From Aulosira sp. ZfuVER01 (lineage in GTDB: Bacteria; Cyanobacteriota; Cyanobacteriia; Cyanobacteriales; Nostocaceae): DNA of 64,000 nucleotides. The notes under the pieces are model-generated. The model was not told where the DNA came from. It saw only the letters and a list, made by a program, of their open reading frames with translations, and searched no databases. Positions 1 through 64,000 of this stretch are shown in pieces; within the stretch, counting starts at the first letter, position 1; every line of letters begins with the position of its first letter. The DNA is taken from NCBI GenBank assembly GCA_034530615.2, contig JAVRCV020000033.1, positions 32,001 through 96,000 of the forward strand, in the 5' to 3' direction. A program made the position numbers and the translations under genes.

Positions 1-662
1 GCTAATTCAACTGCGCCTTCACAATAAACTGTGTCTGTACAATAGGCAATTTTGCGTCCAATCTCTGTAGGGCCGCACAATTCTTTGCCATTAATGACTC
101 GCCCATCATTAAGAGTCACGGTTTCACCACGCTTGAGTTGACCGTAAACGCGGCCTGGGGGAATTTGCAACTCCTTAGCTTTTTCTACATCAAAGCGTCC
201 TGTTCGGTCTTTTTCAGCAATGCGATAACCGAAGGCTGTAATCCGGTGATGCAAAGGCCCACAGCTGACAGTGAATTCATCATCTTCATAAATTACCCCC
301 GGACGGATGGCATGAATTTTGACAGGATAGGAAAAGTGGGTATGGGAGTAACGTAAGGCAGCTTGGATATATTCATTTAATCCGGGTGGACCGTAGATAT
401 CAACTCGTTGCACATTACCCGCCAAGCCACAACTTGCAAGCAGTCCCATCAAACCAAAGATGTGATCGCCGTGCATGTGGGTAATAAAAATTCGGGATAG
501 TTGGCTGATTTTCAGGTCACTCCGCAAAAGTTGGTGCTGAGTACCTTCACCACAATCGAATAACCACAGCTCTGCCCTTTGGGGTAATCTCAGGGCAACG
601 CTAGAAACATTGCGTGCTCTTGTGGGTACACCGGAACTTGTCCCTAAGAATGTTATCTGCAC
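1..662 (-). CDS. rnz: Ribonuclease Z, 3' end runs off the window
   Basis: Not in the ORF track. Manual translation from GTG at 662 gives [44 protein letters not shown], followed by the metallo-beta-lactamase motif THMHGDH. Confidence 0.95.
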
Positions 663-840
663 AGCGTGATTTAGCCTTCCTCTTGCTTAATTTGACGCTC
701 TTTCTCTATAGTGGCATGGTTGTTGAGCTTTCATACTTTTGGGATTTAGAAAGTCATAGCCAGAGGTGGAAAAGCTGCGTAGAAGCTCTGCTTCTTGTCG
801 CCAGACATCGCTCTTTTAGTATACAAGAAACCAGACCCCT

Positions 841-869
841 CTGAAATCCTTATAGGTAAAGGATTTCAG
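841..869. terminator. Hairpin downstream of the radical SAM gene
   Basis: CTGAAATCCTT-N7-AAGGATTTCAG, 11-bp stem. Confidence 0.45.
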
Positions 870-898
870 CATAAATAGCATCTAGGAGATATTCTTAA

Positions 899-2482
899 TT
901 ACGATGCTAAAACTTTCACTTCTGGCTGTACTTTGGCTTCCGCCTCTAGAAACTCAGCTACTTGCGCCTCAATTTCATCCCGAACAATTTGGCGATATTC
1001 CAAGAAATGCTCGATTTGGGCACAAACCGATAAATAGCTACTGACTCCACCTGGATTATGTTGATACATATTCCATAGGTTGCGCCAGAATTGCCAGCGT
1101 GTCTGACGCAGCACACCTTGTCGCCAGCAGATTGTCAGCAACGCCCGGATTACCTTCCAGTTCAATGGTTTTTTGGCACCTTTGCCTTTTTTAGGGTAGG
1201 TGGCTTCGCCCAAAATCCGGTAGTGACGGTATGCACGATCCAAAAACCGCGATGGCTCATACAGTTCCCAAAACGCCTCGACATATTCGCGGGCGATATC
1301 TGCTAATGGCCGAGTTGGCACAAAGTTCATCAATGTGGTTTGGTTGATGTTGGCAGATTTGCTGCGGAGTCGTCCTTCTTTTTCTAATCGATGCCAAAGG
1401 GCTGTATCGGGAAGCGCTTGCAGCATACTAAATAAGGCAGTAGGAATAGCAGTTTGCTCTACAAACTTGACGATTCTTGCGCCGGCTCCTGGTTTCTCGC
1501 CATCAAAGCCAATAATAAAGCCTGCCATAACACGCAGTCCTGAGCGCGTAATTGTATGCACCGCTTCACTAAGGGAGTCTCGCGTGTTCTGGAATTTCTG
1601 AGTAAAGGTGAGACTTTCCTCGTCGGGAGTTTCAATTCCGAGAAACACAGCGCCAAAATTACACGCTACCATCAAGTCCATCAGTTCTTGATCTTGAGCT
1701 AAATCAACTGAAGCTTCTGTGGCAAAGGAGAAGGGATAGTTATGTGCCACCATCCAAGGCTGGAGTTCCTTCAAAAATAATTTGACGTTGCGTTTATTAC
1801 CGATGAAGTTGTCATCCACCATAAAAATGCTCCGCCGCCAACCGAGTTCGTAGAGGTAATCAAGTTCTGCTAGTAGTTGGGCGGGGTTTTTGGTGCGGGG
1901 TTTGCGACCATAGAGAACAATAATGTCGCAGAACTCGCACTGGAAGGGACAGCCTCGGGAAAATTGCACCGACATCTCCGCATAGGCATCAAACTCTAGT
2001 AAGTCAAAGCGCGGAATCGGGGTGTTGGTGACATCTGGCTTTTCACCGCCAGAACGAAATACACCTGTACGATCGCCTCGTGCGATCGCCTCTACAAATA
2101 ATGGTAAAGTGATTTCTCCTTCATCTAATATCAAGTAGTCTGTGCCAGGGGCTGTTACTTCATGGGGTAGGGCTGTAGCATAAGGGCCACCCACCGCCAC
2201 ACGCTTACCCCGAAGTTTCGCCTCCCGAATCTGCTCTAGCAAATCATCTTTTTGCACAATCATCGCCGACAGAATCACCAAATCTGCCCAAGCCCATTCT
2301 GCGTCTGTGATTTGACGCACATTCCGATCTACTAGCTTGAATTCCCATTCTTGAGGCAAAATCGCGGCTACCGTCACTAAGCCGAGAGGGGGTAACATTG
2401 CCTTACGATCTAATAAAGCCAGTGTTTTTTCAAAAGACCAAAAACTTTTGGGAAAGCGAGGATATACAAGTAAAACATTCAT
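899..2482 (-). CDS. B12-binding radical SAM protein with DUF4070 C-terminus (HpnP-like family)
   Basis: N-terminal PPLGL/VGGPY B12-binding domain; CxxxCxxC motif in SRGCPFQCEFCD; DDNF motif. Confidence 0.9.
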   Translation of the reverse strand: MNVLLVYPRFPKSFWSFEKTLALLDRKAMLPPLGLVTVAAILPQEWEFKLVDRNVRQITDAEWAWADLVILSAMIVQKDDLLEQIREAKLRGKRVAVGGPYATALPHEVTAPGTDYLILDEGEITLPLFVEAIARGDRTGVFRSGGEKPDVTNTPIPRFDLLEFDAYAEMSVQFSRGCPFQCEFCDIIVLYGRKPRTKNPAQLLAELDYLYELGWRRSIFMVDDNFIGNKRNVKLFLKELQPWMVAHNYPFSFATEASVDLAQDQELMDLMVACNFGAVFLGIETPDEESLTFTQKFQNTRDSLSEAVHTITRSGLRVMAGFIIGFDGEKPGAGARIVKFVEQTAIPTALFSMLQALPDTALWHRLEKEGRLRSKSANINQTTLMNFVPTRPLADIAREYVEAFWELYEPSRFLDRAYRHYRILGEATYPKKGKGAKKPLNWKVIRALLTICWRQGVLRQTRWQFWRNLWNMYQHNPGGVSSYLSVCAQIEHFLEYRQIVRDEIEAQVAEFLEAEAKVQPEVKVLAS

Positions 2483-2775
2483 TAAAGTAATTGTCTAAAT
2501 TTTTGTTGCTGATTTAGTTAATACAAAGGCTGAAACGGTGCTAATTTATTTGCACTTATACTTAATGTAGCAAAAGCTATAACTTTGTTCCCAAAGCTAT
2601 ATCGTAATTCTCTCACCAATCCCATGACTCAGTAAGCATTAAGCAATTGAAATATTTAAGGTTATTTTAAATAAAAAGTATATTAATTAACATCTTAAAA
2701 CTATAAATACATAATTTATCTAGTGGCATTATTGAGGTAATGGGTAATATATATAACTAATTACCCATTGCCTAT

Positions 2776-3621
2776 TTAAGTGTGGAAGATCACAGTGACT
2801 AAGGGCAGAAAAGCTAATAGAAAGCTATGCCAGAAATGCAATTGAGTCGCAGGGGTTTGCTCTTGCGGTGCTAATAGAGCTGCGATTCTCTGCTCTAAGC
2901 GATCGCTTTCTCTTGCCGAACCTAAAGCAGCACAACAAATTTCTGATACTACTGGGGTGCTACTGACTACCAACAGCAGCGATTCTGCTAGCAGTAAGGG
3001 GTCGACCTGGGATGCTGCATAACCATCTGCCCGTAGTTCGCGCAAAACTAACAGTTCTTCCCACAAAGAATCTGTGTTAGGCAACCACGCGGTACAAGAA
3101 CGCACCCAACCCAGCCAGAAAAACCAAAATGTGTCTCGGTAATGGTAATGGCCTTGTTCGTGTGCCAAGACACTTTCTAAATGTTCGTTGGAGAGAGTTT
3201 GGAGTAATCCCTGGCTAACTACTAGTTCGGGGTGCCAAAAACCGATTTGACCAGCGAAGAGTGCGCCTGTGTTGAGTAGCCGGATTTGTCTGTTGCCAAA
3301 ATTAACTAGGGGACAGTTACGGGCAGATTCTACAGACTGCCAGCCGAGGATGGCGTGTTTAATGCATAAAATACTAAACAATCCTAGATATATCAGCGCT
3401 AGGAGATAGCTACCCCAGCCTGTATACATTCCCCCCATTTTTCCTTGGGGACCCATACACAGTACAGCGATCGCAGTCATAAATAGCAGCAAGGGGGGAA
3501 AGAGGAATAAAAATAGCGATCGCCGCCATCTGAGACTCCAATTCCCTTCAGGGCCGATCCAAGTGGATCTTAACCAGCAAGCAACTGCCAAAGTAGCCAA
3601 AATCATCATTAAATGCATCAT
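2776..3621 (-). CDS. M56 family (BlaR1-like) membrane metallopeptidase
   Basis: HEQGH zinc motif, ELRAD, TM helices; start overlaps the stop of the BlaI-like gene. Confidence 0.9.
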   Translation of the reverse strand: MMHLMMILATLAVACWLRSTWIGPEGNWSLRWRRSLFLFLFPPLLLFMTAIAVLCMGPQGKMGGMYTGWGSYLLALIYLGLFSILCIKHAILGWQSVESARNCPLVNFGNRQIRLLNTGALFAGQIGFWHPELVVSQGLLQTLSNEHLESVLAHEQGHYHYRDTFWFFWLGWVRSCTAWLPNTDSLWEELLVLRELRADGYAASQVDPLLLAESLLLVVSSTPVVSEICCAALGSARESDRLEQRIAALLAPQEQTPATQLHFWHSFLLAFLPLVTVIFHT

Positions 3622-4037
3622 TCCCCCTCCCTAGCTTGACGTGCGGCTTGAATGCGTTTGGCGATCGCTGCGATTTGTTTGCTAGCTGTTTCATCCAGAC
3701 TATCAGCGAAGGCAGCAACAACATCCGGATTACCTACCGCCAAAAATCGCTGCAATTGTTCGTGAGCTTTAATTACATCTGCTTGCTGCTTTGTCAGCAA
3801 TGGTCGCCAATAAAATGCTTTGCCTTTTTTATCACAGACTAGCCAACCTTTATCAGTCAGGCGGCGCAAAACAGTTGTTACAGAAGTATAAGCTAACTCC
3901 CGGTTTGGGTCAGACAGAATGCGATCGTGTACATCCTTCACTGTAGCTGAACCCAGTTCCCAGATGATCTGCAAAATTTCTGCTTCTAGGGGACCTACGG
4001 ACAGTTGTTTGGGGCGGTAGTCGGGTAAAGGAGCCAT
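3618..4037 (-). CDS. BlaI/MecI/CopY family transcriptional repressor
   Basis: GPLEAEILQIIW...LAYTSVTTVLRRLTDKG winged helix. ATG at 4037 (MAPLPDY) preferred over the track start at 4103, which lies in STRR-like sequence. Confidence 0.9.
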   Translation of the reverse strand: MAPLPDYRPKQLSVGPLEAEILQIIWELGSATVKDVHDRILSDPNRELAYTSVTTVLRRLTDKGWLVCDKKGKAFYWRPLLTKQQADVIKAHEQLQRFLAVGNPDVVAAFADSLDETASKQIAAIAKRIQAARQAREGE

Positions 4038-4231
4038 ATCGATTTTGGATTTGAGATTGTGGATGAGTGGATTGAACGTGAAAATTCTCCTCTCAATTTG
4101 CAAGGCTTCGCCTGAGTGCGCGTAGTCGTAAACGCAAAAGAACTATTCTTTTTTCAGATTACCGTTGATTGAAACTGCTAATTGGCCGCCGAGACTGATT
4201 TTGGCAACATTTTCTCAGGCTCACGGCGAAA

Positions 4232-4290
4232 AGGGGAGTGTGGGGAGTGTGGCAAGAAGTAGGACAAGGAAGAAATAACTAGTTGACTTT
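4232..4290 (+). repeat. Composite short repeat cassette (GGGGAGTGT)n...GACAAGG-AGAAATAA-TAGTTGACTTT
   Basis: Same architecture as 31362-31454. Confidence 0.6.
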
Positions 4291-4335
4291 TGTCTCATGC
4301 CCATTAACAAACTATCTGCAATAATTTTTAACTAT

Positions 4336-4350
4336 TGAGAATAATTATTA
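4336..4350. promoter_or_regulatory. Putative Fur box (7-1-7)
   Basis: TGAGAAT-A-ATTATTA versus consensus TGATAAT-N-ATTATCA, 2 mismatches. Confidence 0.5.
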
Positions 4351-4762
4351 TTTGAATAGAAAATAGCAATATCTATCCTAGGCAGCATTATCAACCGTTA
4401 GTTAGTTGTTAACCTTTATTTAACGAGTGTTCATCAAGATAAATTTTTTAGTAAAATTTATAAAGATTATCAATTACTTGCATTTCTTATTGACTTCAGT
4501 TAGAGTCAAGGCAGGTATCCAAAAAAAGCCTGATGTCAATTTCAGGAGAAAAAATCAATAAAAGAGTAGATACCAGAACTATAAACTGAGTATGGTCTAG
4601 GAAAATTGTCGTATTTTCTGAAAAATACTTTCCTGCAACTCAAATTTAAATAGTTATTGACTATCCTTTACTAGTTATTTTTATCACCTTACTTTAATCA
4701 GTAAAGGAGATAGAATAGATTATCTGGATTTTGACTAAAATTTTATTTTTTTCCAAACCAAT

Positions 4763-4777
4763 TGAGAATAATTTGCA
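4763..4777. promoter_or_regulatory. Second putative Fur box
   Basis: TGAGAAT-A-ATTTGCA; shares ATTGAGAATAATT with the site at 4334. Confidence 0.45.
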
Positions 4778-5430
4778 ATATGTTTTTAAAAAACACAGCT
4801 AGTGACGAAAAATACCTAAAATTTAATAGCCTAATTAAAGCAGTCTCGACATTTATTGCAGGGCAACATCAAGCAATAAAAGTAAATTGGCAAAAGGGGA
4901 TAAATTTTCTTAAGTGCTTGGTTAAGCAGCCAAATCCCTCTGCAAAATGGCATAAGAGTAAAATTCTGCCCACAGATGTAGAGACAGAGGCTGTAAATGG
5001 CTATATAGATTATTTAATTAAAAATTTAAATAAGTGCGGTAATTTTAGCCAAATTTTTAAGTGTGATTTCCGTTACTTCAATGACTTAAGTAAGTTGAAG
5101 TTACTATACTTTGACTGTGGCTCTCTAATCAAGAGTACACAACACTATCTTTAGCGATTGACAGTTAATAAACTGTTGCACTATAAGAGATACAAAATTC
5201 ACTTTGGTGTACGGAAGAAGTTTTATAACTCTTTCCTACCGACATTGTGGAGATTTTATTAACCGGAAATAGGTTTAATAAAAATGAATGTTATAAAGTG
5301 GCTACCTAGTTGGTGACAACAAATGCTGATTGTTTCTTGTTGTCACATTTATTAGAGGCTATTGTAGCCACGATCGCAATTTTACTTTGTCATAAACTTG
5401 TCCATAAAATTTACGAATGAGAACAGCTAA

Positions 5431-6408
5431 ATGAATACCTTTTTTTGCTCAGATTACTCAAGACAAACAGGAGAAGATGTTATTGGTAGTGGCACCAATT
5501 ACGAAACTTATATTTTAGTTGAGTGTCCGCCTCCTTGGACAACAGAAGCTTTTAATTCTAAATGGGTACCAAATAATCTGAAGATTTTAGTTGAGGAGGT
5601 AAAACGCGCTAAATTACCAATAACATTTTTGTTAATTGCTAACGATAGAACTCACAAAGTAGAACAAACAACTCTTTTGATTTACCAAAAACAAAAGGGA
5701 TTAACTCAGGGATACCGCAAGCACGAATTTAAGCTAGCAAATATTGAAAATGTAGCTGCGGTTGTCAAACAATTCTTACGGGGTAGTATTTCTGAGTATG
5801 AAAAACAAACAAGTATTACTAGAGATATTTTAGTATGTACCCACGGCAGTCATGATAAATGCTGTGCTAGATATGGTAATCCCTTTTATTTTCATGCTCA
5901 AGATACAATTTCTCACTTAGGTTTAGAAAATGTGCAGATTTGGAAATCAAGCCATTTTGGTGGACATCGATTTGCACCAACAATGATAGACTTACCAGAA
6001 GGGCGATATTACGGCCTTGTCGATCAAAATGCATTCAAATCGATTTTGACTCGGACTGGAAATATTCAGTGCTTAAATAAAGTCTATCGAGGCTGGGGTA
6101 TTTTGCCAGTTCCACTTCAGATTTTAGAAAGGGAATTAATTTTCCATTACGGATGGGATTGGTTTAACTACAAAGTAGCAAGTAAAATCCTAGAACAAAG
6201 CTTAGATAATAATACAGTACTAGCTGAACTTACTTTTGAAAAAAGTACAGGTGCGCTGTATACTTGCCAAGCAAAATTAGTCAAAGATGAAACTAAAACC
6301 CTAGAAATTAAGACTGCTTGTAATGCAAAGCAAGCTTCAGCAGTTGTTAAATATACTGTAGCTAGTCTTTGGCTGGAATCTAAGAAAGTTGCATCTTTGA
6401 GTGCTTAA
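5431..6408 (+). CDS. Sucrase/ferredoxin-like [2Fe-2S] protein
   Basis: VCTHGSHDKCCARYG and SSHFGGHRFAPT motifs. Confidence 0.9.
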   Translation: MNTFFCSDYSRQTGEDVIGSGTNYETYILVECPPPWTTEAFNSKWVPNNLKILVEEVKRAKLPITFLLIANDRTHKVEQTTLLIYQKQKGLTQGYRKHEFKLANIENVAAVVKQFLRGSISEYEKQTSITRDILVCTHGSHDKCCARYGNPFYFHAQDTISHLGLENVQIWKSSHFGGHRFAPTMIDLPEGRYYGLVDQNAFKSILTRTGNIQCLNKVYRGWGILPVPLQILERELIFHYGWDWFNYKVASKILEQSLDNNTVLAELTFEKSTGALYTCQAKLVKDETKTLEIKTACNAKQASAVVKYTVASLWLESKKVASLSA

Positions 6409-6658
6409 CTAATACTATGTCTGCTTGACTACTTATTAATAAGAATAAGACAATCCACTACAGAAATATGATGGTGCGTTATTTATATATAGCGCACCAT
6501 ATACAATTTAAGATTGATATTCTCTCTGTTACCCCTTCAGTTAAACATCTGGATTTATCGGCGTACATCTGCGTGTATCGGCGGTTAATTATGCTTCTCT
6601 GAACTGTATTGATCTATTAGTAATACCATTTTATTTTAATCATGATACATATACGTGG

Positions 6659-6687
6659 GTAAGGGTTTAGCATTGCTAAACCCTTAC
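6659..6687. repeat. REP-like perfect palindrome inside a degenerate MITE-like segment (about 6624-6728)
   Basis: GTAAGGGTTTAGCA-T-TGCTAAACCCTTAC; flanks show imperfect inverted similarity. Confidence 0.6.
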
Positions 6688-6775
6688 TACGAAAAATATA
6701 TATGTAGCAGGATTTTCGTGAATTGATAAACGTCGTTGTATTAAATTGTCATCCCAAATTTGAATTGAGAAGTGT

Positions 6776-8656
6776 TTAAGTTCCTAACATTTGTAAGTTA
6801 TGCAACGTCGCATACATTCCTCCTTGTTGGAGTAATTCTTCATGGCTTCCTTGTTCGATAAGTTCCCCTCGTTTCAAGACAAAAATTCGGTTGACATTGC
6901 GAATTGTTGATAAACGGTGAGCAATAATAATTGCAGTACGTCCCACCAAAAGCTGGTTTAAGGCTTCTTGAATTAAAGCTTCTGTTCCTACATCTAAGCT
7001 AGCTGTGGCTTCATCCAATACCAAAATTTGTGGATTGCGAATAGCAGCACGCGCAAAGGCTAAAAGTTGCTTTTGTCCGCTAGAAAGATTTGTACCTCTT
7101 TCGCGCAATTGAGTATCATATCCTTGGGGTAAAAGTTCAATAAACTGATCGATATTAGTTTGTTGTGCTGCTTGTTGAATCTTTTCAAAAGAATAGTTGT
7201 CTCCTAGGGTGATGTTGCTTTTGACATCCCCTGCAAATAAAAAGCCCTCTTGTAAAATTACTGCTAAATAACGCCGCAATTCTGCCTGTGGTAAGTCACG
7301 AATATCTATACCATCAACGAGAATGCGTCCTTGGGTGGGTTCGTAGAGGCGACACAATAGCCGAATGATGGAACTTTTACCGGCACCTGTAGGCCCAACT
7401 AATGCTACTTTTTCACCAGGATGAATGGTGAAATCTAAGTCTTTAATTACATACTCATCATTTTTGTAGGCAAACCAGACGTGTTCAAAACGGATTTCTC
7501 CTAGTTCTGGTGAGGGGTTAGATTCTGAAGATTCTAGATTAGCAACAACCTCGTCTATATAGCCGAACTTAGCATCATAAACTGAGATGCGCGAATTATA
7601 GCGATCGCGGATTTCTATCGGTTCATCTAAAATGTTGGTGACTCGTTCTATAGCGGTAAACCCTGCTTGAATAACAGTGAATTTTTCTGCAAAATTCCGC
7701 AAAGGGTCAAATAATTGTTGGGCATATAAAACAAATGCCGATAAAATCCCAAAAGTAATACTTTTGCCAAGCAGCAACCAACCACCTACGACTAACACAC
7801 CTGCGATCGCTAGTAAGCTAATCCACTCTAAAATGGCTGAAACTGCTGAATCGTAAAAGATAGTTTTATCTACTTGCTGTTTGTAACGTTGGTTGGTATT
7901 GCGGAACAATTCGCTATTGAACCTCTCTCGCCGGAACAACTGCACTACGTTAATACCAACGATGTTCTCTTGCAGTTGGGAGTTTAAAATAGAAAGTTCT
8001 TCTCGTGCTTTGTAATTTGCTTGGCGATACTGTTTTTGCAAGTAAACAACTACCAAGCTGATGGGTAACAGGATTACCAGTAGCAAAGATGCAAGTTCCC
8101 ACTGAAGAGAAAACATCAAGCCGATAATCACCAGCATGGAAAATAAATCTGATATAATGCCGACTGCCCCAGTAGAGAATACATCTCCCAAGGCTTCCAC
8201 ATCACTGGTGAGTCTGGTAATTAATTTACCAATAGGTGTCCGGTCAAAAAAACGTACAGATAACAATGTTACATGATGAAATAAATCCTCGCGAATCACC
8301 GCCGTGATTTGTTGTCCTAGTTTCTGTACGAGATAACCTTGAAAACCTGTGAATATCAGTCTGACAGTAATAGCAATCAGTAACAATCCTTCGATGATAT
8401 TTAGCCCTTGTATCAAAGGACGATTCCTGAGAAACTCGTAAACACTGGGTTCTTTGCGGATGAGCGATATAGCCTGTCCAATTAATAGTGGTTGTACAGC
8501 ATTCGCTAAAGCGATCGGTACGAGTAGGCACATTGACAGCAATAGCAATTTTCCACTACGGCGGGCATAAGGTACTAAGCGCAAAAATAACCGCCAGTCA
8601 TTGTTACGCCGACGGTGTTGTGTGTAAGATTTTTTGAGGGATTGGTAGGTGCTCAT
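6776..8656 (-). CDS. ABC transporter, fused permease/ATPase (MdlB-like)
   Basis: TM domain; Walker A GPTGAGKS, signature LSSGQ, Walker B LVLDEAT. Confidence 0.95.
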   Translation of the reverse strand: MSTYQSLKKSYTQHRRRNNDWRLFLRLVPYARRSGKLLLLSMCLLVPIALANAVQPLLIGQAISLIRKEPSVYEFLRNRPLIQGLNIIEGLLLIAITVRLIFTGFQGYLVQKLGQQITAVIREDLFHHVTLLSVRFFDRTPIGKLITRLTSDVEALGDVFSTGAVGIISDLFSMLVIIGLMFSLQWELASLLLVILLPISLVVVYLQKQYRQANYKAREELSILNSQLQENIVGINVVQLFRRERFNSELFRNTNQRYKQQVDKTIFYDSAVSAILEWISLLAIAGVLVVGGWLLLGKSITFGILSAFVLYAQQLFDPLRNFAEKFTVIQAGFTAIERVTNILDEPIEIRDRYNSRISVYDAKFGYIDEVVANLESSESNPSPELGEIRFEHVWFAYKNDEYVIKDLDFTIHPGEKVALVGPTGAGKSSIIRLLCRLYEPTQGRILVDGIDIRDLPQAELRRYLAVILQEGFLFAGDVKSNITLGDNYSFEKIQQAAQQTNIDQFIELLPQGYDTQLRERGTNLSSGQKQLLAFARAAIRNPQILVLDEATASLDVGTEALIQEALNQLLVGRTAIIIAHRLSTIRNVNRIFVLKRGELIEQGSHEELLQQGGMYATLHNLQMLGT

Positions 8657-8873
8657 AGTAAGAGCATTATAGTGAACTACCTATGCAATTCGCTACGCCA
8701 TTTGGAAGGTTTCTAACGTTGTATATGTTGTTGCAGATGTGTATTTGCTGTCTTTTTAGTTAGCGATCGCAGTAATTGGTAACATTACTGTGATTAACAG
8801 CTATTGAGGATAATTTTCTCCTATTCTCAGAAATTAGGTTTTGCATCTGTACTTAGGCTACTTCGCCTCAATT

Positions 8874-9593
8874 TCAAAACTGTACCTTGTATAAAGTAAA
8901 CAATTCGCCTGATTGTCGCGCCACGACTTTAGCACCCGCCGCTTTAATTGTTTTTTCCCACTCAGCCACAGATTCTAGAAACACTTCAGCGCCCAAATAA
9001 GTTTCCAGAACTGCCCAATCCTCCGCTAAAGGCTGTTCGGGATTGAGGATGTCAAATACAAATTGTCCACCAGGTTTTAAGACTCGCTTGACTTCTAGCA
9101 ACACCGCACTCCAATATTCCAGGGGAAAATAGCAGCTAAATCCTGTGGCGATCGCTAAATCAAACTGATCTGCGGCATAGTTTAAGTGATGAGCCGGGCC
9201 TAACTCCACACCTTTGAACAACTTGGAGTTCAACTGTGAACCACGAGAATTGAGCGTATCCCGTGCTACAATGCTTACCTCTTGACCGTAAAAGTATGCT
9301 TGCCAATCGCGCCAAGGATAAATTAAAAAGCTGACACCGCAACCAATATCTAAACAGTGCTGATTCTTTTGAGGTTTAGCAATTTCCCAGAAGCAAGAAG
9401 CAATTCTTCCTGGTAACGTTCCAGTCATCCAATCCCGAAAGATGGGCATTTCCTGTACTTCTGTGGGTACATCAAAAGGTTGATTTTGATACTGTCGGTT
9501 AAAGCGATATGCAACTTGCGCTATTCTCTCTTGCCATTTGTCTGAGTGATGGCTAGAGGTGGTGTATGGAGTTTGGGAAGGCTTTTTAGACAT
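8874..9593 (-). CDS. Class I SAM-dependent methyltransferase
   Basis: LDIGCG motif I; RVLKPGG. Confidence 0.9.
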   Translation of the reverse strand: MSKKPSQTPYTTSSHHSDKWQERIAQVAYRFNRQYQNQPFDVPTEVQEMPIFRDWMTGTLPGRIASCFWEIAKPQKNQHCLDIGCGVSFLIYPWRDWQAYFYGQEVSIVARDTLNSRGSQLNSKLFKGVELGPAHHLNYAADQFDLAIATGFSCYFPLEYWSAVLLEVKRVLKPGGQFVFDILNPEQPLAEDWAVLETYLGAEVFLESVAEWEKTIKAAGAKVVARQSGELFTLYKVQF

Positions 9594-9702
9594 TCGATGC
9601 TTTACTACTTTTTCAGGACTTTAGTCAAGTTATAGTCTAGACAAAGTCTCACAAGTAGTTTTAACACCCTAAAATTAATCCAAACGCATCGGCAACTGCT
9701 AA

Positions 9703-9909
9703 GAGGATGTTTGAAAAGTCACTAATGATGTATCAAATACTTTTAGATCCCCCTAAATCCACGCCACTTGCTTCAACGGGGGGAACCCCCGCAACGCAGT
9801 GGCTCCCCTTAAAAAGGGGGACTTTGATTCAGTTTTCCCCCTTTTTAAGGGGGGTAGGGGGGATCAATTAGTATCTAAAATTACAGCTAACCACTTTTAA
9901 AACATCCTC
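9703..9909. mobile_element. Non-autonomous MITE with nested palindromic repeats
   Basis: TIRs GAGGATGTTTGAAAAGT / ACTTTTAAAACATCCTC (1 mismatch), flanked by TAA on both sides. Confidence 0.8.
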
Positions 9910-10026
9910 TAAGAGCAAAAATAACTGTCAGTCATTTTCACATCAACAAAATTGGATGTAATATTCTGGGAGTAGTTGGGAAGTACTCATAGTTAAAGCA
10001 TCAGATTCATTTTTGTTGTTAACACC

Positions 10027-10557
10027 ATGCCCGAGATAGAAACTTTGCGACTGCGACTAAGGCACTTTACCCTAGATGATTTCGATGACCTGTTTCGACT
10101 CTACACTGATACAGAAATCATGAAGTATCTATCACCTAGAACGCCAGAACAGACGAAGAACAGCTTGTGCAATCATATTCGACAATGGCAAGAACACAAC
10201 TTGGGTATGTGGGCTGTAATACACAAACAAACGGGTAAGATGATTGGCCGTTGTGGACTGGGTTTTCTGGCAGATACCCCAGAGGTGGAACTGGGTTATG
10301 TATTTGACAAGTCTTATTGGAACATGGGGTTGGCGACCGAAGCGGCACAAGCGACGTTAAAATATGGTTTTTGGGAAGTGAAATTAGAGCAAATAGTAGC
10401 GATCGCTCATCCAGAAAACATTGCCTCAGTGCGTGTAATTGAGAAAGTGGGCATGAAATACCAAAAGCATACCCGCTATTACAGCCACGATGTAGTTTAC
10501 TACACCCTCCCCCGTTCAGAATGGCAACCGAATAATTCTCTTTACATTCTGCGTTAG
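10027..10557 (+). CDS. GNAT N-acetyltransferase (RimJ/RimL type)
   Basis: IETLRLRLR; ELGY...YWNMGLATEA; NIASVRVIEKVGM. Confidence 0.92.
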   Translation: MPEIETLRLRLRHFTLDDFDDLFRLYTDTEIMKYLSPRTPEQTKNSLCNHIRQWQEHNLGMWAVIHKQTGKMIGRCGLGFLADTPEVELGYVFDKSYWNMGLATEAAQATLKYGFWEVKLEQIVAIAHPENIASVRVIEKVGMKYQKHTRYYSHDVVYYTLPRSEWQPNNSLYILR

Positions 10558-10665
10558 ATGAGTCAAAGGCAGATAGCAAAAGAGGCTGGCAAGATTTACT
10601 AAACCTCTGTGACCTTTGAATTTACCACAACAGATTATTGAGATTTTGGGTGAATAATTTAGCAA

Positions 10666-11430
10666 ATGAAGAAAAGTTTTATTGAAAAGGTAAGAAACGA
10701 CGCACCTATTATAGGAACAGTTGTCACCCTCAACTCTCCTGAAATAGTAGAGATTTTATCTCTGTGTAATTTTGACTGGCTGTTTCTCGACATGGAACAT
10801 GGAACGTTATCGGTTGCTGCGGTACAACACCTGATTCAAGCAATACGCGGTGATTGTTCTGTTATTGTGAGAATTCCTGAGAACAGTACTGTATGGATCA
10901 AGAAAGTATTAGATACAGGATGTGACGGTATTCTTGTACCACAGGTAAAGAATGCAGACGAAGCACGACGAGCTGTAATGGCAAGTAAATACCCGCCAAA
11001 AGGTGAACGAAGTGTAGGTATTGCTAGAGCACATAGCTATGGTATGTCATTTGCTGAGTATGTGGCTTGTGCAAATGACACAATTGCTTTAATTATCCAA
11101 ATTGAACATATTCATGCTGTCGATAATCTTGATGAGATACTTAATGTTGAGGGAATTGATGGGGTTTTTATCGGCCCTTATGACTTGTCAGGCAGTATGA
11201 ATTTATTAGGACAAGTAACTAGTGAACCTGTTCAAGAGGCAATACAGCAGGTTAAGCAGAAATGTAAAGCAAAATCTATGCCAGTTGGTATTTTTGTCAT
11301 GAAAGGAGAAGCGGCACAGAAGGAAATTAAAGATGGCTGCAAATTCATTGCCGTCGCTATTGATAGTGTTCTTTTATCGAATGCTGCTCAAAATGCACTT
11401 ACCTTGGCTAAGGGTTCAGCTACCAATTAA
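10666..11430 (+). CDS. HpcH/HpaI class II pyruvate aldolase family protein
   Basis: FDWLFLDMEHG, KYPPKGERS, QIEH, FIGPYDLSGS. Confidence 0.92.
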   Translation: MKKSFIEKVRNDAPIIGTVVTLNSPEIVEILSLCNFDWLFLDMEHGTLSVAAVQHLIQAIRGDCSVIVRIPENSTVWIKKVLDTGCDGILVPQVKNADEARRAVMASKYPPKGERSVGIARAHSYGMSFAEYVACANDTIALIIQIEHIHAVDNLDEILNVEGIDGVFIGPYDLSGSMNLLGQVTSEPVQEAIQQVKQKCKAKSMPVGIFVMKGEAAQKEIKDGCKFIAVAIDSVLLSNAAQNALTLAKGSATN

Positions 11431-11565
11431 TAGCAGACAGTAATAGCGTTTCACTTGAATAGGGTATAGACAAATTCTAGAAAATCAATTTCTCTATTAC
11501 CTCCTTCCTCTGCGGCCTCTGCGGTTAAATAAACTATTTTATGTTCGTGTAAAGTCTCCTTTTAG

Positions 11566-11610
11566 TCATTGCGAGCGGAGCAATCGCCTAGGATTGCCCC
11601 GCTCGCAATA
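11566..11610. repeat. Degenerate intergenic palindrome
   Basis: ATTGCGAGCGG...CCGCTCGCAAT inverted arms. Confidence 0.5.
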
Positions 11611-11815
11611 ATATATTTATTGCCTGAATTTTAACACCCTAGGCACTACCTCAATACAGTTCAGTTAACCTCACAAACTTTAGACTAAAATGCTAATTTT
11701 TTGCGTTAATTAGCCAGAACCGTTGACTGAATTTTAAACTACTTAAATTAATTAGATGAAGCTAGATTTTGATAGTTTTATACCTTGTCTGCTTTGCTCA
11801 ATCCTACCAAGAATT

Positions 11816-12397
11816 TTAGTTAACTTTGGCAGGAACCCAATCATCACGCTTAGGTTGGTCAATACCAGGTGATTGAATACACGTTAAATAACATTGTCCT
11901 TCACCTTGCACAGTGAAACCATGAGCGACATTAGTAGGATTATAAATTCGATCTCCAACAGTAATAGGAAACCATGTACCCCTGCCTCCTGCCATACCTA
12001 GACTATCTGACTCAGAAGTCGGCGACCAATTTTCTTCTACAAGAGCATAAGCATTAACCGGGTTAGGAAAACCTTCAGCTTCTGCAAGCATTACACACAA
12101 CGCATGGGCTATCGGATGAGCATGGACAGAACCGGGGTAATTACTTTTAAGGCCAATGAGTATAACTTCCAGTCCCTCTGGCTCCAGGTTGTATCTTTCT
12201 ATAAACGGTTGCAATATTTCTTTGCGGATCGACATTTTATCAAACCCGTGATAATCCTTTTTTGTCGACCAATCAAAGATTTCTGCCGCAGGTTTTTTCC
12301 TTAACATCTCGATTAAGTCATCGCCAATCACTTCTAAAGCTTCTCTTGATACTTTTGATAGCTTTTGAGTTGGCTTAGGGGAAGTAGCGCCTGTCAT
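11816..12397 (-). CDS. Cupin-fold metal-binding protein, function unknown
   Basis: Cupin motif 1 (VHAHP) and motif 2 (GDRIYNPTNVAHGF); AAGGAG RBS upstream. Confidence 0.7.
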   Translation of the reverse strand: MTGATSPKPTQKLSKVSREALEVIGDDLIEMLRKKPAAEIFDWSTKKDYHGFDKMSIRKEILQPFIERYNLEPEGLEVILIGLKSNYPGSVHAHPIAHALCVMLAEAEGFPNPVNAYALVEENWSPTSESDSLGMAGGRGTWFPITVGDRIYNPTNVAHGFTVQGEGQCYLTCIQSPGIDQPKRDDWVPAKVN

Positions 12398-13207
12398 GTT
12401 CTGACTCCTTAAATTCAGTTAATTGGACTTATTTGTCTCTATTTCCACGCTGATTGTTTGCAACTGATGCGCTATTGATTGTTGCAAGTTTTCATCCAAA
12501 GTTGCATTCAAAGGTGGTACTTGACGCAGCGAAGATGAGACGCGATGAATTCTCCGTCTCTTGAGTAATTTATGGTGATTTACTAACATTTTATCTAAAA
12601 AATATCAGATCGCGTCTTGACGGAAATACTTTAATATGATATTTACAAAAAAACATCTTTTGATATAAAAGTAGCTTAACTCCTGTCACGAAGAGGCACA
12701 GGAGAAACCCCATAGGCCAGATTTCTTTGGATATGGTGGATCGAGGTTTGTATAGTTTTCCCCGTCATTTCTGGCAAATTGAGATACTATAGTATTAGTT
12801 TTGTCAATTAGTAATACTGCTGGAAACTGAAGGCAAGGCGAGGCATCAAAGTAAACTTGGTGCTGGTTTTTCAGGGCAAGAATGATGATGCGTTTAAATA
12901 TTACGCGTAGACGCAAAGCGGCTTGCCTTTGGCATCGCTTCCCCAAAAAATTATGTTTTCTAGCACGATTTTTGGATGCTTTTTAAGCAAGATTACTTAC
13001 TAAAAAACATAGTATCACCTGAAATTATCATGCTCGCGAAGGCATCAACACTTATGCCAATATCAATTACTTCGGCTTAAACTACTTCGCTTCCGTCGCA
13101 CTCCTCAAATTTATTTGGTTTCCTAAAAAATCAACCAGTGTAGATTTTTCTTTAATTGGTTTAACAAGATTTATTTAATTTGAGAGTTTCTCAAAAATCA
13201 GCCAACT

Positions 13208-14068
13208 ATGAGGAGTGACGGAAATCCTCTAAAGCACTCTTTATACTATCAGGATGAGGAGTCCTATATGGAAGTTTTACATCATGACCAGACTCTTGTA
13301 GTGGAAAGTTCCCTAACTTTTAACAGTCTCTGCGGTTTACTTATGGGTAGCGTACTTGCCGTGAGGATACCTAAGTTTTATGAAATTGATAGATGTAAAT
13401 ATTTAAGCAACATACTATCAAATTCTGTAAAAAATGAATCTACTTCTTCAGGAAAAATATACATCAGTGATGTTGACTCTTTCTGGAATACTATAGATAA
13501 GCCCGAACTCAGGGAAAGTTACTTTAATACTGCAATACCGACAATGAGAAGGTTGCGTAAATTCAGCTTTCCTTACGCATCCCCATTTGATTTATTAAGA
13601 CTTGAGCTTGATGAGATATGGCCGAGTGGAGTATCAATCATGCATTTAGGCGGAAAAACTATGCTCTTTGGCATTACACGCATTTGGCAAGTAGGATTTG
13701 AAGCTCTTCCTCATCAAGATGTTTTCTGGAGAGAAATACCCAATTCAAATGAAGCTAAAGAGCAGATTTCACAACTGGGTGTGAATGTATACTTGAGTTC
13801 AGCTGACTTAGGAGGAGAGCTTGAACTTTGGAATTATTCATTTTCTGATGAGGACTGTGAAAGAAACGGAATTAAGGGAAGTTACGGCTTTAGCCGGAGT
13901 TTGTTACCAAATAATTCTCTAGTTATCAAACCTCAAGCAGGAGATTTAATAATGTTTAATACTACTAAAGTTCATGCTATTAGAAAAATTGTGCAAGGAG
14001 AGAGGATAACTATTTCAGGTTTTATCGGCTACTGGGGTATGGATAAGCCACTAAAATGCTGGAGCTAA
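13208..14068 (+). CDS. 2-oxoglutarate/Fe(II)-dependent oxygenase (amino-acid hydroxylase-like). True start may be the ATG at 13268.
   Basis: HxD (PHQD), NVYL, GGELELW, GDLIMFN..KVHAI, RITIS; GAGGAG RBS just before 13268. Confidence 0.85.
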   Translation: MRSDGNPLKHSLYYQDEESYMEVLHHDQTLVVESSLTFNSLCGLLMGSVLAVRIPKFYEIDRCKYLSNILSNSVKNESTSSGKIYISDVDSFWNTIDKPELRESYFNTAIPTMRRLRKFSFPYASPFDLLRLELDEIWPSGVSIMHLGGKTMLFGITRIWQVGFEALPHQDVFWREIPNSNEAKEQISQLGVNVYLSSADLGGELELWNYSFSDEDCERNGIKGSYGFSRSLLPNNSLVIKPQAGDLIMFNTTKVHAIRKIVQGERITISGFIGYWGMDKPLKCWS

Positions 14069-14204
14069 TACTGCTGCGCGGAATCGAATTTTGTTGAAGA
14101 ATCGGAACTTCACCCATTTTCGTGAAAATTTGATGCTATTGAAGTCCAAAAGGTATACAAACCAAGTCACTAATTTTAAGTTCAGATAACGATCAATCTG
14201 TTTT

Positions 14205-14420
14205 CTATTCGCTGCTTTCTGCTGTGGATTGTTCTGGCGATTTGATTATTCTTCTACCCCAAGGTTTTAAAACGGAAATTGCAATAATGGAAAGTATACA
14301 GATATTTTGAACTGCACCACCTATGAGTACGCCTTTGATATCAAAGGCGTACAGTGGGTTGGTTAATGCTTGCGATCGCTCCACCCACAGCTTCAGAAGG
14401 ACGGCTATCCCGACATCACA
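14205..14420 (-). pseudogene. C-terminal fragment of a DUF2269-like membrane protein
   Basis: Hydrophobic helix ending ISVLKPWGR; no credible start. Confidence 0.35.
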
Positions 14421-14542
14421 GCCAAGCCTGAACGCACAAGGACTTAAGGCATTTAGCGACTCACCAAATATCGACAGAGCAACAGTCAGACACAAGTAAA
14501 TTTACACATACTGTTAACGAGATTGGCGTAAAAAATGTCTGG

Positions 14543-14558
14543 CTTTTCAAACAACCTC
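14543..14558. mobile_element. Solitary terminal inverted repeat of the 9703-9909 MITE family
   Basis: CTTTTCAAACAACCTC followed by TTA. Confidence 0.5.
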
Positions 14559-14587
14559 TTAGGGCGAAACTAAAACGTTAAAGTTTC

Positions 14588-15295
14588 TCACAGCAATCGA
14601 TTTTTAAGGAATATTTTTACTCGTTCCACTTCCACTTCCACAGGTATTGCGTGATCAAAGATTGTTTTTCCTTCACAACTACCCACTCTTTGTGCAACTG
14701 GAATTTTACAGTTTTCGTCTACACCTTGCCCTTCTATTTCTTCACCTTTTCCATTTAAACAAAACAAACGAGGTGTGCTATTCCATTCAATATCACGTTG
14801 AGACTTTTTAATATTTGCATTTACTTCAACTGAAAAACTTCCTTTCTTAATCACTTGCATATTAGGTTTGTCGTACTGACCATCATAAATTACATAAGAA
14901 AATTCATTCAGTCCGGGTCTAATGACAAACTTGGTTTTTTTGTGGCTATCAGCAAAGTCAAAAACTATTTTTTCAGACTTACCATTTTCTTGTTGGTATT
15001 CTCGATCTGTATATGGAACCCTCTCTGAACTATCTTGAAGTTTTTCATTAACAATTCTTACTCTTCTATCCTTAGCTGTTGGTACTTCTTTGTCGATAAA
15101 CCAACCTACTATCTTTTCTTGACGAAAACCAGGGCAAGTTCCTACAAACTCAATTGCATCAACAATTGTCTTATTTAAGTCAACACCACCATTAAAGATA
15201 ATACCTACATTTCGTAACTGTTCTTGTGCGTGTGTAGAGCTTATGCTACATACTACAATAGCACTAGCTAGTAAACACAAATTTTTAATTTTCAT
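14588..15295 (-). CDS. Secreted hypothetical protein
   Basis: Signal peptide MKIKNLCLLASAIVVCSISSTHA|Q; AAGGAAG RBS; four Cys in the mature part. Confidence 0.75.
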   Translation of the reverse strand: MKIKNLCLLASAIVVCSISSTHAQEQLRNVGIIFNGGVDLNKTIVDAIEFVGTCPGFRQEKIVGWFIDKEVPTAKDRRVRIVNEKLQDSSERVPYTDREYQQENGKSEKIVFDFADSHKKTKFVIRPGLNEFSYVIYDGQYDKPNMQVIKKGSFSVEVNANIKKSQRDIEWNSTPRLFCLNGKGEEIEGQGVDENCKIPVAQRVGSCEGKTIFDHAIPVEVEVERVKIFLKNRLL

Positions 15296-15635
15296 GATTT
15301 TTTACTTCCTTAAGTATGTTGCCAATGTTCTTTTATGGCTATTTCTAGAAAAAGAACCAAAATCCTTACTGTCTATACCTTTATTAGGCGTATAAACTTT
15401 TCTCATGAGCCTTAATTAAAAATGTTTCATAACGAAATCAAGGCTTAAATTTTTGAGTATTTGCCGTTTAAAATTAGATGTTTATGCGGTTAAAATAAAA
15501 AATATAAATTTATGCTTCCCCTGTCGATTTTTTGAATTCTTAATTAGTTTTTAAGAAAGGGGAAGTAGATATTTAAGATAATACTATTACTACCATCTCC
15601 AGTGATATCTATATATTTTTTTTTCTGGTAATGAG

Positions 15636-15698
15636 TTAGAAGAACCTGGTGAAGGATTAGAAGAAGCAGGTGAAGGATTAGAAGAAGTAGGCGAAGGT
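15636..15698 (-). repeat. 3 x 21-bp coding tandem repeat (PSPxSSN)
   Basis: TTAGAAGAA...GAAGG unit repeated three times. Confidence 0.9.
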
Positions 15699-15795
15699 TC
15701 TCCGATTGCAGTTCCCTGTACTTTTTTTAAACTTTCTTGTGTTACAATAGCACCTTCGGATGTCTTTACCATGTTACTAAGATTTGGTTGTTGAC

Positions 15796-16976
15796 CAGAA
15801 ATGTTGAATGTTAAGAAAAATTCGATAAAAATAGCCCAAAATATGGTAATTTTGGGCGAAGGATTCAAATATATTAGTTTGATTGTGATTATAAATTCCT
15901 TTCCCAAAATTGTCAAAGACATCCTGAAAAGCCTGCCCAAAAATGATTATCCAGTATTGAACAGTCGTCTATTTTTTGAGTGCTGGCTATCCTATGCCCT
16001 GGATAACAGTTTAACAAGTATGCGAGATTTATTTAAAAGATTAAATAACACAGGATTTGATCTAGATATTTCTACTTTTTCCAAAGCCAGTTCTCACCGC
16101 ACGCACAAACCCTTTCAAGAAATTTATCATAAATTAAATGCGCAAGTCCAGAATAAAACTCATAAAAAATTACATGATAAATATGCAATTTGTCCAATTG
16201 ATTCAACAATTATTACTTTAACCAGTAAGTTGTTATGGGTACTAGGACACCATCAAGTCAAGCTTTTCAGTTCTTTAAATTTATCTACTGGAAGCCCAGA
16301 AGATAATTTCATCAACTTTGGGCATGACCATGATTATAATTTTGGTTCAAAAATGATGTTTAGTTTGCCCACAGATGCTGTTGGGGTAATGGATAGGGGA
16401 TTTGCTGGCTTGAAATTTATTCAAGATTTAGCGCAAGAAAATAAATATTTTGTTCTGCGGATTAAAAATAATTGGAAGCTAGAATTTTCTGACTCAACTG
16501 GATTAATTAAAGTTGGTGCATCCGATGATGCTCAAGCCTATAGAGTTATTAGCTTTTGTGATTTAGATACGAAAACTGAGTTTCGCTTAGTGACGAATTT
16601 ACCAGCCTCGGGAGATGCGGCAGTTACTGATGATGAAATTAGGGATATTTATCGGTTACGTTGGGGAGTTGAATTGTTGTGGAAGTTTTTAAAGATGCAC
16701 TTAAAACTTGACAAATTAATTACCAAGAACGTCAATGGTATCACTATACAAATTTACATTAGTTTAATAGCATATTTGATTTTACAACTTGTATCTATTC
16801 CCAAACAATGGGGACATACACTATTAGATAAATTCCGTTATTTACAATCCTGTATGTGTCAAAAAATCAGTTATGTTCATTGGCTTGAGGAGATGATGTT
16901 ATGTTGACTATTTTAGGCTTTTTAGAGTTGGTTTAACCAAGTATGTAAAGTTTTGTATCGACATTCAACATTTCTG
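15796..16976 (+). mobile_element. IS4-family insertion sequence, 1181 bp
   Basis: Perfect 16-bp TIRs CAGAAATGTTGAATGT / ACATTCAACATTTCTG; direct repeat GTTGTTGAC at 15787-15795 and 16977-16985. Confidence 0.95.
15801..16907 (+). CDS. IS4-family DDE transposase. Likely start is GTG at 15885.
   Basis: IDST, MDRGF and Y-R-E-K signature YRLRWGVELLWKFLK. Confidence 0.95.
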   Translation: MLNVKKNSIKIAQNMVILGEGFKYISLIVIINSFPKIVKDILKSLPKNDYPVLNSRLFFECWLSYALDNSLTSMRDLFKRLNNTGFDLDISTFSKASSHRTHKPFQEIYHKLNAQVQNKTHKKLHDKYAICPIDSTIITLTSKLLWVLGHHQVKLFSSLNLSTGSPEDNFINFGHDHDYNFGSKMMFSLPTDAVGVMDRGFAGLKFIQDLAQENKYFVLRIKNNWKLEFSDSTGLIKVGASDDAQAYRVISFCDLDTKTEFRLVTNLPASGDAAVTDDEIRDIYRLRWGVELLWKFLKMHLKLDKLITKNVNGITIQIYISLIAYLILQLVSIPKQWGHTLLDKFRYLQSCMCQKISYVHWLEEMMLC

Positions 16977-17523
16977 GTTGTTGACCATACATAAGTTCAC
17001 ATGAAGAATAACCGAATTCTTTATGCATTGAAACTGCTAATGTAGAAATCTCATTAGGTATAGTAACGCCATTGTATAAAGCATAAGCTTGTATAGCTGT
17101 TTCACCTCCATCAGCTAATGTTTTAACTAAAGCACCACAAGTATCTGCATCATTAATTATTCTTGCTGAAGCGGCTAATTTGAGTCCTCGATAGACCTGC
17201 TGAAAGTTAGTATTCATACAAGTAGCAACGCCAACTTGGCTACACATCTTACTTGCGCTTTGAATACCTTCTCCGATAGCATCAGCGACAGGTTGAGTAA
17301 CATTGCTATTTATCTGATCCCCAACTTGATTTATTTGATCTCCAAGATTTTCTACTCCCTTTATTACATCATCCATAGTAGGGAATCCACCAGCATAGAC
17401 GGGAGTTGATAGAGGAAATATGATAGCAAATGCAATAGCTGTGCAGATAGACTTGTATAGTTTCATAGTATTTATCTCCTTAGACTGCTAGTTAGTGTTT
17501 ACATTGAATTTCAGTTATTGATG

Positions 17524-17566
17524 AATAAAAAGTAATTTTAATGAGGTACAAAAATTACTTTTTATT
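17524..17566. promoter_or_regulatory. AT-rich inverted repeat upstream of the secreted gene (terminator or operator)
   Basis: AATAAAAAGTAATTTT-N11-AAAATTACTTTTTATT. Confidence 0.4.
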
Positions 17567-17810
17567 TTCTATATTTAGAATCTGTTATTAATGAACTCTT
17601 TGACTGTTAACAATGTTACTAAAAGGAATTTTAAGTTTGTATTGAGCTATCCTTGTTAATATCGTCAAAATATGCGATGCAAATACTAAATAGTCACAAA
17701 TACTCAAGAATATGAACTGGTTTATCCAATGTGATATTCCTGCTTTCAAAGGATGTCTAAATAAACTCTCCAGATTGGATGTCGGAAAAACCACAGTATA
17801 ATCATTTTAA

Positions 17811-17837
17811 TAAGCAACCATATAATATGGTTGCTTA
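17811..17837. terminator. Hairpin downstream of the kinase gene
   Basis: TAAGCAACCATAT-A-ATATGGTTGCTTA. Confidence 0.5.
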
Positions 17838-17924
17838 CTATTTTGCAGCTATGTACATTCGTTGATGTCTTGAGCTATACACCTCAGAATCTTTGACTAA
17901 AACAATTTATTGTTTGTCCGCTGA

Positions 17925-20900
17925 CTATTGAACTGGAATGAAGAGTGCAAATTCTGTACCTTGACCGGGAGAAGAGTTGCATTCGAGCGAACCGCCGTGC
18001 TTTTCTACTATAATTTGCTGGGCGATCGCCAATCCTAAACCGGTTCCTTTACCAACAGCTTTGGTAGTAAATAAATGGTCAAATATTTTTTGTTTAACTG
18101 ATTCACTCATACCCATACCATTATCAGAAATTGAGATTTTGACGAGGTTATCTTTCATTGAGGTAGCAATCTTAATACGGTTGGGATTAGCTTGTATATC
18201 CTGAAAGCTACGTCCATGATTTGATTCGTCTAAAGCATCAATAGCATTCGCCAGAATATTCATAAATACTTGATTTAATTGTCCTGGAAAACACTCAACT
18301 TGAGGTAGGTTGCCATACTCAGTTATCACTTCAATTGCTGGGCGTTGTTCGTTAGCTTTGAGGCGATGTTTGAGAATTAAAACTGTACTGTCAATTCCTT
18401 CGTGGATATTAAATGGTACTTTGTAATCTTTGTCAGCACGAGAGAAGGTGCGGAGACTAGTGCTGATATTTTTCAGGCGATCGCAAGCCATAGTCATTGA
18501 ATCAATCACTTTGGGTAAATCTTCCAAGGTATATTCCAAATCAATTTCGACCGCATGGTCAATAATTTGTTCGCTCTGGTTTTGGCAAGTTTCTTGATAT
18601 AGTTTTAGGTGTTCAACAATATCTACAAGTGAGGGTTTAGCTTGTTGGAGACTGGCAGCAATAAAACCCAAAGGATTATTCATTTCGTGAGCTACACCAG
18701 CAACTAAATTACCCAACGCAGACATTTTTTCACTTTGCACAATTTGTAATTGAGCATTTTGTAATTTGTTTAATGCCTGTTCTAATTGTTGGGCATATTG
18801 CTGCGATCGTTCATATAATCGAGCGTTTTCTAGAGAAATGGCGGCTTGTGTGCAGAGTACGTTGAGTAGTTCGACGCGATCGCCACTGAACGCCCCTGTA
18901 ACTAAACTATTTTCTAGGTATAACAACCCCAACAACTTGCCCTGATATAAAATCGGGTTGCACATGATACTCTTAGGCTGTTGACGGATGATATACGGAT
19001 CGTTAGCTAAGGTGAGATCGGTACTCGCATCAATCAGCACAGTAGTCTGCTGCTCATTTTTGACTTTGTAAATTAGTTTCAGAGGGATTTCTAGGCTTTC
19101 CTCAATGGGGAGATGCTGCAATACAACTGGCTCTGTTAAGAGAGTAATTAACCCTTCGATCAGCAGGCAATCGTCTTGTAACAGCATTAATACACATTTA
19201 TCAGCCCCCGCATTTTCAATGACAATAGAAAGTAACGATACCAGCAGTTTTTCCAGTTCAATTTCACCAGAGAGAGTTTGCGAGGCTTTGAAAATAGTAG
19301 CTAAATCCAGAGAATGGGAGACACTTGTAGAAGAACTAGTAGCGGTAACAGTTCCCAAGTTGAAGACAGTTTCGTTAACTGAGACAGGAGTGCGAGTTTG
19401 TTGGAAAATAGAACCCAGTAATTGCGGGTAACGCTTTTCTATATCGGCGACTTTGGCTTTTGCACCCCAGCGAGCATAACCGTAATAGGCTTCAATCGTA
19501 TAGTCTTGGGCGATATGCTGTCTGCCCCAGTCGAGGTAAAATTTAGCGGCGAGTTCATTGGCAAGAGCTTCTTCTTGGATATATTCGTTGGCTTTGGCAA
19601 GAGATATTGCCTTGTCGTATAAATCCATAGCTTCGACTTTGTTTCCTAACACTCGACATTTTTCTGCTTCCACCAAATCAACCTTATGTTGATAATTCAT
19701 CGGAGCATATTGCGCCCAGTGTTGTAGTTGAGTTTGGTTCTGCTCTACTCGTTGAAATACTTCTGATACTTGTTCCGATTGCAAATTTAAAGCTGCTAGA
19801 GCAATCAAAGAATCATAGAAATAAAATGCAGGTTCGTATACTAATCCCTTAGCAGCATTTAAATAACGACTGCATTCAACAGTATGGTTTTGCGCTTGCT
19901 CAATTTCTCCAAATAAGAAACAGAGCATAAGTTTATATGAATGGAACACACATAACTCAGTGACATCATTATCAGAAATTAGCTGCGGCAGAAGTTCTGC
20001 CTCTTGTACAGCTTCCCCAGACAAAATACAAGGATGCTCCCCAAAACCCAGCAAATTTAATGCCGACTGCCAAGAAAGGCGACAATGATTAGCTAGTGCT
20101 GCTTGGTTCAGTTGCATCAACCCATTGTAGTAAGCACGAGCATTCTGCTCTAAAGTAGCAAGAGGCTGATTACACCAAAAAGAAGCATTACAAAAAGTAC
20201 GGGCATGATATCCAGCAAACTTCGTGCTGCCAACTTCTAAACCAGTCACGTAGCCATCTTGCAAGAGTGGCAGAGTATCTTTGATGTGAGATTTGCGGTG
20301 CAGAACAAAACCTGCCAGCACCAAAAGTACTTCTGGTTTAATAGCTTTAGCGTCAAATTTAGAGATAATTTGCAGTGACAATTGGCCAAACTTTGTACCT
20401 GCATCTACATCTTGGAAAAAATTGCACAGAAGGAAACCATAGTTAGCGTAACTAAATGCAGAAGTTACTGTATTTCCATACTGAATGGATAATTTGACTG
20501 ATAACGCCACTAGTAATGGACACAAGATAGAACCACTGTTGTACGCTGGTGGGATGAGACTACTAGCAATCTGGATAATTGCCAAGACTTGCCGATCTGT
20601 CATCACAGGTAAATCAACTAAATCTGCAATTTCTCGATCTCCAATCAATTCCTTGATCTCTTGAATTGACTGTTGCAGATCTACTGGTGTGGGTGATTCA
20701 GAAAAAGTTACGCCAAGCTGTTGCAGAAGTTTCTGTCCGACATCAAGGGCATCGAATGGTTTATTTTGAAAGACGTAAGATTGAATTAGAATACAGTAGA
20801 CATTGACTTTTTCTATTAGAGAGTGTGCCTGTTTAATAACACTATCAACCAACTGTTCCATGACTGCAAATTCGCCGCATAAAGAAGCGATTTCCGCAGC

Positions 20901-23303
20901 CAATTCATGGAAAGCGAGGCTCATTTCATATTGCTCTTGCCAAGCTTTTTCTCCTAATAAAGATAATCCAATTTTGGCATATTCACCCGCTGCTTGATAG
21001 GCAGTGGAATTTTTAGCTTTGCGACAAGCAATCAAATTAAGTTGGGCTAATTCATATCGTTGTGTTTGTTCGGTAATTAAAGTAGTACCGTGATTTAATT
21101 GATTCACTATTTCAAAAATTCTCTCTTCTCTTGCTGCTGTTGGAATCTGTTGCAGCAGCAGTTGTCCGATTTGGTAGTGAGTCGTCTGTTTATAGTCCTC
21201 CGGAATCAGAGAATAGGCAGCTTGTTGAATGCGATCGTGTAAAAATTTATATTTAGCTAATTGTTTATTGATATTTTCTAACGCAAATTGCTGGTTATTC
21301 TCTCCCTGATAAAACTTATAAACATCACTAATTGGTAAAATCAATCCTTCTTGCAAAGCCTTCCATAGACAGGCTGCCGTTTCTACTTCTGATTGTTCTG
21401 AAACAATAGCCAAAGTTGCAACATCAAACTGATTGCCGATACAAGCAGCTAATTGTAATACCTTTTGAGTGAATTCTGGCAATTTTTTTAGTTGCAATGC
21501 CATAAAAGCAACAACATCATCTGTAATGGCTTGTTGATTAATTTGTGCAATGTCGCATTGCCAACATCCTAACTCGAAGTCAAATTCAATCAGTTTATCT
21601 TGATGTAAGGCTTTCAGAAACTGAGTTGTATAAAATGGATTTCCTTGAGTTTTTCGATAAACTAACTGAGAAAGATTCAAAGCTAAACTTTCTGGACATT
21701 TCAGTGTGTCAGCAACTAACTTATTTACTTGAGATTGAGATAATGGTGCTAAAGTAATTGTACTAATTGCTGCTGGTATTTTCTCAATTTCACGCAAAGT
21801 CAAGATTAATGGATGTCCTAGAGTGACTTCGTTATCGCGGTATGCACCAATGATGAAAAGATGGCCTGTATCAGCCATTAATTGTTGCATTAATTTTAGT
21901 GATGCTGAATCTGCCCATTGCAAATCATCTAAAAATATAGTTAAGGGATGTTCTGCACTTGTAAAGACTTGCGTAAATTTTTGAAATAATAAATTAAAGC
22001 GATTTTGTGCCTCTATTCCTGATAATTCTATCGCTGATGGTTGTTTACCAATAATGCGTTCTAATTCTGGAATAACTTCAATAATTACTTGACCGTTTTC
22101 GCCAACTGCTGATAAGATTTTGTTTTTCCATTGAGCTAACTGAATATCATTTTCTGTTAACAACTGCCCGATTAAATCTCGAAATGCTTGCACAAAAGCG
22201 CTGAAGGGAATATTACGTTGAAACTGGTCAAATTTACCTTTGATAAAATAGCCACGTTGTCTGACAATTGGTTTATGTACTTCGTTGACGACGGCTGTTT
22301 TGCCAATACCAGAAAATCCAGCAACCAGCATCATTTCGGTTGCGCCCTGACTGACTCTATCAAATGCTTGCAGAAGGGTTTGAACCTCCATGTCTCTACC
22401 ATAGAGTTTATCAGGAATGAGAAAGCGATCGCACACATCCCTTCGCCCAATTTCAAAACTCTCAATCCTACCAGTTTCTTTGAGTTGATATAAACAATTC
22501 TCTAAATCATATTTCAGCCCCAATACACTTTGGTATCTATCTTCAGCATTCTTCGCCATTAATTTGCTGACAATTCTTGAGATAGCAGAGGGAATTTCTG
22601 AATTAATTTCATGGACTAATGGTGCGATTTTGGCAATGTGACAATGTACTAACTCCATTGCATCATGCGATGGAAATGGTAATTGCCCTGTCAGTAATTC
22701 ATAGAAGGTTACACCCAAAGAATACAAATCTGTGCGATAGTCAATCCCTCGATTCATTCTGCCTGTTTGTTCTGGAGAAATATAAGCCAATGTCCCCTCT
22801 AAAACGTTGGGATTGACAAGGGTTTGAGTTTCTCTTGGTAGTAGCGATGCAATGCTAAAGTCAATTAATTTAACTTGTTTAGTTTCGGGATTAATTAAAA
22901 TATTGCTGGGTTTAATATCTTTATGAATAATGCGATCGCGGTAGAGTATATCTAAGGAGTTGCACAGGGCGATCGCAATTTGTAAAAATTGATTTAGCGA
23001 TATGAGATTATTATTAGCGAAATAATCCTTCAGAGAAATCCCGCCAAAATCTTCCATTACTAACGCAAAGCTATTGTGTAATGGTTCTAAACTGTAAGTT
23101 TGAATAATTCCATGATAGCTAAGGTTTTTAGCAATGGCGTATTGATTGCGAAATTGTACTAGTTCACTAAAGCTGGGATACTGATTCTTTAGTACTTTAA
23201 TGATTATTGATAATGAATCAATCTCTCGAATCCCTTGATAAACTACGGTTCTAGAACCATCATAAAGTTTGTTGCTCAAGCGATAACCGGGAATACTAAT
23301 CAT
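17925..23303 (-). CDS. Multidomain Ser/Thr kinase-AAA ATPase-GAF-histidine kinase (HstK-like)
   Basis: HKDIKPSN and DFS kinase motifs; Walker A GFSGIGKT; LDDLQWAD; GAF; H-box AHEMNNP; G boxes. Confidence 0.95.
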   Translation of the reverse strand: MISIPGYRLSNKLYDGSRTVVYQGIREIDSLSIIIKVLKNQYPSFSELVQFRNQYAIAKNLSYHGIIQTYSLEPLHNSFALVMEDFGGISLKDYFANNNLISLNQFLQIAIALCNSLDILYRDRIIHKDIKPSNILINPETKQVKLIDFSIASLLPRETQTLVNPNVLEGTLAYISPEQTGRMNRGIDYRTDLYSLGVTFYELLTGQLPFPSHDAMELVHCHIAKIAPLVHEINSEIPSAISRIVSKLMAKNAEDRYQSVLGLKYDLENCLYQLKETGRIESFEIGRRDVCDRFLIPDKLYGRDMEVQTLLQAFDRVSQGATEMMLVAGFSGIGKTAVVNEVHKPIVRQRGYFIKGKFDQFQRNIPFSAFVQAFRDLIGQLLTENDIQLAQWKNKILSAVGENGQVIIEVIPELERIIGKQPSAIELSGIEAQNRFNLLFQKFTQVFTSAEHPLTIFLDDLQWADSASLKLMQQLMADTGHLFIIGAYRDNEVTLGHPLILTLREIEKIPAAISTITLAPLSQSQVNKLVADTLKCPESLALNLSQLVYRKTQGNPFYTTQFLKALHQDKLIEFDFELGCWQCDIAQINQQAITDDVVAFMALQLKKLPEFTQKVLQLAACIGNQFDVATLAIVSEQSEVETAACLWKALQEGLILPISDVYKFYQGENNQQFALENINKQLAKYKFLHDRIQQAAYSLIPEDYKQTTHYQIGQLLLQQIPTAAREERIFEIVNQLNHGTTLITEQTQRYELAQLNLIACRKAKNSTAYQAAGEYAKIGLSLLGEKAWQEQYEMSLAFHELAAEIASLCGEFAVMEQLVDSVIKQAHSLIEKVNVYCILIQSYVFQNKPFDALDVGQKLLQQLGVTFSESPTPVDLQQSIQEIKELIGDREIADLVDLPVMTDRQVLAIIQIASSLIPPAYNSGSILCPLLVALSVKLSIQYGNTVTSAFSYANYGFLLCNFFQDVDAGTKFGQLSLQIISKFDAKAIKPEVLLVLAGFVLHRKSHIKDTLPLLQDGYVTGLEVGSTKFAGYHARTFCNASFWCNQPLATLEQNARAYYNGLMQLNQAALANHCRLSWQSALNLLGFGEHPCILSGEAVQEAELLPQLISDNDVTELCVFHSYKLMLCFLFGEIEQAQNHTVECSRYLNAAKGLVYEPAFYFYDSLIALAALNLQSEQVSEVFQRVEQNQTQLQHWAQYAPMNYQHKVDLVEAEKCRVLGNKVEAMDLYDKAISLAKANEYIQEEALANELAAKFYLDWGRQHIAQDYTIEAYYGYARWGAKAKVADIEKRYPQLLGSIFQQTRTPVSVNETVFNLGTVTATSSSTSVSHSLDLATIFKASQTLSGEIELEKLLVSLLSIVIENAGADKCVLMLLQDDCLLIEGLITLLTEPVVLQHLPIEESLEIPLKLIYKVKNEQQTTVLIDASTDLTLANDPYIIRQQPKSIMCNPILYQGKLLGLLYLENSLVTGAFSGDRVELLNVLCTQAAISLENARLYERSQQYAQQLEQALNKLQNAQLQIVQSEKMSALGNLVAGVAHEMNNPLGFIAASLQQAKPSLVDIVEHLKLYQETCQNQSEQIIDHAVEIDLEYTLEDLPKVIDSMTMACDRLKNISTSLRTFSRADKDYKVPFNIHEGIDSTVLILKHRLKANEQRPAIEVITEYGNLPQVECFPGQLNQVFMNILANAIDALDESNHGRSFQDIQANPNRIKIATSMKDNLVKISISDNGMGMSESVKQKIFDHLFTTKAVGKGTGLGLAIAQQIIVEKHGGSLECNSSPGQGTEFALFIPVQ

Positions 23304-23520
23304 AATGCCAAACTTTCAACATCAGATTTAGTATTCCCATAAATCTCAAATATTTTACCAATAGCCCCAAAACACTCGCAGTAATCATACATTAGCTAAT
23401 GCACAATCTGCTAGGAGCTTGCTAGACCGAATTTTGAAATAGCTTTCTTCAGGGCGAAGTTTTCTTTTCACTAAATATAAATTTGAGAGTCTCAAAAAAC
23501 CATCTTCTAGCTTTTTGTTC

Positions 23521-24030
23521 TTAAATATCTCGCATAGCAGGGATTCCCACCTGTAGTTTGAATAGTAACTCAATCAGTGTTTTCTTCTCATCAGAATTAA
23601 GATGAGCCATCATCTCAGTTGTGCGACAGAAATGCTCTGGTAGCATTTGAGTTAACTTTTGCTGTCCTTGAGAAGTCAACTCGACAATTAAACGCCGTCT
23701 ATCTACTGGGTGTGGCTGTCGCTTCACGAGTCCATCCTTTTCCAAACCGTCTAATAAACCAGTGATAGTTCCACGAGTCACACCAGAACGTTCTGCACAT
23801 TCTGAAGGTGTCAAGCCTTGCCCTTTGGTGCGGAATAATTGCATGAGAACTGTAAATTTGCCCATCGACAGCTGATGACGAGCTAAATGAGTATCTAATG
23901 CAGCATAAACAACAGATGTAGTATTCAAAAATGCTAGACAAGCCTCAATAGATGGAATGTCTAACTCAGAAAATTGCTGCGCTAATTCCGTTAACTCTTG
24001 TGGTGATGGTACTTGGGGAGAAACAAACAT
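23521..24030 (-). CDS. MarR family transcriptional regulator
   Basis: TRGTITGLLDGLEKDGLVKRQPHPVDRR. Confidence 0.92.
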   Translation of the reverse strand: MFVSPQVPSPQELTELAQQFSELDIPSIEACLAFLNTTSVVYAALDTHLARHQLSMGKFTVLMQLFRTKGQGLTPSECAERSGVTRGTITGLLDGLEKDGLVKRQPHPVDRRRLIVELTSQGQQKLTQMLPEHFCRTTEMMAHLNSDEKKTLIELLFKLQVGIPAMRDI

Positions 24031-24190
24031 AAGTTGGCAAGCATTAGTTGACTAACTTACTATATGTTGTCTTAATATTATGTTGATGCGATCGCAGTCT
24101 CATATAACTAGATTAGTAGAAGAATTAGGCTTTCAATCACAGGCAAGGCAGGAAATTAAAATCAAGCTGGCAAGACAGATAATTCGGCAG

Positions 24191-26473
24191 TCAAGACATT
24201 ACCTTCTGCAAAGTGAGCAATAATTCATTAATAGTGTAGGGCTTGGGTAAAAATGTTGTGACACCGCTACTCGCTACAGCCTCCAGCTTATTGGTAGAAA
24301 TCAAGCCACTGGTGGCAATAATTTTGACATTTGGGTTGATTTTTTTTAAGGTGCGGATTGCGGTTACGCCATCGAGGGAAGGAAGCATCAAATCCATGAG
24401 TACGACACTGATTTGATCGATATGTTTAGCATAAACTGCGATCGCTTCAATGCCATCACTAGCGACAATAGCTTTGTAGTTATGAGTTTCTAGGGATGTT
24501 TTGGTAATCTCTTGAATAGCAGGTTCATCATCTACTATCAAAATCATTTCCCCATGTGCAGTCAGCACTGTTGATTCATCTACGCTATGGCTTTCTGTAC
24601 CCTCTACTGCTGGTAAATATACCTGAAAGCGAGTACCAACATTCAGTTCGCTATACACGTTAATAAAACCACCGTGGCTTTTGATAATCCCCAGAACGGT
24701 AGAAAGTCCTAGCCCTGTACCTTGTCCTACCTCTTTTGTGGTGAAGAATGGCTCAAAAATCCGATCTAAGTTTTCCTCAGAAATTCCCACTCCACTATCG
24801 CTGACAGTAATCACTATGTATGGCCCAACTTTGGCTTCTAGATTCATGCGGGCATAGTTCTCATCAATAAACAGATTTTTTGCAGAGATGGATAATTTAC
24901 CACCATTGGGCATAGAATCACGAGCATTGACGCAGAGATTCATTAACACCTGATGCATTTGGGTACTATCACCCGAAACTATCCATAAGTCTTGTGGAAC
25001 ATCAGTAGAGACTTGAATTGATCTTGGCAATGTCTCCTTAAGAACCTTAGAAACTTCCACAATTAGATGTCTGATTTGCAGATTAATGCGTTTGCCTTCC
25101 ACACCTCTGGCAAATGACAGTACCTGCTTGACTAAATCAGCACCGCGTTTCGCGTTAATTTCTAGAATTTCTAACAAATGCTGAGTTCGTTCATCTGCAT
25201 CGGGAAATTTTAGCGGTAGGAGTTGCGCTCCTGCTAAAATTGGCGTCAGGATATTGTTGAGATCGTGAGCAATACCACTAGCTAAGGTGCCAATACTTTC
25301 CAATCGTTGGGCACGAAATAATTGTGCTTCTAAGCGTTTTTTCTCGGTAATATCTGTGTCAACAGTCAGAATTGATTTAGGTTTACCCTGTTCATCACAT
25401 ACCAAACTCCAACGGCTAGAAACTAAAATTTCTTTACCAGTTTTGGTGATTTTAGTAAACTCACCCTCCCACTTACCTTTATTAATGACAGTTAAAAGAG
25501 CTGCTGCGACTTCTGGTGGTGCTTCCTCATCATAAAATAACTCGCTAGCATCTTTGCCCTTAGCTTCTGTGACTGACCAGCCATAAAGTTTTTCTGCACC
25601 TTTGTTCCAGAAGAGAATTTTGTTTTCTAAATCTCGCACGAGAATGGCATCAGTAGCAATGTCTAGTAATGCGGCTTGTTCGCGAATTGTTTCATCAGCT
25701 AACTTGCGTTGTTGTAGCGCAGCTTGCCGTTCGCTAATATCAATGCAAGCACAAGTGATGCCGATAACTTGTTGTAACTCGTTGCGCAATGGTTCTACAG
25801 TCAAGTCGTAATAGCGAATTCCTTGGGCAGTAGTTATAGATACTTCATCTCTAGTACCTACCCCCGTCACCAGCACCCCCAGTTTCAGCGCAGTCAAATG
25901 GTGGGCACTTTCCAAGGGAATTAATTCTGAGTCGCGTTTACCCAACATTTCTTCGGCTGTAAACCCAAAACCTGGGTTATAAACCCAGGTATAGCGTAAT
26001 TCTTGGTCTTGGTTAAAGACAAAAATTGGTGAGTTTTTTAAAGCAACTCGAAATCGTTCTTCACTCTGTCGCAGTGCGTCTTCTATTCGTTGACGCTCAA
26101 TAGCATAACGCATAGAGCGGACTAACAAGTCGCCTGTTACTTGCCCCTTGACTAAATAATCTTGTGCGCCTTCTTGCATTGCTTTGAGGGCTAAGGTTTC
26201 ATCGTCAATCCCAGTCAGCACAATGATGGGAGTTGATTTTGCCTGATTGCGCGCTCTAATAAAGGTTTCCAACCCCTGGCTATCTGGGAGCGATAGATCT
26301 AAAAGTATGACATCAAAGCTTTCGTGAGCGAGATAGCTGAGTGCTTCGTCTAGCTGCTCAACAGGTTGCAACTCAACCGCAGTGGCGGTGACATCGTTTA
26401 AAAATTCCTGCAACAACAGGACATCACCGGGGTTATCTTCAACTAACAGGACTTTAATAATTTCACCTGCCAT
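24191..26473 (-). CDS. Hybrid sensor kinase REC-PAS-PAS-HK-REC
   Basis: N-terminal receiver (LLDLSLPD), two PAS, H-box AHDLNN, C-terminal receiver; ATG at 26473 (MAGE) preferred. Confidence 0.93.
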   Translation of the reverse strand: MAGEIIKVLLVEDNPGDVLLLQEFLNDVTATAVELQPVEQLDEALSYLAHESFDVILLDLSLPDSQGLETFIRARNQAKSTPIIVLTGIDDETLALKAMQEGAQDYLVKGQVTGDLLVRSMRYAIERQRIEDALRQSEERFRVALKNSPIFVFNQDQELRYTWVYNPGFGFTAEEMLGKRDSELIPLESAHHLTALKLGVLVTGVGTRDEVSITTAQGIRYYDLTVEPLRNELQQVIGITCACIDISERQAALQQRKLADETIREQAALLDIATDAILVRDLENKILFWNKGAEKLYGWSVTEAKGKDASELFYDEEAPPEVAAALLTVINKGKWEGEFTKITKTGKEILVSSRWSLVCDEQGKPKSILTVDTDITEKKRLEAQLFRAQRLESIGTLASGIAHDLNNILTPILAGAQLLPLKFPDADERTQHLLEILEINAKRGADLVKQVLSFARGVEGKRINLQIRHLIVEVSKVLKETLPRSIQVSTDVPQDLWIVSGDSTQMHQVLMNLCVNARDSMPNGGKLSISAKNLFIDENYARMNLEAKVGPYIVITVSDSGVGISEENLDRIFEPFFTTKEVGQGTGLGLSTVLGIIKSHGGFINVYSELNVGTRFQVYLPAVEGTESHSVDESTVLTAHGEMILIVDDEPAIQEITKTSLETHNYKAIVASDGIEAIAVYAKHIDQISVVLMDLMLPSLDGVTAIRTLKKINPNVKIIATSGLISTNKLEAVASSGVTTFLPKPYTINELLLTLQKVMS

Positions 26474-26478
26474 TTCTA

Positions 26479-26925
26479 TCACTCCGGCGGCAGTTTGACG
26501 ATCGCAAACCAAAAGTTTTCTATAGATCGAATAATTTTAACAAATTGATCGAAGTCAACTGGCTTAGTTATATAACAGTTGGCAGCTAAATTATAGGCTT
26601 TAAGAATATCTTCTTCGGCTTGGGAAGTCGTCAGCACAACTACAGGAATTCTTTTGAGATGTTCGTCACCTTTGATTTCTGCTAGGACTTCGCGACCATC
26701 TTTTTTTGGTAGGTTTAAATCAAGTAGCACAATATCGGGATGTGGTACATTAGCATATTTATCTTGTTTTCGTAAGAACGCCATTGCCTCAACCCCATCC
26801 TCAACGACATTTAGGTGAACCGCGATTTTGCTATCTTCCAAGGCGATGCGCGTTAGTAGGGCATCGCCAGGATTGTCTTCTACTAACAAAACCTCGATAG
26901 GCATAACTCCCGATCGATTGTTCAC
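26479..26925 (-). CDS. Single-domain response regulator, Rcp1-like
   Basis: [29 protein letters not shown]: typical of phytochrome-cognate receivers. Confidence 0.92.
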
Positions 26926-29480
26926 GATTGCTTACCTGTTTTATCTGGAATCGTAAAGTAGAAAATCGAGCCTTGACCCGGTTTCGACTCCATCCAGATC
27001 CTACCGCCGTGGCGTTCTATAATCTTCTTACAAATTGCCAAACCAATACCAGTACCCGGATACTTACTTCGACTGTGCAATCGCTGAAAAATTACAAAAA
27101 TTCTTTCAGCATACTGGGATTCTAAACCAATTCCATTATCACGCACTGAAAACAACCATTCATTTTCCAATGGGGTGAGATGGGAATTTTCTTGGTCTGA
27201 TTCTATGCTGTTCTTGATGGCGGTGATGTGAATTTGGGGTGACTCCTCCCTACGAAATTTAATCGCGTTAGCAATGAGGTTTTGTAATACTTGTGCCAGT
27301 TGAGTCGGATCGGCTATGACTTCTGGGAGAGAATCGGCAGTAATTACCGCATGACTTTCGGCGATCGCAATTTCCAGGTTGGCGATCGCTCTGGCTAAGA
27401 CAGTATTACAATCTACTAATCTAAAGGGTTGCCCTCTAGTACTGACACGGGAATAGTTCAACAAATCGTTGATTAAAGTTTGCATCCGCTGTGCCCCATC
27501 AACAGCGTAGCCAATAAACTCATCGGCACGGGTATCTAGCTGATTTTTGTATCTCCGCTCGAGTAGCTGTAAATAACTAATCACCATCCGCAATGGTTCT
27601 TGCAAGTCATGGGAAGCAATATAAGCAAACTGTTCTAATTCAGCATTGGAACGTGTAAGTTCCTGACTTTGGCGGGTTTCTTGTTCTAATAGTTGGGCTT
27701 GGGATAGGGCAATACCAATTTGGTTCGCTAGCTGCTGCAACATCTCCAGTTCAAAACTGTTCCACTCACGGGGAATATCACATTGATGGACAATCAACAA
27801 GCCCCAAATACCGTCTCTAACGAGTATCGGCACTACCAAGTTAGCTTTGACATCATATTGCCGAAGAAATTCCCGGTGGCAGTCTTGGATGTTAGCTTGT
27901 TCAACGTTTGCGATCGCACTCACTCTGCCGTGACGATATTTTTCTACGTAATCTTGCTGAAAGCATGGGTCAAGAATATTTTGTCCCAGCACTATAGGCC
28001 AACCAGGCAATACCGCTTCTTGTACTACTGTTCCCGAACCATCTGGCCAAAGCCGGAAAGCCAAAACTCGGTCAGCGTGCAGAAGTTTTTGGATCTCTGT
28101 CACCGTAGTTTGGAGGATATCATCTAATTGTAGAGATTCACGAATTTTCAGGGTGATTTCCGAAAATAATTGCGATCGCAAATTTTGCCTTTTTAATTCT
28201 TCTTCTACCTGTTTGCGATCGTTGATATCAGTATGAGAACCAACCATTCGCACTACATTACCTGTACTATCCCAAAGCGCCTGTCCACGATCTAAAATCC
28301 ATTTATAACTGCCATCTTTACACAGAAGCCGATGTTCAGTTACGTAATAGGGCGTTTTTTTGTGTAAGTGATCCTGAACTGCTTGCAATACCCAATTTAA
28401 ATCTTCAGGATGAACTATTTTTGACCATTCATCGATACTATTAGCAATTTCGTGGTCTTGATAACCGAGCATTTCTTTCCAACGAGTAGAAAAAAATACT
28501 TCGCCTGTCTTCAGGTTCCAATCCCAGATCCCATCATTATTACCTTGTAAGGCTAACTGCCAGCGTTGTTCGCTCTCCTGTAAGGCAGCTTCTACTTTTT
28601 TGCGCTCAGTAATATCTCGCGTAAAACAGCGCGTATGAATAAAGTTGCCTTCTTCCCAAAACACATTCGAGTTAATTAAAACATGGCGAATCGATCCATC
28701 CTTGCAACGTAACTTTGCCTCATAATTGTGTAAAGTTTCGTTGCTAGTCAACCTTTGCAGAATATCCTCGATTACATCTTGGTCAACATGAAACTCAGTA
28801 ATAGAGTGTCCGATATACTCAGAGCGCGTGTAGCCTAAAAGGTCGAGTTCTGCCTGATTTGCCCAAGCAATTGTGCCATCTGCTTGTACCCAGTGCATCC
28901 CTACAGTAGCATTTTCTACAAAGTCTCTCAGTTCTTGCTGACTGTGTCGTAGTGCTGCTTCTACTCGCTTTTGTTCTTCAGCAAAACGAGATACCTCAGC
29001 CAAATTACGTCTTAGCTCTAGTTGGCTAATAACTTGACGAGCAAGTGCTTGCAGCACTTCTACTTGTTTGTCGCTGAGTTGCCGTGGCACATTATCAATT
29101 ACGCAGAGAGTACCAACCATATCTCCCTGAGGAGTAATCAAAGGTACACCTGCATAAAACCGCGCAAAAGGATAGGAAATCACTACTGGATTTGTTGCCA
29201 ACTGTTCATCAGCTAATGTATCTGGTACTACCACAATGTCTTGCCTGTCTTGGCAAAGGTAGGATAAACCAATATTCCGGGGCATTTCCGGTACATCCAA
29301 ACCTAATCTGGCTTTAAACCACTGTCGATTTTCATCAATGAAATTCACCAAGACTATAGGAGCGCCACAAATAAATGCAGCTAATTGGGCAATATCGTCG
29401 TAAGCTTTTTCTGGTTCAGTGTCCAGAATTTGATACTGACGCAAGGCTTCCAGTCTTGCCGCTTCTTTATTAGGGAACAC
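26922..29480 (-). CDS. GAF-PAS-PAS-GAF(DXCF cyanobacteriochrome)-histidine kinase
   Basis: Second GAF contains DPCF and CH; Cph1-type H-box [10 protein letters not shown]. Confidence 0.9.
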
Positions 29481-29885
29481 AGGCTTTATAAATGTTTATT
29501 AAGATATATAAATTATACAATTTTTAGTTTATACATCGAAAATACATAATATTTTATACAAATTTGGATTGTAGTTTAGAGATTGCCAAATAACTACTGG
29601 TATTTGTTTTCACATTTTATTGAGCGCAAATAAGCTGCTTTGGTTATTTGTTTTTCTCTTATGAGTTTTGATTTTTATTATTAAAAGAATTGTATTAATA
29701 TACAATACTTTCATGCAGACAGATGAGTAGGAAACATCATTAAGATAATTTGATATACGAAAAGATTGTGGGTGTTCCCGACAAACAATTTATCTGCCGC
29801 AAACATTATTGGAATTGGTAGGATTTTCAGCGTTCAGCAGACATTGTTTTCCTCTGTCTATAGTTGGATAAAAATCCTAGGGTGT

Positions 29886-29907
29886 GGAACCTCCGTGTAG
29901 AGGTTCC
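29886..29907. terminator. Hairpin downstream of hisG
   Basis: GGAACCTC-N6-GAGGTTCC. Confidence 0.45.
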
Positions 29908-29943
29908 TCTGCCTTTGAAATTCTGTTTTGAGCTACAAGACGA

Positions 29944-30588
29944 TTAAACTATAGACAAGATATGCGATCGCACATCCTCTACCAATTGATGTAAATTACC
30001 TGTGTTTAGGCGATAACTCAGTGGGTGGGCAATTAACCTCGCTGTACTTTCATACAACGTTGTAATTTCCACCAAACCATTTTCTCGCAAAGTCCGCCCT
30101 GTAGACACCAAATCTACAATCGCTTCTGACATCCCCGTAATCGGGCCTAGTTCCACTGAACCATACAACGGGACGATTTCTACAGGTAAATCCAGGCTTT
30201 GAAAATATTCACGAGCGCAATTGACATACTTAGAAGCAACTCGACCATGAGCTGGTAAATCTAAAGGTGATTTGTAAGGACTGGATTCTTTAACAGCTAC
30301 AGACATCCGACATTGCCCAAAATGTAAATCTACCAAATGAGCAACTTGGGGCTGTTTTTCTCGCAGTACATCGTAACCAATAATACCCAGTTGTGCTTGC
30401 CCATATTCCACATAAACAGGCACATCCTGACCCCGCACCAACAGTCCTTTCGCCTGTCCGCTAGCATCAAGAATCTGAAGTTGGCGGTTCCCTGCATCTA
30501 AAAAAGCGCTAAAATCCAATCCTACAGATTGCAACAGGCGGATGCTATTTTTCAGTAGTTCCCCTTTCGGCAAAGCAACAGTCAACAT
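29944..30588 (-). CDS. hisG: ATP phosphoribosyltransferase, short form
   Basis: [41 protein letters not shown]; lacks the C-terminal regulatory domain. Confidence 0.96.
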
Positions 30589-30665
30589 GATCGTTCTTGG
30601 TATCCTTGGCATATCGGCGGTTCAATAATATTGAGAATATCTCGATATGCTGACCAATAAGCAGT

Positions 30666-31355
30666 ATGAGAATTTTATTAGTTGATGACGAAGTAGAACT
30701 AACTGGCCCCTTAAGTCGCGTCTTAACCCGTGAAGGTTATAGCGTAGATGCGGCTTATGAAGGCATAAATGGCAGTAACCTGGCACAAACTGGCAGTTAT
30801 GACCTGCTAATTTTAGACTGGATGCTGCCCGGAAAAACAGGCTTGGAAATTTGTCAGGAATTACGCCGCCAAGGTAAAACCACTCCGGTGCTGTTTCTCA
30901 CCGCCAAGGATACTCTAGATGACCGAGTTGAGGGTTTAGATGCAGGTGCGGATGATTATTTGGTAAAACCTTTTGAATTGCGGGAATTGTTAGCTAGAGT
31001 TCGCGCCTTGTTACGTCGTTCTGGGGTGGAGACATACAGCACGACAACCGGACGCCTCACAGTAGCTGATTTAGAACTGGATATTGAGAACCAAGTAGCT
31101 TATCGTCAAGAACGAGTCATTGAACTATCCCAAAAAGAAAGCCAATTACTGCAATACTTCATGGAACACAGCGGACAACTGCTGACTCACGCTCAGATTA
31201 TGCAAAATCTTTGGCAAGATGAAGAACAACCAAGTAGTAATGTGATTGCAGCATTAATTCGCCTACTGCGCCGTAAGATTGAGGTTGCTGGTGAAGCGCA
31301 GTTGATTCACACTGTTTATGGCAAAGGCTATCGCTTTGGTAGTGCTGGAGAGTAG
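30666..31355 (+). CDS. OmpR-family response regulator (RppA/NrsR-like), no adjacent kinase
   Basis: Receiver LILDWMLP, GADDYLVKPF; winged helix IHTVYGKGY. Confidence 0.92.
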   Translation: MRILLVDDEVELTGPLSRVLTREGYSVDAAYEGINGSNLAQTGSYDLLILDWMLPGKTGLEICQELRRQGKTTPVLFLTAKDTLDDRVEGLDAGADDYLVKPFELRELLARVRALLRRSGVETYSTTTGRLTVADLELDIENQVAYRQERVIELSQKESQLLQYFMEHSGQLLTHAQIMQNLWQDEEQPSSNVIAALIRLLRRKIEVAGEAQLIHTVYGKGYRFGSAGE

Positions 31356-31361
31356 GGATGA

Positions 31362-31490
31362 GGGAGTGTGGGGAGTGTGGGGAGTGTGGGGAGAACTGGG
31401 ACAAGGGAGACAAGGGAGACCGGGGGGACAAGGGAGAAATAATTAGTTGACTTTGGACTCTTGGCTTTGGACTCTTGATCCTTGACTCTT
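31362..31490 (+). repeat. Composite repeat: GGGGAGTGT, GACAAGGGA and GACTCTT-type units
   Basis: Visible tandem 9-mers and 7-mers; overlaps the 3' end of the convergent acyltransferase. Confidence 0.85.
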
Positions 31491-32510
31491 CAACAATTGA
31501 TTAATTTGAAGTTGCAATTTTTCGCGCAATTTTTGAGCTTGTTGATAAACGGCTGCACGTTCCTTGCCGAGATTAATATTTAACCCTGTTGGTTCCAAAG
31601 GTTGAATAAAATAACGTAGACGAGTTTTCATTGCCCAAACTCCCATTGAGGGAAAGAGAATCAAAAGCGGCATCAAGGGCGATAAAGGTAAAAATGGCAA
31701 TTTGAATAATCGTTGCAATTTTCTGAGATTTACAGTCCAAGGATGCAAATACTCATTACCGATGCAAATAACTGGGAGAATGGGAACTTGATAGCGATCG
31801 CTCAACTGCATAAAACTGATATCAAACTTTTCTAATTGATACCTTCTTCTCCAACCTTTTAGAGGCCCGCGTAAGCCTTCAGGTGCATAGAGGACAATTT
31901 TACGTTGCTGCATCGCCGCTTCAAAATCATCTAATTCGGCTCGCACACCACCTAAAACCTGTGACCATCCTGGCGGTAGCCACCAAATCATCCAAGGATG
32001 CTCGAACAATGATACGCCTGCTAGAGGTTGCACTATCCATCCTCGTTCCTGGCTTAATAGATAAGCCAAAGTCAAAAAATCCCACGGAAAACTCATCCCT
32101 GCATGATTCATAGCCACAATAAATGGCCCTGTTTGCGGTAAATTTTCAACTTGGTGCAATTCCCCTTGAAAATAATATTTAACAATAGGAGCAAGAACTT
32201 CTTCCCGAAAAGCTAATTGGTACTTTGGATCAAACTCGTCAACTTCTTTTCCTGGAGAACGACACCCAAGACGTAACCAACGAATCAGCAGCGCTAGATA
32301 AAATCCCCCAGGTAACAAAAACAATATATATTCCAGCCAATTCCAACCATCTGGATCTGTATGATAATGCTGCCAGTGACGGTTAAATAAAATTAGCCAG
32401 CCTGGAGGATACCAGAGACAAAACCAATCAAACCAGCTAAATTTATAGCTATCATTTGATGCTGTTTCTAGGTGAATATTGAATATTTTTTCAGAGCTTT
32501 GATTGCCCAC
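31443..32510 (-). CDS. PlsC/LPLAT-superfamily acyltransferase with N-terminal membrane extension
   Basis: NHAGMSFPWD, YAPEG, PILPV motifs. Confidence 0.85.
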   Translation of the reverse strand: MGNQSSEKIFNIHLETASNDSYKFSWFDWFCLWYPPGWLILFNRHWQHYHTDPDGWNWLEYILFLLPGGFYLALLIRWLRLGCRSPGKEVDEFDPKYQLAFREEVLAPIVKYYFQGELHQVENLPQTGPFIVAMNHAGMSFPWDFLTLAYLLSQERGWIVQPLAGVSLFEHPWMIWWLPPGWSQVLGGVRAELDDFEAAMQQRKIVLYAPEGLRGPLKGWRRRYQLEKFDISFMQLSDRYQVPILPVICIGNEYLHPWTVNLRKLQRLFKLPFLPLSPLMPLLILFPSMGVWAMKTRLRYFIQPLEPTGLNINLGKERAAVYQQAQKLREKLQLQINQLLKSQGSRVQSQESKVN

Positions 32511-32777
32511 AGTGACTAACTAGGTGAATTATCTAAAAATAGATTAATTTGTTTATTGCCCATTATATAGCAGTAATATTTTATTTGTGAATTTACTCAG
32601 AGAGATAGGCTATAAGCTATAGATTTTTTCATAAATCATTTAGGAACACCATATCATCTTTTAAAATTTTTAATTCGCATCCCACTCTAGACATAAGCTT
32701 ATAAAATATATTTATTAATTTTATTGATCGGGCAAAAACTAAATTAATGATTTCTTTATCGGGTTCATAACAACTGT

Positions 32778-33656
32778 ATGTCAAATGACTTGTTTAGAAT
32801 TGCAAATACTATACCTGCCTGTGTACCAGGTTGGTCATTAAAAGAGCGAGATGCTCAGTTTATTGAGTTGTTAATGCCTATATGGGAATGGTGTTACCGT
32901 TACTACTTTCAAGTAAAAACTGACGGATGGCATTACATACCAACAGAAAGAAAAGTACTACTGGTTGGCTCTCATAATGGTGGAATGGCTTCTCCCGACT
33001 TGATAATGATGATGTACGATTGGTTTTCTAGATTTGGAACTCAGCGTTTGGTCTATGGTTTGATGCATCCTTACGCTTGGCAAGTAAGTCCAAAAATAGG
33101 TGAACTAGCTCAAAAATTAGGAGCCATTGTTGCACATCCAAAAATGGCTAATGCTGCTTTTGATATAGGTGCTAGCGTTCTAGTATATCCAGGAGGACAA
33201 TATGATATGTTTCGTCCTCACAGCCAACGCCATAAAATTAATTTGGCAGGAAATAAGGGCTTTATCAAGCTAGCTTTAAAACAAGAAGTTCCAATTATTC
33301 CTTTGATATCAGTAGGCGCTCATGATACGTTGATAGTTTTATTTGACTGTTATGATTTATTAAAACAATTGCATCATTGGGGATTGCCGTGGTTATATCA
33401 ATTAGACCCAGGAGTCTTTCCAATTTACTTAGGTTTACCTTGGGGCTTGGCTATTGGCCCTTTACCAAATATTCCTCTACCTGTCCCAATTCATACTCGT
33501 GTTTGTCATCCCATTATTTTTGAGCGATATGGCAAGGATGCAGCGAAGGATCGTGACTACGTGAATGCTTGTTATGAATTAGTTCATATACAAATGCAGC
33601 ATGAGCTAGATAAATTAGTGAGAGAGACTCAAAAATCTAATGGTCTGTCCCATTGA
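32778..33656 (+). CDS. DGAT2-like/LPLAT acyltransferase (Slr2103-like)
   Basis: GSHNGG, YPGG, GFIKLAL, PIIP, LPVP motifs. Confidence 0.85.
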   Translation: MSNDLFRIANTIPACVPGWSLKERDAQFIELLMPIWEWCYRYYFQVKTDGWHYIPTERKVLLVGSHNGGMASPDLIMMMYDWFSRFGTQRLVYGLMHPYAWQVSPKIGELAQKLGAIVAHPKMANAAFDIGASVLVYPGGQYDMFRPHSQRHKINLAGNKGFIKLALKQEVPIIPLISVGAHDTLIVLFDCYDLLKQLHHWGLPWLYQLDPGVFPIYLGLPWGLAIGPLPNIPLPVPIHTRVCHPIIFERYGKDAAKDRDYVNACYELVHIQMQHELDKLVRETQKSNGLSH

Positions 33657-33671
33657 TTTTGATAGGCTGCA

Positions 33672-33704
33672 AGCTCCCCGACTTTTTGAAGAAGTCGGGG
33701 AGCT
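33672..33704. repeat. CCCCGACTT/AAGTCGGGG palindromic repeat, possible terminator
   Basis: 13-bp stem; same family as 62071-62104. Confidence 0.75.
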
Positions 33705-33854
33705 ATTAGTATAACTGCGATCGCTTTTTCAACAACACAGCCACAAAAGTTATCTGATAACATTTCACACCCATTCTTCTGTTATTTGCATTTCAAAACA
33801 GAAATCTAACGAGCGCGATAATGCTTTATAGTACGATGATATAAGCATGAAAGC

Positions 33855-34709
33855 GTGAATACAAAACTCATCATTTCTCCTCAAGAACTCACGTCTGTGT
33901 TAGCAGAAAATTCATCACAAGCTGTAATTATCGATACGCGGAGTCAAGAAGAGTATGCTATTTCTCATATTCCTCACTCTATCAATATTAGAGATTTTTT
34001 TACCTATATTTTAGAGAATTCATACCCAGCAGGATTAAATAAATTGCAAGAGCATTTTAGTGAAATTCTCAGCAGGGTAGGAATATCTGGTGCAGAATGG
34101 TTAATTGTTTATGAAGACACTTTAAATCGAGGTTACGGTCAATCTTGTCGAGCAGCTTTCTTACTGAAGTATTTGGGTTGCGCTCAGGTATCTATCTTAC
34201 ACGGAGGATATAGAGCATGGCTCAGGGAAGGATTAGCTACTACTAATGAAGTACCATTACGTGAAAGTAGCTTATTTAGATTGCATCCCAACCCTGACAT
34301 GATGGTGACTACCACCGAGATGTTGCAAGCAATTGATAATCCTGCAATTATTAAATTAGATGTGCGCGATCGCGATGAATGGCTGGGATTGAGTTCTTCT
34401 CCATATACTCCTGATTTTTGTCCTCGTAAAGGTAGAATTCCTAATGCTGTGTGGCTAGAATGGCATCGTCTGATGACATCGGATTCGGAAATGCCCATGT
34501 TTCGCTCAAAAGCGGAAATCTTAGAAATTTGTGAATCTGTAGGTATTACTTCCGAATCTATTGTATATATTTACTGTTTTAAAGGTTCTAGGGCAGCGAA
34601 TACTCTGATTGCTCTGCAAATAGCAGGAATTTCCGCTCTTAATTATTTTGGCTCTTGGAATGAATGGTCTCGCAACTTTTCGCTACCGATTGATAGCAGA
34701 GTCATCTGA
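33855..34709 (+). CDS. Tandem-domain rhodanese/sulfurtransferase
   Basis: HIP, GGY..W, GRIPNA, active-site YCFKGSRA, YFGSWNEWS. Confidence 0.92.
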   Translation: MNTKLIISPQELTSVLAENSSQAVIIDTRSQEEYAISHIPHSINIRDFFTYILENSYPAGLNKLQEHFSEILSRVGISGAEWLIVYEDTLNRGYGQSCRAAFLLKYLGCAQVSILHGGYRAWLREGLATTNEVPLRESSLFRLHPNPDMMVTTTEMLQAIDNPAIIKLDVRDRDEWLGLSSSPYTPDFCPRKGRIPNAVWLEWHRLMTSDSEMPMFRSKAEILEICESVGITSESIVYIYCFKGSRAANTLIALQIAGISALNYFGSWNEWSRNFSLPIDSRVI

Positions 34710-34732
34710 AGAAGGCAACCCGAAATGGAGCG

Positions 34733-35533
34733 TTAGCCTTTGAAAAGGATATCGTACAGTGACAGCAAAATCTCCACCACAATGAGAATTACCACATACC
34801 ACTCTACTCGCTGACTACTACTATGCTGCATGAACTCCAGCACTGTTTGCGCAGTTTGGGAAATTAGCTCTAGTTTGCGTTCTAAGGCGTGGTGACGCTC
34901 ACGGATTTCGTATTCATCCTCCAAACGCAGATATAAGTTTTCTAGCTGTGGGTATTCCCACAGCAAGTCCGGCTTATCGATGATCTCTACTCGTCCCACA
35001 ATCTTATGTTGAACTAACAAAGTAGTACCGAGTTGACGCAGTAATTCCCGACTCTGGCGTGTACTTCTGTATTCACTCTGGAGACTAGCTGCAAACGGTT
35101 CAATTTGGTCGAATACAGTAGCTAGGCTAGTTTCATAATGAGATAGCACAACACTCTTAGCGAGAATATCAGCCACTATCTGTAAGCGTTCTACACTAAA
35201 ATCATGTAGCAAAATTTTTCCTTCCTTAACTCTTTCACTTTCCGCAAGTTTGAGCTGAACTTCCACTTCTTCTGTTTCTGGGTCAGCAAAAGAGTCACTA
35301 ACTTGAGAGGATAGTTTATTTAAGAAGGCTACCTTTTCTACAGGCTCAAGGTTAAACAGGACAACTGCACCATAGTCGAGCAGTACCGCACAGCCATGTT
35401 CACCTACTGTAACCATTACTGGCATAGTCGCCAAGCAAACGTAATTCTCCAATGTTTGTAGGTTAATCTTCTTACCAAGGAATAGGGCCTGCGCTCTAAA
35501 GCTATCTCTGTCATTAAAAAGGAGTTTTTGCAT
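34733..35533 (-). CDS. RMD1/DUF155 family protein
   Basis: YGAVVLFN, LAKSVVL, KPDLLWE, RVEWYVVILI. Confidence 0.88.
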   Translation of the reverse strand: MQKLLFNDRDSFRAQALFLGKKINLQTLENYVCLATMPVMVTVGEHGCAVLLDYGAVVLFNLEPVEKVAFLNKLSSQVSDSFADPETEEVEVQLKLAESERVKEGKILLHDFSVERLQIVADILAKSVVLSHYETSLATVFDQIEPFAASLQSEYRSTRQSRELLRQLGTTLLVQHKIVGRVEIIDKPDLLWEYPQLENLYLRLEDEYEIRERHHALERKLELISQTAQTVLEFMQHSSSQRVEWYVVILIVVEILLSLYDILFKG

Positions 35534-35688
35534 TGTCGCCCTATGCTATATTCTGCCTGTTAATCTGTGGTGGTAGCGATCGCAATTGATCCAGCATTGT
35601 TGGAAATCACTACAATCTCAGCTTACCAATGAAGAAGCTCCTACAAACAAATTGGAAATAGTACAAAAACGTGCTGATTTAATTTGTC

Positions 35689-35817
35689 TCAATCTGTCGA
35701 TAGTACGTGCAACAAAGTCAAGTTAGCTTGTAAAGCCTTCGCTAAGGCAAGTGCTTCCTCAAAAACACTCCTACGGCTAGTAGATTTGTCTAGTGCAACT
35801 AGTATTTTTTGCAACAT
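35689..35817 (-). pseudogene. Truncated universal stress protein (42 aa)
   Basis: Manual translation MLQKILVALDKSTSRRSVFEEALALAKALQANLTLLHVLSTD*, the USP N-terminus only. Confidence 0.75.
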
Positions 35818-36035
35818 ATTAGTTTGCCTCCAAACTATTTTGCTCAAGCTTTTAGCTACTGATGACGAGAGCGTTTGCTAATTAGCGATCGCTTTCACTT
35901 ATGTTTATAAGAAAATAATTTGAGGAAGTGGTGAAGGTATGGGGCAAAACCTGAACAAAGGTGGATGACCAAGCACAAAAACGGCGTTGCATCATCTAGA
36001 AATTTTTGTCTCTCAGTAGTTTTGAGTCAGCACAC

Positions 36036-36905
36036 TTAAAGTAGGCTTTGGGTTGCTGCCAATAAATCTTGATGAACCGATGGTGACGCAGCTATTATCA
36101 ATCCAGGCAGACTATAGTCTTGACAAGTATGTAGTGGCGGTAAAGTCGAGCCATCCAAAGTAGTGACAATACAGCCAGCTTCTTTGGCGAGGAAAGCGAG
36201 TGCAGCACCATCAATAAATTTGCCTGATTTGATAACTGCGCCACTCAAATCACCATTGAAAATACCGTTAAGATTAGGAATTTGAATGTCACTAGAGTAA
36301 TCATTTGCGACATCGATGACTTGATATAGTTCTTTGAGCGCAGGTGCTAACGAATCCATTCCCCATCCCAACAATATATAAGGTTCAGGGGATGCCACAC
36401 GCACAGGTGTACAGGCTTCTAAGTTCATCTCCAATATTCCTTGAAAAGCACCTTCACCGCGAAGAGCATAAAAATAAACATTTTCGGCAGGAGTAATTGC
36501 CAGTACTGCTTCAAATTCATCCCGACTGAGAATACTAAGAATAATCTGATAATTAGAATGTCCATCCATGTAAAACTTCGTCCCATCAATTGGGTCAAGG
36601 GTGATTAAATAGTCATGTTCTGTACCCAGTTCAGTAGCACGAAAATATTTAGTATTGCGAGAACTTTCATATTCTTCCCCATAAAAAGGGATTTCTGGGA
36701 AGTTCGCTAGTAATACTACTTCCACCAGATTTTGAATAGCCAAGTCTGCATCAGTCAGTGCCGCCGCAAAAAAGTTTTCGCCTTGTCCTTTGGCGGGAAG
36801 CACAGCAATTTTTGATTGTAGAGAACGGGCATAGGCTGCCGCGACTTTTAAATGCGGAAGTAAAGTCTCCAAAATCAGTCGAGCAGTTGGCGCTGTTGTA
36901 GCCAT
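36036..36905 (-). CDS. Inositol monophosphatase (FIG) family protein
   Basis: TDAD, YGEE, LDPIDGT. Confidence 0.9.
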   Translation of the reverse strand: MATTAPTARLILETLLPHLKVAAAYARSLQSKIAVLPAKGQGENFFAAALTDADLAIQNLVEVVLLANFPEIPFYGEEYESSRNTKYFRATELGTEHDYLITLDPIDGTKFYMDGHSNYQIILSILSRDEFEAVLAITPAENVYFYALRGEGAFQGILEMNLEACTPVRVASPEPYILLGWGMDSLAPALKELYQVIDVANDYSSDIQIPNLNGIFNGDLSGAVIKSGKFIDGAALAFLAKEAGCIVTTLDGSTLPPLHTCQDYSLPGLIIAASPSVHQDLLAATQSLL

Positions 36906-37007
36906 TGCAGTTTACACCCAGATAAAATCACGGCATTCAAATAATACCGTGAACTTGCTACTCAATTACTTTTCCCTAAATTTTTAGGCTCAATAATCTA
37001 GCAAATC

Positions 37008-38198
37008 TTAGTTGTTGGTTTGCGTTAAGCTTTTTAATTTAGAAGCTGTTTCTTCTGGTTTTCCGGCGAGAGGGAATACTAAAACACTCTTAATTGCATC
37101 ATTACCAACTAATTCTGGCAACCGATATAATTGGCGATCGGTAATAGCAACTCCTGCATAATTTTTGGCATAATTTAATTCTTCTTTGAAATTGGCCTCA
37201 TTATAAGCTTGGATAAATACTCGATCCACCTTCCAATTTTGCCAATCAGCCGCGAAATATCTTTTAGCCCAATAAGGATTATGGTGACAAATATCAAAGC
37301 TAACTCGATTGTTAGCTTTTTTCATCCCAGTTATCATTTGTTGTAAAAAGGTAGTTAAGTTAGCAGTGCGGTCAATTTTACCTGGTAATTCTGCATAATA
37401 ACCGAGATAATCATCCCATTGAACTGCATCAATTTTGGGATATTTTTGCACGAACTCTACTAAAATATTTTTAAATAAACTAGCAACTTCAGGAATCTGC
37501 ACATCAAGTACATAATGGTCGATACTTGCGTATGTTTTATCTACTCCAGGAACAATCCATTTCCGAGAAGTTGCTAAATCATAAATGGGGCTATTTTTAT
37601 CTATCTTAATACCCTTCTCAAAATAAGCATGAACTTGCATCCCTTGCTTGTGTGCTTCATCAATCAACCAATCTAACCATTTCTCTTGAAACTGATTTGG
37701 ACAACTTTTGTATCCTAGAGTTTGCTGCATAACGTCACTATTGTACATCGTACAACCATTACCCCACACACCATGAATAATTGTATTAAATCCTTGAGAG
37801 TGATAGTAACGAACTCTCGATCGAATCGTTTGTTCGTCAGCATTATTAGTAACTTGATAGCGACTCAAATAAATTCCTCTAATTATTTTTTTCTCCCAAG
37901 GAGTTTGAGGTAATGATATTTTTTCAGGTGTTATTTTAGGTGTTACTGTTTTCAGCGAATCTTGCTTATTAATAGGAGTAAGTTTTGAATTGCTTGATAA
38001 TGGAGTAGGAATTGAAGAGGTAGGTGTAGGATGTAAAATTGGAATATTTATTGGTTGATTTTTAGGTAAAAGGCTGCTGATATCCAGATTTACCTTATTC
38101 GTAAACCACCAATAACTACCTCCGAAGAACACAATAATTAAAGATATGGGAATATTAGAGCATCCACATCCATTTGGCTGTTTCTTTTGGCTAGGCAT
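37008..38198 (-). CDS. GHL10/DUF187 glycoside hydrolase-like protein with membrane anchor and Pro/Ser/Thr linker
   Basis: RGIYL, GFNTI, EAHKQGMQVHAYFE, DAVQWDDY; ATG at 38198. Confidence 0.85.
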   Translation of the reverse strand: MPSQKKQPNGCGCSNIPISLIIVFFGGSYWWFTNKVNLDISSLLPKNQPINIPILHPTPTSSIPTPLSSNSKLTPINKQDSLKTVTPKITPEKISLPQTPWEKKIIRGIYLSRYQVTNNADEQTIRSRVRYYHSQGFNTIIHGVWGNGCTMYNSDVMQQTLGYKSCPNQFQEKWLDWLIDEAHKQGMQVHAYFEKGIKIDKNSPIYDLATSRKWIVPGVDKTYASIDHYVLDVQIPEVASLFKNILVEFVQKYPKIDAVQWDDYLGYYAELPGKIDRTANLTTFLQQMITGMKKANNRVSFDICHHNPYWAKRYFAADWQNWKVDRVFIQAYNEANFKEELNYAKNYAGVAITDRQLYRLPELVGNDAIKSVLVFPLAGKPEETASKLKSLTQTNN

Positions 38199-38581
38199 AA
38201 TAAAATGATTGATTAGTAATTTTGATATATAAGAATCCGATATAATCGGTTTTGAAAATCTATAATTTTTCAATTACAATCTACTAAAAACTGTAATGAA
38301 AAATCCCCTAAGGGTGAATGACTAATGTAACACACTGTACTAACCCGATAATTGCTTGCGGCTGTCAATCACCTGTAAAGTTTTGTGGCACAAACCAAGA
38401 ACAAAGATCCCCGTCGCTATAATCCAGAACTACGCTTCACAACAAATCATCCTAAAATACGGCTATAAAATTTTTTGCGGTTTTCCCCTACCTGCAATAC
38501 GTTGTAAATTGATGCAGCGTAAAAACTTTTTGTAATACAATAAGCATATATTTGTAGTATACTACTCTTAGTCACAATCAA

Positions 38582-39133
38582 ATGAACGATTCTCGCTTAA
38601 TCAAAATCAGCAAGTTTCTGAGTAAACATCTGCGACATAAACCAGAAGATATTGGCATAAAACTTGCCCCTGGTGGTTGGGTTGCTATTAATGAACTACT
38701 GACTGCTTGTGCTAAAAACAAGTTTCCGATTACCCATGAGGAATTACAGCTAGTAGTAGAATGCAACGATAAACAACGCTTTTCTTTTGATTCTACAGGC
38801 ACTCTGATTCGTGCAAACCAAGGACACAGTGTAGAAGTTGATTTGCAATTAGAACCTGTTGTGCCTCCGGATGTACTTTATCATGGTACAGCCACAAAAT
38901 CTGTAGAGTTAATTTTACAAACCGGACTAAGCAAAATGAATCGACATCATGTGCATTTATCAAAAGATATTGCTACAGCCCAGAATGTGGGTGCAAGGCA
39001 TGGAAAGCCAGTTGTTTTAGTTGTTGATTCTGCGGCAATGCATCAGGCTGGCTACATCTTCTACTGTTCTGATAATAGTGTTTGGTTAGTAGATAATGTC
39101 CCACCTGAGTATTTACAATCTCACAGTAGCTGA
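38582..39133 (+). CDS. kptA: RNA 2'-phosphotransferase (KptA/Tpt1)
   Basis: SKFLSKHLRH, KQRF, IRANQGHS, YHGT, RHHVHLS. Confidence 0.95.
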   Translation: MNDSRLIKISKFLSKHLRHKPEDIGIKLAPGGWVAINELLTACAKNKFPITHEELQLVVECNDKQRFSFDSTGTLIRANQGHSVEVDLQLEPVVPPDVLYHGTATKSVELILQTGLSKMNRHHVHLSKDIATAQNVGARHGKPVVLVVDSAAMHQAGYIFYCSDNSVWLVDNVPPEYLQSHSS

Positions 39134-39268
39134 ACACACTTTAGCCGCTTGGGGTAGAAGTGCTAGTGCTTTAGTGAATAGCCAGTTCCACTAGTTGGAA
39201 GATTGCGATCTGTTAAATCAACTGTTTTTTCACTGCTCTCTAATGCGAAATTGCAGTTATTGAACATT

Positions 39269-39574
39269 TTAGTTGTCACGAACAATATACTGTTTCGCAG
39301 GTAAATTATCTGCAAGTAGTTCTATCTTTCCCTGAGCAACCAAAGTTTGATAAATTAAAGCTGTAATCTCTCCTCTAGTGGCAGGTTTACTAGGATTAAG
39401 AACTTTGGTATTTGGATAGTTAACCACTATATTTTTTTGGGTTGCCGCTGCTACATCTCCAACTGCATATTGCGGAATTCTATTAGCATCTGCGTGGGTA
39501 TTAGTAAGAATAAATGATGCAGGACGATTAAAATTTGCTGCCACTGTCTTTTGCTGAGTTTTTGAATAACCCAC
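39269..39574 (-). pseudogene. Orphan S-layer homology (SLH) C-terminal fragment
   Basis: IPQYA..VAAATQKNIVVNYP..LNP..PATRGEITALIYQ; no signal peptide or strong start. Confidence 0.6.
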
Positions 39575-40000
39575 AGCATTAGCTGGTAGAGATTTAGTGG
39601 AGAAATTTCTCCTATAATCAAAAATACTACTACAGGATGATTCTACTTATTACTTTAGATATAGATAATGCAACCTTAATTCAAATTATTAAAATTACAT
39701 TGCTTTATTAATGATTAATTTTTAGGTAATAATATTCAATTTAAGCAATAACAATCTCAAGCTGAGATTGGAGAGAAAAATATAGCGAAGTTCTCCACTA
39801 CTTTTCCACCATTTAGATTTAACATCAGCATCATAAGAGGAAACAACAAAAGAAAACTTGCTTTTATAATCTTTTGTACTAACCAAATTATCAGTTATTT
39901 CACAGCAATAATTGAGTAAAAATACATTTTAAAAAAATATTTCTTTGGGTAGTAGAGTTATCACCTGAAAAAACAAGATGGTTAGCTCTAGGAGGTAAAA

Positions 40001-40414
40001 ATGTGTCAACTCATTATCCAAGTACCGCAAAGAAACGGAAAAGCAGTTATTGATATTGCTAAATCTCATAACGGCTCAAACTTTGCACGCTTTGAAGGTT
40101 ATGTAGACGAAGCGATTGATGTGGTGATGGTTCATATTTCTAATCGAGAAGTCAGGAAAGTTATAGAGGAATTGCAAGACTTGCCCAAAGTACACATTAC
40201 GCTCATACCAACTGGTGCGATCGCTTTGCAACCACCTGCATCCCAAGTACCGCAACAAGTTGTAGATGTAGAGAAACGCAGTCCGATTGAAATTTTTCTT
40301 TCTGGCTTGCAAAGTGTTGGCTCTTGGTGCGGCTTTCTGGATTATGTTGCAGTTGCAGGCTTTGTAGTTTGGATTGGTTTGTATTCTAATACAAGTTACT
40401 TGCTGTCCAAATAA
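40001..40414 (+). pseudogene. Truncated DUF389-like membrane protein
   Basis: GGAGG RBS; RSPIEIFLSGLQSVGSW; ORF ends after the first TM helix at an AAAATCY heptamer repeat. Confidence 0.6.
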
Positions 40415-40450
40415 ATCTAAAATCCAAAATTGAATGAGTGAGGAAAGTTA

Positions 40451-41458
40451 ATGAATGCAGAAATCTCCACAGCTTGGGACAAGGTTCAAAGCATGATCGA
40501 CGGTTTCATCGCTTTGCTACCGAACATGGTCTTAGCGTTGATTGTCTTTCTAGTGTTTTTATTTGTTGCCAGCAGAATTAAGGCAATGGTCCAGCGGTTA
40601 ACTCGCAACCGTCGCTACGCTCGGAATCTAGGGTTAGTGTTAGGAAGGTTAGCTCAAGGGGTAATAATTCTGATTGGGTTATTTATTGCCCTTTCCATTG
40701 TGATTCCTACATTTAGGGCTGGTGATTTGGTTCAACTGTTAGGGATTAGTGGTGTAGCAATTGGTTTTGCCTTCCGCGATATTTTGCAAAACTTCTTAGC
40801 TGGGATTTTAATTTTACTCACTGAACCTTTTCAAATTAATGACCAAATAGTATTCAAAAATTTTGAGGGAACTGTAGAAAATATTGAGACACGCGCCACA
40901 ACCATCAGAACCTATGATGGTCGGCGGATTGTGATTCCTAACTCTGAATTATTCACCAATTCTGTGACTGTAAATACTGCCTTTGAAAGCCGTCGCTTAG
41001 AGTATGATGTCGGCATTGGTTATGGTGATGATATCGACCGAGCCAAGCAATTAATCCTCGAAGCAATGCATGGTGTAGATGAAGTGTTGTCAGATCCTGC
41101 ACCTGATGTATTGGTAATGGACTTAGCTGAAAGTACGGTGAATATCCGTGCCCGTTGGTGGATCAAACCACCAAGAAGGGCTGACGATCTAACTTCACGC
41201 GATCGCGTACTCACTGCAATTAAGAAAACCCTCACCGCCAATGGCATAGATTTGCCCTTCCCAACACAACAAATTTTATTTCACGACCAAACCGAAGAGA
41301 CAGATGGCGATCGCTCCTGTCAGCGTGAAGGTTGGCCTGCTGGTAATCGTAAAGTACCAAAACCTCGCCGCATCAGCGATTCTCTGAGGTTTCTGGCGCA
41401 AAAACGTTCCTCTAATGATGGGAATGGCAAAATAGATTCTCAATTTGACGAACAATGA
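40451..41458 (+). CDS. Small-conductance mechanosensitive channel (MscS family)
   Basis: GVAIGFAFRDILQNFLAG, PFQIND, GTVENI, IPNS. Confidence 0.93.
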   Translation: MNAEISTAWDKVQSMIDGFIALLPNMVLALIVFLVFLFVASRIKAMVQRLTRNRRYARNLGLVLGRLAQGVIILIGLFIALSIVIPTFRAGDLVQLLGISGVAIGFAFRDILQNFLAGILILLTEPFQINDQIVFKNFEGTVENIETRATTIRTYDGRRIVIPNSELFTNSVTVNTAFESRRLEYDVGIGYGDDIDRAKQLILEAMHGVDEVLSDPAPDVLVMDLAESTVNIRARWWIKPPRRADDLTSRDRVLTAIKKTLTANGIDLPFPTQQILFHDQTEETDGDRSCQREGWPAGNRKVPKPRRISDSLRFLAQKRSSNDGNGKIDSQFDEQ

Positions 41459-41711
41459 GAAACGTTAAGTTAAGCAAGCTTTGGGATCGGCTGCACTAAG
41501 CAGACATCAATAGAAAAACAGATGAAAAGTATAACTTGGCGAGGATATCGAGCGATCGCTGGCTTTGATAACTTGATAGGTTGTTATCGGGCGTTGCGAT
41601 CGCTTATTTTTTTTCAAAATTACTTACAAATAGTTATATACATCACTCTGAATACTAAAGCCTTTTTCCTATAAAGCAATATGACCATTATTGCTGTCAC
41701 CAATTATCAAT

Positions 41712-42287
41712 TCAGCTTGCCCATCTTACCAATTGTTGCTCCAAAAGTTGTACAGAACCGATCGCAATTTGAATTAAAGGCCAGCCTACTAAACAGATAA
41801 ATACTGCTTGTTGAGTGGTAATATCTAATCCTTGGCGCACTGCAACAATTACCGCTAATAAACTCCACACCGCCAAGATTAGCTCAATTGGTCGTCCGAG
41901 CAAGGGAATCAGGGTTAAAAAATTCAGTACTTGCGGTGCATAGGCAAAGCCTATGGGAACAAGCAAGTCACCGTAAGTAGGATCAATGGGTTTTAGCCAT
42001 TGCCCAATTTTCCAAATGGTGAATGTCCAAAAATAGTATCCAGCAACAACAGCGATCGCATCAATCAAAATACCTGTTAAAAGTACAAAAATTTTAGCGC
42101 GATTGATTAATAAAATTACGCCACTACCTAGAGCATGAGAAACAGCAGCCAAAATTACAATGCTTAGAGCTAACCTCCGGTTTCGCTTTGTATTATGAGC
42201 ATTTTCATAGAAGTTGCCGTTTAAAGCTAGAGCATACCGAAGTGTACTACACAAACTTGGCTTTGATTTGATTTTATTCGTACTCAT
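41712..42287 (-). CDS. YIP1-family membrane protein
   Basis: Five TM helices; GFAYAP, IPLLG, AVRQGL. Confidence 0.8.
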   Translation of the reverse strand: MSTNKIKSKPSLCSTLRYALALNGNFYENAHNTKRNRRLALSIVILAAVSHALGSGVILLINRAKIFVLLTGILIDAIAVVAGYYFWTFTIWKIGQWLKPIDPTYGDLLVPIGFAYAPQVLNFLTLIPLLGRPIELILAVWSLLAVIVAVRQGLDITTQQAVFICLVGWPLIQIAIGSVQLLEQQLVRWAS

Positions 42288-42411
42288 TTTTTCTAACTAA
42301 TGAAGGATGACAAATGATCGCCAAAAGCAGGATTTTATAAAATAAGCCATCAAACATTGAAAGCCTTAAGCTCAATAATACTTTACTAACTATATAAAAC
42401 AATAATCTCAA

Positions 42412-43431
42412 ATGCGTAAGATTGGCGGACAAATACTGGTATGGTTGCAAAGTGGAACATTAAAGCTGTTGATTTTAGCGGGTATCATACTTCTAGTATG
42501 GGGAACTATTGCCCCTGTGGGAACTTTAGTATGGTGGTTAAGTCAAAGTTCTGAAAGCTTAGGAATTAAGAAAAACTCAACGAGAAAATTATCTGGGGAT
42601 AACAGTTCTCTGAAAGTTGATAAATCAGAAAATATCGATTGCTATATAGTTTTTTTACCAGGAGTGGGAGATTTTTCCGCCAATGAATTAACTCCAGGTG
42701 AAGAATTTTTTCTTAATAAACTACAGCAAATTCATCGTAATTGTGTAACAGTACGCGATGTTTTTCCTTATTCCGCTGCTAACGAAAGTTTAGGAGGACA
42801 AAGGTTATTAGCACCTCTATGGAGTGCAGCCGAAAATGCAGATGGTTGGTTATCTAATACAGATGTCTTAATTAAAATTCGTAATCTCTGGCGGTTTGCT
42901 ATTTCTACCGATGACCGCTATGGACATATTTATAACTTGGGAATCGCGAATGCCATTGTTAATCGCATGAATGCCGTATATCCTATACCCGAACATCCAA
43001 AACAAAACCTGAAACTGATTTTGTTAGGAACCAGTGGCGGAGTGCAAGTTGCTCTTGGTGCAGCTCCTAATCTTGAGCGGTGGCTAAAAGCACAATTAAT
43101 TGTTGTCTCTATAGGTGGTGATTTTGATGGCGAAAAAGGCTTTGATGCAGTTGAACATGTGTACCAACTTGTAGGACACCGAGATTGGATTGAAGATATC
43201 AGCCAGATTTTATTTGCTTCACGCTGGCCAATTACAGTAGGTTCACCTTTTAATCAAGCTCGTCGTCAAGGACGTTATACAGTTGTGAAGACAGGCCCTC
43301 ATGCTCATAGCGGATCTCAAGGCTATTTTGGTACAAAAAAAATTGGACAAAGCCAAACAACTTATGTTGAATTAACACTCGAGAAAGTGAATCAACTACC
43401 AATTTGGTCTAATCAAAATCAAAGCCAATAG
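42412..43431 (+). CDS. Membrane-anchored alpha/beta-hydrolase-like hypothetical protein
   Basis: N-terminal TM; FLPGVG, GTSGG elbow, late H..YF. Confidence 0.7.
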   Translation: MRKIGGQILVWLQSGTLKLLILAGIILLVWGTIAPVGTLVWWLSQSSESLGIKKNSTRKLSGDNSSLKVDKSENIDCYIVFLPGVGDFSANELTPGEEFFLNKLQQIHRNCVTVRDVFPYSAANESLGGQRLLAPLWSAAENADGWLSNTDVLIKIRNLWRFAISTDDRYGHIYNLGIANAIVNRMNAVYPIPEHPKQNLKLILLGTSGGVQVALGAAPNLERWLKAQLIVVSIGGDFDGEKGFDAVEHVYQLVGHRDWIEDISQILFASRWPITVGSPFNQARRQGRYTVVKTGPHAHSGSQGYFGTKKIGQSQTTYVELTLEKVNQLPIWSNQNQSQ

Positions 43432-43509
43432 TGCTGGTGCTACAAGTATACATCTTATATAAGTTTGAATATCGACAAACTGCAATTGTACTTAGCAAAT
43501 ACGAAATTT

Positions 43510-45255
43510 CTATTTAAAAGCTTGTTGTAATTCCTGAGAATTCAGAGATTTAATTAAACTTAAGGGTAGTGGTTTATGACTAATAGTATTGATATAATCT
43601 GAGTTTAAGTAAGAATTATAGCTTGGCTGTTGAGCCGCATAAGTTTTGAAAAATAGAACGCTTAAAGCGTTGACATAGCTGCGTGCTAATTCAGGACTAG
43701 AACCGATTACTTGTGTCGGAACGGGAACAACTGCATTTGGTGATTCTACGATAGTTGAAAAGTGAGTGCCACCATTTATTAGCACTAAATATTTATTTGG
43801 AGTAGTCAACCAAGTAAATGGTTTAATCTGTTCTGGTAAAGCTGGAGCTACAGTATCATTACTACCAGATACAATCATTACAGGAATTTTAATTTGGCTC
43901 AGACTGGCTTGTCCAAAAATTTGACTATCAACCGGATTAATCGCAATTATCGCCTTCACTCTCGGATCGGATAAATTATATTGACCCTGCGGTAAGCGTA
44001 CAGCCAAGCACTGAAAGAATAGCGAAATATTTAACGTATCTTCTGGGCTTGGACAGTCTTTTTTGAGTTGTGCAAGATTAATCTTTGCACCTGCTAATGC
44101 TAAAGCTGTATAGCCACCATATGACTGTCCAACTACACCAACTTGGTCTAAATTTAAATGTCCCCTAAATGCTGGGTTAGATTGTGATAAACGAGTGAGT
44201 TCATCTAATAAATATTTCACATCTAGAGGTCGGTCAACAAATTCTCTAGGGTTGGTAACTCTATCTGTTATACCTGATAATAATGCTTGCAACTGCTGAG
44301 AATTGCTACCGGGATGTTCGGGAACCGCAACCACAAATCCATAGGAAGCGAGATGTTCAGCCAAATATGCAAAACTTTGTCTATCAGACCCTAATCCATG
44401 CGAAATGACAATCACTGGGGAAGGTGTTTGTGTCATCGGTAGATAAATATCGGCAGGAAAAGTACGACTACGTGATACATCATTGAGCGTGATAGTTTGC
44501 TTTTGCCAAGTAAAACTTCCTGCTTTTCGTATATCTATCAATGGTGCAACCTTCAGTGCAGAGACAGTGGTTGCTTGCTGTTGGGATTGTTGGTTAATTA
44601 GTGCTACTGCTGCCTGAGTTTGATTTACTAAATCTTGTAATGTATCTACAATTTCCAAACTCCGCGCTAAATTAATTGAGATTGAATTTGCCGGAAATTT
44701 TTGTAGTACATCTAAAAGTGTAAAGCCTTTTGGATCTGTTGCGGCTGCTAAAATCAGTGCGGCGCGAATTGCATAGAAGCCAGATAAATGAGATTCTGTC
44801 TGAATAACTTTTCCTAAATTTGTTAACAGTCTCTCACCAATTGGCGTATAAAGAAACTGAGAAACTTCTGTTGCATTTAAAGAAATAGGAGTTACTAAAA
44901 CTTTTCGTAGTTGAGTTAGTTGTTTTTTATTTATAGAATTTGTATAAGTGGATAAATCTTCATCTACTTTACCTGTTTTAGCATAGGTATCAAGTGATTT
45001 AATTGGAATAGACTGCTCTAAAAGACCGTAATAAAAAGTTAGACGCTCTGCACTTAAAGCAGGATGAACAGTTATTATAGGCAGTAAGCTGATACTGAAA
45101 GTTCCCAAAGCTAATTGTATCCAAACTGCTGGTTTTACTACAAAATCGGTAACTCTGCTCCTATTGAAACACTTCTCCCGATTGCATATAGTGAAATATT
45201 TAATAACCTTCCTGAAAGTAACTGTGTTAACCCCGATCAAAGGTGAATTTTTCAT
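43510..45255 (-). CDS. DUF1400 + alpha/beta hydrolase (predicted dienelactone-hydrolase-like). Start uncertain.
   Basis: ISHGLGS, EHPGS, GQSYGG, GTHFS. Confidence 0.88.
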   Translation of the reverse strand: MKNSPLIGVNTVTFRKVIKYFTICNREKCFNRSRVTDFVVKPAVWIQLALGTFSISLLPIITVHPALSAERLTFYYGLLEQSIPIKSLDTYAKTGKVDEDLSTYTNSINKKQLTQLRKVLVTPISLNATEVSQFLYTPIGERLLTNLGKVIQTESHLSGFYAIRAALILAAATDPKGFTLLDVLQKFPANSISINLARSLEIVDTLQDLVNQTQAAVALINQQSQQQATTVSALKVAPLIDIRKAGSFTWQKQTITLNDVSRSRTFPADIYLPMTQTPSPVIVISHGLGSDRQSFAYLAEHLASYGFVVAVPEHPGSNSQQLQALLSGITDRVTNPREFVDRPLDVKYLLDELTRLSQSNPAFRGHLNLDQVGVVGQSYGGYTALALAGAKINLAQLKKDCPSPEDTLNISLFFQCLAVRLPQGQYNLSDPRVKAIIAINPVDSQIFGQASLSQIKIPVMIVSGSNDTVAPALPEQIKPFTWLTTPNKYLVLINGGTHFSTIVESPNAVVPVPTQVIGSSPELARSYVNALSVLFFKTYAAQQPSYNSYLNSDYINTISHKPLPLSLIKSLNSQELQQAFK

Positions 45256-45270
45256 AATTATTATTCTGCA

Positions 45271-46059
45271 TTATCTAGTAAAATTCTCAGAAATCAAAAT
45301 TTTGTAAAGATTAACATCGCTTTCTAGCAAACAGGCATGACCACTATCAGGTAAAATTTTGATCTGATGATGAGGAAAAATCTTAGCTAACCGTTGTGCC
45401 TCATCTGCTGAAGGTAAAAGTCGATCGGATTTACTGCCAACTATTAAGACAGGTTGAGTAATTTGAGCTAGTTTTTGCTGGTCAATATCAAACTCTCTCA
45501 TTAAAGATAAACGCTGATTAGCTGTTGCTTTAGGTGCAGAACGGGTAGATTTCAAAAGTTCTTCCTTAGCAGGAGATGAAAGTTTATTTAAATGCGCCAG
45601 AAAAGGTAAAGATATCAAAGAAGAAAATTTGTAAAAGAATTTTGGTGTTAAAGGAAATAAAAGGGAACCTAGCGTTAACCAAGGGACACGAGAAAAAGAA
45701 GAAGCAGAATTAATTAAAATAATTCTTGTAAATAGTTGCGGAAATCTCTCTAAAATTTTCAGAGCCAAACAACCTCCAAATGATTCGCCACAAAGGTAAA
45801 CAGATGAACGTGGTGCTTTTTCTAGTTCTAGCTGAGTTAAAGCAGCTACTCGTTGTGTCATTTCATCCCAACCTTTTAAATCATCTGGTGGAATTACAAA
45901 ACAATGTACATCAAAAGCAGTCTCTAAACCTGCTGTTTGAATATACATCAATTCTTTTCCAGTCTCATCCATTCCAGGAAGAAATACAAATAAGGGATTG
46001 CGAGGATTAGAAGGCTGGATAGCCAAGAAATAAGAATGACCGCAAACTTGAGATTGCAT
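45271..46059 (-). CDS. Alpha/beta hydrolase resembling the hydrolase domain of plant PES/ELT proteins
   Basis: FLPGMD, GESFGG, DRLLPS, SGHACLLE. Confidence 0.85.
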   Translation of the reverse strand: MQSQVCGHSYFLAIQPSNPRNPLFVFLPGMDETGKELMYIQTAGLETAFDVHCFVIPPDDLKGWDEMTQRVAALTQLELEKAPRSSVYLCGESFGGCLALKILERFPQLFTRIILINSASSFSRVPWLTLGSLLFPLTPKFFYKFSSLISLPFLAHLNKLSSPAKEELLKSTRSAPKATANQRLSLMREFDIDQQKLAQITQPVLIVGSKSDRLLPSADEAQRLAKIFPHHQIKILPDSGHACLLESDVNLYKILISENFTR

Positions 46060-46430
46060 ATCTATAAATTCAAACTAAGACTCAACTAATTCCGAAATAC
46101 TACTATTGTTTTCCTCTAATTTTTCTGTACTGATATAATCACTAGCTGGTTGTAAATATTTTTGATCGCTTTGAGAATTAAAACCTTGATTCCAAGTAGA
46201 TATCAAAAGATCAATTGGGCGCACTATAATTAAATAAACCCCAAACAATAGCTCAAAATACTAAATTTAGTATTGCTTGTAAAATAATTTTTCTTGCTTA
46301 AAAGTTTGAGCAAATAGTAAAAATTTGCGTAGCAATACCAGCTACAACATTTCCAGCGATCAAAATAGTAATTTGTAATGATTTTTTCATCAGAAAACCT
46401 GAAGTTTTTGCAGTACACCCTCCTATGCTC

Positions 46431-46476
46431 AAAATCTTACATCAGCAAGTTACCCAACTTGCTGATGTAAGATTTT
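46431..46476. terminator. Long perfect hairpin downstream of the Zn dehydrogenase
   Basis: 21-bp stem AAAATCTTACATCAGCAAGTT-ACCC-AACTTGCTGATGTAAGATTTT. Confidence 0.75.
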
Positions 46477-46505
46477 GGATTTATAACACAGTCTTGGGAA
46501 AAAAT

Positions 46506-47735
46506 TTAAACATTAGCTAAAGCGGCTCCAGGTACTAATTCAACTTTCACCCAGCCTGGTTGCCGTTTGTCAAACGCTTTATATGCATCAAGAACTGACA
46601 TTAGCGGTTCGACTTGGGTTAGAACTTTTGTCGGGTCTACTGTGCCATTACGAACTAAATCCACCAAAGTAGGAATATATTTGCGGTGATTACAATTACC
46701 CATATTGATAGTGAGATTTTTGTTCATCGCCATACCAATAGGAAAGAAATTATGGCTGGGTGGGTAAACTCCAATAATCGAAAGTGTACCAGCTTTAGCT
46801 AAAGCTTCAACCGCCCATTCCAAAGCTTGAGAAGGCGCATTACCGGGATGCCAATTGCCATTTTGTGGATTAGTTTTAGGCGCAATTTGTTGTAACTGCT
46901 GCTGAAATTGTTGTGCTTCTTTACGTGCTTTTTCCGCCGCCGGGCCACTGTCAGGCGCATTCGCATCTACACCAACTGCATCAATGGCTCGATCTACACC
47001 AATTCCTCCAGTTAGTTCGTGAATGGCTTCAATTGGATCTTCGGCATTATAATCGATGACTTCTGCACCCAAATCACGCGCCATTTCTAAGCGTGAGGGA
47101 ATTGTATCTACGGCGATAATCCGTCCTGCACCAAATAGCCTAGCACTAACGATCGCAAACTGTCCCACAGGGCCACAACCAAATATAGCTACTGTGTCTC
47201 CTGGTGTAATCTCTGCAATATCAGCTCCAAAGTAAGCCGTCGGGAAGATGTCAGACAACAGAATTGCTTGGTCGTCTGTGACTTCTTTTGGCAGCTTGAC
47301 TAACCCCGCATTGGCATAAGGAATCCGAGCATATTCGGCTTGCAATCCATCAAAGGGGCCTGCTGCTTCCGGCCCGCCAAAAAAAGCTGTCCCAGCGTTA
47401 TGTCCGTGGGGATTAGCATTATCACATTGAGCGTGATAACCTGTGCGACAGTAAGAACAGTAACCACAGGCAATAGTTGAAGGAACGACAACGCGATCGC
47501 CTACTTTAAAATTCCGCACATTGGAACCAATCTCTTCAATAATTCCAACTCCTTCATGTCCTAAAATTGTACCAGGTTTCATTCCTGTGAATGTTCCCCG
47601 AATCATGTGTAAATCTGTGCCACAAATTGCACTAGAAGTCAGCCGAATAATGGCATCTGTTGGCTCTTTAATTTTTGGTTCTGGGACATTATCTAAGCGA
47701 ATATCTCCAATTCTATGAAAGACAACTGCTTTCAT
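46506..47735 (-). CDS. Zn-dependent MDR dehydrogenase (formaldehyde-dehydrogenase-like)
   Basis: CGTD, GHE, CGYCSYC..C, LSDIFPT, GCGPVG. Confidence 0.93.
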   Translation of the reverse strand: MKAVVFHRIGDIRLDNVPEPKIKEPTDAIIRLTSSAICGTDLHMIRGTFTGMKPGTILGHEGVGIIEEIGSNVRNFKVGDRVVVPSTIACGYCSYCRTGYHAQCDNANPHGHNAGTAFFGGPEAAGPFDGLQAEYARIPYANAGLVKLPKEVTDDQAILLSDIFPTAYFGADIAEITPGDTVAIFGCGPVGQFAIVSARLFGAGRIIAVDTIPSRLEMARDLGAEVIDYNAEDPIEAIHELTGGIGVDRAIDAVGVDANAPDSGPAAEKARKEAQQFQQQLQQIAPKTNPQNGNWHPGNAPSQALEWAVEALAKAGTLSIIGVYPPSHNFFPIGMAMNKNLTINMGNCNHRKYIPTLVDLVRNGTVDPTKVLTQVEPLMSVLDAYKAFDKRQPGWVKVELVPGAALANV

Positions 47736-48412
47736 TGTGAATACTCCTAATTCCTGAGTTTACCTTTCGGAAAATAACTGGTATCTGGCGAATTTAGCTA
47801 ATATGAAATCTGCTGAAATATTTATGCCATAGAGATGAAATATTTCTTACCAAAATTAAATTTTTAAATGACTCATTTAGGAAAAGATTGAGTCAGTTTT
47901 GCACTACATGGCATACGTACTTAGAGACTATAGTATCTATATTTCTATAGTTTCTTATCATCCTCTAGGAGGATATAAATTATAGAGACTGTAGATGGTC
48001 AGATCGGGTAGAGAAAAGTTAAGCAATAGTACACTGGTTAACAACATAGCACTTGGCATGACAGGCTTTTCTACAAGAATCTTTGCAACGCCATATACTT
48101 TCGCTACTTCCCTAAGTTGCCAGTTACTAGCAGAAATTCAACAAAAGCAAAAAAAGAATATCTTCTTAAATATCTCTATCTCAAGGAATATTTTATTTCT
48201 AATTAAATTTTTATATTAAAATATCTAGATAAAACATACATATTTGATAAAATTATTTCTAGATAATAAAGTTAAAATAAATTTGTCATATTAGTTTCAT
48301 TGAGCCAACAGCATCTAAGTTAAAATTAAGCAATAACATATCTTTGATTTAGTTAATCAAATTTATTTAGCATTTAAATAGATTAATTTCTCTAAAAGTT
48401 GAGACAGAATAT

Positions 48413-48844
48413 ATGCAAAATATCCACCCGATGTTTGTTCATTTTCCTTTAGCCTTACTTTCTGTAGGCTTACTTTTTGATATTCTTGGTTATTTTCTGA
48501 AAAAGCAATCCTTATCTAGTGCTGGATGGTGGTGTTTTTCTTTAGGTGTTCTATCAGCGATTGTCACGGTATTTACAGGAATGCAAGCCGAACATTCAGT
48601 TAGAGTTACTGGAGAAGCCCATGAAATTTTAGAGAATCACGAACACTTCCAAATAACTTCTACGGTAGTGTTTGTAGTATTGGGGATTTGGCGCAGTATC
48701 ACCAGGGAAGGTATACCAAAATTTGCCATTATTTATTTTGTCATTGCGGCGATCGCAGTCGGTGCAATTTTCTACGGCTCTCACTATGGCGGAGAATTAG
48801 TGTATGAACATGGTGTGGGTACAGCCGTACAGCCGCCTATATAG
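48413..48844 (+). CDS. DUF2231 membrane protein
   Basis: HPMFVHFP, four TM, HYGGELVY.HGVG. Confidence 0.88.
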   Translation: MQNIHPMFVHFPLALLSVGLLFDILGYFLKKQSLSSAGWWCFSLGVLSAIVTVFTGMQAEHSVRVTGEAHEILENHEHFQITSTVVFVVLGIWRSITREGIPKFAIIYFVIAAIAVGAIFYGSHYGGELVYEHGVGTAVQPPI

Positions 48845-48871
48845 AGAAGGAACAAAGCAGAAGAAATTTCT

Positions 48872-48983
48872 GGCATTGCTGAATAAAGGGATGAAAATTA
48901 AAAATTTGATTTCTCCAACTCTTGCTCTCTGCGCCTCTGCGCCTCTGCGTGAGACAAAAATCATCCCACCAATAAGCAACGCC
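48872..48983. mobile_element. 112-bp MITE with 8-bp target duplication
   Basis: Imperfect 23-bp TIRs GGCATTGCT...GGGATGA / TCATCCC...AGCAACGCC; AAATTTCT at 48864-48871 and 48984-48991; internal CTCTGCGC repeats. Confidence 0.8.
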
Positions 48984-49086
48984 AAATTTCTTTTAACCTA
49001 CTGCCTTGTTCTATACATTTAAACAAGCATTGTTTAGCATCAATGCAATTACATCAAAGAGAGTAACCTTACCTCAAACAGTAGGA

Positions 49087-49527
49087 TTACTCCATACTTG
49101 GTGTCTCGTCAAATTGCACCATCATCAGGACAGCTGGCGCATCACCTACTGTTCCAGACAAATGACCCTTATGCCCATGTGCGTCCTCTTTCGTTCCCTG
49201 ATCTCCGCCAAATGAAATTTCGCCAGGCCCCATCTCTACTCGCTGTCCGTCCATAGTTTCCACAAACCAGTGCCCTGAAAGCGGTACAATCCACTGAGGC
49301 TTCGGGTTTTCATGCCAGTTTCCCACCCATCCTACTGGTAAAACAGTATACGTAATTGTGGCACCAGGCTGCTTCAATTTAGCCAGCCATTGAGGAGAGG
49401 TATCTGGTGCTATACCTTTTTGAATGAAATCCTCAATCTGACGGCGGGACTGGTGACTTACACCGTCTTGATCAGTCCAAACATACCAGTAGTCAATTGT
49501 CGGTTTGCGCGATTGATTATTCTGCAT
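49087..49527 (-). CDS. Cupin domain protein
   Basis: WHENPKPQW, MGPGEISFGGDQ, GH.SG; ATG at 49527 with AGAGG RBS. Confidence 0.85.
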   Translation of the reverse strand: MQNNQSRKPTIDYWYVWTDQDGVSHQSRRQIEDFIQKGIAPDTSPQWLAKLKQPGATITYTVLPVGWVGNWHENPKPQWIVPLSGHWFVETMDGQRVEMGPGEISFGGDQGTKEDAHGHKGHLSGTVGDAPAVLMMVQFDETPSME

Positions 49528-49570
49528 AAAAATGCCTCTTTTTGACTGGTGTATTAGCAGGCGATCGCTA

Positions 49571-50044
49571 TTATTGGATAATGCCTGGTTGTACTGGTCT
49601 AACTCTGACTTTACCTGTACAAGCATTAATTGTTTCTGGCAAAGTGAAATGGTGGTAGGCGTTTGGCGGCGTGATTTCAATCTTCACAGAGGTTGGACAA
49701 GACTGACCAACATCTGTAATGTGGTTGTAAGCAATATCGAATGAAGCTTGCCCATTTGGGGCTAAAGTCACTTGTTGTAGAGACTGCTGTTTTGCAGAAT
49801 ATGGGTTTGAGGAACGTATCACTTTCACGCCTTTTAGCGGCTGATTTTTAGAATCTAGCAACTCAAATCCCGGATAACCATAGAGGTTGCAAGGCAATGA
49901 GCTTTTATTAGTAAAAGCATAAATAATGGCAACCTTTCCTGCACCAGCATTTGTAGATACTTTACGTACAGATAATTGTTCAGTTTGGCAACTTGGAGGA
50001 TGAGAAGCAGAGTTAGTTTGAGGGCTAGAACGTTCTGTAGTCAC
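49571..50044 (-). CDS. DUF4232 domain protein, possibly missing its N-terminus
   Basis: C...QLS, TN.S..PC.L.GYP, VTLAP...ASF; in-frame stop upstream and no signal peptide. Confidence 0.7.
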   Translation of the reverse strand: MTTERSSPQTNSASHPPSCQTEQLSVRKVSTNAGAGKVAIIYAFTNKSSLPCNLYGYPGFELLDSKNQPLKGVKVIRSSNPYSAKQQSLQQVTLAPNGQASFDIAYNHITDVGQSCPTSVKIEITPPNAYHHFTLPETINACTGKVRVRPVQPGIIQ

Positions 50045-50092
50045 TGGCGTTGAATCTGCAAAACATCTAATACCGTTGTGACAATCTCACAA

Positions 50093-52483
50093 CTAATTAA
50101 CTGAAACTGTATAATTACGCTCTTCCCATTTATTACTATCAACCCAGAAAAATGTAAAGCTAACTGTTTGTTGTTGAGCAGATACAGGAATATCAACGAA
50201 ATTCAATCCTAATTTTGTGGCAGTAGAAGGCGTATCTTGTGTAGTTTGCCAGTTATCATCTGACCAGTGCAACTGAAAATATTCTAAAGCTTGAATTCGC
50301 AATGTCTGGTCTTTTTTGACTTGCTTTATTTGGCGGTTAAACTTCCAAATTTCTAATGATTTACACTGCTTTCTTTCACCTAAATATCGATTCGCTACTT
50401 CTGGAATAAAATCAAAAACCTGACCATCATTAGTTGACCGCAGCAGTTTGATATACTCGGCGTGCGCCCACATTAAAGGCATTGCTGAACCTGTGGGTTT
50501 TCCTAAATACATATGAACATCAGGTTTATCGGCTTCATCCCAAACTTGTTCTGGTAGCAAACAAGTTTCTGAAGCAAATCCTTCCATCGCTTTGATATAT
50601 GTTTTGACATCACCACCAGCGGCTAATTCATAGTGTCCTCGTTCTCCTGTTAAAAGAGGCCAAGCACGTCCTTTACCCCAATCAACATAAGGCTCTCCAT
50701 TTTCTTGCTGTCCGTAACCGTCGTGATTGTAACGATGCCAACAAGGCCCGACTGGTGTATCTACTTTTAAGACTGCATCAATTACCTTGACAGAATCAAC
50801 AATAATTGGATCGTTGGGTTTACGAATTCCATAACGCACCAATTGTAAAAACCCGCCATCGACAATTTCTTTTGCAGGAAATTCTGTTGGTTCCCCTGGT
50901 GGCTGGCTAGCGATGAAAATAGTTCCTTGGTTTGGATTTTCGTTAGGTTGAGGATTATTAATCTCTGTAGGAGTAATCCGAATATAATGCCGTTTGATTC
51001 CAGGAACTAGAGTGCCTTCAGTAGTTACTGTCCAGTCTTCAATGTGAGATTCTAAAAAATCTGCGTATTCTTCGATGAATTGCGCTGTTGCTTCATCACC
51101 GATTTCACGCACAAATTGCGCCGCGCAGATTAAGCCAGCAATATTGGCTGCTAGTGTAGAAGGTGAATAACCGCTACATTCCTCCCAGCGTTCTTGTTGG
51201 GTAGCAGGGCCATGACGAATTAAATAACCCGCAGCCCGTAAAATCATGGGATAAATATCAAAGTTTAGTGGTACATTTTCCTGATGTAAAAGCCATGCTA
51301 GAAGAATCGGAAATGCTACTTCATCTAGTTGGATGCCTTTCCAATAGGGTTCGCCATCAACCCAGAAATTTTGCGCAAATCCGCCGTCTTCCTGTTGACT
51401 GGTAGCAAGATAAATCAGCGATCGCACTGCGGTATCAGTTTCCCCAGCGGCCACTAAACCTGCTACACTGCTCACCATATCCCGCGTCCAGACTAGGTGA
51501 TATCCTCCTTGGTCTTGGTCATCTTTAGCTTCACCCCAAGGTATAGCCATAGATGCAATCAAAGCACCAGGATAAGTTTTATCTTCATGCGCCAACAATA
51601 GACTAACGCTGTTGTGATACAACTTTCCTCGATCGTAGGAACTATTTTCTAACGGTTTGATGTCGCTACGCGATCGCTTCCACTGTTCGTTGTATTGCTG
51701 CTTTTGCTGTTCAAAAGGAATATTGAGCGACTGAAACAATGTGGAAATTGCATTGTGCAGTGTTGTACCGAATGCCAATCCTAAAGTAAACTCTTTACTG
51801 GCATTGAGATTTAGTTTTCCAGTCAAAGCCAAGTTGCCATCTAGAGCACGATCGAACTCCCAATCCATCAGAAAATTATCAGCTAAATCTGTCCAGCCAT
51901 CGCTTTGTCCAACATAGCCACAGGAAAGACGAGTAAACGGAACTGTTGCGCCTAGTGCTAACCAAGTTCCTCCTTTTTCTGCTACGAGAATATTTTTTCC
52001 AGCTACTTCTACCGCGTAACCATTATTACCTCTACCGCTAACTTCCAGATGCGGCGCACACAAAGCGTATAGCTGAAGTTGGGAAATAAAATCCCGATCT
52101 CCCGTTAATTTTGTGTGCTGTAAAATACAGGATAAATGCGGATCGGCGATCGCTTCCTTAATCACGGCATAACGCCCTTGGGGATCGGAATTAGTAATGC
52201 GGTATCCTAAGCCATAAGTCCACAGATGTTCTACTTTCGATTCTAAATGGCGTTTCTCTTCGTGGAAAAAGCTTTTGCCATCAGAAATTAGATATTGCAA
52301 ATCCCGAATTTGGGGTCTATCTACTGTAGGATGGTAGACCTCAGTGACAATGCCGTTCCAGACAGTAAACCAAACGCGACTGGAGGTAGAGTAGGCTGTT
52401 CCGACTGCATCTTTATTCGCATGAGTCCATCGCGGATCTATACCTGGTGAGCCAAAAGCCTGTGCTTGACTAAGAATTTTCAT
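50093..52483 (-). CDS. GH15 glucoamylase/glucodextranase
   Basis: GYHLVWTRD, QLDE, QERWEE, LPEQVW, AMPLMWAHAEY. Confidence 0.93.
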   Translation of the reverse strand: MKILSQAQAFGSPGIDPRWTHANKDAVGTAYSTSSRVWFTVWNGIVTEVYHPTVDRPQIRDLQYLISDGKSFFHEEKRHLESKVEHLWTYGLGYRITNSDPQGRYAVIKEAIADPHLSCILQHTKLTGDRDFISQLQLYALCAPHLEVSGRGNNGYAVEVAGKNILVAEKGGTWLALGATVPFTRLSCGYVGQSDGWTDLADNFLMDWEFDRALDGNLALTGKLNLNASKEFTLGLAFGTTLHNAISTLFQSLNIPFEQQKQQYNEQWKRSRSDIKPLENSSYDRGKLYHNSVSLLLAHEDKTYPGALIASMAIPWGEAKDDQDQGGYHLVWTRDMVSSVAGLVAAGETDTAVRSLIYLATSQQEDGGFAQNFWVDGEPYWKGIQLDEVAFPILLAWLLHQENVPLNFDIYPMILRAAGYLIRHGPATQQERWEECSGYSPSTLAANIAGLICAAQFVREIGDEATAQFIEEYADFLESHIEDWTVTTEGTLVPGIKRHYIRITPTEINNPQPNENPNQGTIFIASQPPGEPTEFPAKEIVDGGFLQLVRYGIRKPNDPIIVDSVKVIDAVLKVDTPVGPCWHRYNHDGYGQQENGEPYVDWGKGRAWPLLTGERGHYELAAGGDVKTYIKAMEGFASETCLLPEQVWDEADKPDVHMYLGKPTGSAMPLMWAHAEYIKLLRSTNDGQVFDFIPEVANRYLGERKQCKSLEIWKFNRQIKQVKKDQTLRIQALEYFQLHWSDDNWQTTQDTPSTATKLGLNFVDIPVSAQQQTVSFTFFWVDSNKWEERNYTVSVN

Positions 52484-52569
52484 GATTTAGCTTTGAGTAG
52501 CTTTTTGGTTATTTTTTTTGATAACTATTGATAGTTTTTTCAAAAAGTAAGATTGCAAATACAGAGAGT

Positions 52570-53508
52570 TCATGGAGATTTTTGAGAATATTTACAAGTA
52601 GCGGCTAAGGATTTAGCTTCAATAAAAATTTGTTTAATTTCAGGATGTTTTTGGCGTATTTTGGCTTCTAATCTATCTACTGTTAATGCTATTTCTTCAC
52701 CTGTGAGTTTCTTAGAAAATTGAATTTCTAAGTTGAGTAATACTTCCTGAGGAGCAAGCTGCATTGTGAGTACACGTAATACATCTTGGACTCCCGGTTC
52801 GGATTTAGACAGAGAACGAATATTATTTATAGTTTGAGGATTGGCACTTTCACCAACTAATAATCCTTTGCTTTCAATAGCTAGTAATACTGCAACAATG
52901 GCTAAAATAATACCAATAATAATTGAGGCAATACCATCAAAATAAATATTGTTAAATAAATGTCCTAAGAATATTCCTAATAAAGCTACAATCAAACCTA
53001 AAATTGCTGCTGAATCTTCAAATAATACAGTAAATACTGTAGGGTCTTTACTATTTTTAATTGCTTGCCAAAAACTTTGATTGCCTTTTGTGGGCAGAAA
53101 CTCTTTTAAAGCTACAGTCCATGAAGACCCCTCAAATAAAATCGCTACACCCAACACAATATAATTCCACATTGGGTCTTCTAAAGGAGTGGGGTTAATT
53201 ACATGAGTAATTCCTTCATAAATTGACATTCCGCCACCAATGGCAAAGATAAGAATAGCAACAATTAAAGTCCAGAAATAAAGTTCTTGCCCATAACCAA
53301 AGGGATGGCTATCATCTGCTGGCTTTTGGCTCATACGAATTCCCAGCAGCAGTAAAAGTTGGTCGCCAGTATCTACAACCGAATGAATACCTTCAGATAT
53401 CATCGCGGAACTGCCGGTAATGGCTGCGGCGATAAATTTAGTAATAGCGATCGCTAAATTAGCACCCATCGCTGCAAAAATTGTTTTTTTAGAAGAATCA
53501 GTTGCCAT
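52570..53508 (-). CDS. Cation diffusion facilitator family transporter
   Basis: SEGIHSVVD, HPFGYG, FEDSAA. Confidence 0.92.
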   Translation of the reverse strand: MATDSSKKTIFAAMGANLAIAITKFIAAAITGSSAMISEGIHSVVDTGDQLLLLLGIRMSQKPADDSHPFGYGQELYFWTLIVAILIFAIGGGMSIYEGITHVINPTPLEDPMWNYIVLGVAILFEGSSWTVALKEFLPTKGNQSFWQAIKNSKDPTVFTVLFEDSAAILGLIVALLGIFLGHLFNNIYFDGIASIIIGIILAIVAVLLAIESKGLLVGESANPQTINNIRSLSKSEPGVQDVLRVLTMQLAPQEVLLNLEIQFSKKLTGEEIALTVDRLEAKIRQKHPEIKQIFIEAKSLAATCKYSQKSP

Positions 53509-53603
53509 GATACTAATTCATAATTCGTAATTAAAAAAATCAAATTTAATCTACTAAGTTTATGGATTTGAATTTGTTTTCTATTTTTGGCGAATTTATA
53601 TAG

Positions 53604-55724
53604 CTATTCAGAAACTTGTAGTTCGCCGTCAATATGAGTAACGTCCCATCGGGTTTTTTCTTCCTCCCGCCAAAAACGCAATGATACATTAGCGTCTCCC
53701 ACACTCAGATTTTTCAATTCCAAATCTGGCAAGCACTCTGGTAGATTAGGCTGTACCTTTAACTTTCGTTGTGGTGCATCGGCTTCCAGTCCCAAAATGC
53801 TGCGAATAAGTAAGAAAATTGAACCAGCTGCCCAGGCTTGAGGTATATTGGCATCTGGATATGGAACTGGAAAGTTATCATCTCGGCGTTCAATTCCTGC
53901 AAATAATTCTGGCATTCGCCCAGCCTGAAAATAACTAGCAGCCGCAAAAATACCCTCAGCAATACGGTTAGCTTGTTTGTAGTAGCCGTATCGCTTCAAT
54001 CCTGCGGCAATAATAGAGTTATCGTGTGGCCAAACACTTCCCCTTTGATAACTAATTGGGTTATAAGCTAGATTTTGCGCCGAAAGAGTCCGCACACCCC
54101 AACCACACCACATATCTGGCTGGAAAAGTCGCTCCACAACTTTTTGTGCCCTTTCTTGGGGTACAATACCAGACCATAGTAGATGACCGGGATTTGAAGC
54201 AATTGATTGAATTTGCTGCTTGTTGTTATCTAAGCCAAGACAGTAAAAGCCTTTCTCTTCCATCCAAAAGCGATCGTTAAAACGTTGATAAAGTGCTTTG
54301 GCTTTTTGACGTAGCTTTTTCGCTGTTTCTTGTTCTCCCCACACCTCATAAATAAAAGCTGCTTTTCGCCAAGCATCGTAAACGTAACCTTGTACCTCAC
54401 ACAAAGCTATTGGTGGCTCAACTAACTTACCATTTGGGTAAACCATTGATTCACCCGAATCTTTCCAACCTTGATTGCGTAATCCGTGAGTAGAACGAGT
54501 TAAATACTCAACAAACCCGTCATCATCAAAATCGCCATATTTATCAATCCAAGTTAATGCCTTTTCTAGTGGTGCGCGACATTCATTAAGCATACTCACA
54601 TCGGCGTTCCAGCTATAAGTCTCAGCCAGGGTAACAATCCACAGAATAGTAGTATCTACCGTTCCGTAATAGGGATTGTATGGGAGTTGATTGAGTTTAG
54701 TTAATTCGTCACGCCGCAATTCATGCAGCATCTTGCCAGGTTGAGCATCATGCCAGTCATCTAACTCAGTTGCTTGTAACTGAGCCAACCTTAAAAGCGT
54801 ACCACGAGCAAATTCGTGATAAACCGCCATCGTTTGTAAGCTAGCAATAATTGAGTCACGTCCAAAGACTGCCATAAACCAGGGAATACCCGCAGCCGGC
54901 ATCCAAAATTGATGCCCATTATCTTCTAGCTGAATTCGTAACGCCCCCATATCAACTAGCGCTTGTTGATAAAATCCGCTAATCTCGGCATTAGACGATC
55001 GCAACTTTGTCGCATTAGTCAGAAATTCATCGCTGACCTTTCCGGCTGCTGTTGTATGAGGTACAGCACAAGTTTGTTGCGGTTTGAGAACATCCCCATT
55101 AGCTAAGGCTGTAAAATTGATACAGCTGTGCCATGTTTTGCCAGGATTAATCACAACATTAAACATTAAACGACCGTTGGCATAGCTGGCTTGTGAAGTC
55201 AGGCAAACTGGCTCAGTCATGATGCCTCGGACAAAAGAACTGCTGCGGTATTTGGTAGTGAGTACACCATCTTTCCATACTGTTTCAGTATTACCCCGCG
55301 TTACGATGTTCTTGGCTTTGACTTCAAAGATATCTGCAAAGTCAGAACGAATCGCCAGCATTAATTGAAATTCAACTGGTTCTGAATGATAGTTAGCGAT
55401 TTCGATATCTTCGTGCATCCCTCCTACAATGTCGCGCCGGATGGTTATAAACAAACTGCCGTAAGGGAAATTACCGTTAATAGTAGGAAATACTTGATTA
55501 GTAAATTGATAAAGCGCACTATGATGATTGATATTGCTAGAAGCTAGCAGCAAAAGTCGGTAGCGATTAAGAGAAATTTCGTAGTAAGAAATTAGACGTG
55601 TGTCACGCACAAAAAAGCCTTGCGCTTGATTATCGTCTATGGAACCATCACTAGCTGTTACCAGAAATGAGGAACCATCGTTGATTGTGATTAAACCAGG
55701 GTTGACAGTAACTTGTGTGGGCAT
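53604..55724 (-). CDS. Amylo-alpha-1,6-glucosidase (glycogen debranching enzyme family)
   Basis: AGIPWF..FGRD, PGKMLHE, NQGWKDS, EVQGY, GSVWPHDN, PQAWAA; start at MPTQV. Confidence 0.92.
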   Translation of the reverse strand: MPTQVTVNPGLITINDGSSFLVTASDGSIDDNQAQGFFVRDTRLISYYEISLNRYRLLLLASSNINHHSALYQFTNQVFPTINGNFPYGSLFITIRRDIVGGMHEDIEIANYHSEPVEFQLMLAIRSDFADIFEVKAKNIVTRGNTETVWKDGVLTTKYRSSSFVRGIMTEPVCLTSQASYANGRLMFNVVINPGKTWHSCINFTALANGDVLKPQQTCAVPHTTAAGKVSDEFLTNATKLRSSNAEISGFYQQALVDMGALRIQLEDNGHQFWMPAAGIPWFMAVFGRDSIIASLQTMAVYHEFARGTLLRLAQLQATELDDWHDAQPGKMLHELRRDELTKLNQLPYNPYYGTVDTTILWIVTLAETYSWNADVSMLNECRAPLEKALTWIDKYGDFDDDGFVEYLTRSTHGLRNQGWKDSGESMVYPNGKLVEPPIALCEVQGYVYDAWRKAAFIYEVWGEQETAKKLRQKAKALYQRFNDRFWMEEKGFYCLGLDNNKQQIQSIASNPGHLLWSGIVPQERAQKVVERLFQPDMWCGWGVRTLSAQNLAYNPISYQRGSVWPHDNSIIAAGLKRYGYYKQANRIAEGIFAAASYFQAGRMPELFAGIERRDDNFPVPYPDANIPQAWAAGSIFLLIRSILGLEADAPQRKLKVQPNLPECLPDLELKNLSVGDANVSLRFWREEEKTRWDVTHIDGELQVSE

Positions 55725-55765
55725 AGGGCATAGGGCATAGGGCATTGGGCATAGGGCATTGGGCA
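55719..55765 (+). repeat. STRR heptamer array (GGGCATA/T) x6
   Basis: Direct reading; contains the start codon of the debranching gene. Confidence 0.9.
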
Positions 55766-55867
55766 AGTAGTGAACAAAAGGGGAAGAGAGGCACAAAGGT
55801 ACAGGGAGAGTATTTCTGTAATTGTCCTCCTCTGCACCCCTGCTTCCTCTGCTTCCTTGTCCCCCTT

Positions 55868-56680
55868 CTAGCCATTCTCTGTAAAACCTGGATATAAGGT
55901 CATGCCACCATCTACAAATAGGGTTGTACCGTTGACATAATCAGAATCATCCGAAGCCAGCCACACTGCTGCTTTGGCAATGTCTTCTACTTCACCTACT
56001 CGTTTTGCTGGGATCAATTGGAGTAACTTCGCCTCGGCTTGTGGGATATCCCAAGCTGATTTATTTATAGGCGTTTTGATTGCACCAGGGGCAATGCTAT
56101 TAACGCGGATTTTATGAGGGGCAAGTTCTTGGGCAATACTTTGCATCATCATATTGATACCGCCTTTGCTGGCAGCATAATTTACATGACCCGCCCAAGG
56201 AATTACCTGATGTACTGAACTGATACAAATAATTTTGCCTGCGGCACAAGAGATATGAGGTTGCACGCCTCGGCGCAAAAACTCTTTTGCTGCTTCCCTA
56301 GCACACAGAAATTGCCCTGTGAGATTTACCCCAATCACTGCATTCCAATGGTCGAGGCTCATATCTACAAAAGCTGAGTCTTTTTGCATACCTGCATTGT
56401 TCACCAATATGTCAATAGTTCCAAATTGCTGAAGTGTTTGCTTAAACATCTCTTTGACTTGGTCTTCTTGACTAACATCTGCTTGAATAGCAAAAGCTTC
56501 ACCATTGTTGACTTTAATATCATCAACAATTTTTTGGGCTGCTTCAGCTTCAGAATGATAGTTAATAACTACTGCTGCACCAGATGAAGCTAAATTGCGA
56601 GCTATAGCTTCACCAATGCCAGAACTAGCACCTGTTACAAGTGCTTTTTGACCTTTGAGTAAGTAAGGAGAATAGCTCAT
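55868..56680 (-). CDS. SDR oxidoreductase, glucose 1-dehydrogenase type
   Basis: TGASSGIG, NNAG, SSVHQVIPW, YAASK, PGAIKTPIN, DGGMTLYP. Confidence 0.88.
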   Translation of the reverse strand: MSYSPYLLKGQKALVTGASSGIGEAIARNLASSGAAVVINYHSEAEAAQKIVDDIKVNNGEAFAIQADVSQEDQVKEMFKQTLQQFGTIDILVNNAGMQKDSAFVDMSLDHWNAVIGVNLTGQFLCAREAAKEFLRRGVQPHISCAAGKIICISSVHQVIPWAGHVNYAASKGGINMMMQSIAQELAPHKIRVNSIAPGAIKTPINKSAWDIPQAEAKLLQLIPAKRVGEVEDIAKAAVWLASDDSDYVNGTTLFVDGGMTLYPGFTENG

Positions 56681-57290
56681 AATGTTTCTTGAAAATATAT
56701 ATAGATTCTTAGTGGTGCTTGTACCAAAAAATATATCTTTTATTAGTTTTTTCTTGTTAAGTATTCATGCATTTAAAAATTTAATAACTGATGTAAAAAC
56801 TGTTGCTATTGATGTATATAACCAAGAAAATACTGCTGAACTTGTGTCAAAAATTACGCGATGTTAATTTGATTTTTGATGACTATTGCTTTGATTCTGG
56901 CATTAATTTAAAGGTTTAATGTGGCGATCGCCTCTAGCCATCGGATGAATAAACACTTATATCCCAAGGTCTAGAAGATTTTCATTTAATTTTCATAATT
57001 GTATGGAATCTTTAAAAGATGAAGGTAACAACAGTTGTTTTGCTAACAAAACTTAGATTTTATGAATTTTTTTGTATGTATTTTGTGATAAAAAATATAG
57101 TATTTAACAAAAATAAATAAATTATGATGAGAAATCATCCTTACGATAGTATTTTTTATTCTATTTCTTAGCTAAGAATACTTTTGTGGACAGCAATTTT
57201 CAAAGTTAAAACTCAATAACAAATTTGATTTTGGTCAAAATTAACTGATATTGCAGCTTCTGGTTATTACTAATTACTAAGGAGAAAGCG

Positions 57291-57785
57291 ATGCCTGCTC
57301 TGGCTCTCAATAGCCAAAATCTCCCATACCCCGACCCATTACACCCAATTATTGTCCATTTCGTGATTGCAATGGTGTTTTTCTCATTCGTTTGCGATGT
57401 GGTGGGTTATTTCACTCGCAATACACGTTTGTTTGAGGTCGGTTTCTGGAATATGTTTGTGGCGGCGATCGCAATTTTTGTCGCCATAATTTTGGGACAG
57501 TTTGAAGCCGGTCTAGCACAAACCTATCCAGCAGCCCAGCCCACACTTAATTTTCACACAGTCATGGGTTGGTCACTAGGGGCGATTGTGGCAGCAATTA
57601 CAGCTTGGCGGTTTGTAATTCGCGATCGCAATCCTCTCAAAGTTCCGCCTGCTTACCTGGGTGTGGCAACGTTTTTGATTTGCCTGGTGTTCTTGCAAGT
57701 ATATCTGGGAAGCAAATTATTTTGGGTATACGGCTTCCACGTCGAGCCTGTTGTCCAAGCCATGAAGCAGGGAGTTTCGCCATGA
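57291..57785 (+). CDS. DUF2231 membrane protein (ARTO operon gene 1)
   Basis: LHPIIVHF, TM helices; AAGGAG RBS. Confidence 0.88.
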   Translation: MPALALNSQNLPYPDPLHPIIVHFVIAMVFFSFVCDVVGYFTRNTRLFEVGFWNMFVAAIAIFVAIILGQFEAGLAQTYPAAQPTLNFHTVMGWSLGAIVAAITAWRFVIRDRNPLKVPPAYLGVATFLICLVFLQVYLGSKLFWVYGFHVEPVVQAMKQGVSP

Positions 57786-58387
57786 ACTCGCAACTAATTG
57801 ACTCTTTAGGGTTGAAGTTAGGCGCTAACGGACTACCCTACGAAATTCCCATGCACCCACAGTTGGTGCATTTAACATTGGGTTTGTTCATCATCGGTAT
57901 CTTGTTTGATATAGCAGGAGTTATTTTTCTCATTGAAAGACCAATCTTCAAATTTTTGGGTCTTACCGCCATTCGTTCTGGCTTCTTTGATGTTGGTTGG
58001 TACAACCTGCTAGCAGCAGCTATTGTGACATTTTTCACCGTTGCATTCGGTTTTTTCGAGCTACTGCTAGCAAACCCTGCGATCGATCAAAAAAGCGCTT
58101 GGGGATTGAGTCCTGGTTTGACAATGCTTTTGCATGGTTTGGGTGGTGTTTTGTTGCTGGGGATTATTGTCGCCATGACCGTATGGAGAGGTTTGCAACG
58201 CTATCGTTGGCGCAAAGATGCCTCCCGACAGGTGCAGTGGAGTTACTTATTAGCAGGGATTGCAATCATGGGTATTTTGTACGTTCACGGAACTTTAGGA
58301 GCGCAATTAGGAGAGGAGTTTGGCATTCACGTTACAGCAGCTAAGTTAATCCCAGAGGGTACAAACCCAAATTTGCTATTTAAATAA
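57782..58387 (+). CDS. DUF2231 membrane protein (ARTO operon gene 2)
   Basis: MHPQLVHL, HGTLGAQL...FGIH; ATGA overlap with the previous stop at 57782-57785. Confidence 0.88.
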   Translation: MNSQLIDSLGLKLGANGLPYEIPMHPQLVHLTLGLFIIGILFDIAGVIFLIERPIFKFLGLTAIRSGFFDVGWYNLLAAAIVTFFTVAFGFFELLLANPAIDQKSAWGLSPGLTMLLHGLGGVLLLGIIVAMTVWRGLQRYRWRKDASRQVQWSYLLAGIAIMGILYVHGTLGAQLGEEFGIHVTAAKLIPEGTNPNLLFK

Positions 58388-58389
58388 TT

Positions 58390-59307
58390 ATGCTGAGATT
58401 TTTGGAGTATTTATTAATAGCTGGTTGTATAGCAGTGCTGCTCGTTATCAGTCATGGAATTGGGCAGTTGGCCTATTCTTGGATGCCACCTGAAGCTACA
58501 GAAGAAGCGCAAAAGGTAGATAGTTTGTTTAGCTTTTTAACTTCAATTGGCGCGTTTATTATTCTTGGGCTTGTGGGCATGATGGTGTACTCGGTAATTT
58601 TTTTTCGTGCCGCCAAATATGACTACAGCGAGGGACACCCATCTAGAGGCGATCTCAGGCTAGAAATCTTATGGACAGCGACTCCAACCGTGCTAGTTTT
58701 ATGGATTGCTTTCCAAGGCTTCAATATTTATCAGCAATTAAATGTTCTGGGTTTGGGGCAAATCGTACATTTGCATTCACCTCTAGAAGAACCAGCCTAT
58801 GCGGTAGCTAGTGCTGACAAACCTAAACCAGCTGCGGAAACTGTTGAGGTTTTTGTCAAGCAGTGGGATTGGACTTTCCGCTATCCCAATAATGTTACTA
58901 GTAATGAATTGCACTTACCTGTAAACCTTCGGACTCGCCTCAATATGCACGCCAAGGACGTACTCCACAGTTTTTATGTCCCTGAGTTCCGCTTACAGCA
59001 ATATATTGTGCCTGGACGGAACATTGACCTTGTAGTTACACCCATTCGCACGGGGGAATACAAGCTCAAAGATGCACTATTTAGCGGTACTTACTTTGCT
59101 TTGATGGATGCCAAAGTCCGCGTTGAATCCCTTGAGCAATATAACCAGTGGTTAACCACAGCAGAAAAAGAACCAACAAGCATCAACAATCAGGCAGTAG
59201 CTGAGTATACCCAACCGCCAAAGACATTGTTTAAGAGTGGCTGGTACACTGTTGCACCTGCTCAAGAAGCGATCGCCAATGAAAGGAAAGTAATGAATGA
59301 CACATGA
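58390..59307 (+). CDS. ctaC: Heme-copper oxidase subunit II, ARTO type (no CuA)
   Basis: LEILWT, QWDW.FRY, DVLHSFYVP; CuA loop replaced by DALFSGTYFALM. Confidence 0.92.
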   Translation: MLRFLEYLLIAGCIAVLLVISHGIGQLAYSWMPPEATEEAQKVDSLFSFLTSIGAFIILGLVGMMVYSVIFFRAAKYDYSEGHPSRGDLRLEILWTATPTVLVLWIAFQGFNIYQQLNVLGLGQIVHLHSPLEEPAYAVASADKPKPAAETVEVFVKQWDWTFRYPNNVTSNELHLPVNLRTRLNMHAKDVLHSFYVPEFRLQQYIVPGRNIDLVVTPIRTGEYKLKDALFSGTYFALMDAKVRVESLEQYNQWLTTAEKEPTSINNQAVAEYTQPPKTLFKSGWYTVAPAQEAIANERKVMNDT

Positions 59308-60973
59308 TTTTAGCGAAAATCTCACCAATGATAGAGAGCCGGAAAACGAGCCTGAGAATAACTGGCGACGATACTTGAGCTTCAGCACCGACCATAAAGC
59401 GATCGGCGTTCAGTACATGGTGATGACTTTCATTTTCTTTTTGGTTGGCGGACTGTTGGCGATGCTCATTCGTGCCGAACTGATTACGCCAGCATCAAAT
59501 GTGGTCGATCGCCCCCTGTACAACGGCTTATTTACATTGCATGGGACAATCATGATTTTTTTATGGATTATCCCATTTAATGCAGGTATCTCTAACTACT
59601 TAGTCCCCTTGATGATTGGCGCGCGGGATATGGCCTTTCCCCTGCTCAACGCCATCTCTTTCTGGATTCTGCCACCAAGCGGTATTTTATTAATATCTAG
59701 CTTCTTACTACCCAATGGTACAGCGCAGTCCGGCTGGTGGTCATATCCACCAATTAGTCTGCAAGTTCCTCCAGGTCAGCCAATTAACGGTGAATTTATT
59801 TGGATTGTAAGTATAGTCCTGATTGGCATCTCTTCAATTATGGGGGCTGTTAATTTTGTGACTACCATCTTTTGGATGCGGGCACCAGGAATGACCTTTT
59901 TTCGGATGCCTGTGTTTGTTTGGTCAGTTCTCAGTGCCCAGTTGTTGCAGCTAATTAATTTGCCTGCCCTCACAGGTGCGTTGATACTATTGTTATTTGA
60001 CCTCAGCTTTGGTACGCCATTCTTCAAACCCTTAGAGAATGGCGACCCGATCATTTACCAGCATCTATTCTGGTTCTACTCCCACCCCGCAGTTTACATT
60101 ATGGCACTACCTGCCTTCGGTATTTTTGCGGAGGTTCTGCCAGCCTTTTCCCGTAATCCCCTATTTGGCTATCGGTCATTAGCTGTTGCTTCTTTAGGTA
60201 TCGCTGTAGTCAGCATTTTCGTGTGGGTGCATCATATGTTCACCAGTGCTACCCCTGGCTGGATGCGGATGTTATTTATGGTGACATCAATGTTAGTTGC
60301 TGTGCCCACTGGTGTTAAGGCATTTGGTTGGACTGCGACAATTTGGAAGAGTAAGCTGCACCTAGAAACACCTATGCTGTTTGCTATGGGAGGTGCTGCC
60401 ATGTTTCTGCTCGGTGGTGTTACTGGGGTGATGCTCGCAGCAGTACCATTTGATATTCACGTCCACAATACCTACTTTATAGTGGGGCACTTCCACTACA
60501 TTGTTTTTAACACCATCACGATGGCAATCTTTGCTGCCATTTACTTTTGGTTTCCGAAGATTACTGGACGAATGTATGCTGAAGGCTGGGGCAAATTACA
60601 TTTCTGGTTAACTTTTATCGGTGCTAACTTGACTTTCTTCCCTATGCTCCCACTAGGTTTACAGGGAATGGTACGCCGAATTTCTTCCTATGACCCACGC
60701 TATCAAGGGTGGAATGTGATTGCTAGTCTAGGAGGATTTTTGTTAGGAGTATCAATACTACCTTTTATTGCCAATATGGTGGTTTCTTGCTTATACGGAC
60801 AGAGAGCAAGTAACAATCCCTGGCTGGCTACAGGGTTGGAATGGACAACCACCTCACCACCACCACAAGATAACTTTGAAGAAATTCCGGTTGTCAAAAG
60901 ACCTCCCTACGATTATGGCGATCCCAAATACTCAGTGATTGAACCTCCCGATTATCATCAGCAAGAACACTAA
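59297..60973 (+). CDS. ctaD: Heme-copper oxidase subunit I
   Basis: HGTIM, WFYSHPAVY, WVHH, HFH ligands; PTGVK. Confidence 0.96.
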   Translation: MTHDFSENLTNDREPENEPENNWRRYLSFSTDHKAIGVQYMVMTFIFFLVGGLLAMLIRAELITPASNVVDRPLYNGLFTLHGTIMIFLWIIPFNAGISNYLVPLMIGARDMAFPLLNAISFWILPPSGILLISSFLLPNGTAQSGWWSYPPISLQVPPGQPINGEFIWIVSIVLIGISSIMGAVNFVTTIFWMRAPGMTFFRMPVFVWSVLSAQLLQLINLPALTGALILLLFDLSFGTPFFKPLENGDPIIYQHLFWFYSHPAVYIMALPAFGIFAEVLPAFSRNPLFGYRSLAVASLGIAVVSIFVWVHHMFTSATPGWMRMLFMVTSMLVAVPTGVKAFGWTATIWKSKLHLETPMLFAMGGAAMFLLGGVTGVMLAAVPFDIHVHNTYFIVGHFHYIVFNTITMAIFAAIYFWFPKITGRMYAEGWGKLHFWLTFIGANLTFFPMLPLGLQGMVRRISSYDPRYQGWNVIASLGGFLLGVSILPFIANMVVSCLYGQRASNNPWLATGLEWTTTSPPPQDNFEEIPVVKRPPYDYGDPKYSVIEPPDYHQQEH

Positions 60974-61016
60974 GAAGTCAGTTACCAAGATGGGGGAGAT
61001 GAGGGGAGTTTTTTCA

Positions 61017-61072
61017 CAATGCCCAATGACCAATGACCAATGCCCAATAACAAATGAACAATGACTAATGAC
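61017..61072 (+). repeat. STRR heptamer array (CAATGAC-like) x8
   Basis: Direct reading. Confidence 0.88.
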
Positions 61073-61756
61073 AAAAATTATGAACCTATGAACCGTGGCG
61101 TTATTCATGTAGATGAAAGTCCTATCCCTTTGGAACGATGGCGACAATACCTACCAAAGTGGCTAAAGCGTTTCCTACCAATTCGTGGTGGACGTTCTGA
61201 AGACCATCATGGTAAGGGGATGTTTGGGTTTACCGTCTTCCTGTTGTCGGAAAGCATAATTTTTTTGAGTTTTTTCTTCACATACATTGCCCTGCGATTG
61301 ACTCACTCAAGAAATTGGCTACCACCAGGTGTTTCGGGGCCGGAATTGTCTACTTTTGTAATTATTAACACTGTAGTTTTACTCTCCAGTAGCTTTGTCA
61401 TTCAACCAGCAGAAAATGCTCTCAAGCATCATCAGTTAAATAAATTTCGCTGGTTATGGCTAATGACGATTTGCATGGGAACCTATTTCTTAATTGGTCA
61501 AGGAATTGAATGGAGTCAACTTGATTTTGGGTTAAGTACGGGACTAGTAGGTTCTACATTTTATCTATTAACAGGTTTCCACGGTTTGCACGTTCTAACA
61601 GGTGTGAGTCTACAGATAATTATGCTGGTTCGCTCTTTTATTAGAGGTAACTACAATAAAGGTCACTTTGGTGTAAGTGCAACCACTTTATTTTGGCACT
61701 TTGTAGACGTAATTTGGGTTTTACTATTCTCACTTCTCTATATTTGGCACACATAA
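61061..61756 (+). CDS. ctaE: Heme-copper oxidase subunit III. Start 61061 or 61088.
   Basis: FLLSE, NTVVLLSSS, TGFHGLHV, FWHFVDVIW. Confidence 0.95.
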   Translation: MTNDKNYEPMNRGVIHVDESPIPLERWRQYLPKWLKRFLPIRGGRSEDHHGKGMFGFTVFLLSESIIFLSFFFTYIALRLTHSRNWLPPGVSGPELSTFVIINTVVLLSSSFVIQPAENALKHHQLNKFRWLWLMTICMGTYFLIGQGIEWSQLDFGLSTGLVGSTFYLLTGFHGLHVLTGVSLQIIMLVRSFIRGNYNKGHFGVSATTLFWHFVDVIWVLLFSLLYIWHT

Positions 61757-61777
61757 AAACATCTTTGGAGTATTTTT

Positions 61778-62023
61778 ATGAATTTATATCTTCAAGACAT
61801 CCCAGCTTCAGATTTGCCTCCAAAAGCAATTCAAGAAACTCCAGCACCAGGCAAAGACCCCTTAATTGCACGTGGTTTACAAAAAGAACAGTACGTTGCT
61901 ATTAGCGTATTGGCGATTATTCTTGTTGCTGCTGTGGGATTTTTTAGCCGCAGAGTTGAATACGCTATTATGTTTGCTTTTGCTCTCAGCATTGTTTTTA
62001 TAGCGTTTGTTTTACTTATTTAG
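61778..62023 (+). CDS. Small two-TM membrane protein downstream of ctaE
   Basis: GGAG RBS; 21-bp gap from ctaE; two hydrophobic helices. Confidence 0.7.
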   Translation: MNLYLQDIPASDLPPKAIQETPAPGKDPLIARGLQKEQYVAISVLAIILVAAVGFFSRRVEYAIMFAFALSIVFIAFVLLI

Positions 62024-62050
62024 ATAAGCCTCGGTCTTATTTTTTAGTTA

Positions 62051-62144
62051 ACTATAGCAGTCATAACAAATAGATCCCCGACTTCTTGAGAAGTCGGGGA
62101 TCTAAGCCTCTCGATATTTGCAAATCAAATAGGATTGCTATAGT
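62051..62144. mobile_element. MITE-like element containing a 16-bp palindrome
   Basis: Ends ACTATAGCAGTC / GATTGCTATAGT; inner TAGATCCCCGACTTCT-TG-AGAAGTCGGGGATCTA. Confidence 0.7.
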
Positions 62145-62220
62145 GACAACATAATTGCACAACCAAGGGATGAAAATCTTTTATTCCCTGTTCCCTATTC
62201 TCAAGTTAGGAGATATCTGA

Positions 62221-63603
62221 ATGAATAGCCCAGTTTATCAAACTGTGATTGTCGGCGGTGGTTTTACCGGATTATTTACAGCATTACACCTAGCTCACGA
62301 ACACTATCCTCGCTCTGTAATTTTGATTGATAAAAATGAGCGATTTTGTTTTAAGCCTTTACTGTATGAATATTTCGATGGCGAGATGGATAGTGTGCAA
62401 GTAGTACCACGATTTTCGGAATTACTTCGAGGTAGTGGTGTGATTTTTGTTCAGGATTCAGTGCAGTCAATAGACTTGCATCAACGGGAAGTCAAATTAG
62501 CTTCGGGAAACTCCTACAACTACAGTAACTTAGTCTTAGCTTTGGGAAGTGTTACTGGCTATCATCACATTGAAGGTGCTCAAGAAAATGCTTTTCCTTT
62601 CTGGACACAAGCAGATGCGATCGCACTTGACAAACATTTACGCGACTGTTTGCAAAAAGCCTTGCAAACTGAAGATCTAGAACAACGTCGGCAATTACTC
62701 ACAGTAGTTGTGGTTGGTGGTGGTGCTTCCGGTATCGAAATGGCAGCTACCTTGGCTGATTTTTTGCCACATTGGTATAGTGCTTTAGGCGGCAATCAAA
62801 GTGAAATTCGTGTAGTATTGCTCAATCACGGTACAGAAATTCTCGATGGCGATATTAACGATCCACTACGTCCGATCGCTGAACAGGAATTAAAAAAACG
62901 TATTGTTCCGATAGAAATCATTCTTGAAGCAGAAGCAACAGCCGTTCGCCCCACCGCAGTTGAATATAAGTCTGGCGATCGCGTTGAAACACTACCAACT
63001 TACACAACAATCTGGACAGCTGGCACTTCTACTAATCCATTGATTCAAGATTTACCCATTCCTTCAGAACATCGAGATCAACACGATCGCCTCCTCGTCA
63101 CTCCGACGATGCAACTACTCGACTTTCCTGAAGTCTTTGCAGGTGGTGATTGTGCAGCTGTACAAGATACTTCCTTACCACCTACAGCCCAAGTAGCGTA
63201 TCAACAAGGAGCTAATATTGCCACTAATTTGAAAGCGATCGCGCTCGGAGAAGAACCCGAACCGAAGACAGTTAATATCCGGGGAACCCTGTTGAAGTTG
63301 GGGGTAAATGATGCTGCTGCTAACTTGTTCAATGTTTTTGAAGTTGCAGGCGAACCGGCACACTTAATTCGTCAAGGCACTTATTTAACGCTATTACCAA
63401 CGCCAATTCATGACTTCAAAGCCACAACTGAATGGGTAAATGAAGAGATTTTTCACCATCACCTTGATTCTCAAGATGTAGGTAAAAAAGTGGTGCAAGC
63501 GGTGGAATTAGTTGGTGCAGGAATCGTTGGTGTTTTAGTTACGAGAAAATTATTAAAAATGTTGGGTGATGACGATAAAAAAGACGAAGTAATGGAGAGT
63601 TAA
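62221..63603 (+). CDS. Type II NAD(P)H:quinone oxidoreductase (NDH-2) family flavoprotein
   Basis: GGGFTG, FKPLLYE, GGGASGIEMA, IWTAG, GGDCA, PPTAQVAYQQG. Confidence 0.9.
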   Translation: MNSPVYQTVIVGGGFTGLFTALHLAHEHYPRSVILIDKNERFCFKPLLYEYFDGEMDSVQVVPRFSELLRGSGVIFVQDSVQSIDLHQREVKLASGNSYNYSNLVLALGSVTGYHHIEGAQENAFPFWTQADAIALDKHLRDCLQKALQTEDLEQRRQLLTVVVVGGGASGIEMAATLADFLPHWYSALGGNQSEIRVVLLNHGTEILDGDINDPLRPIAEQELKKRIVPIEIILEAEATAVRPTAVEYKSGDRVETLPTYTTIWTAGTSTNPLIQDLPIPSEHRDQHDRLLVTPTMQLLDFPEVFAGGDCAAVQDTSLPPTAQVAYQQGANIATNLKAIALGEEPEPKTVNIRGTLLKLGVNDAAANLFNVFEVAGEPAHLIRQGTYLTLLPTPIHDFKATTEWVNEEIFHHHLDSQDVGKKVVQAVELVGAGIVGVLVTRKLLKMLGDDDKKDEVMES

Positions 63604-63646
63604 GCTCAATACTCATAAAACATTAACAGTACAGAGGCTATTGAAT

Positions 63647-64000
63647 ATGTCTAGCCAAACCGATGTACAGGTACAAAGAATTAGAGCTATTGGATTAACA
63701 GTGACAAACTGCGATCGCTCTTGGCAATTTTATACAAAAGCCCTTGGTTTTGAACTCGTTAGCGATATTACTGTTGAAAGAAAGGATTATAACGAACTGG
63801 AAGGTGTAAGGGGGGCAAAAATTCGCATTATCTCTTTGCGATTAAGAGATGAACTCATTGAATTGATGGAATATCTCAACATTCACTCTCAACCTATACC
63901 CAGCGATTCCCAAAGTAATGACCTGTGGTTTCAACATCTAGCGATTGTGGTGAGTGATATGGATCGCGCCTATTCGCATTTGCGTTCATTTCCAATTGAA
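63647..64000 (+). CDS. VOC/glyoxalase family protein, runs off the window
   Basis: Manual translation MSSQTDVQVQRIRAIGLTV...FYTKALGF...IELMEY...SNDLWFQHLAIVVSDMDRAY. Confidence 0.88.
   Translation, partial: MSSQTDVQVQRIRAIGLTVTNCDRSWQFYTKALGFELVSDITVERKDYNELEGVRGAKIRIISLRLRDELIELMEYLNIHSQPIPSDSQSNDLWFQHLAIVVSDMDRAYSHLRSFPIE

Follow-up and report, generated by a model that had tools for sequence, protein, structure and literature searches.

In Burkholderia and acetic acid bacteria, sugar is oxidised unphosphorylated and the electrons pass to a quinol oxidase; the FAD-dependent glucose and fructose dehydrogenases are periplasm-facing enzymes of three subunits. Among cyanobacteria, the cox3/Qox operon of Anabaena sp. 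PCC 7120 (alr2729-alr2730-coxB3A3C3) consists of two small genes followed by a CuA-less haem-copper oxidase, for which plastoquinol oxidation is stated (excerpts of PMC6616624). The Synechocystis type-II NAD(P)H dehydrogenase (NDH-2) NdbC and ARTO are placed in the plasma membrane in excerpts of PMC9175036 and PMC7796093, and a regulatory, not a bioenergetic, role has been ascribed to the NDH-2s of this organism (PMC6553663); excerpts of PMC4046671 say nothing on ARTO. According to extracts of a recent preprint (bioRxiv 10.64898/2026.04.01.715859), a bypass through glucose dehydrogenase (GDH) together with gluconate kinase operates in vitro for Lyngbya aestuarii and is absent in Synechocystis, and two cyanobacterial GDHs, found via similarity to Bacillus GDH, are active with both NADP+ and NAD+, with higher activity on NADP+.

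Here, we analyse a 64,000-nucleotide stretch of the Aulosira sp. ZfuVER01 genome (hereafter the window), in which genes for sugar enzymes stand head to head with genes for an ARTO and an NDH-2, and compare it with related loci within and beyond the cyanobacteria. The oxidase and NDH-2 genes form a detachable block within a more extensive cassette that crosses phyla and is composed of a glucose-dehydrogenase-type SDR, a variable glycosidase, a lactonase, a GMC flavoprotein, DoxX, VOC and cupin. The cluster's probable role is the release of glucose from stored sugar and its direct oxidation, and the joining of an oxidase and NDH-2 to it in many cyanobacteria suggests a short sugar-to-oxygen route in times of stress.

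An ORF and Pfam/NCBIfam check of the window found all ORFs of both arms present and intact (Table 1), and the 610-bp gap between the divergent arms lies where a sequence-only reading had placed it. That reading drew the locus at 50093..64000; the DUF4232 and cupin genes that it counted in the left arm do belong there but lie left of 50093. Its gene labels also correspond to real ORFs, except that its "debranching enzyme" is not a GH13 GlgX or isoamylase, an identity ruled out by a GH176-type sequence without the GH13 fold or TIGR02100. The VOC gene, a core cassette member that ends beyond the window at G000:C33:96606, is found near the SDR in 12 of the 21 genomes of a phylum sample, and the recurrent cupin in 10 of them. 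The CDF transporter occurs in 22 of 59 loci (counted at ≥70% length), DUF4232 is sporadic (4/59), and the Zn-dependent alcohol dehydrogenase is an occasional outer left-arm member that adjoins the cassette in L012, L045, L064, L119, L228 and L229. Further stress-type genes in the neighbourhood encode GlsB/YeaQ, MscS, AI-2E and a sucrose-phosphatase-like HAD protein.

Table 1. Features of the divergent locus, in window positions, and of its continuation on the same contig (C33 positions).
Feature	Position	Strand	Basis
Zn-dependent alcohol dehydrogenase	46506..47735	-	Pfam ADH_N/ADH_zinc_N
Third DUF2231 membrane protein	48413..48844	+	Pfam PF09990
Cupin	49087..49527	-	Weak Cupin_2 match, under cut-off
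DUF4232 protein	49571..50044	-	Pfam PF14016
GH15 glucoamylase-type inverting exo-alpha-glucosidase	50093..52483	-	Closest solved relative 1LF6
CDF metal transporter	52570..53508	-	TIGR01297 above cut-off
GH176-type inverting alpha-glucosidase, annotated "debranching enzyme"	53604..55724	-	7VMA, E 1e-88
SDR, glucose 1-dehydrogenase type	55868..56680	-	Bacillus-type GDH PDB matches
Divergent intergenic region, 610 bp	56681..57290		Alignment of 31 regions
DUF2231 protein a	57291..57785	+	Pfam
DUF2231 protein b	57782..58387	+	Pfam
CtaC, ARTO subunit II without CuA	58390..59307	+	Pfam and ligand inspection
CtaD, haem-copper oxidase subunit I, second ARTO clade	59297..60973	+	His motifs intact
CtaE, subunit III	61061..61756	+	Pfam COX3
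81-aa membrane protein	61778..62023	+	Pfam, NCBIfam: no match
NDH-2 (type-II NAD(P)H dehydrogenase), hydrophobic C-terminus	62221..63603	+	Best PDB matches NDH-2s
Double-domain VOC protein, first part (window end cuts gene)	63641..64000	+	Full 321 aa
DoxX	C33:110774-111316, beyond window	-	Same contig
SMP-30/gluconolactonase	C33:111313-112218, beyond window	-	Best PDB matches 3E5Z, 3DR2
GMC flavoprotein, three conserved Cys	C33:112713-114314, beyond window	+	Same contig

Judged by its sequence, the SDR can credibly be called a glucose dehydrogenase, as had been proposed. Its nine best PDB matches are all Bacillus-type GDH sequences (best E 4e-69), and it is 82% identical to the Lyngbya aestuarii protein WP_445105333, annotated as glucose 1-dehydrogenase; the assayed Lyngbya accession, WP_238987112, is a different record. 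The protein keeps the catalytic S/Y/K residues and, from the SSVHxxIPW motif, H and W; N40, S155, H157, W162, Y168, K172 and N206 are invariant across 73 cyanobacterial copies. Against curated families the protein scores below cut-off on PRK08936 (301 bits, cut-off 420) and above it on PRK07231 (247 bits, cut-off 215). GDHs of the SDR type use beta-glucose (PMC8062543), and both GH176 enzymes and glucoamylase are inverting (PMC13671375).

The GH15 protein aligns with its best solved relative, the glucoamylase 1LF6, from residue 8 onward (E 2e-158) and has no apparent signal peptide. It scores 712 bits on TIGR01535, just below the cut-off of 742, and comprises an N-terminal beta domain and a barrel, with both catalytic Glu residues kept and the WEE and EQVW motifs intact. 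Membership of GH176 rests on homology to TgAMY and on retention of the fixer Asp, catalytic Asp and catalytic Glu; R289, D290, H334, E335, W420, D422, W565, E606, Q629 and W631 reproduce the active-site list of A8F5, Q560 stands where that list has His, and the active-site residues are invariant in 23-26 close homologues. Debranching by the GH176 enzyme is disputed: TgAMY, the closest solved member, is reported to debranch maltodextrin (abstract of PMC9142091), but its pocket is of the exo type and direct demonstration of alpha-1,6 cleavage is wanting (PMC13671375).

The labels of the rightward arm were confirmed. The oxidase has three subunits; the CuA ligands are missing from CtaC and likewise from the genome's Cox3-type ARTO, while the two COX subunits II retain them. 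The ligand substitutions D228, S232 and F236 are invariant among 100 homologue matches, and CtaD keeps its haem and CuB histidines. In a quick tree without a PCC 7120 sequence, where "Cox3 type" was a label given on the basis of operon layout and broad distribution, CtaD falls in a 26-row clade (SH-aLRT 96) that is sister to the Cox3-type pair, with genera intermixed. In this tree the locus oxidase does not group as an orthologue of the heterocyst Cox3/Qox, the Cox3-type copy of the genome being that on contig C55. Sampling of 60 relatives recovered the second ARTO clade in 21, with the DUF2231 pair upstream of ctaC in 70 of 74 loci, NDH-2 downstream of the oxidase in 67 of 73, and the 81-aa protein in most ARTO loci retrieved; an Atlas search with this protein returned unnamed cyanobacterial clusters only, and no family. 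By analogy with Qox, the locus oxidase may oxidise plastoquinol. A role for the second ARTO as a replacement for cytochrome bd was rejected as a general rule, since within the family CydA occurs in 12 of the 21 genomes that have this ARTO and in 12 of the 16 that lack it; a genome search did not find CydA in Aulosira sp. ZfuVER01 itself.

The NDH-2 carries two GxGxxG motifs and a quinone-site motif, and its closest solved relatives are NDH-2s. Asn occupies the cofactor-selecting site (N202 in 88/90 homologue matches), which holds Glu in two of the genome's four NDH-2 paralogues, and a neutral residue here presumably favours NADPH. Beside a second NDH-2 gene of the genome lie one DoxX-like and one GMC gene.

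Alignment of 31 regions revealed a conserved core at about 56890-57030 within the gap. Using a matrix trained without the contig of this locus, we located a palindromic site at 57135-57150 (14.3 bits) and a weak second one at 56933 (9.2 bits). The palindrome is strong upstream of the oxidase arm (49 of 84) and weaker upstream of the SDR (19 of 64, and the 9.2-bit site at this locus), so that shared regulation of both arms is not established. It also precedes many unrelated genes, several of them GlsB/YeaQ-like (named by eye), and is absent upstream of the Cox3-type operon on C55 (0.8 bits). A scan for sigma-70 promoters and terminators remained at chance level (47 versus 46 and 15 versus 15).

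Of the 15 relatives having both genes, 9 carry the SDR no more than 15 kb from the second ARTO; for the Cox3-type ARTO such proximity occurs in 0 of 11 genomes, the present one included. These counts are drawn from related and hence non-independent genomes. Within the family, 15 of 21 genomes with the second ARTO have the SDR, against 0 of 16 without. The SDR is divergent from the oxidase operon in 32 of 59 loci, and the head-to-head partner of that operon is repeatedly a sugar gene, either the SDR or, in G006 and G008, GH15. Linkage of the arms extends across families and into another order, with rearranged gene orders (L098, L099, L100, L101, L103, L109, L216, L217). The phylum sample has the SDR within 10 kb of an ARTO in 11 of 21 genomes, with none nearby in the other 10, and within 10 kb of a glucosidase in 16, the slot being filled by GH15 (8/21), GH176 (7/21) or GH63-like proteins (6/21). 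The oxidase slot holds a CuA-type oxidase in L143. On these counts across loci, phylum sample and family we reject adjacency by artefact or chance, the linkage being more than chance. The blocks are also found apart: in 22 of 59 ARTO loci the 10 kb upstream hold no sugar gene, and in L221, L222, L227-L230 and L120 VOC is the direct divergent neighbour of the SDR, with the oxidase absent.

Outside the cyanobacteria, a cyoABCD-like oxidase stands beside the cassette in Burkholderiaceae, and a DoxX-NDH-2 fusion accompanies it in Azospirillum and in 5 of 80 metagenome loci. Loci with an oxidase are a minority there: 5 of 80 among the metagenome loci, including two near-copies of the query cluster, and 2 of 11 among the plasmid records. 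Some partner glycosidases belong to GH39, a family of retaining beta-glycosidases. A cyanobacterial GMC orthologue finds its best PDB matches in the large subunits of FAD glucose and fructose dehydrogenases (E 9e-36).

We interpret the locus as a cyanobacterial form of a cross-phylum glucose-release and direct-oxidation cassette into which a short respiratory chain has been inserted and which is probably induced under stress or dormancy, and assign a probability of about 0.5 to a stress-induced glucoside-to-gluconate route whose electrons would run from NDH-2 through quinone and ARTO to O2. Cytoplasmic inverting glucosidases (GH15 and GH176 here, with other lineages using GH63-like proteins or a trehalase-type GH15) would free beta-glucose from alpha-glucosides, with malto-oligosaccharides, glycogen ends, alpha-1,2 glucosylsucroses and trehalose as candidate substrates. 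The SDR very likely turns glucose and NAD(P)+ into gluconolactone, which the SMP-30 lactonase may open to gluconate. NDH-2, and perhaps the GMC flavoprotein, would reduce plastoquinone, in keeping with established family functions, and the CuA-less ARTO would reoxidise plastoquinol with O2, bypassing NDH-1 and b6f. The yield, a stoichiometric estimate, would be about 4 H+, or roughly one ATP per glucose, with no upfront kinase. Gluconate could enter the pentose phosphate pathway through a gluconokinase encoded elsewhere in the genome, which also holds glucokinase and Gnd; all 15 relatives in which the SDR has a close orthologue also possess gluconokinase, and GDH-type SDR, gluconokinase and Gnd make a complete GDH/gluconokinase bypass set in one genome. 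The scheme leaves VOC, cupin and CDF without a role.

The coupling of SDR and ARTO is inferred from gene linkage, and since NAD(P)H is a diffusible pool, linkage does not force it; the regulatory role described for Synechocystis NDH-2s, the frequent separation of the blocks and the GH39 partners also weigh against the preferred reading. The arms could instead belong to a general-stress island in which glucose recycling through GDH, gluconokinase and the pentose phosphate pathway and a stress-phase quinol oxidase/NDH-2 are co-regulated with no electron coupling, two units kept together by shared regulation and joint transfer. We regard this main alternative as somewhat unlikely, although the stress-type and Zn-ADH genes nearby, the palindrome before unrelated genes, freely separating blocks, cassette copies on plasmids, intermixed genera and the presence of gluconokinase, glucokinase, Gnd, GlgX and two GlgP in the genome all fit it. 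Against it, differing NDH-2 and oxidase lineages recur beside the same SDR in other phyla, and among the many island genes it is a sugar gene that repeatedly faces the oxidase operon. Each slot (glycosidase, oxidase, NDH-2) has differing occupants from one lineage to the next, which was counted for the preferred reading.

The original proposal, a strict glycogen-to-O2 route in which GH176 debranches, GH15 digests glycogen and GlgP is replaced, now appears improbable, despite the glucoamylase likeness of GH15 and the maltodextrin activity reported for TgAMY. Its five-gene set is complete at this locus, in G018 and in a few others, and is rare in three overlapping samples (6/55, 3/21, 1/21); the SDR accompanies GH15 without GH176 in 12 of 59 loci and GH176 without GH15 in 9. 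GlgX, on contig C2, and two GlgP are present in the genome. GlgP, Pgm and Zwf together yield NADPH without ATP, phosphorolysis itself being ATP-free, so that the supposed "no ATP" advantage over GlgP is weak and the gain is limited to free glucose, perhaps from stress solutes. Equally hard to credit is a dedicated pathway for a glycoside or oxidised sugar, for example in detoxification or in making a keto-sugar product, with the respiratory genes disposing of electrons. It would account for the otherwise unexplained VOC and cupin, and it draws on the second NDH-2 beside DoxX-like and GMC genes and on 17 long metagenome loci in which GMC (13), DoxX (11) and VOC (12) accompany the SDR more often than an oxidase (3); but no substrate can be named, and of 21 cyanobacterial genomes, only 4-5 place GMC, DoxX and lactonase within 10 kb of the SDR. 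As a whole, the earlier interpretation is partly supported.

If the preferred coupling holds, terrestrial cyanobacteria could restart energy metabolism or draw down O2 by a kinase-free, b6f-independent route. More speculative, and in our view unlikely, is a self-contained "cold-start" module of many soil bacteria in which stored stress solutes (alpha-1,2 glucosylsucroses, trehalose, malto-oligosaccharides) yield beta-glucose for an NADP-linked SDR and GMC feeding their own oxidase, PMF being rebuilt ahead of any ATP supply; in cyanobacteria this would be the second ARTO's job, with GH176 as a glucosylsucrose hydrolase. Searches of the open-access literature with exact terms found no paper on the second ARTO clade, no description of the SDR-GMC-DoxX-VOC-cupin-lactonase cassette and, as supposed at the outset, none of these genes as one unit. 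The locus offers a candidate role for that clade, a candidate function for the mostly uncharacterised GH176 enzymes, and a candidate physiological use of the GDH bypass, which the extracts of the 2026 preprint exclude for Synechocystis and place in vitro for Lyngbya.

Compared with described systems, the locus shares with Anabaena cox3/Qox the order of two small genes followed by a CuA-less haem-copper oxidase, and adds the 81-aa protein, NDH-2, sugar-gene linkage and the palindrome; heterocyst specificity is a feature of Qox. The Cox3-type copy on C55 has its own DUF2231 pair, and the locus oxidase, from the sister clade, is 48% (CtaC) and 64% (CtaD) identical to it. As in Lyngbya, a GDH-type SDR and gluconokinase occur in the same genome, but here the GDH is clustered with glucosidases, lactonase and respiratory genes while the kinase is unlinked; the preprint extracts mention neither gene context nor a role in physiology. 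At the family level the NDH-2 and ARTO resemble the Synechocystis plasma-membrane chain, yet at this locus they form one conserved operon-like block. The GH176 protein shares family, catalytic and fixer residues with TgAMY and the Arthrobacter alpha-1,2-glucosidase A8F5, and differs from A8F5 by Gln at the His566 position. Finally, the cassette GMC protein resembles the large subunits of FAD glucose and fructose dehydrogenases, whereas the locus has an NAD(P)-linked SDR and cytoplasmic glucosidases, with no small or cytochrome c subunit seen.

We found every gene named in the sequence-only reading, all of them intact, and confirmed that the two arms diverge from a single intergenic gap. The genome around them, which is 99.99% complete, holds five NDH-2-like genes and four haem-copper oxidase operons. 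A search of it for cytochrome bd subunit I gave no match. Two of the oxidases keep the CuA ligands; the window oxidase and a copy on contig C55 do not, and both are therefore of the ARTO type. The label Cox3-type is used here for the C55 copy because it is widespread and has the operon layout described in PMC6616624. A quick tree was built from 34 subunit I sequences selected among the available loci; in it, the window CtaD falls in a 26-row clade (SH-aLRT 96) sister to the C55 type, and the window oxidase is thus a second, distinct ARTO. A 14-base segment of the hairpin upstream of NDH-2 recurs genome-wide, with 26 copies in all, so the hairpin is probably a dispersed repeat.

Coordinates of the features discussed, in the window unless a contig of the Aulosira genome (G000) or a homologous locus is named
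Feature	Coordinates	Remark
Window	G000:C33:32001-96000	
Signalling genes	15801-31355	Transposase, Ser/Thr-AAA-GAF-His kinase, two PAS/GAF His kinases, MarR, hisG, response regulator; ordinary signalling genes with no relation to the sugar/oxidase cluster
Palindrome sites	35689, 47958, 57135	14.3 bits at 57135
Short 7-bp tandem repeats	55720-55775	Between SDR and GH176; stretch the mechanical GH176 ORF call upstream of its likely start, 55724
Intergenic region	56681-57290	610 bp; contains a conserved core
Perfect 15-bp hairpin	62071-62104	Between the 81-aa gene and NDH-2
Second GH176 gene and its neighbour	G000:C42:13503-17384	36% identical to the window GH176
Closest NDH-2 paralogue and its neighbours	G000:C29:2080-5677	51%; Asn at the cofactor site as well; then a DoxX-like and a GMC gene (by eye), a second NDH-2/DoxX/GMC grouping in the genome
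Further GDH-like SDR and its neighbour	G000:C68:1122-3032	42%; adjoins a lactonase-like gene
Gluconokinase and its neighbours	G000:C8:63041-66112	Kinase gene transcribed away from those of a LacI-like regulator and an NDH-2-like protein
Cassette end	L119:13412 onward	Gloeothece verrucosa plasmid; DUF2231 match, then phage-like genes

Linkage was assessed in three overlapping cyanobacterial samples, in which kin are not independent. The first comprises loci centred on close relatives of CtaC (the 80 best of 81, mostly Nostocales), counted where there was enough flank; NDH-2 lies downstream in 67/73 and the DUF2231 pair upstream in 70/74. The divergent genes there are SDR (32/59), GH176 (13/59) and GH15 (22/59, an undercount given the 10-kb flank), with at least one of the three in 37/59, fragments included; SDR, at least one glucosidase and NDH-2 co-occur in 22/55, and GH15, GH176, SDR, ARTO and NDH-2 all together in 6/55. 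Among 60 relatives, 21 carry the second ARTO, 17 of these with a linked NDH-2 and 15 with the SDR, which is linked in nine, some of the "unlinked" cases lying close to contig ends; the five genes are linked in one. The SDR lies near the Cox3-type ARTO in 0/11 genomes; counting the family alone, it occurs in 15/21 genomes with the second ARTO versus 0/16 without it. The third sample, 21 SDR-bearing genomes from overlapping phylum-wide draws of 300 and 400, has ARTO (11/21), NDH-2 (9/21) and a glucosidase (16/21) within about 10 kb of the SDR, all four in 8/21 and all five named genes in 3/21. The five-gene synteny proposed from sequence alone thus stands in part: the arms are linked across families, but the full set is rare in every sample. 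Gene order varies between families, so the link has outlived rearrangement. In four second-ARTO operons (L009, L010, L038 and L231) the DUF2231 pair is absent and ctaC faces SDR or GH15 directly, indicating that the pair is not strictly needed in cis. An NDH-2 also immediately precedes other DUF2231-ARTO operons (L213, L214 and L232), which extends the NDH-2/ARTO pairing beyond the window arrangement.

The gap between the arms also carries a spaced palindrome, TCWAYC-N4-GRTWGA, which was first seen in the island and then described by a matrix trained on the genome without the window contig. Its genome-wide enrichment (56 versus 14) and the roughly 80 more genes that it precedes than shuffles give are both inflated, the same set having been used for training. 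Counting scores of at least 11 bits, it stands ahead of the DUF2231 gene in 49/84 distinct regions from several families, with a background of 1.5% in shuffles and 5.7% genome-wide, and ahead of the SDR in 19/64; none was found before the Cox3-type operon. Many other targets look like stress genes, named by eye except for one GlsB/YeaQ gene, and as a guess the regulator may be NarL-type. These observations support a separate, probably stress-linked control of the second ARTO, while joint control of both arms is not proven by the palindrome.

Beyond the window end lie the remainder of VOC and, past an unrelated block, genes for DoxX, an SMP-30 lactonase and a GMC flavoprotein, which in relatives often follow VOC directly. 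A cyanobacterial GMC orthologue is closest to the large subunits of FAD glucose and fructose dehydrogenases, with three Cys conserved. At L221, L222, L227-L230 and L120, the SDR faces VOC and the whole DUF2231-ctaCDE-NDH-2 block is missing, revealing that the respiratory block is removable. The Gloeothece plasmid cassette ends in a DUF2231 match that may be a remnant of an oxidase operon.

The core cassette is also found outside cyanobacteria, in plasmid and metagenome loci. We examined 14 of 107 plasmid records, and in the 11 non-cyanobacterial ones a glycosidase lies near the SDR in eight, a cyoABCD-like oxidase in two (Burkholderiaceae) and a DoxX-NDH-2 fusion in one (Azospirillum); three have none of these near the SDR. 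Among the best 80 of 547 confirmed metagenome loci, a sample biased by its Paraburkholderia query, an oxidase is present in five, two of them near-copies of the query cluster, and a DoxX-NDH-2 fusion in five. Seventeen of these 80 loci span at least 16 kb, and they carry GMC (13), VOC (12), glucosidase (11), DoxX (11), lactonase (6), cupin (6) and oxidase (3). One locus, L143, combines SDR, GMC, VOC, DoxX, cupin, lactonase and a DoxX-NDH-2 fusion, and the oxidase next to them is of the CuA type; the oxidase partner therefore need not be a quinol oxidase. The stretch of L143 examined gave no match to a glucosidase.

The window GH15 is close to the solved glucoamylase 1LF6, keeps both catalytic motifs and has no apparent signal peptide. 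Its neighbor, initially labeled a debranching enzyme, is instead a GH176-type protein; the true GlgX is encoded outside the window, as are two glucan phosphorylases, glucokinase, gluconokinase and Gnd. TgAMY, a solved GH176 relative, is reported in the available part of PMC9142091 to debranch maltodextrin. PMC13671375 describes a further family member as an inverting alpha-1,2-glucosidase whose kojibiose-binding residues are common to TgAMY, and states that the TgAMY pocket is exo-type and that alpha-1,6 cleavage by TgAMY had no direct demonstration. Matched by motif and spacing, 10 of the 11 residues given there are kept in the window GH176, with Gln replacing His566. Anabaena makes alpha-1,2 glucosylsucroses (PMC9909042, in part), which we infer to be a candidate substrate. 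The second GH176 gene, present in nearly the whole family, retains the His and adjoins a gene resembling a GT4 glycosyltransferase (by eye); the two could form a make-and-break pair for these sugars.

Bacillus-type glucose dehydrogenases are the best solved relatives of the window SDR, which is 82% identical to the Lyngbya aestuarii protein WP_445105333, annotated as glucose 1-dehydrogenase and different from the assayed Lyngbya accession, WP_238987112. The available part of a 2026 preprint (10.64898/2026.04.01.715859) reports clear GDH activity, higher with NADP+, for Lyngbya and Spirulina enzymes, and that a GDH/gluconokinase bypass was not found in Synechocystis. At the cofactor-selecting position, the window NDH-2 carries Asn, as do 88/90 homologue matches, and two paralogues in the genome have Glu. 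This Asn may mark a preference for NADPH.

We assign a probability of about 0.5 to a single chain in which the glucosidases would set free beta-glucose, the SDR and lactonase would yield gluconate along with NAD(P)H, and electrons would then run from NDH-2 via quinone and the second ARTO to O2. By our estimate this chain would take 2 of glucose's 24 electrons and give about one ATP, and would therefore be a start-up or O2-removing route rather than bulk catabolism. A co-regulated stress island without electron coupling would fit the stress-type palindrome targets and the removable respiratory block, and is a less probable reading, against which stand the distinct oxidase and NDH-2 lineages that lie beside this SDR in other phyla.

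The absence of an ATP requirement had been put forward as an advantage over glycogen phosphorolysis. That advantage is weak, as phosphorolysis likewise gives NADPH without ATP, and the kinase-free gain is limited to free glucose. Given this limit and the variable glycosidase slot, small stress glucosides are as likely a source as glycogen. A strict glycogen route, which the glucoamylase-like GH15 would suit and the GH176 assignment would not, is improbable, and we consider equally improbable a pathway for some unnamed glycoside. The chain from glucosidases to the second ARTO is the reading that we prefer.

The cluster is real, conserved, modular and apparently undescribed: searches of the open-access literature, with few subscription papers covered, gave no publication that describes the second ARTO clade or the whole cluster, in keeping with the earlier statement that no account of these genes as one functional unit was known to its author. 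Its parts have precedents, each taken from the available portion of its source: ARTO operons headed by two small genes (PMC6616624), an NDH-2/ARTO chain of the plasma membrane (PMC9175036, PMC6553663, PMC7796093) and an SDR GDH paired with gluconokinase (PMC8062543).
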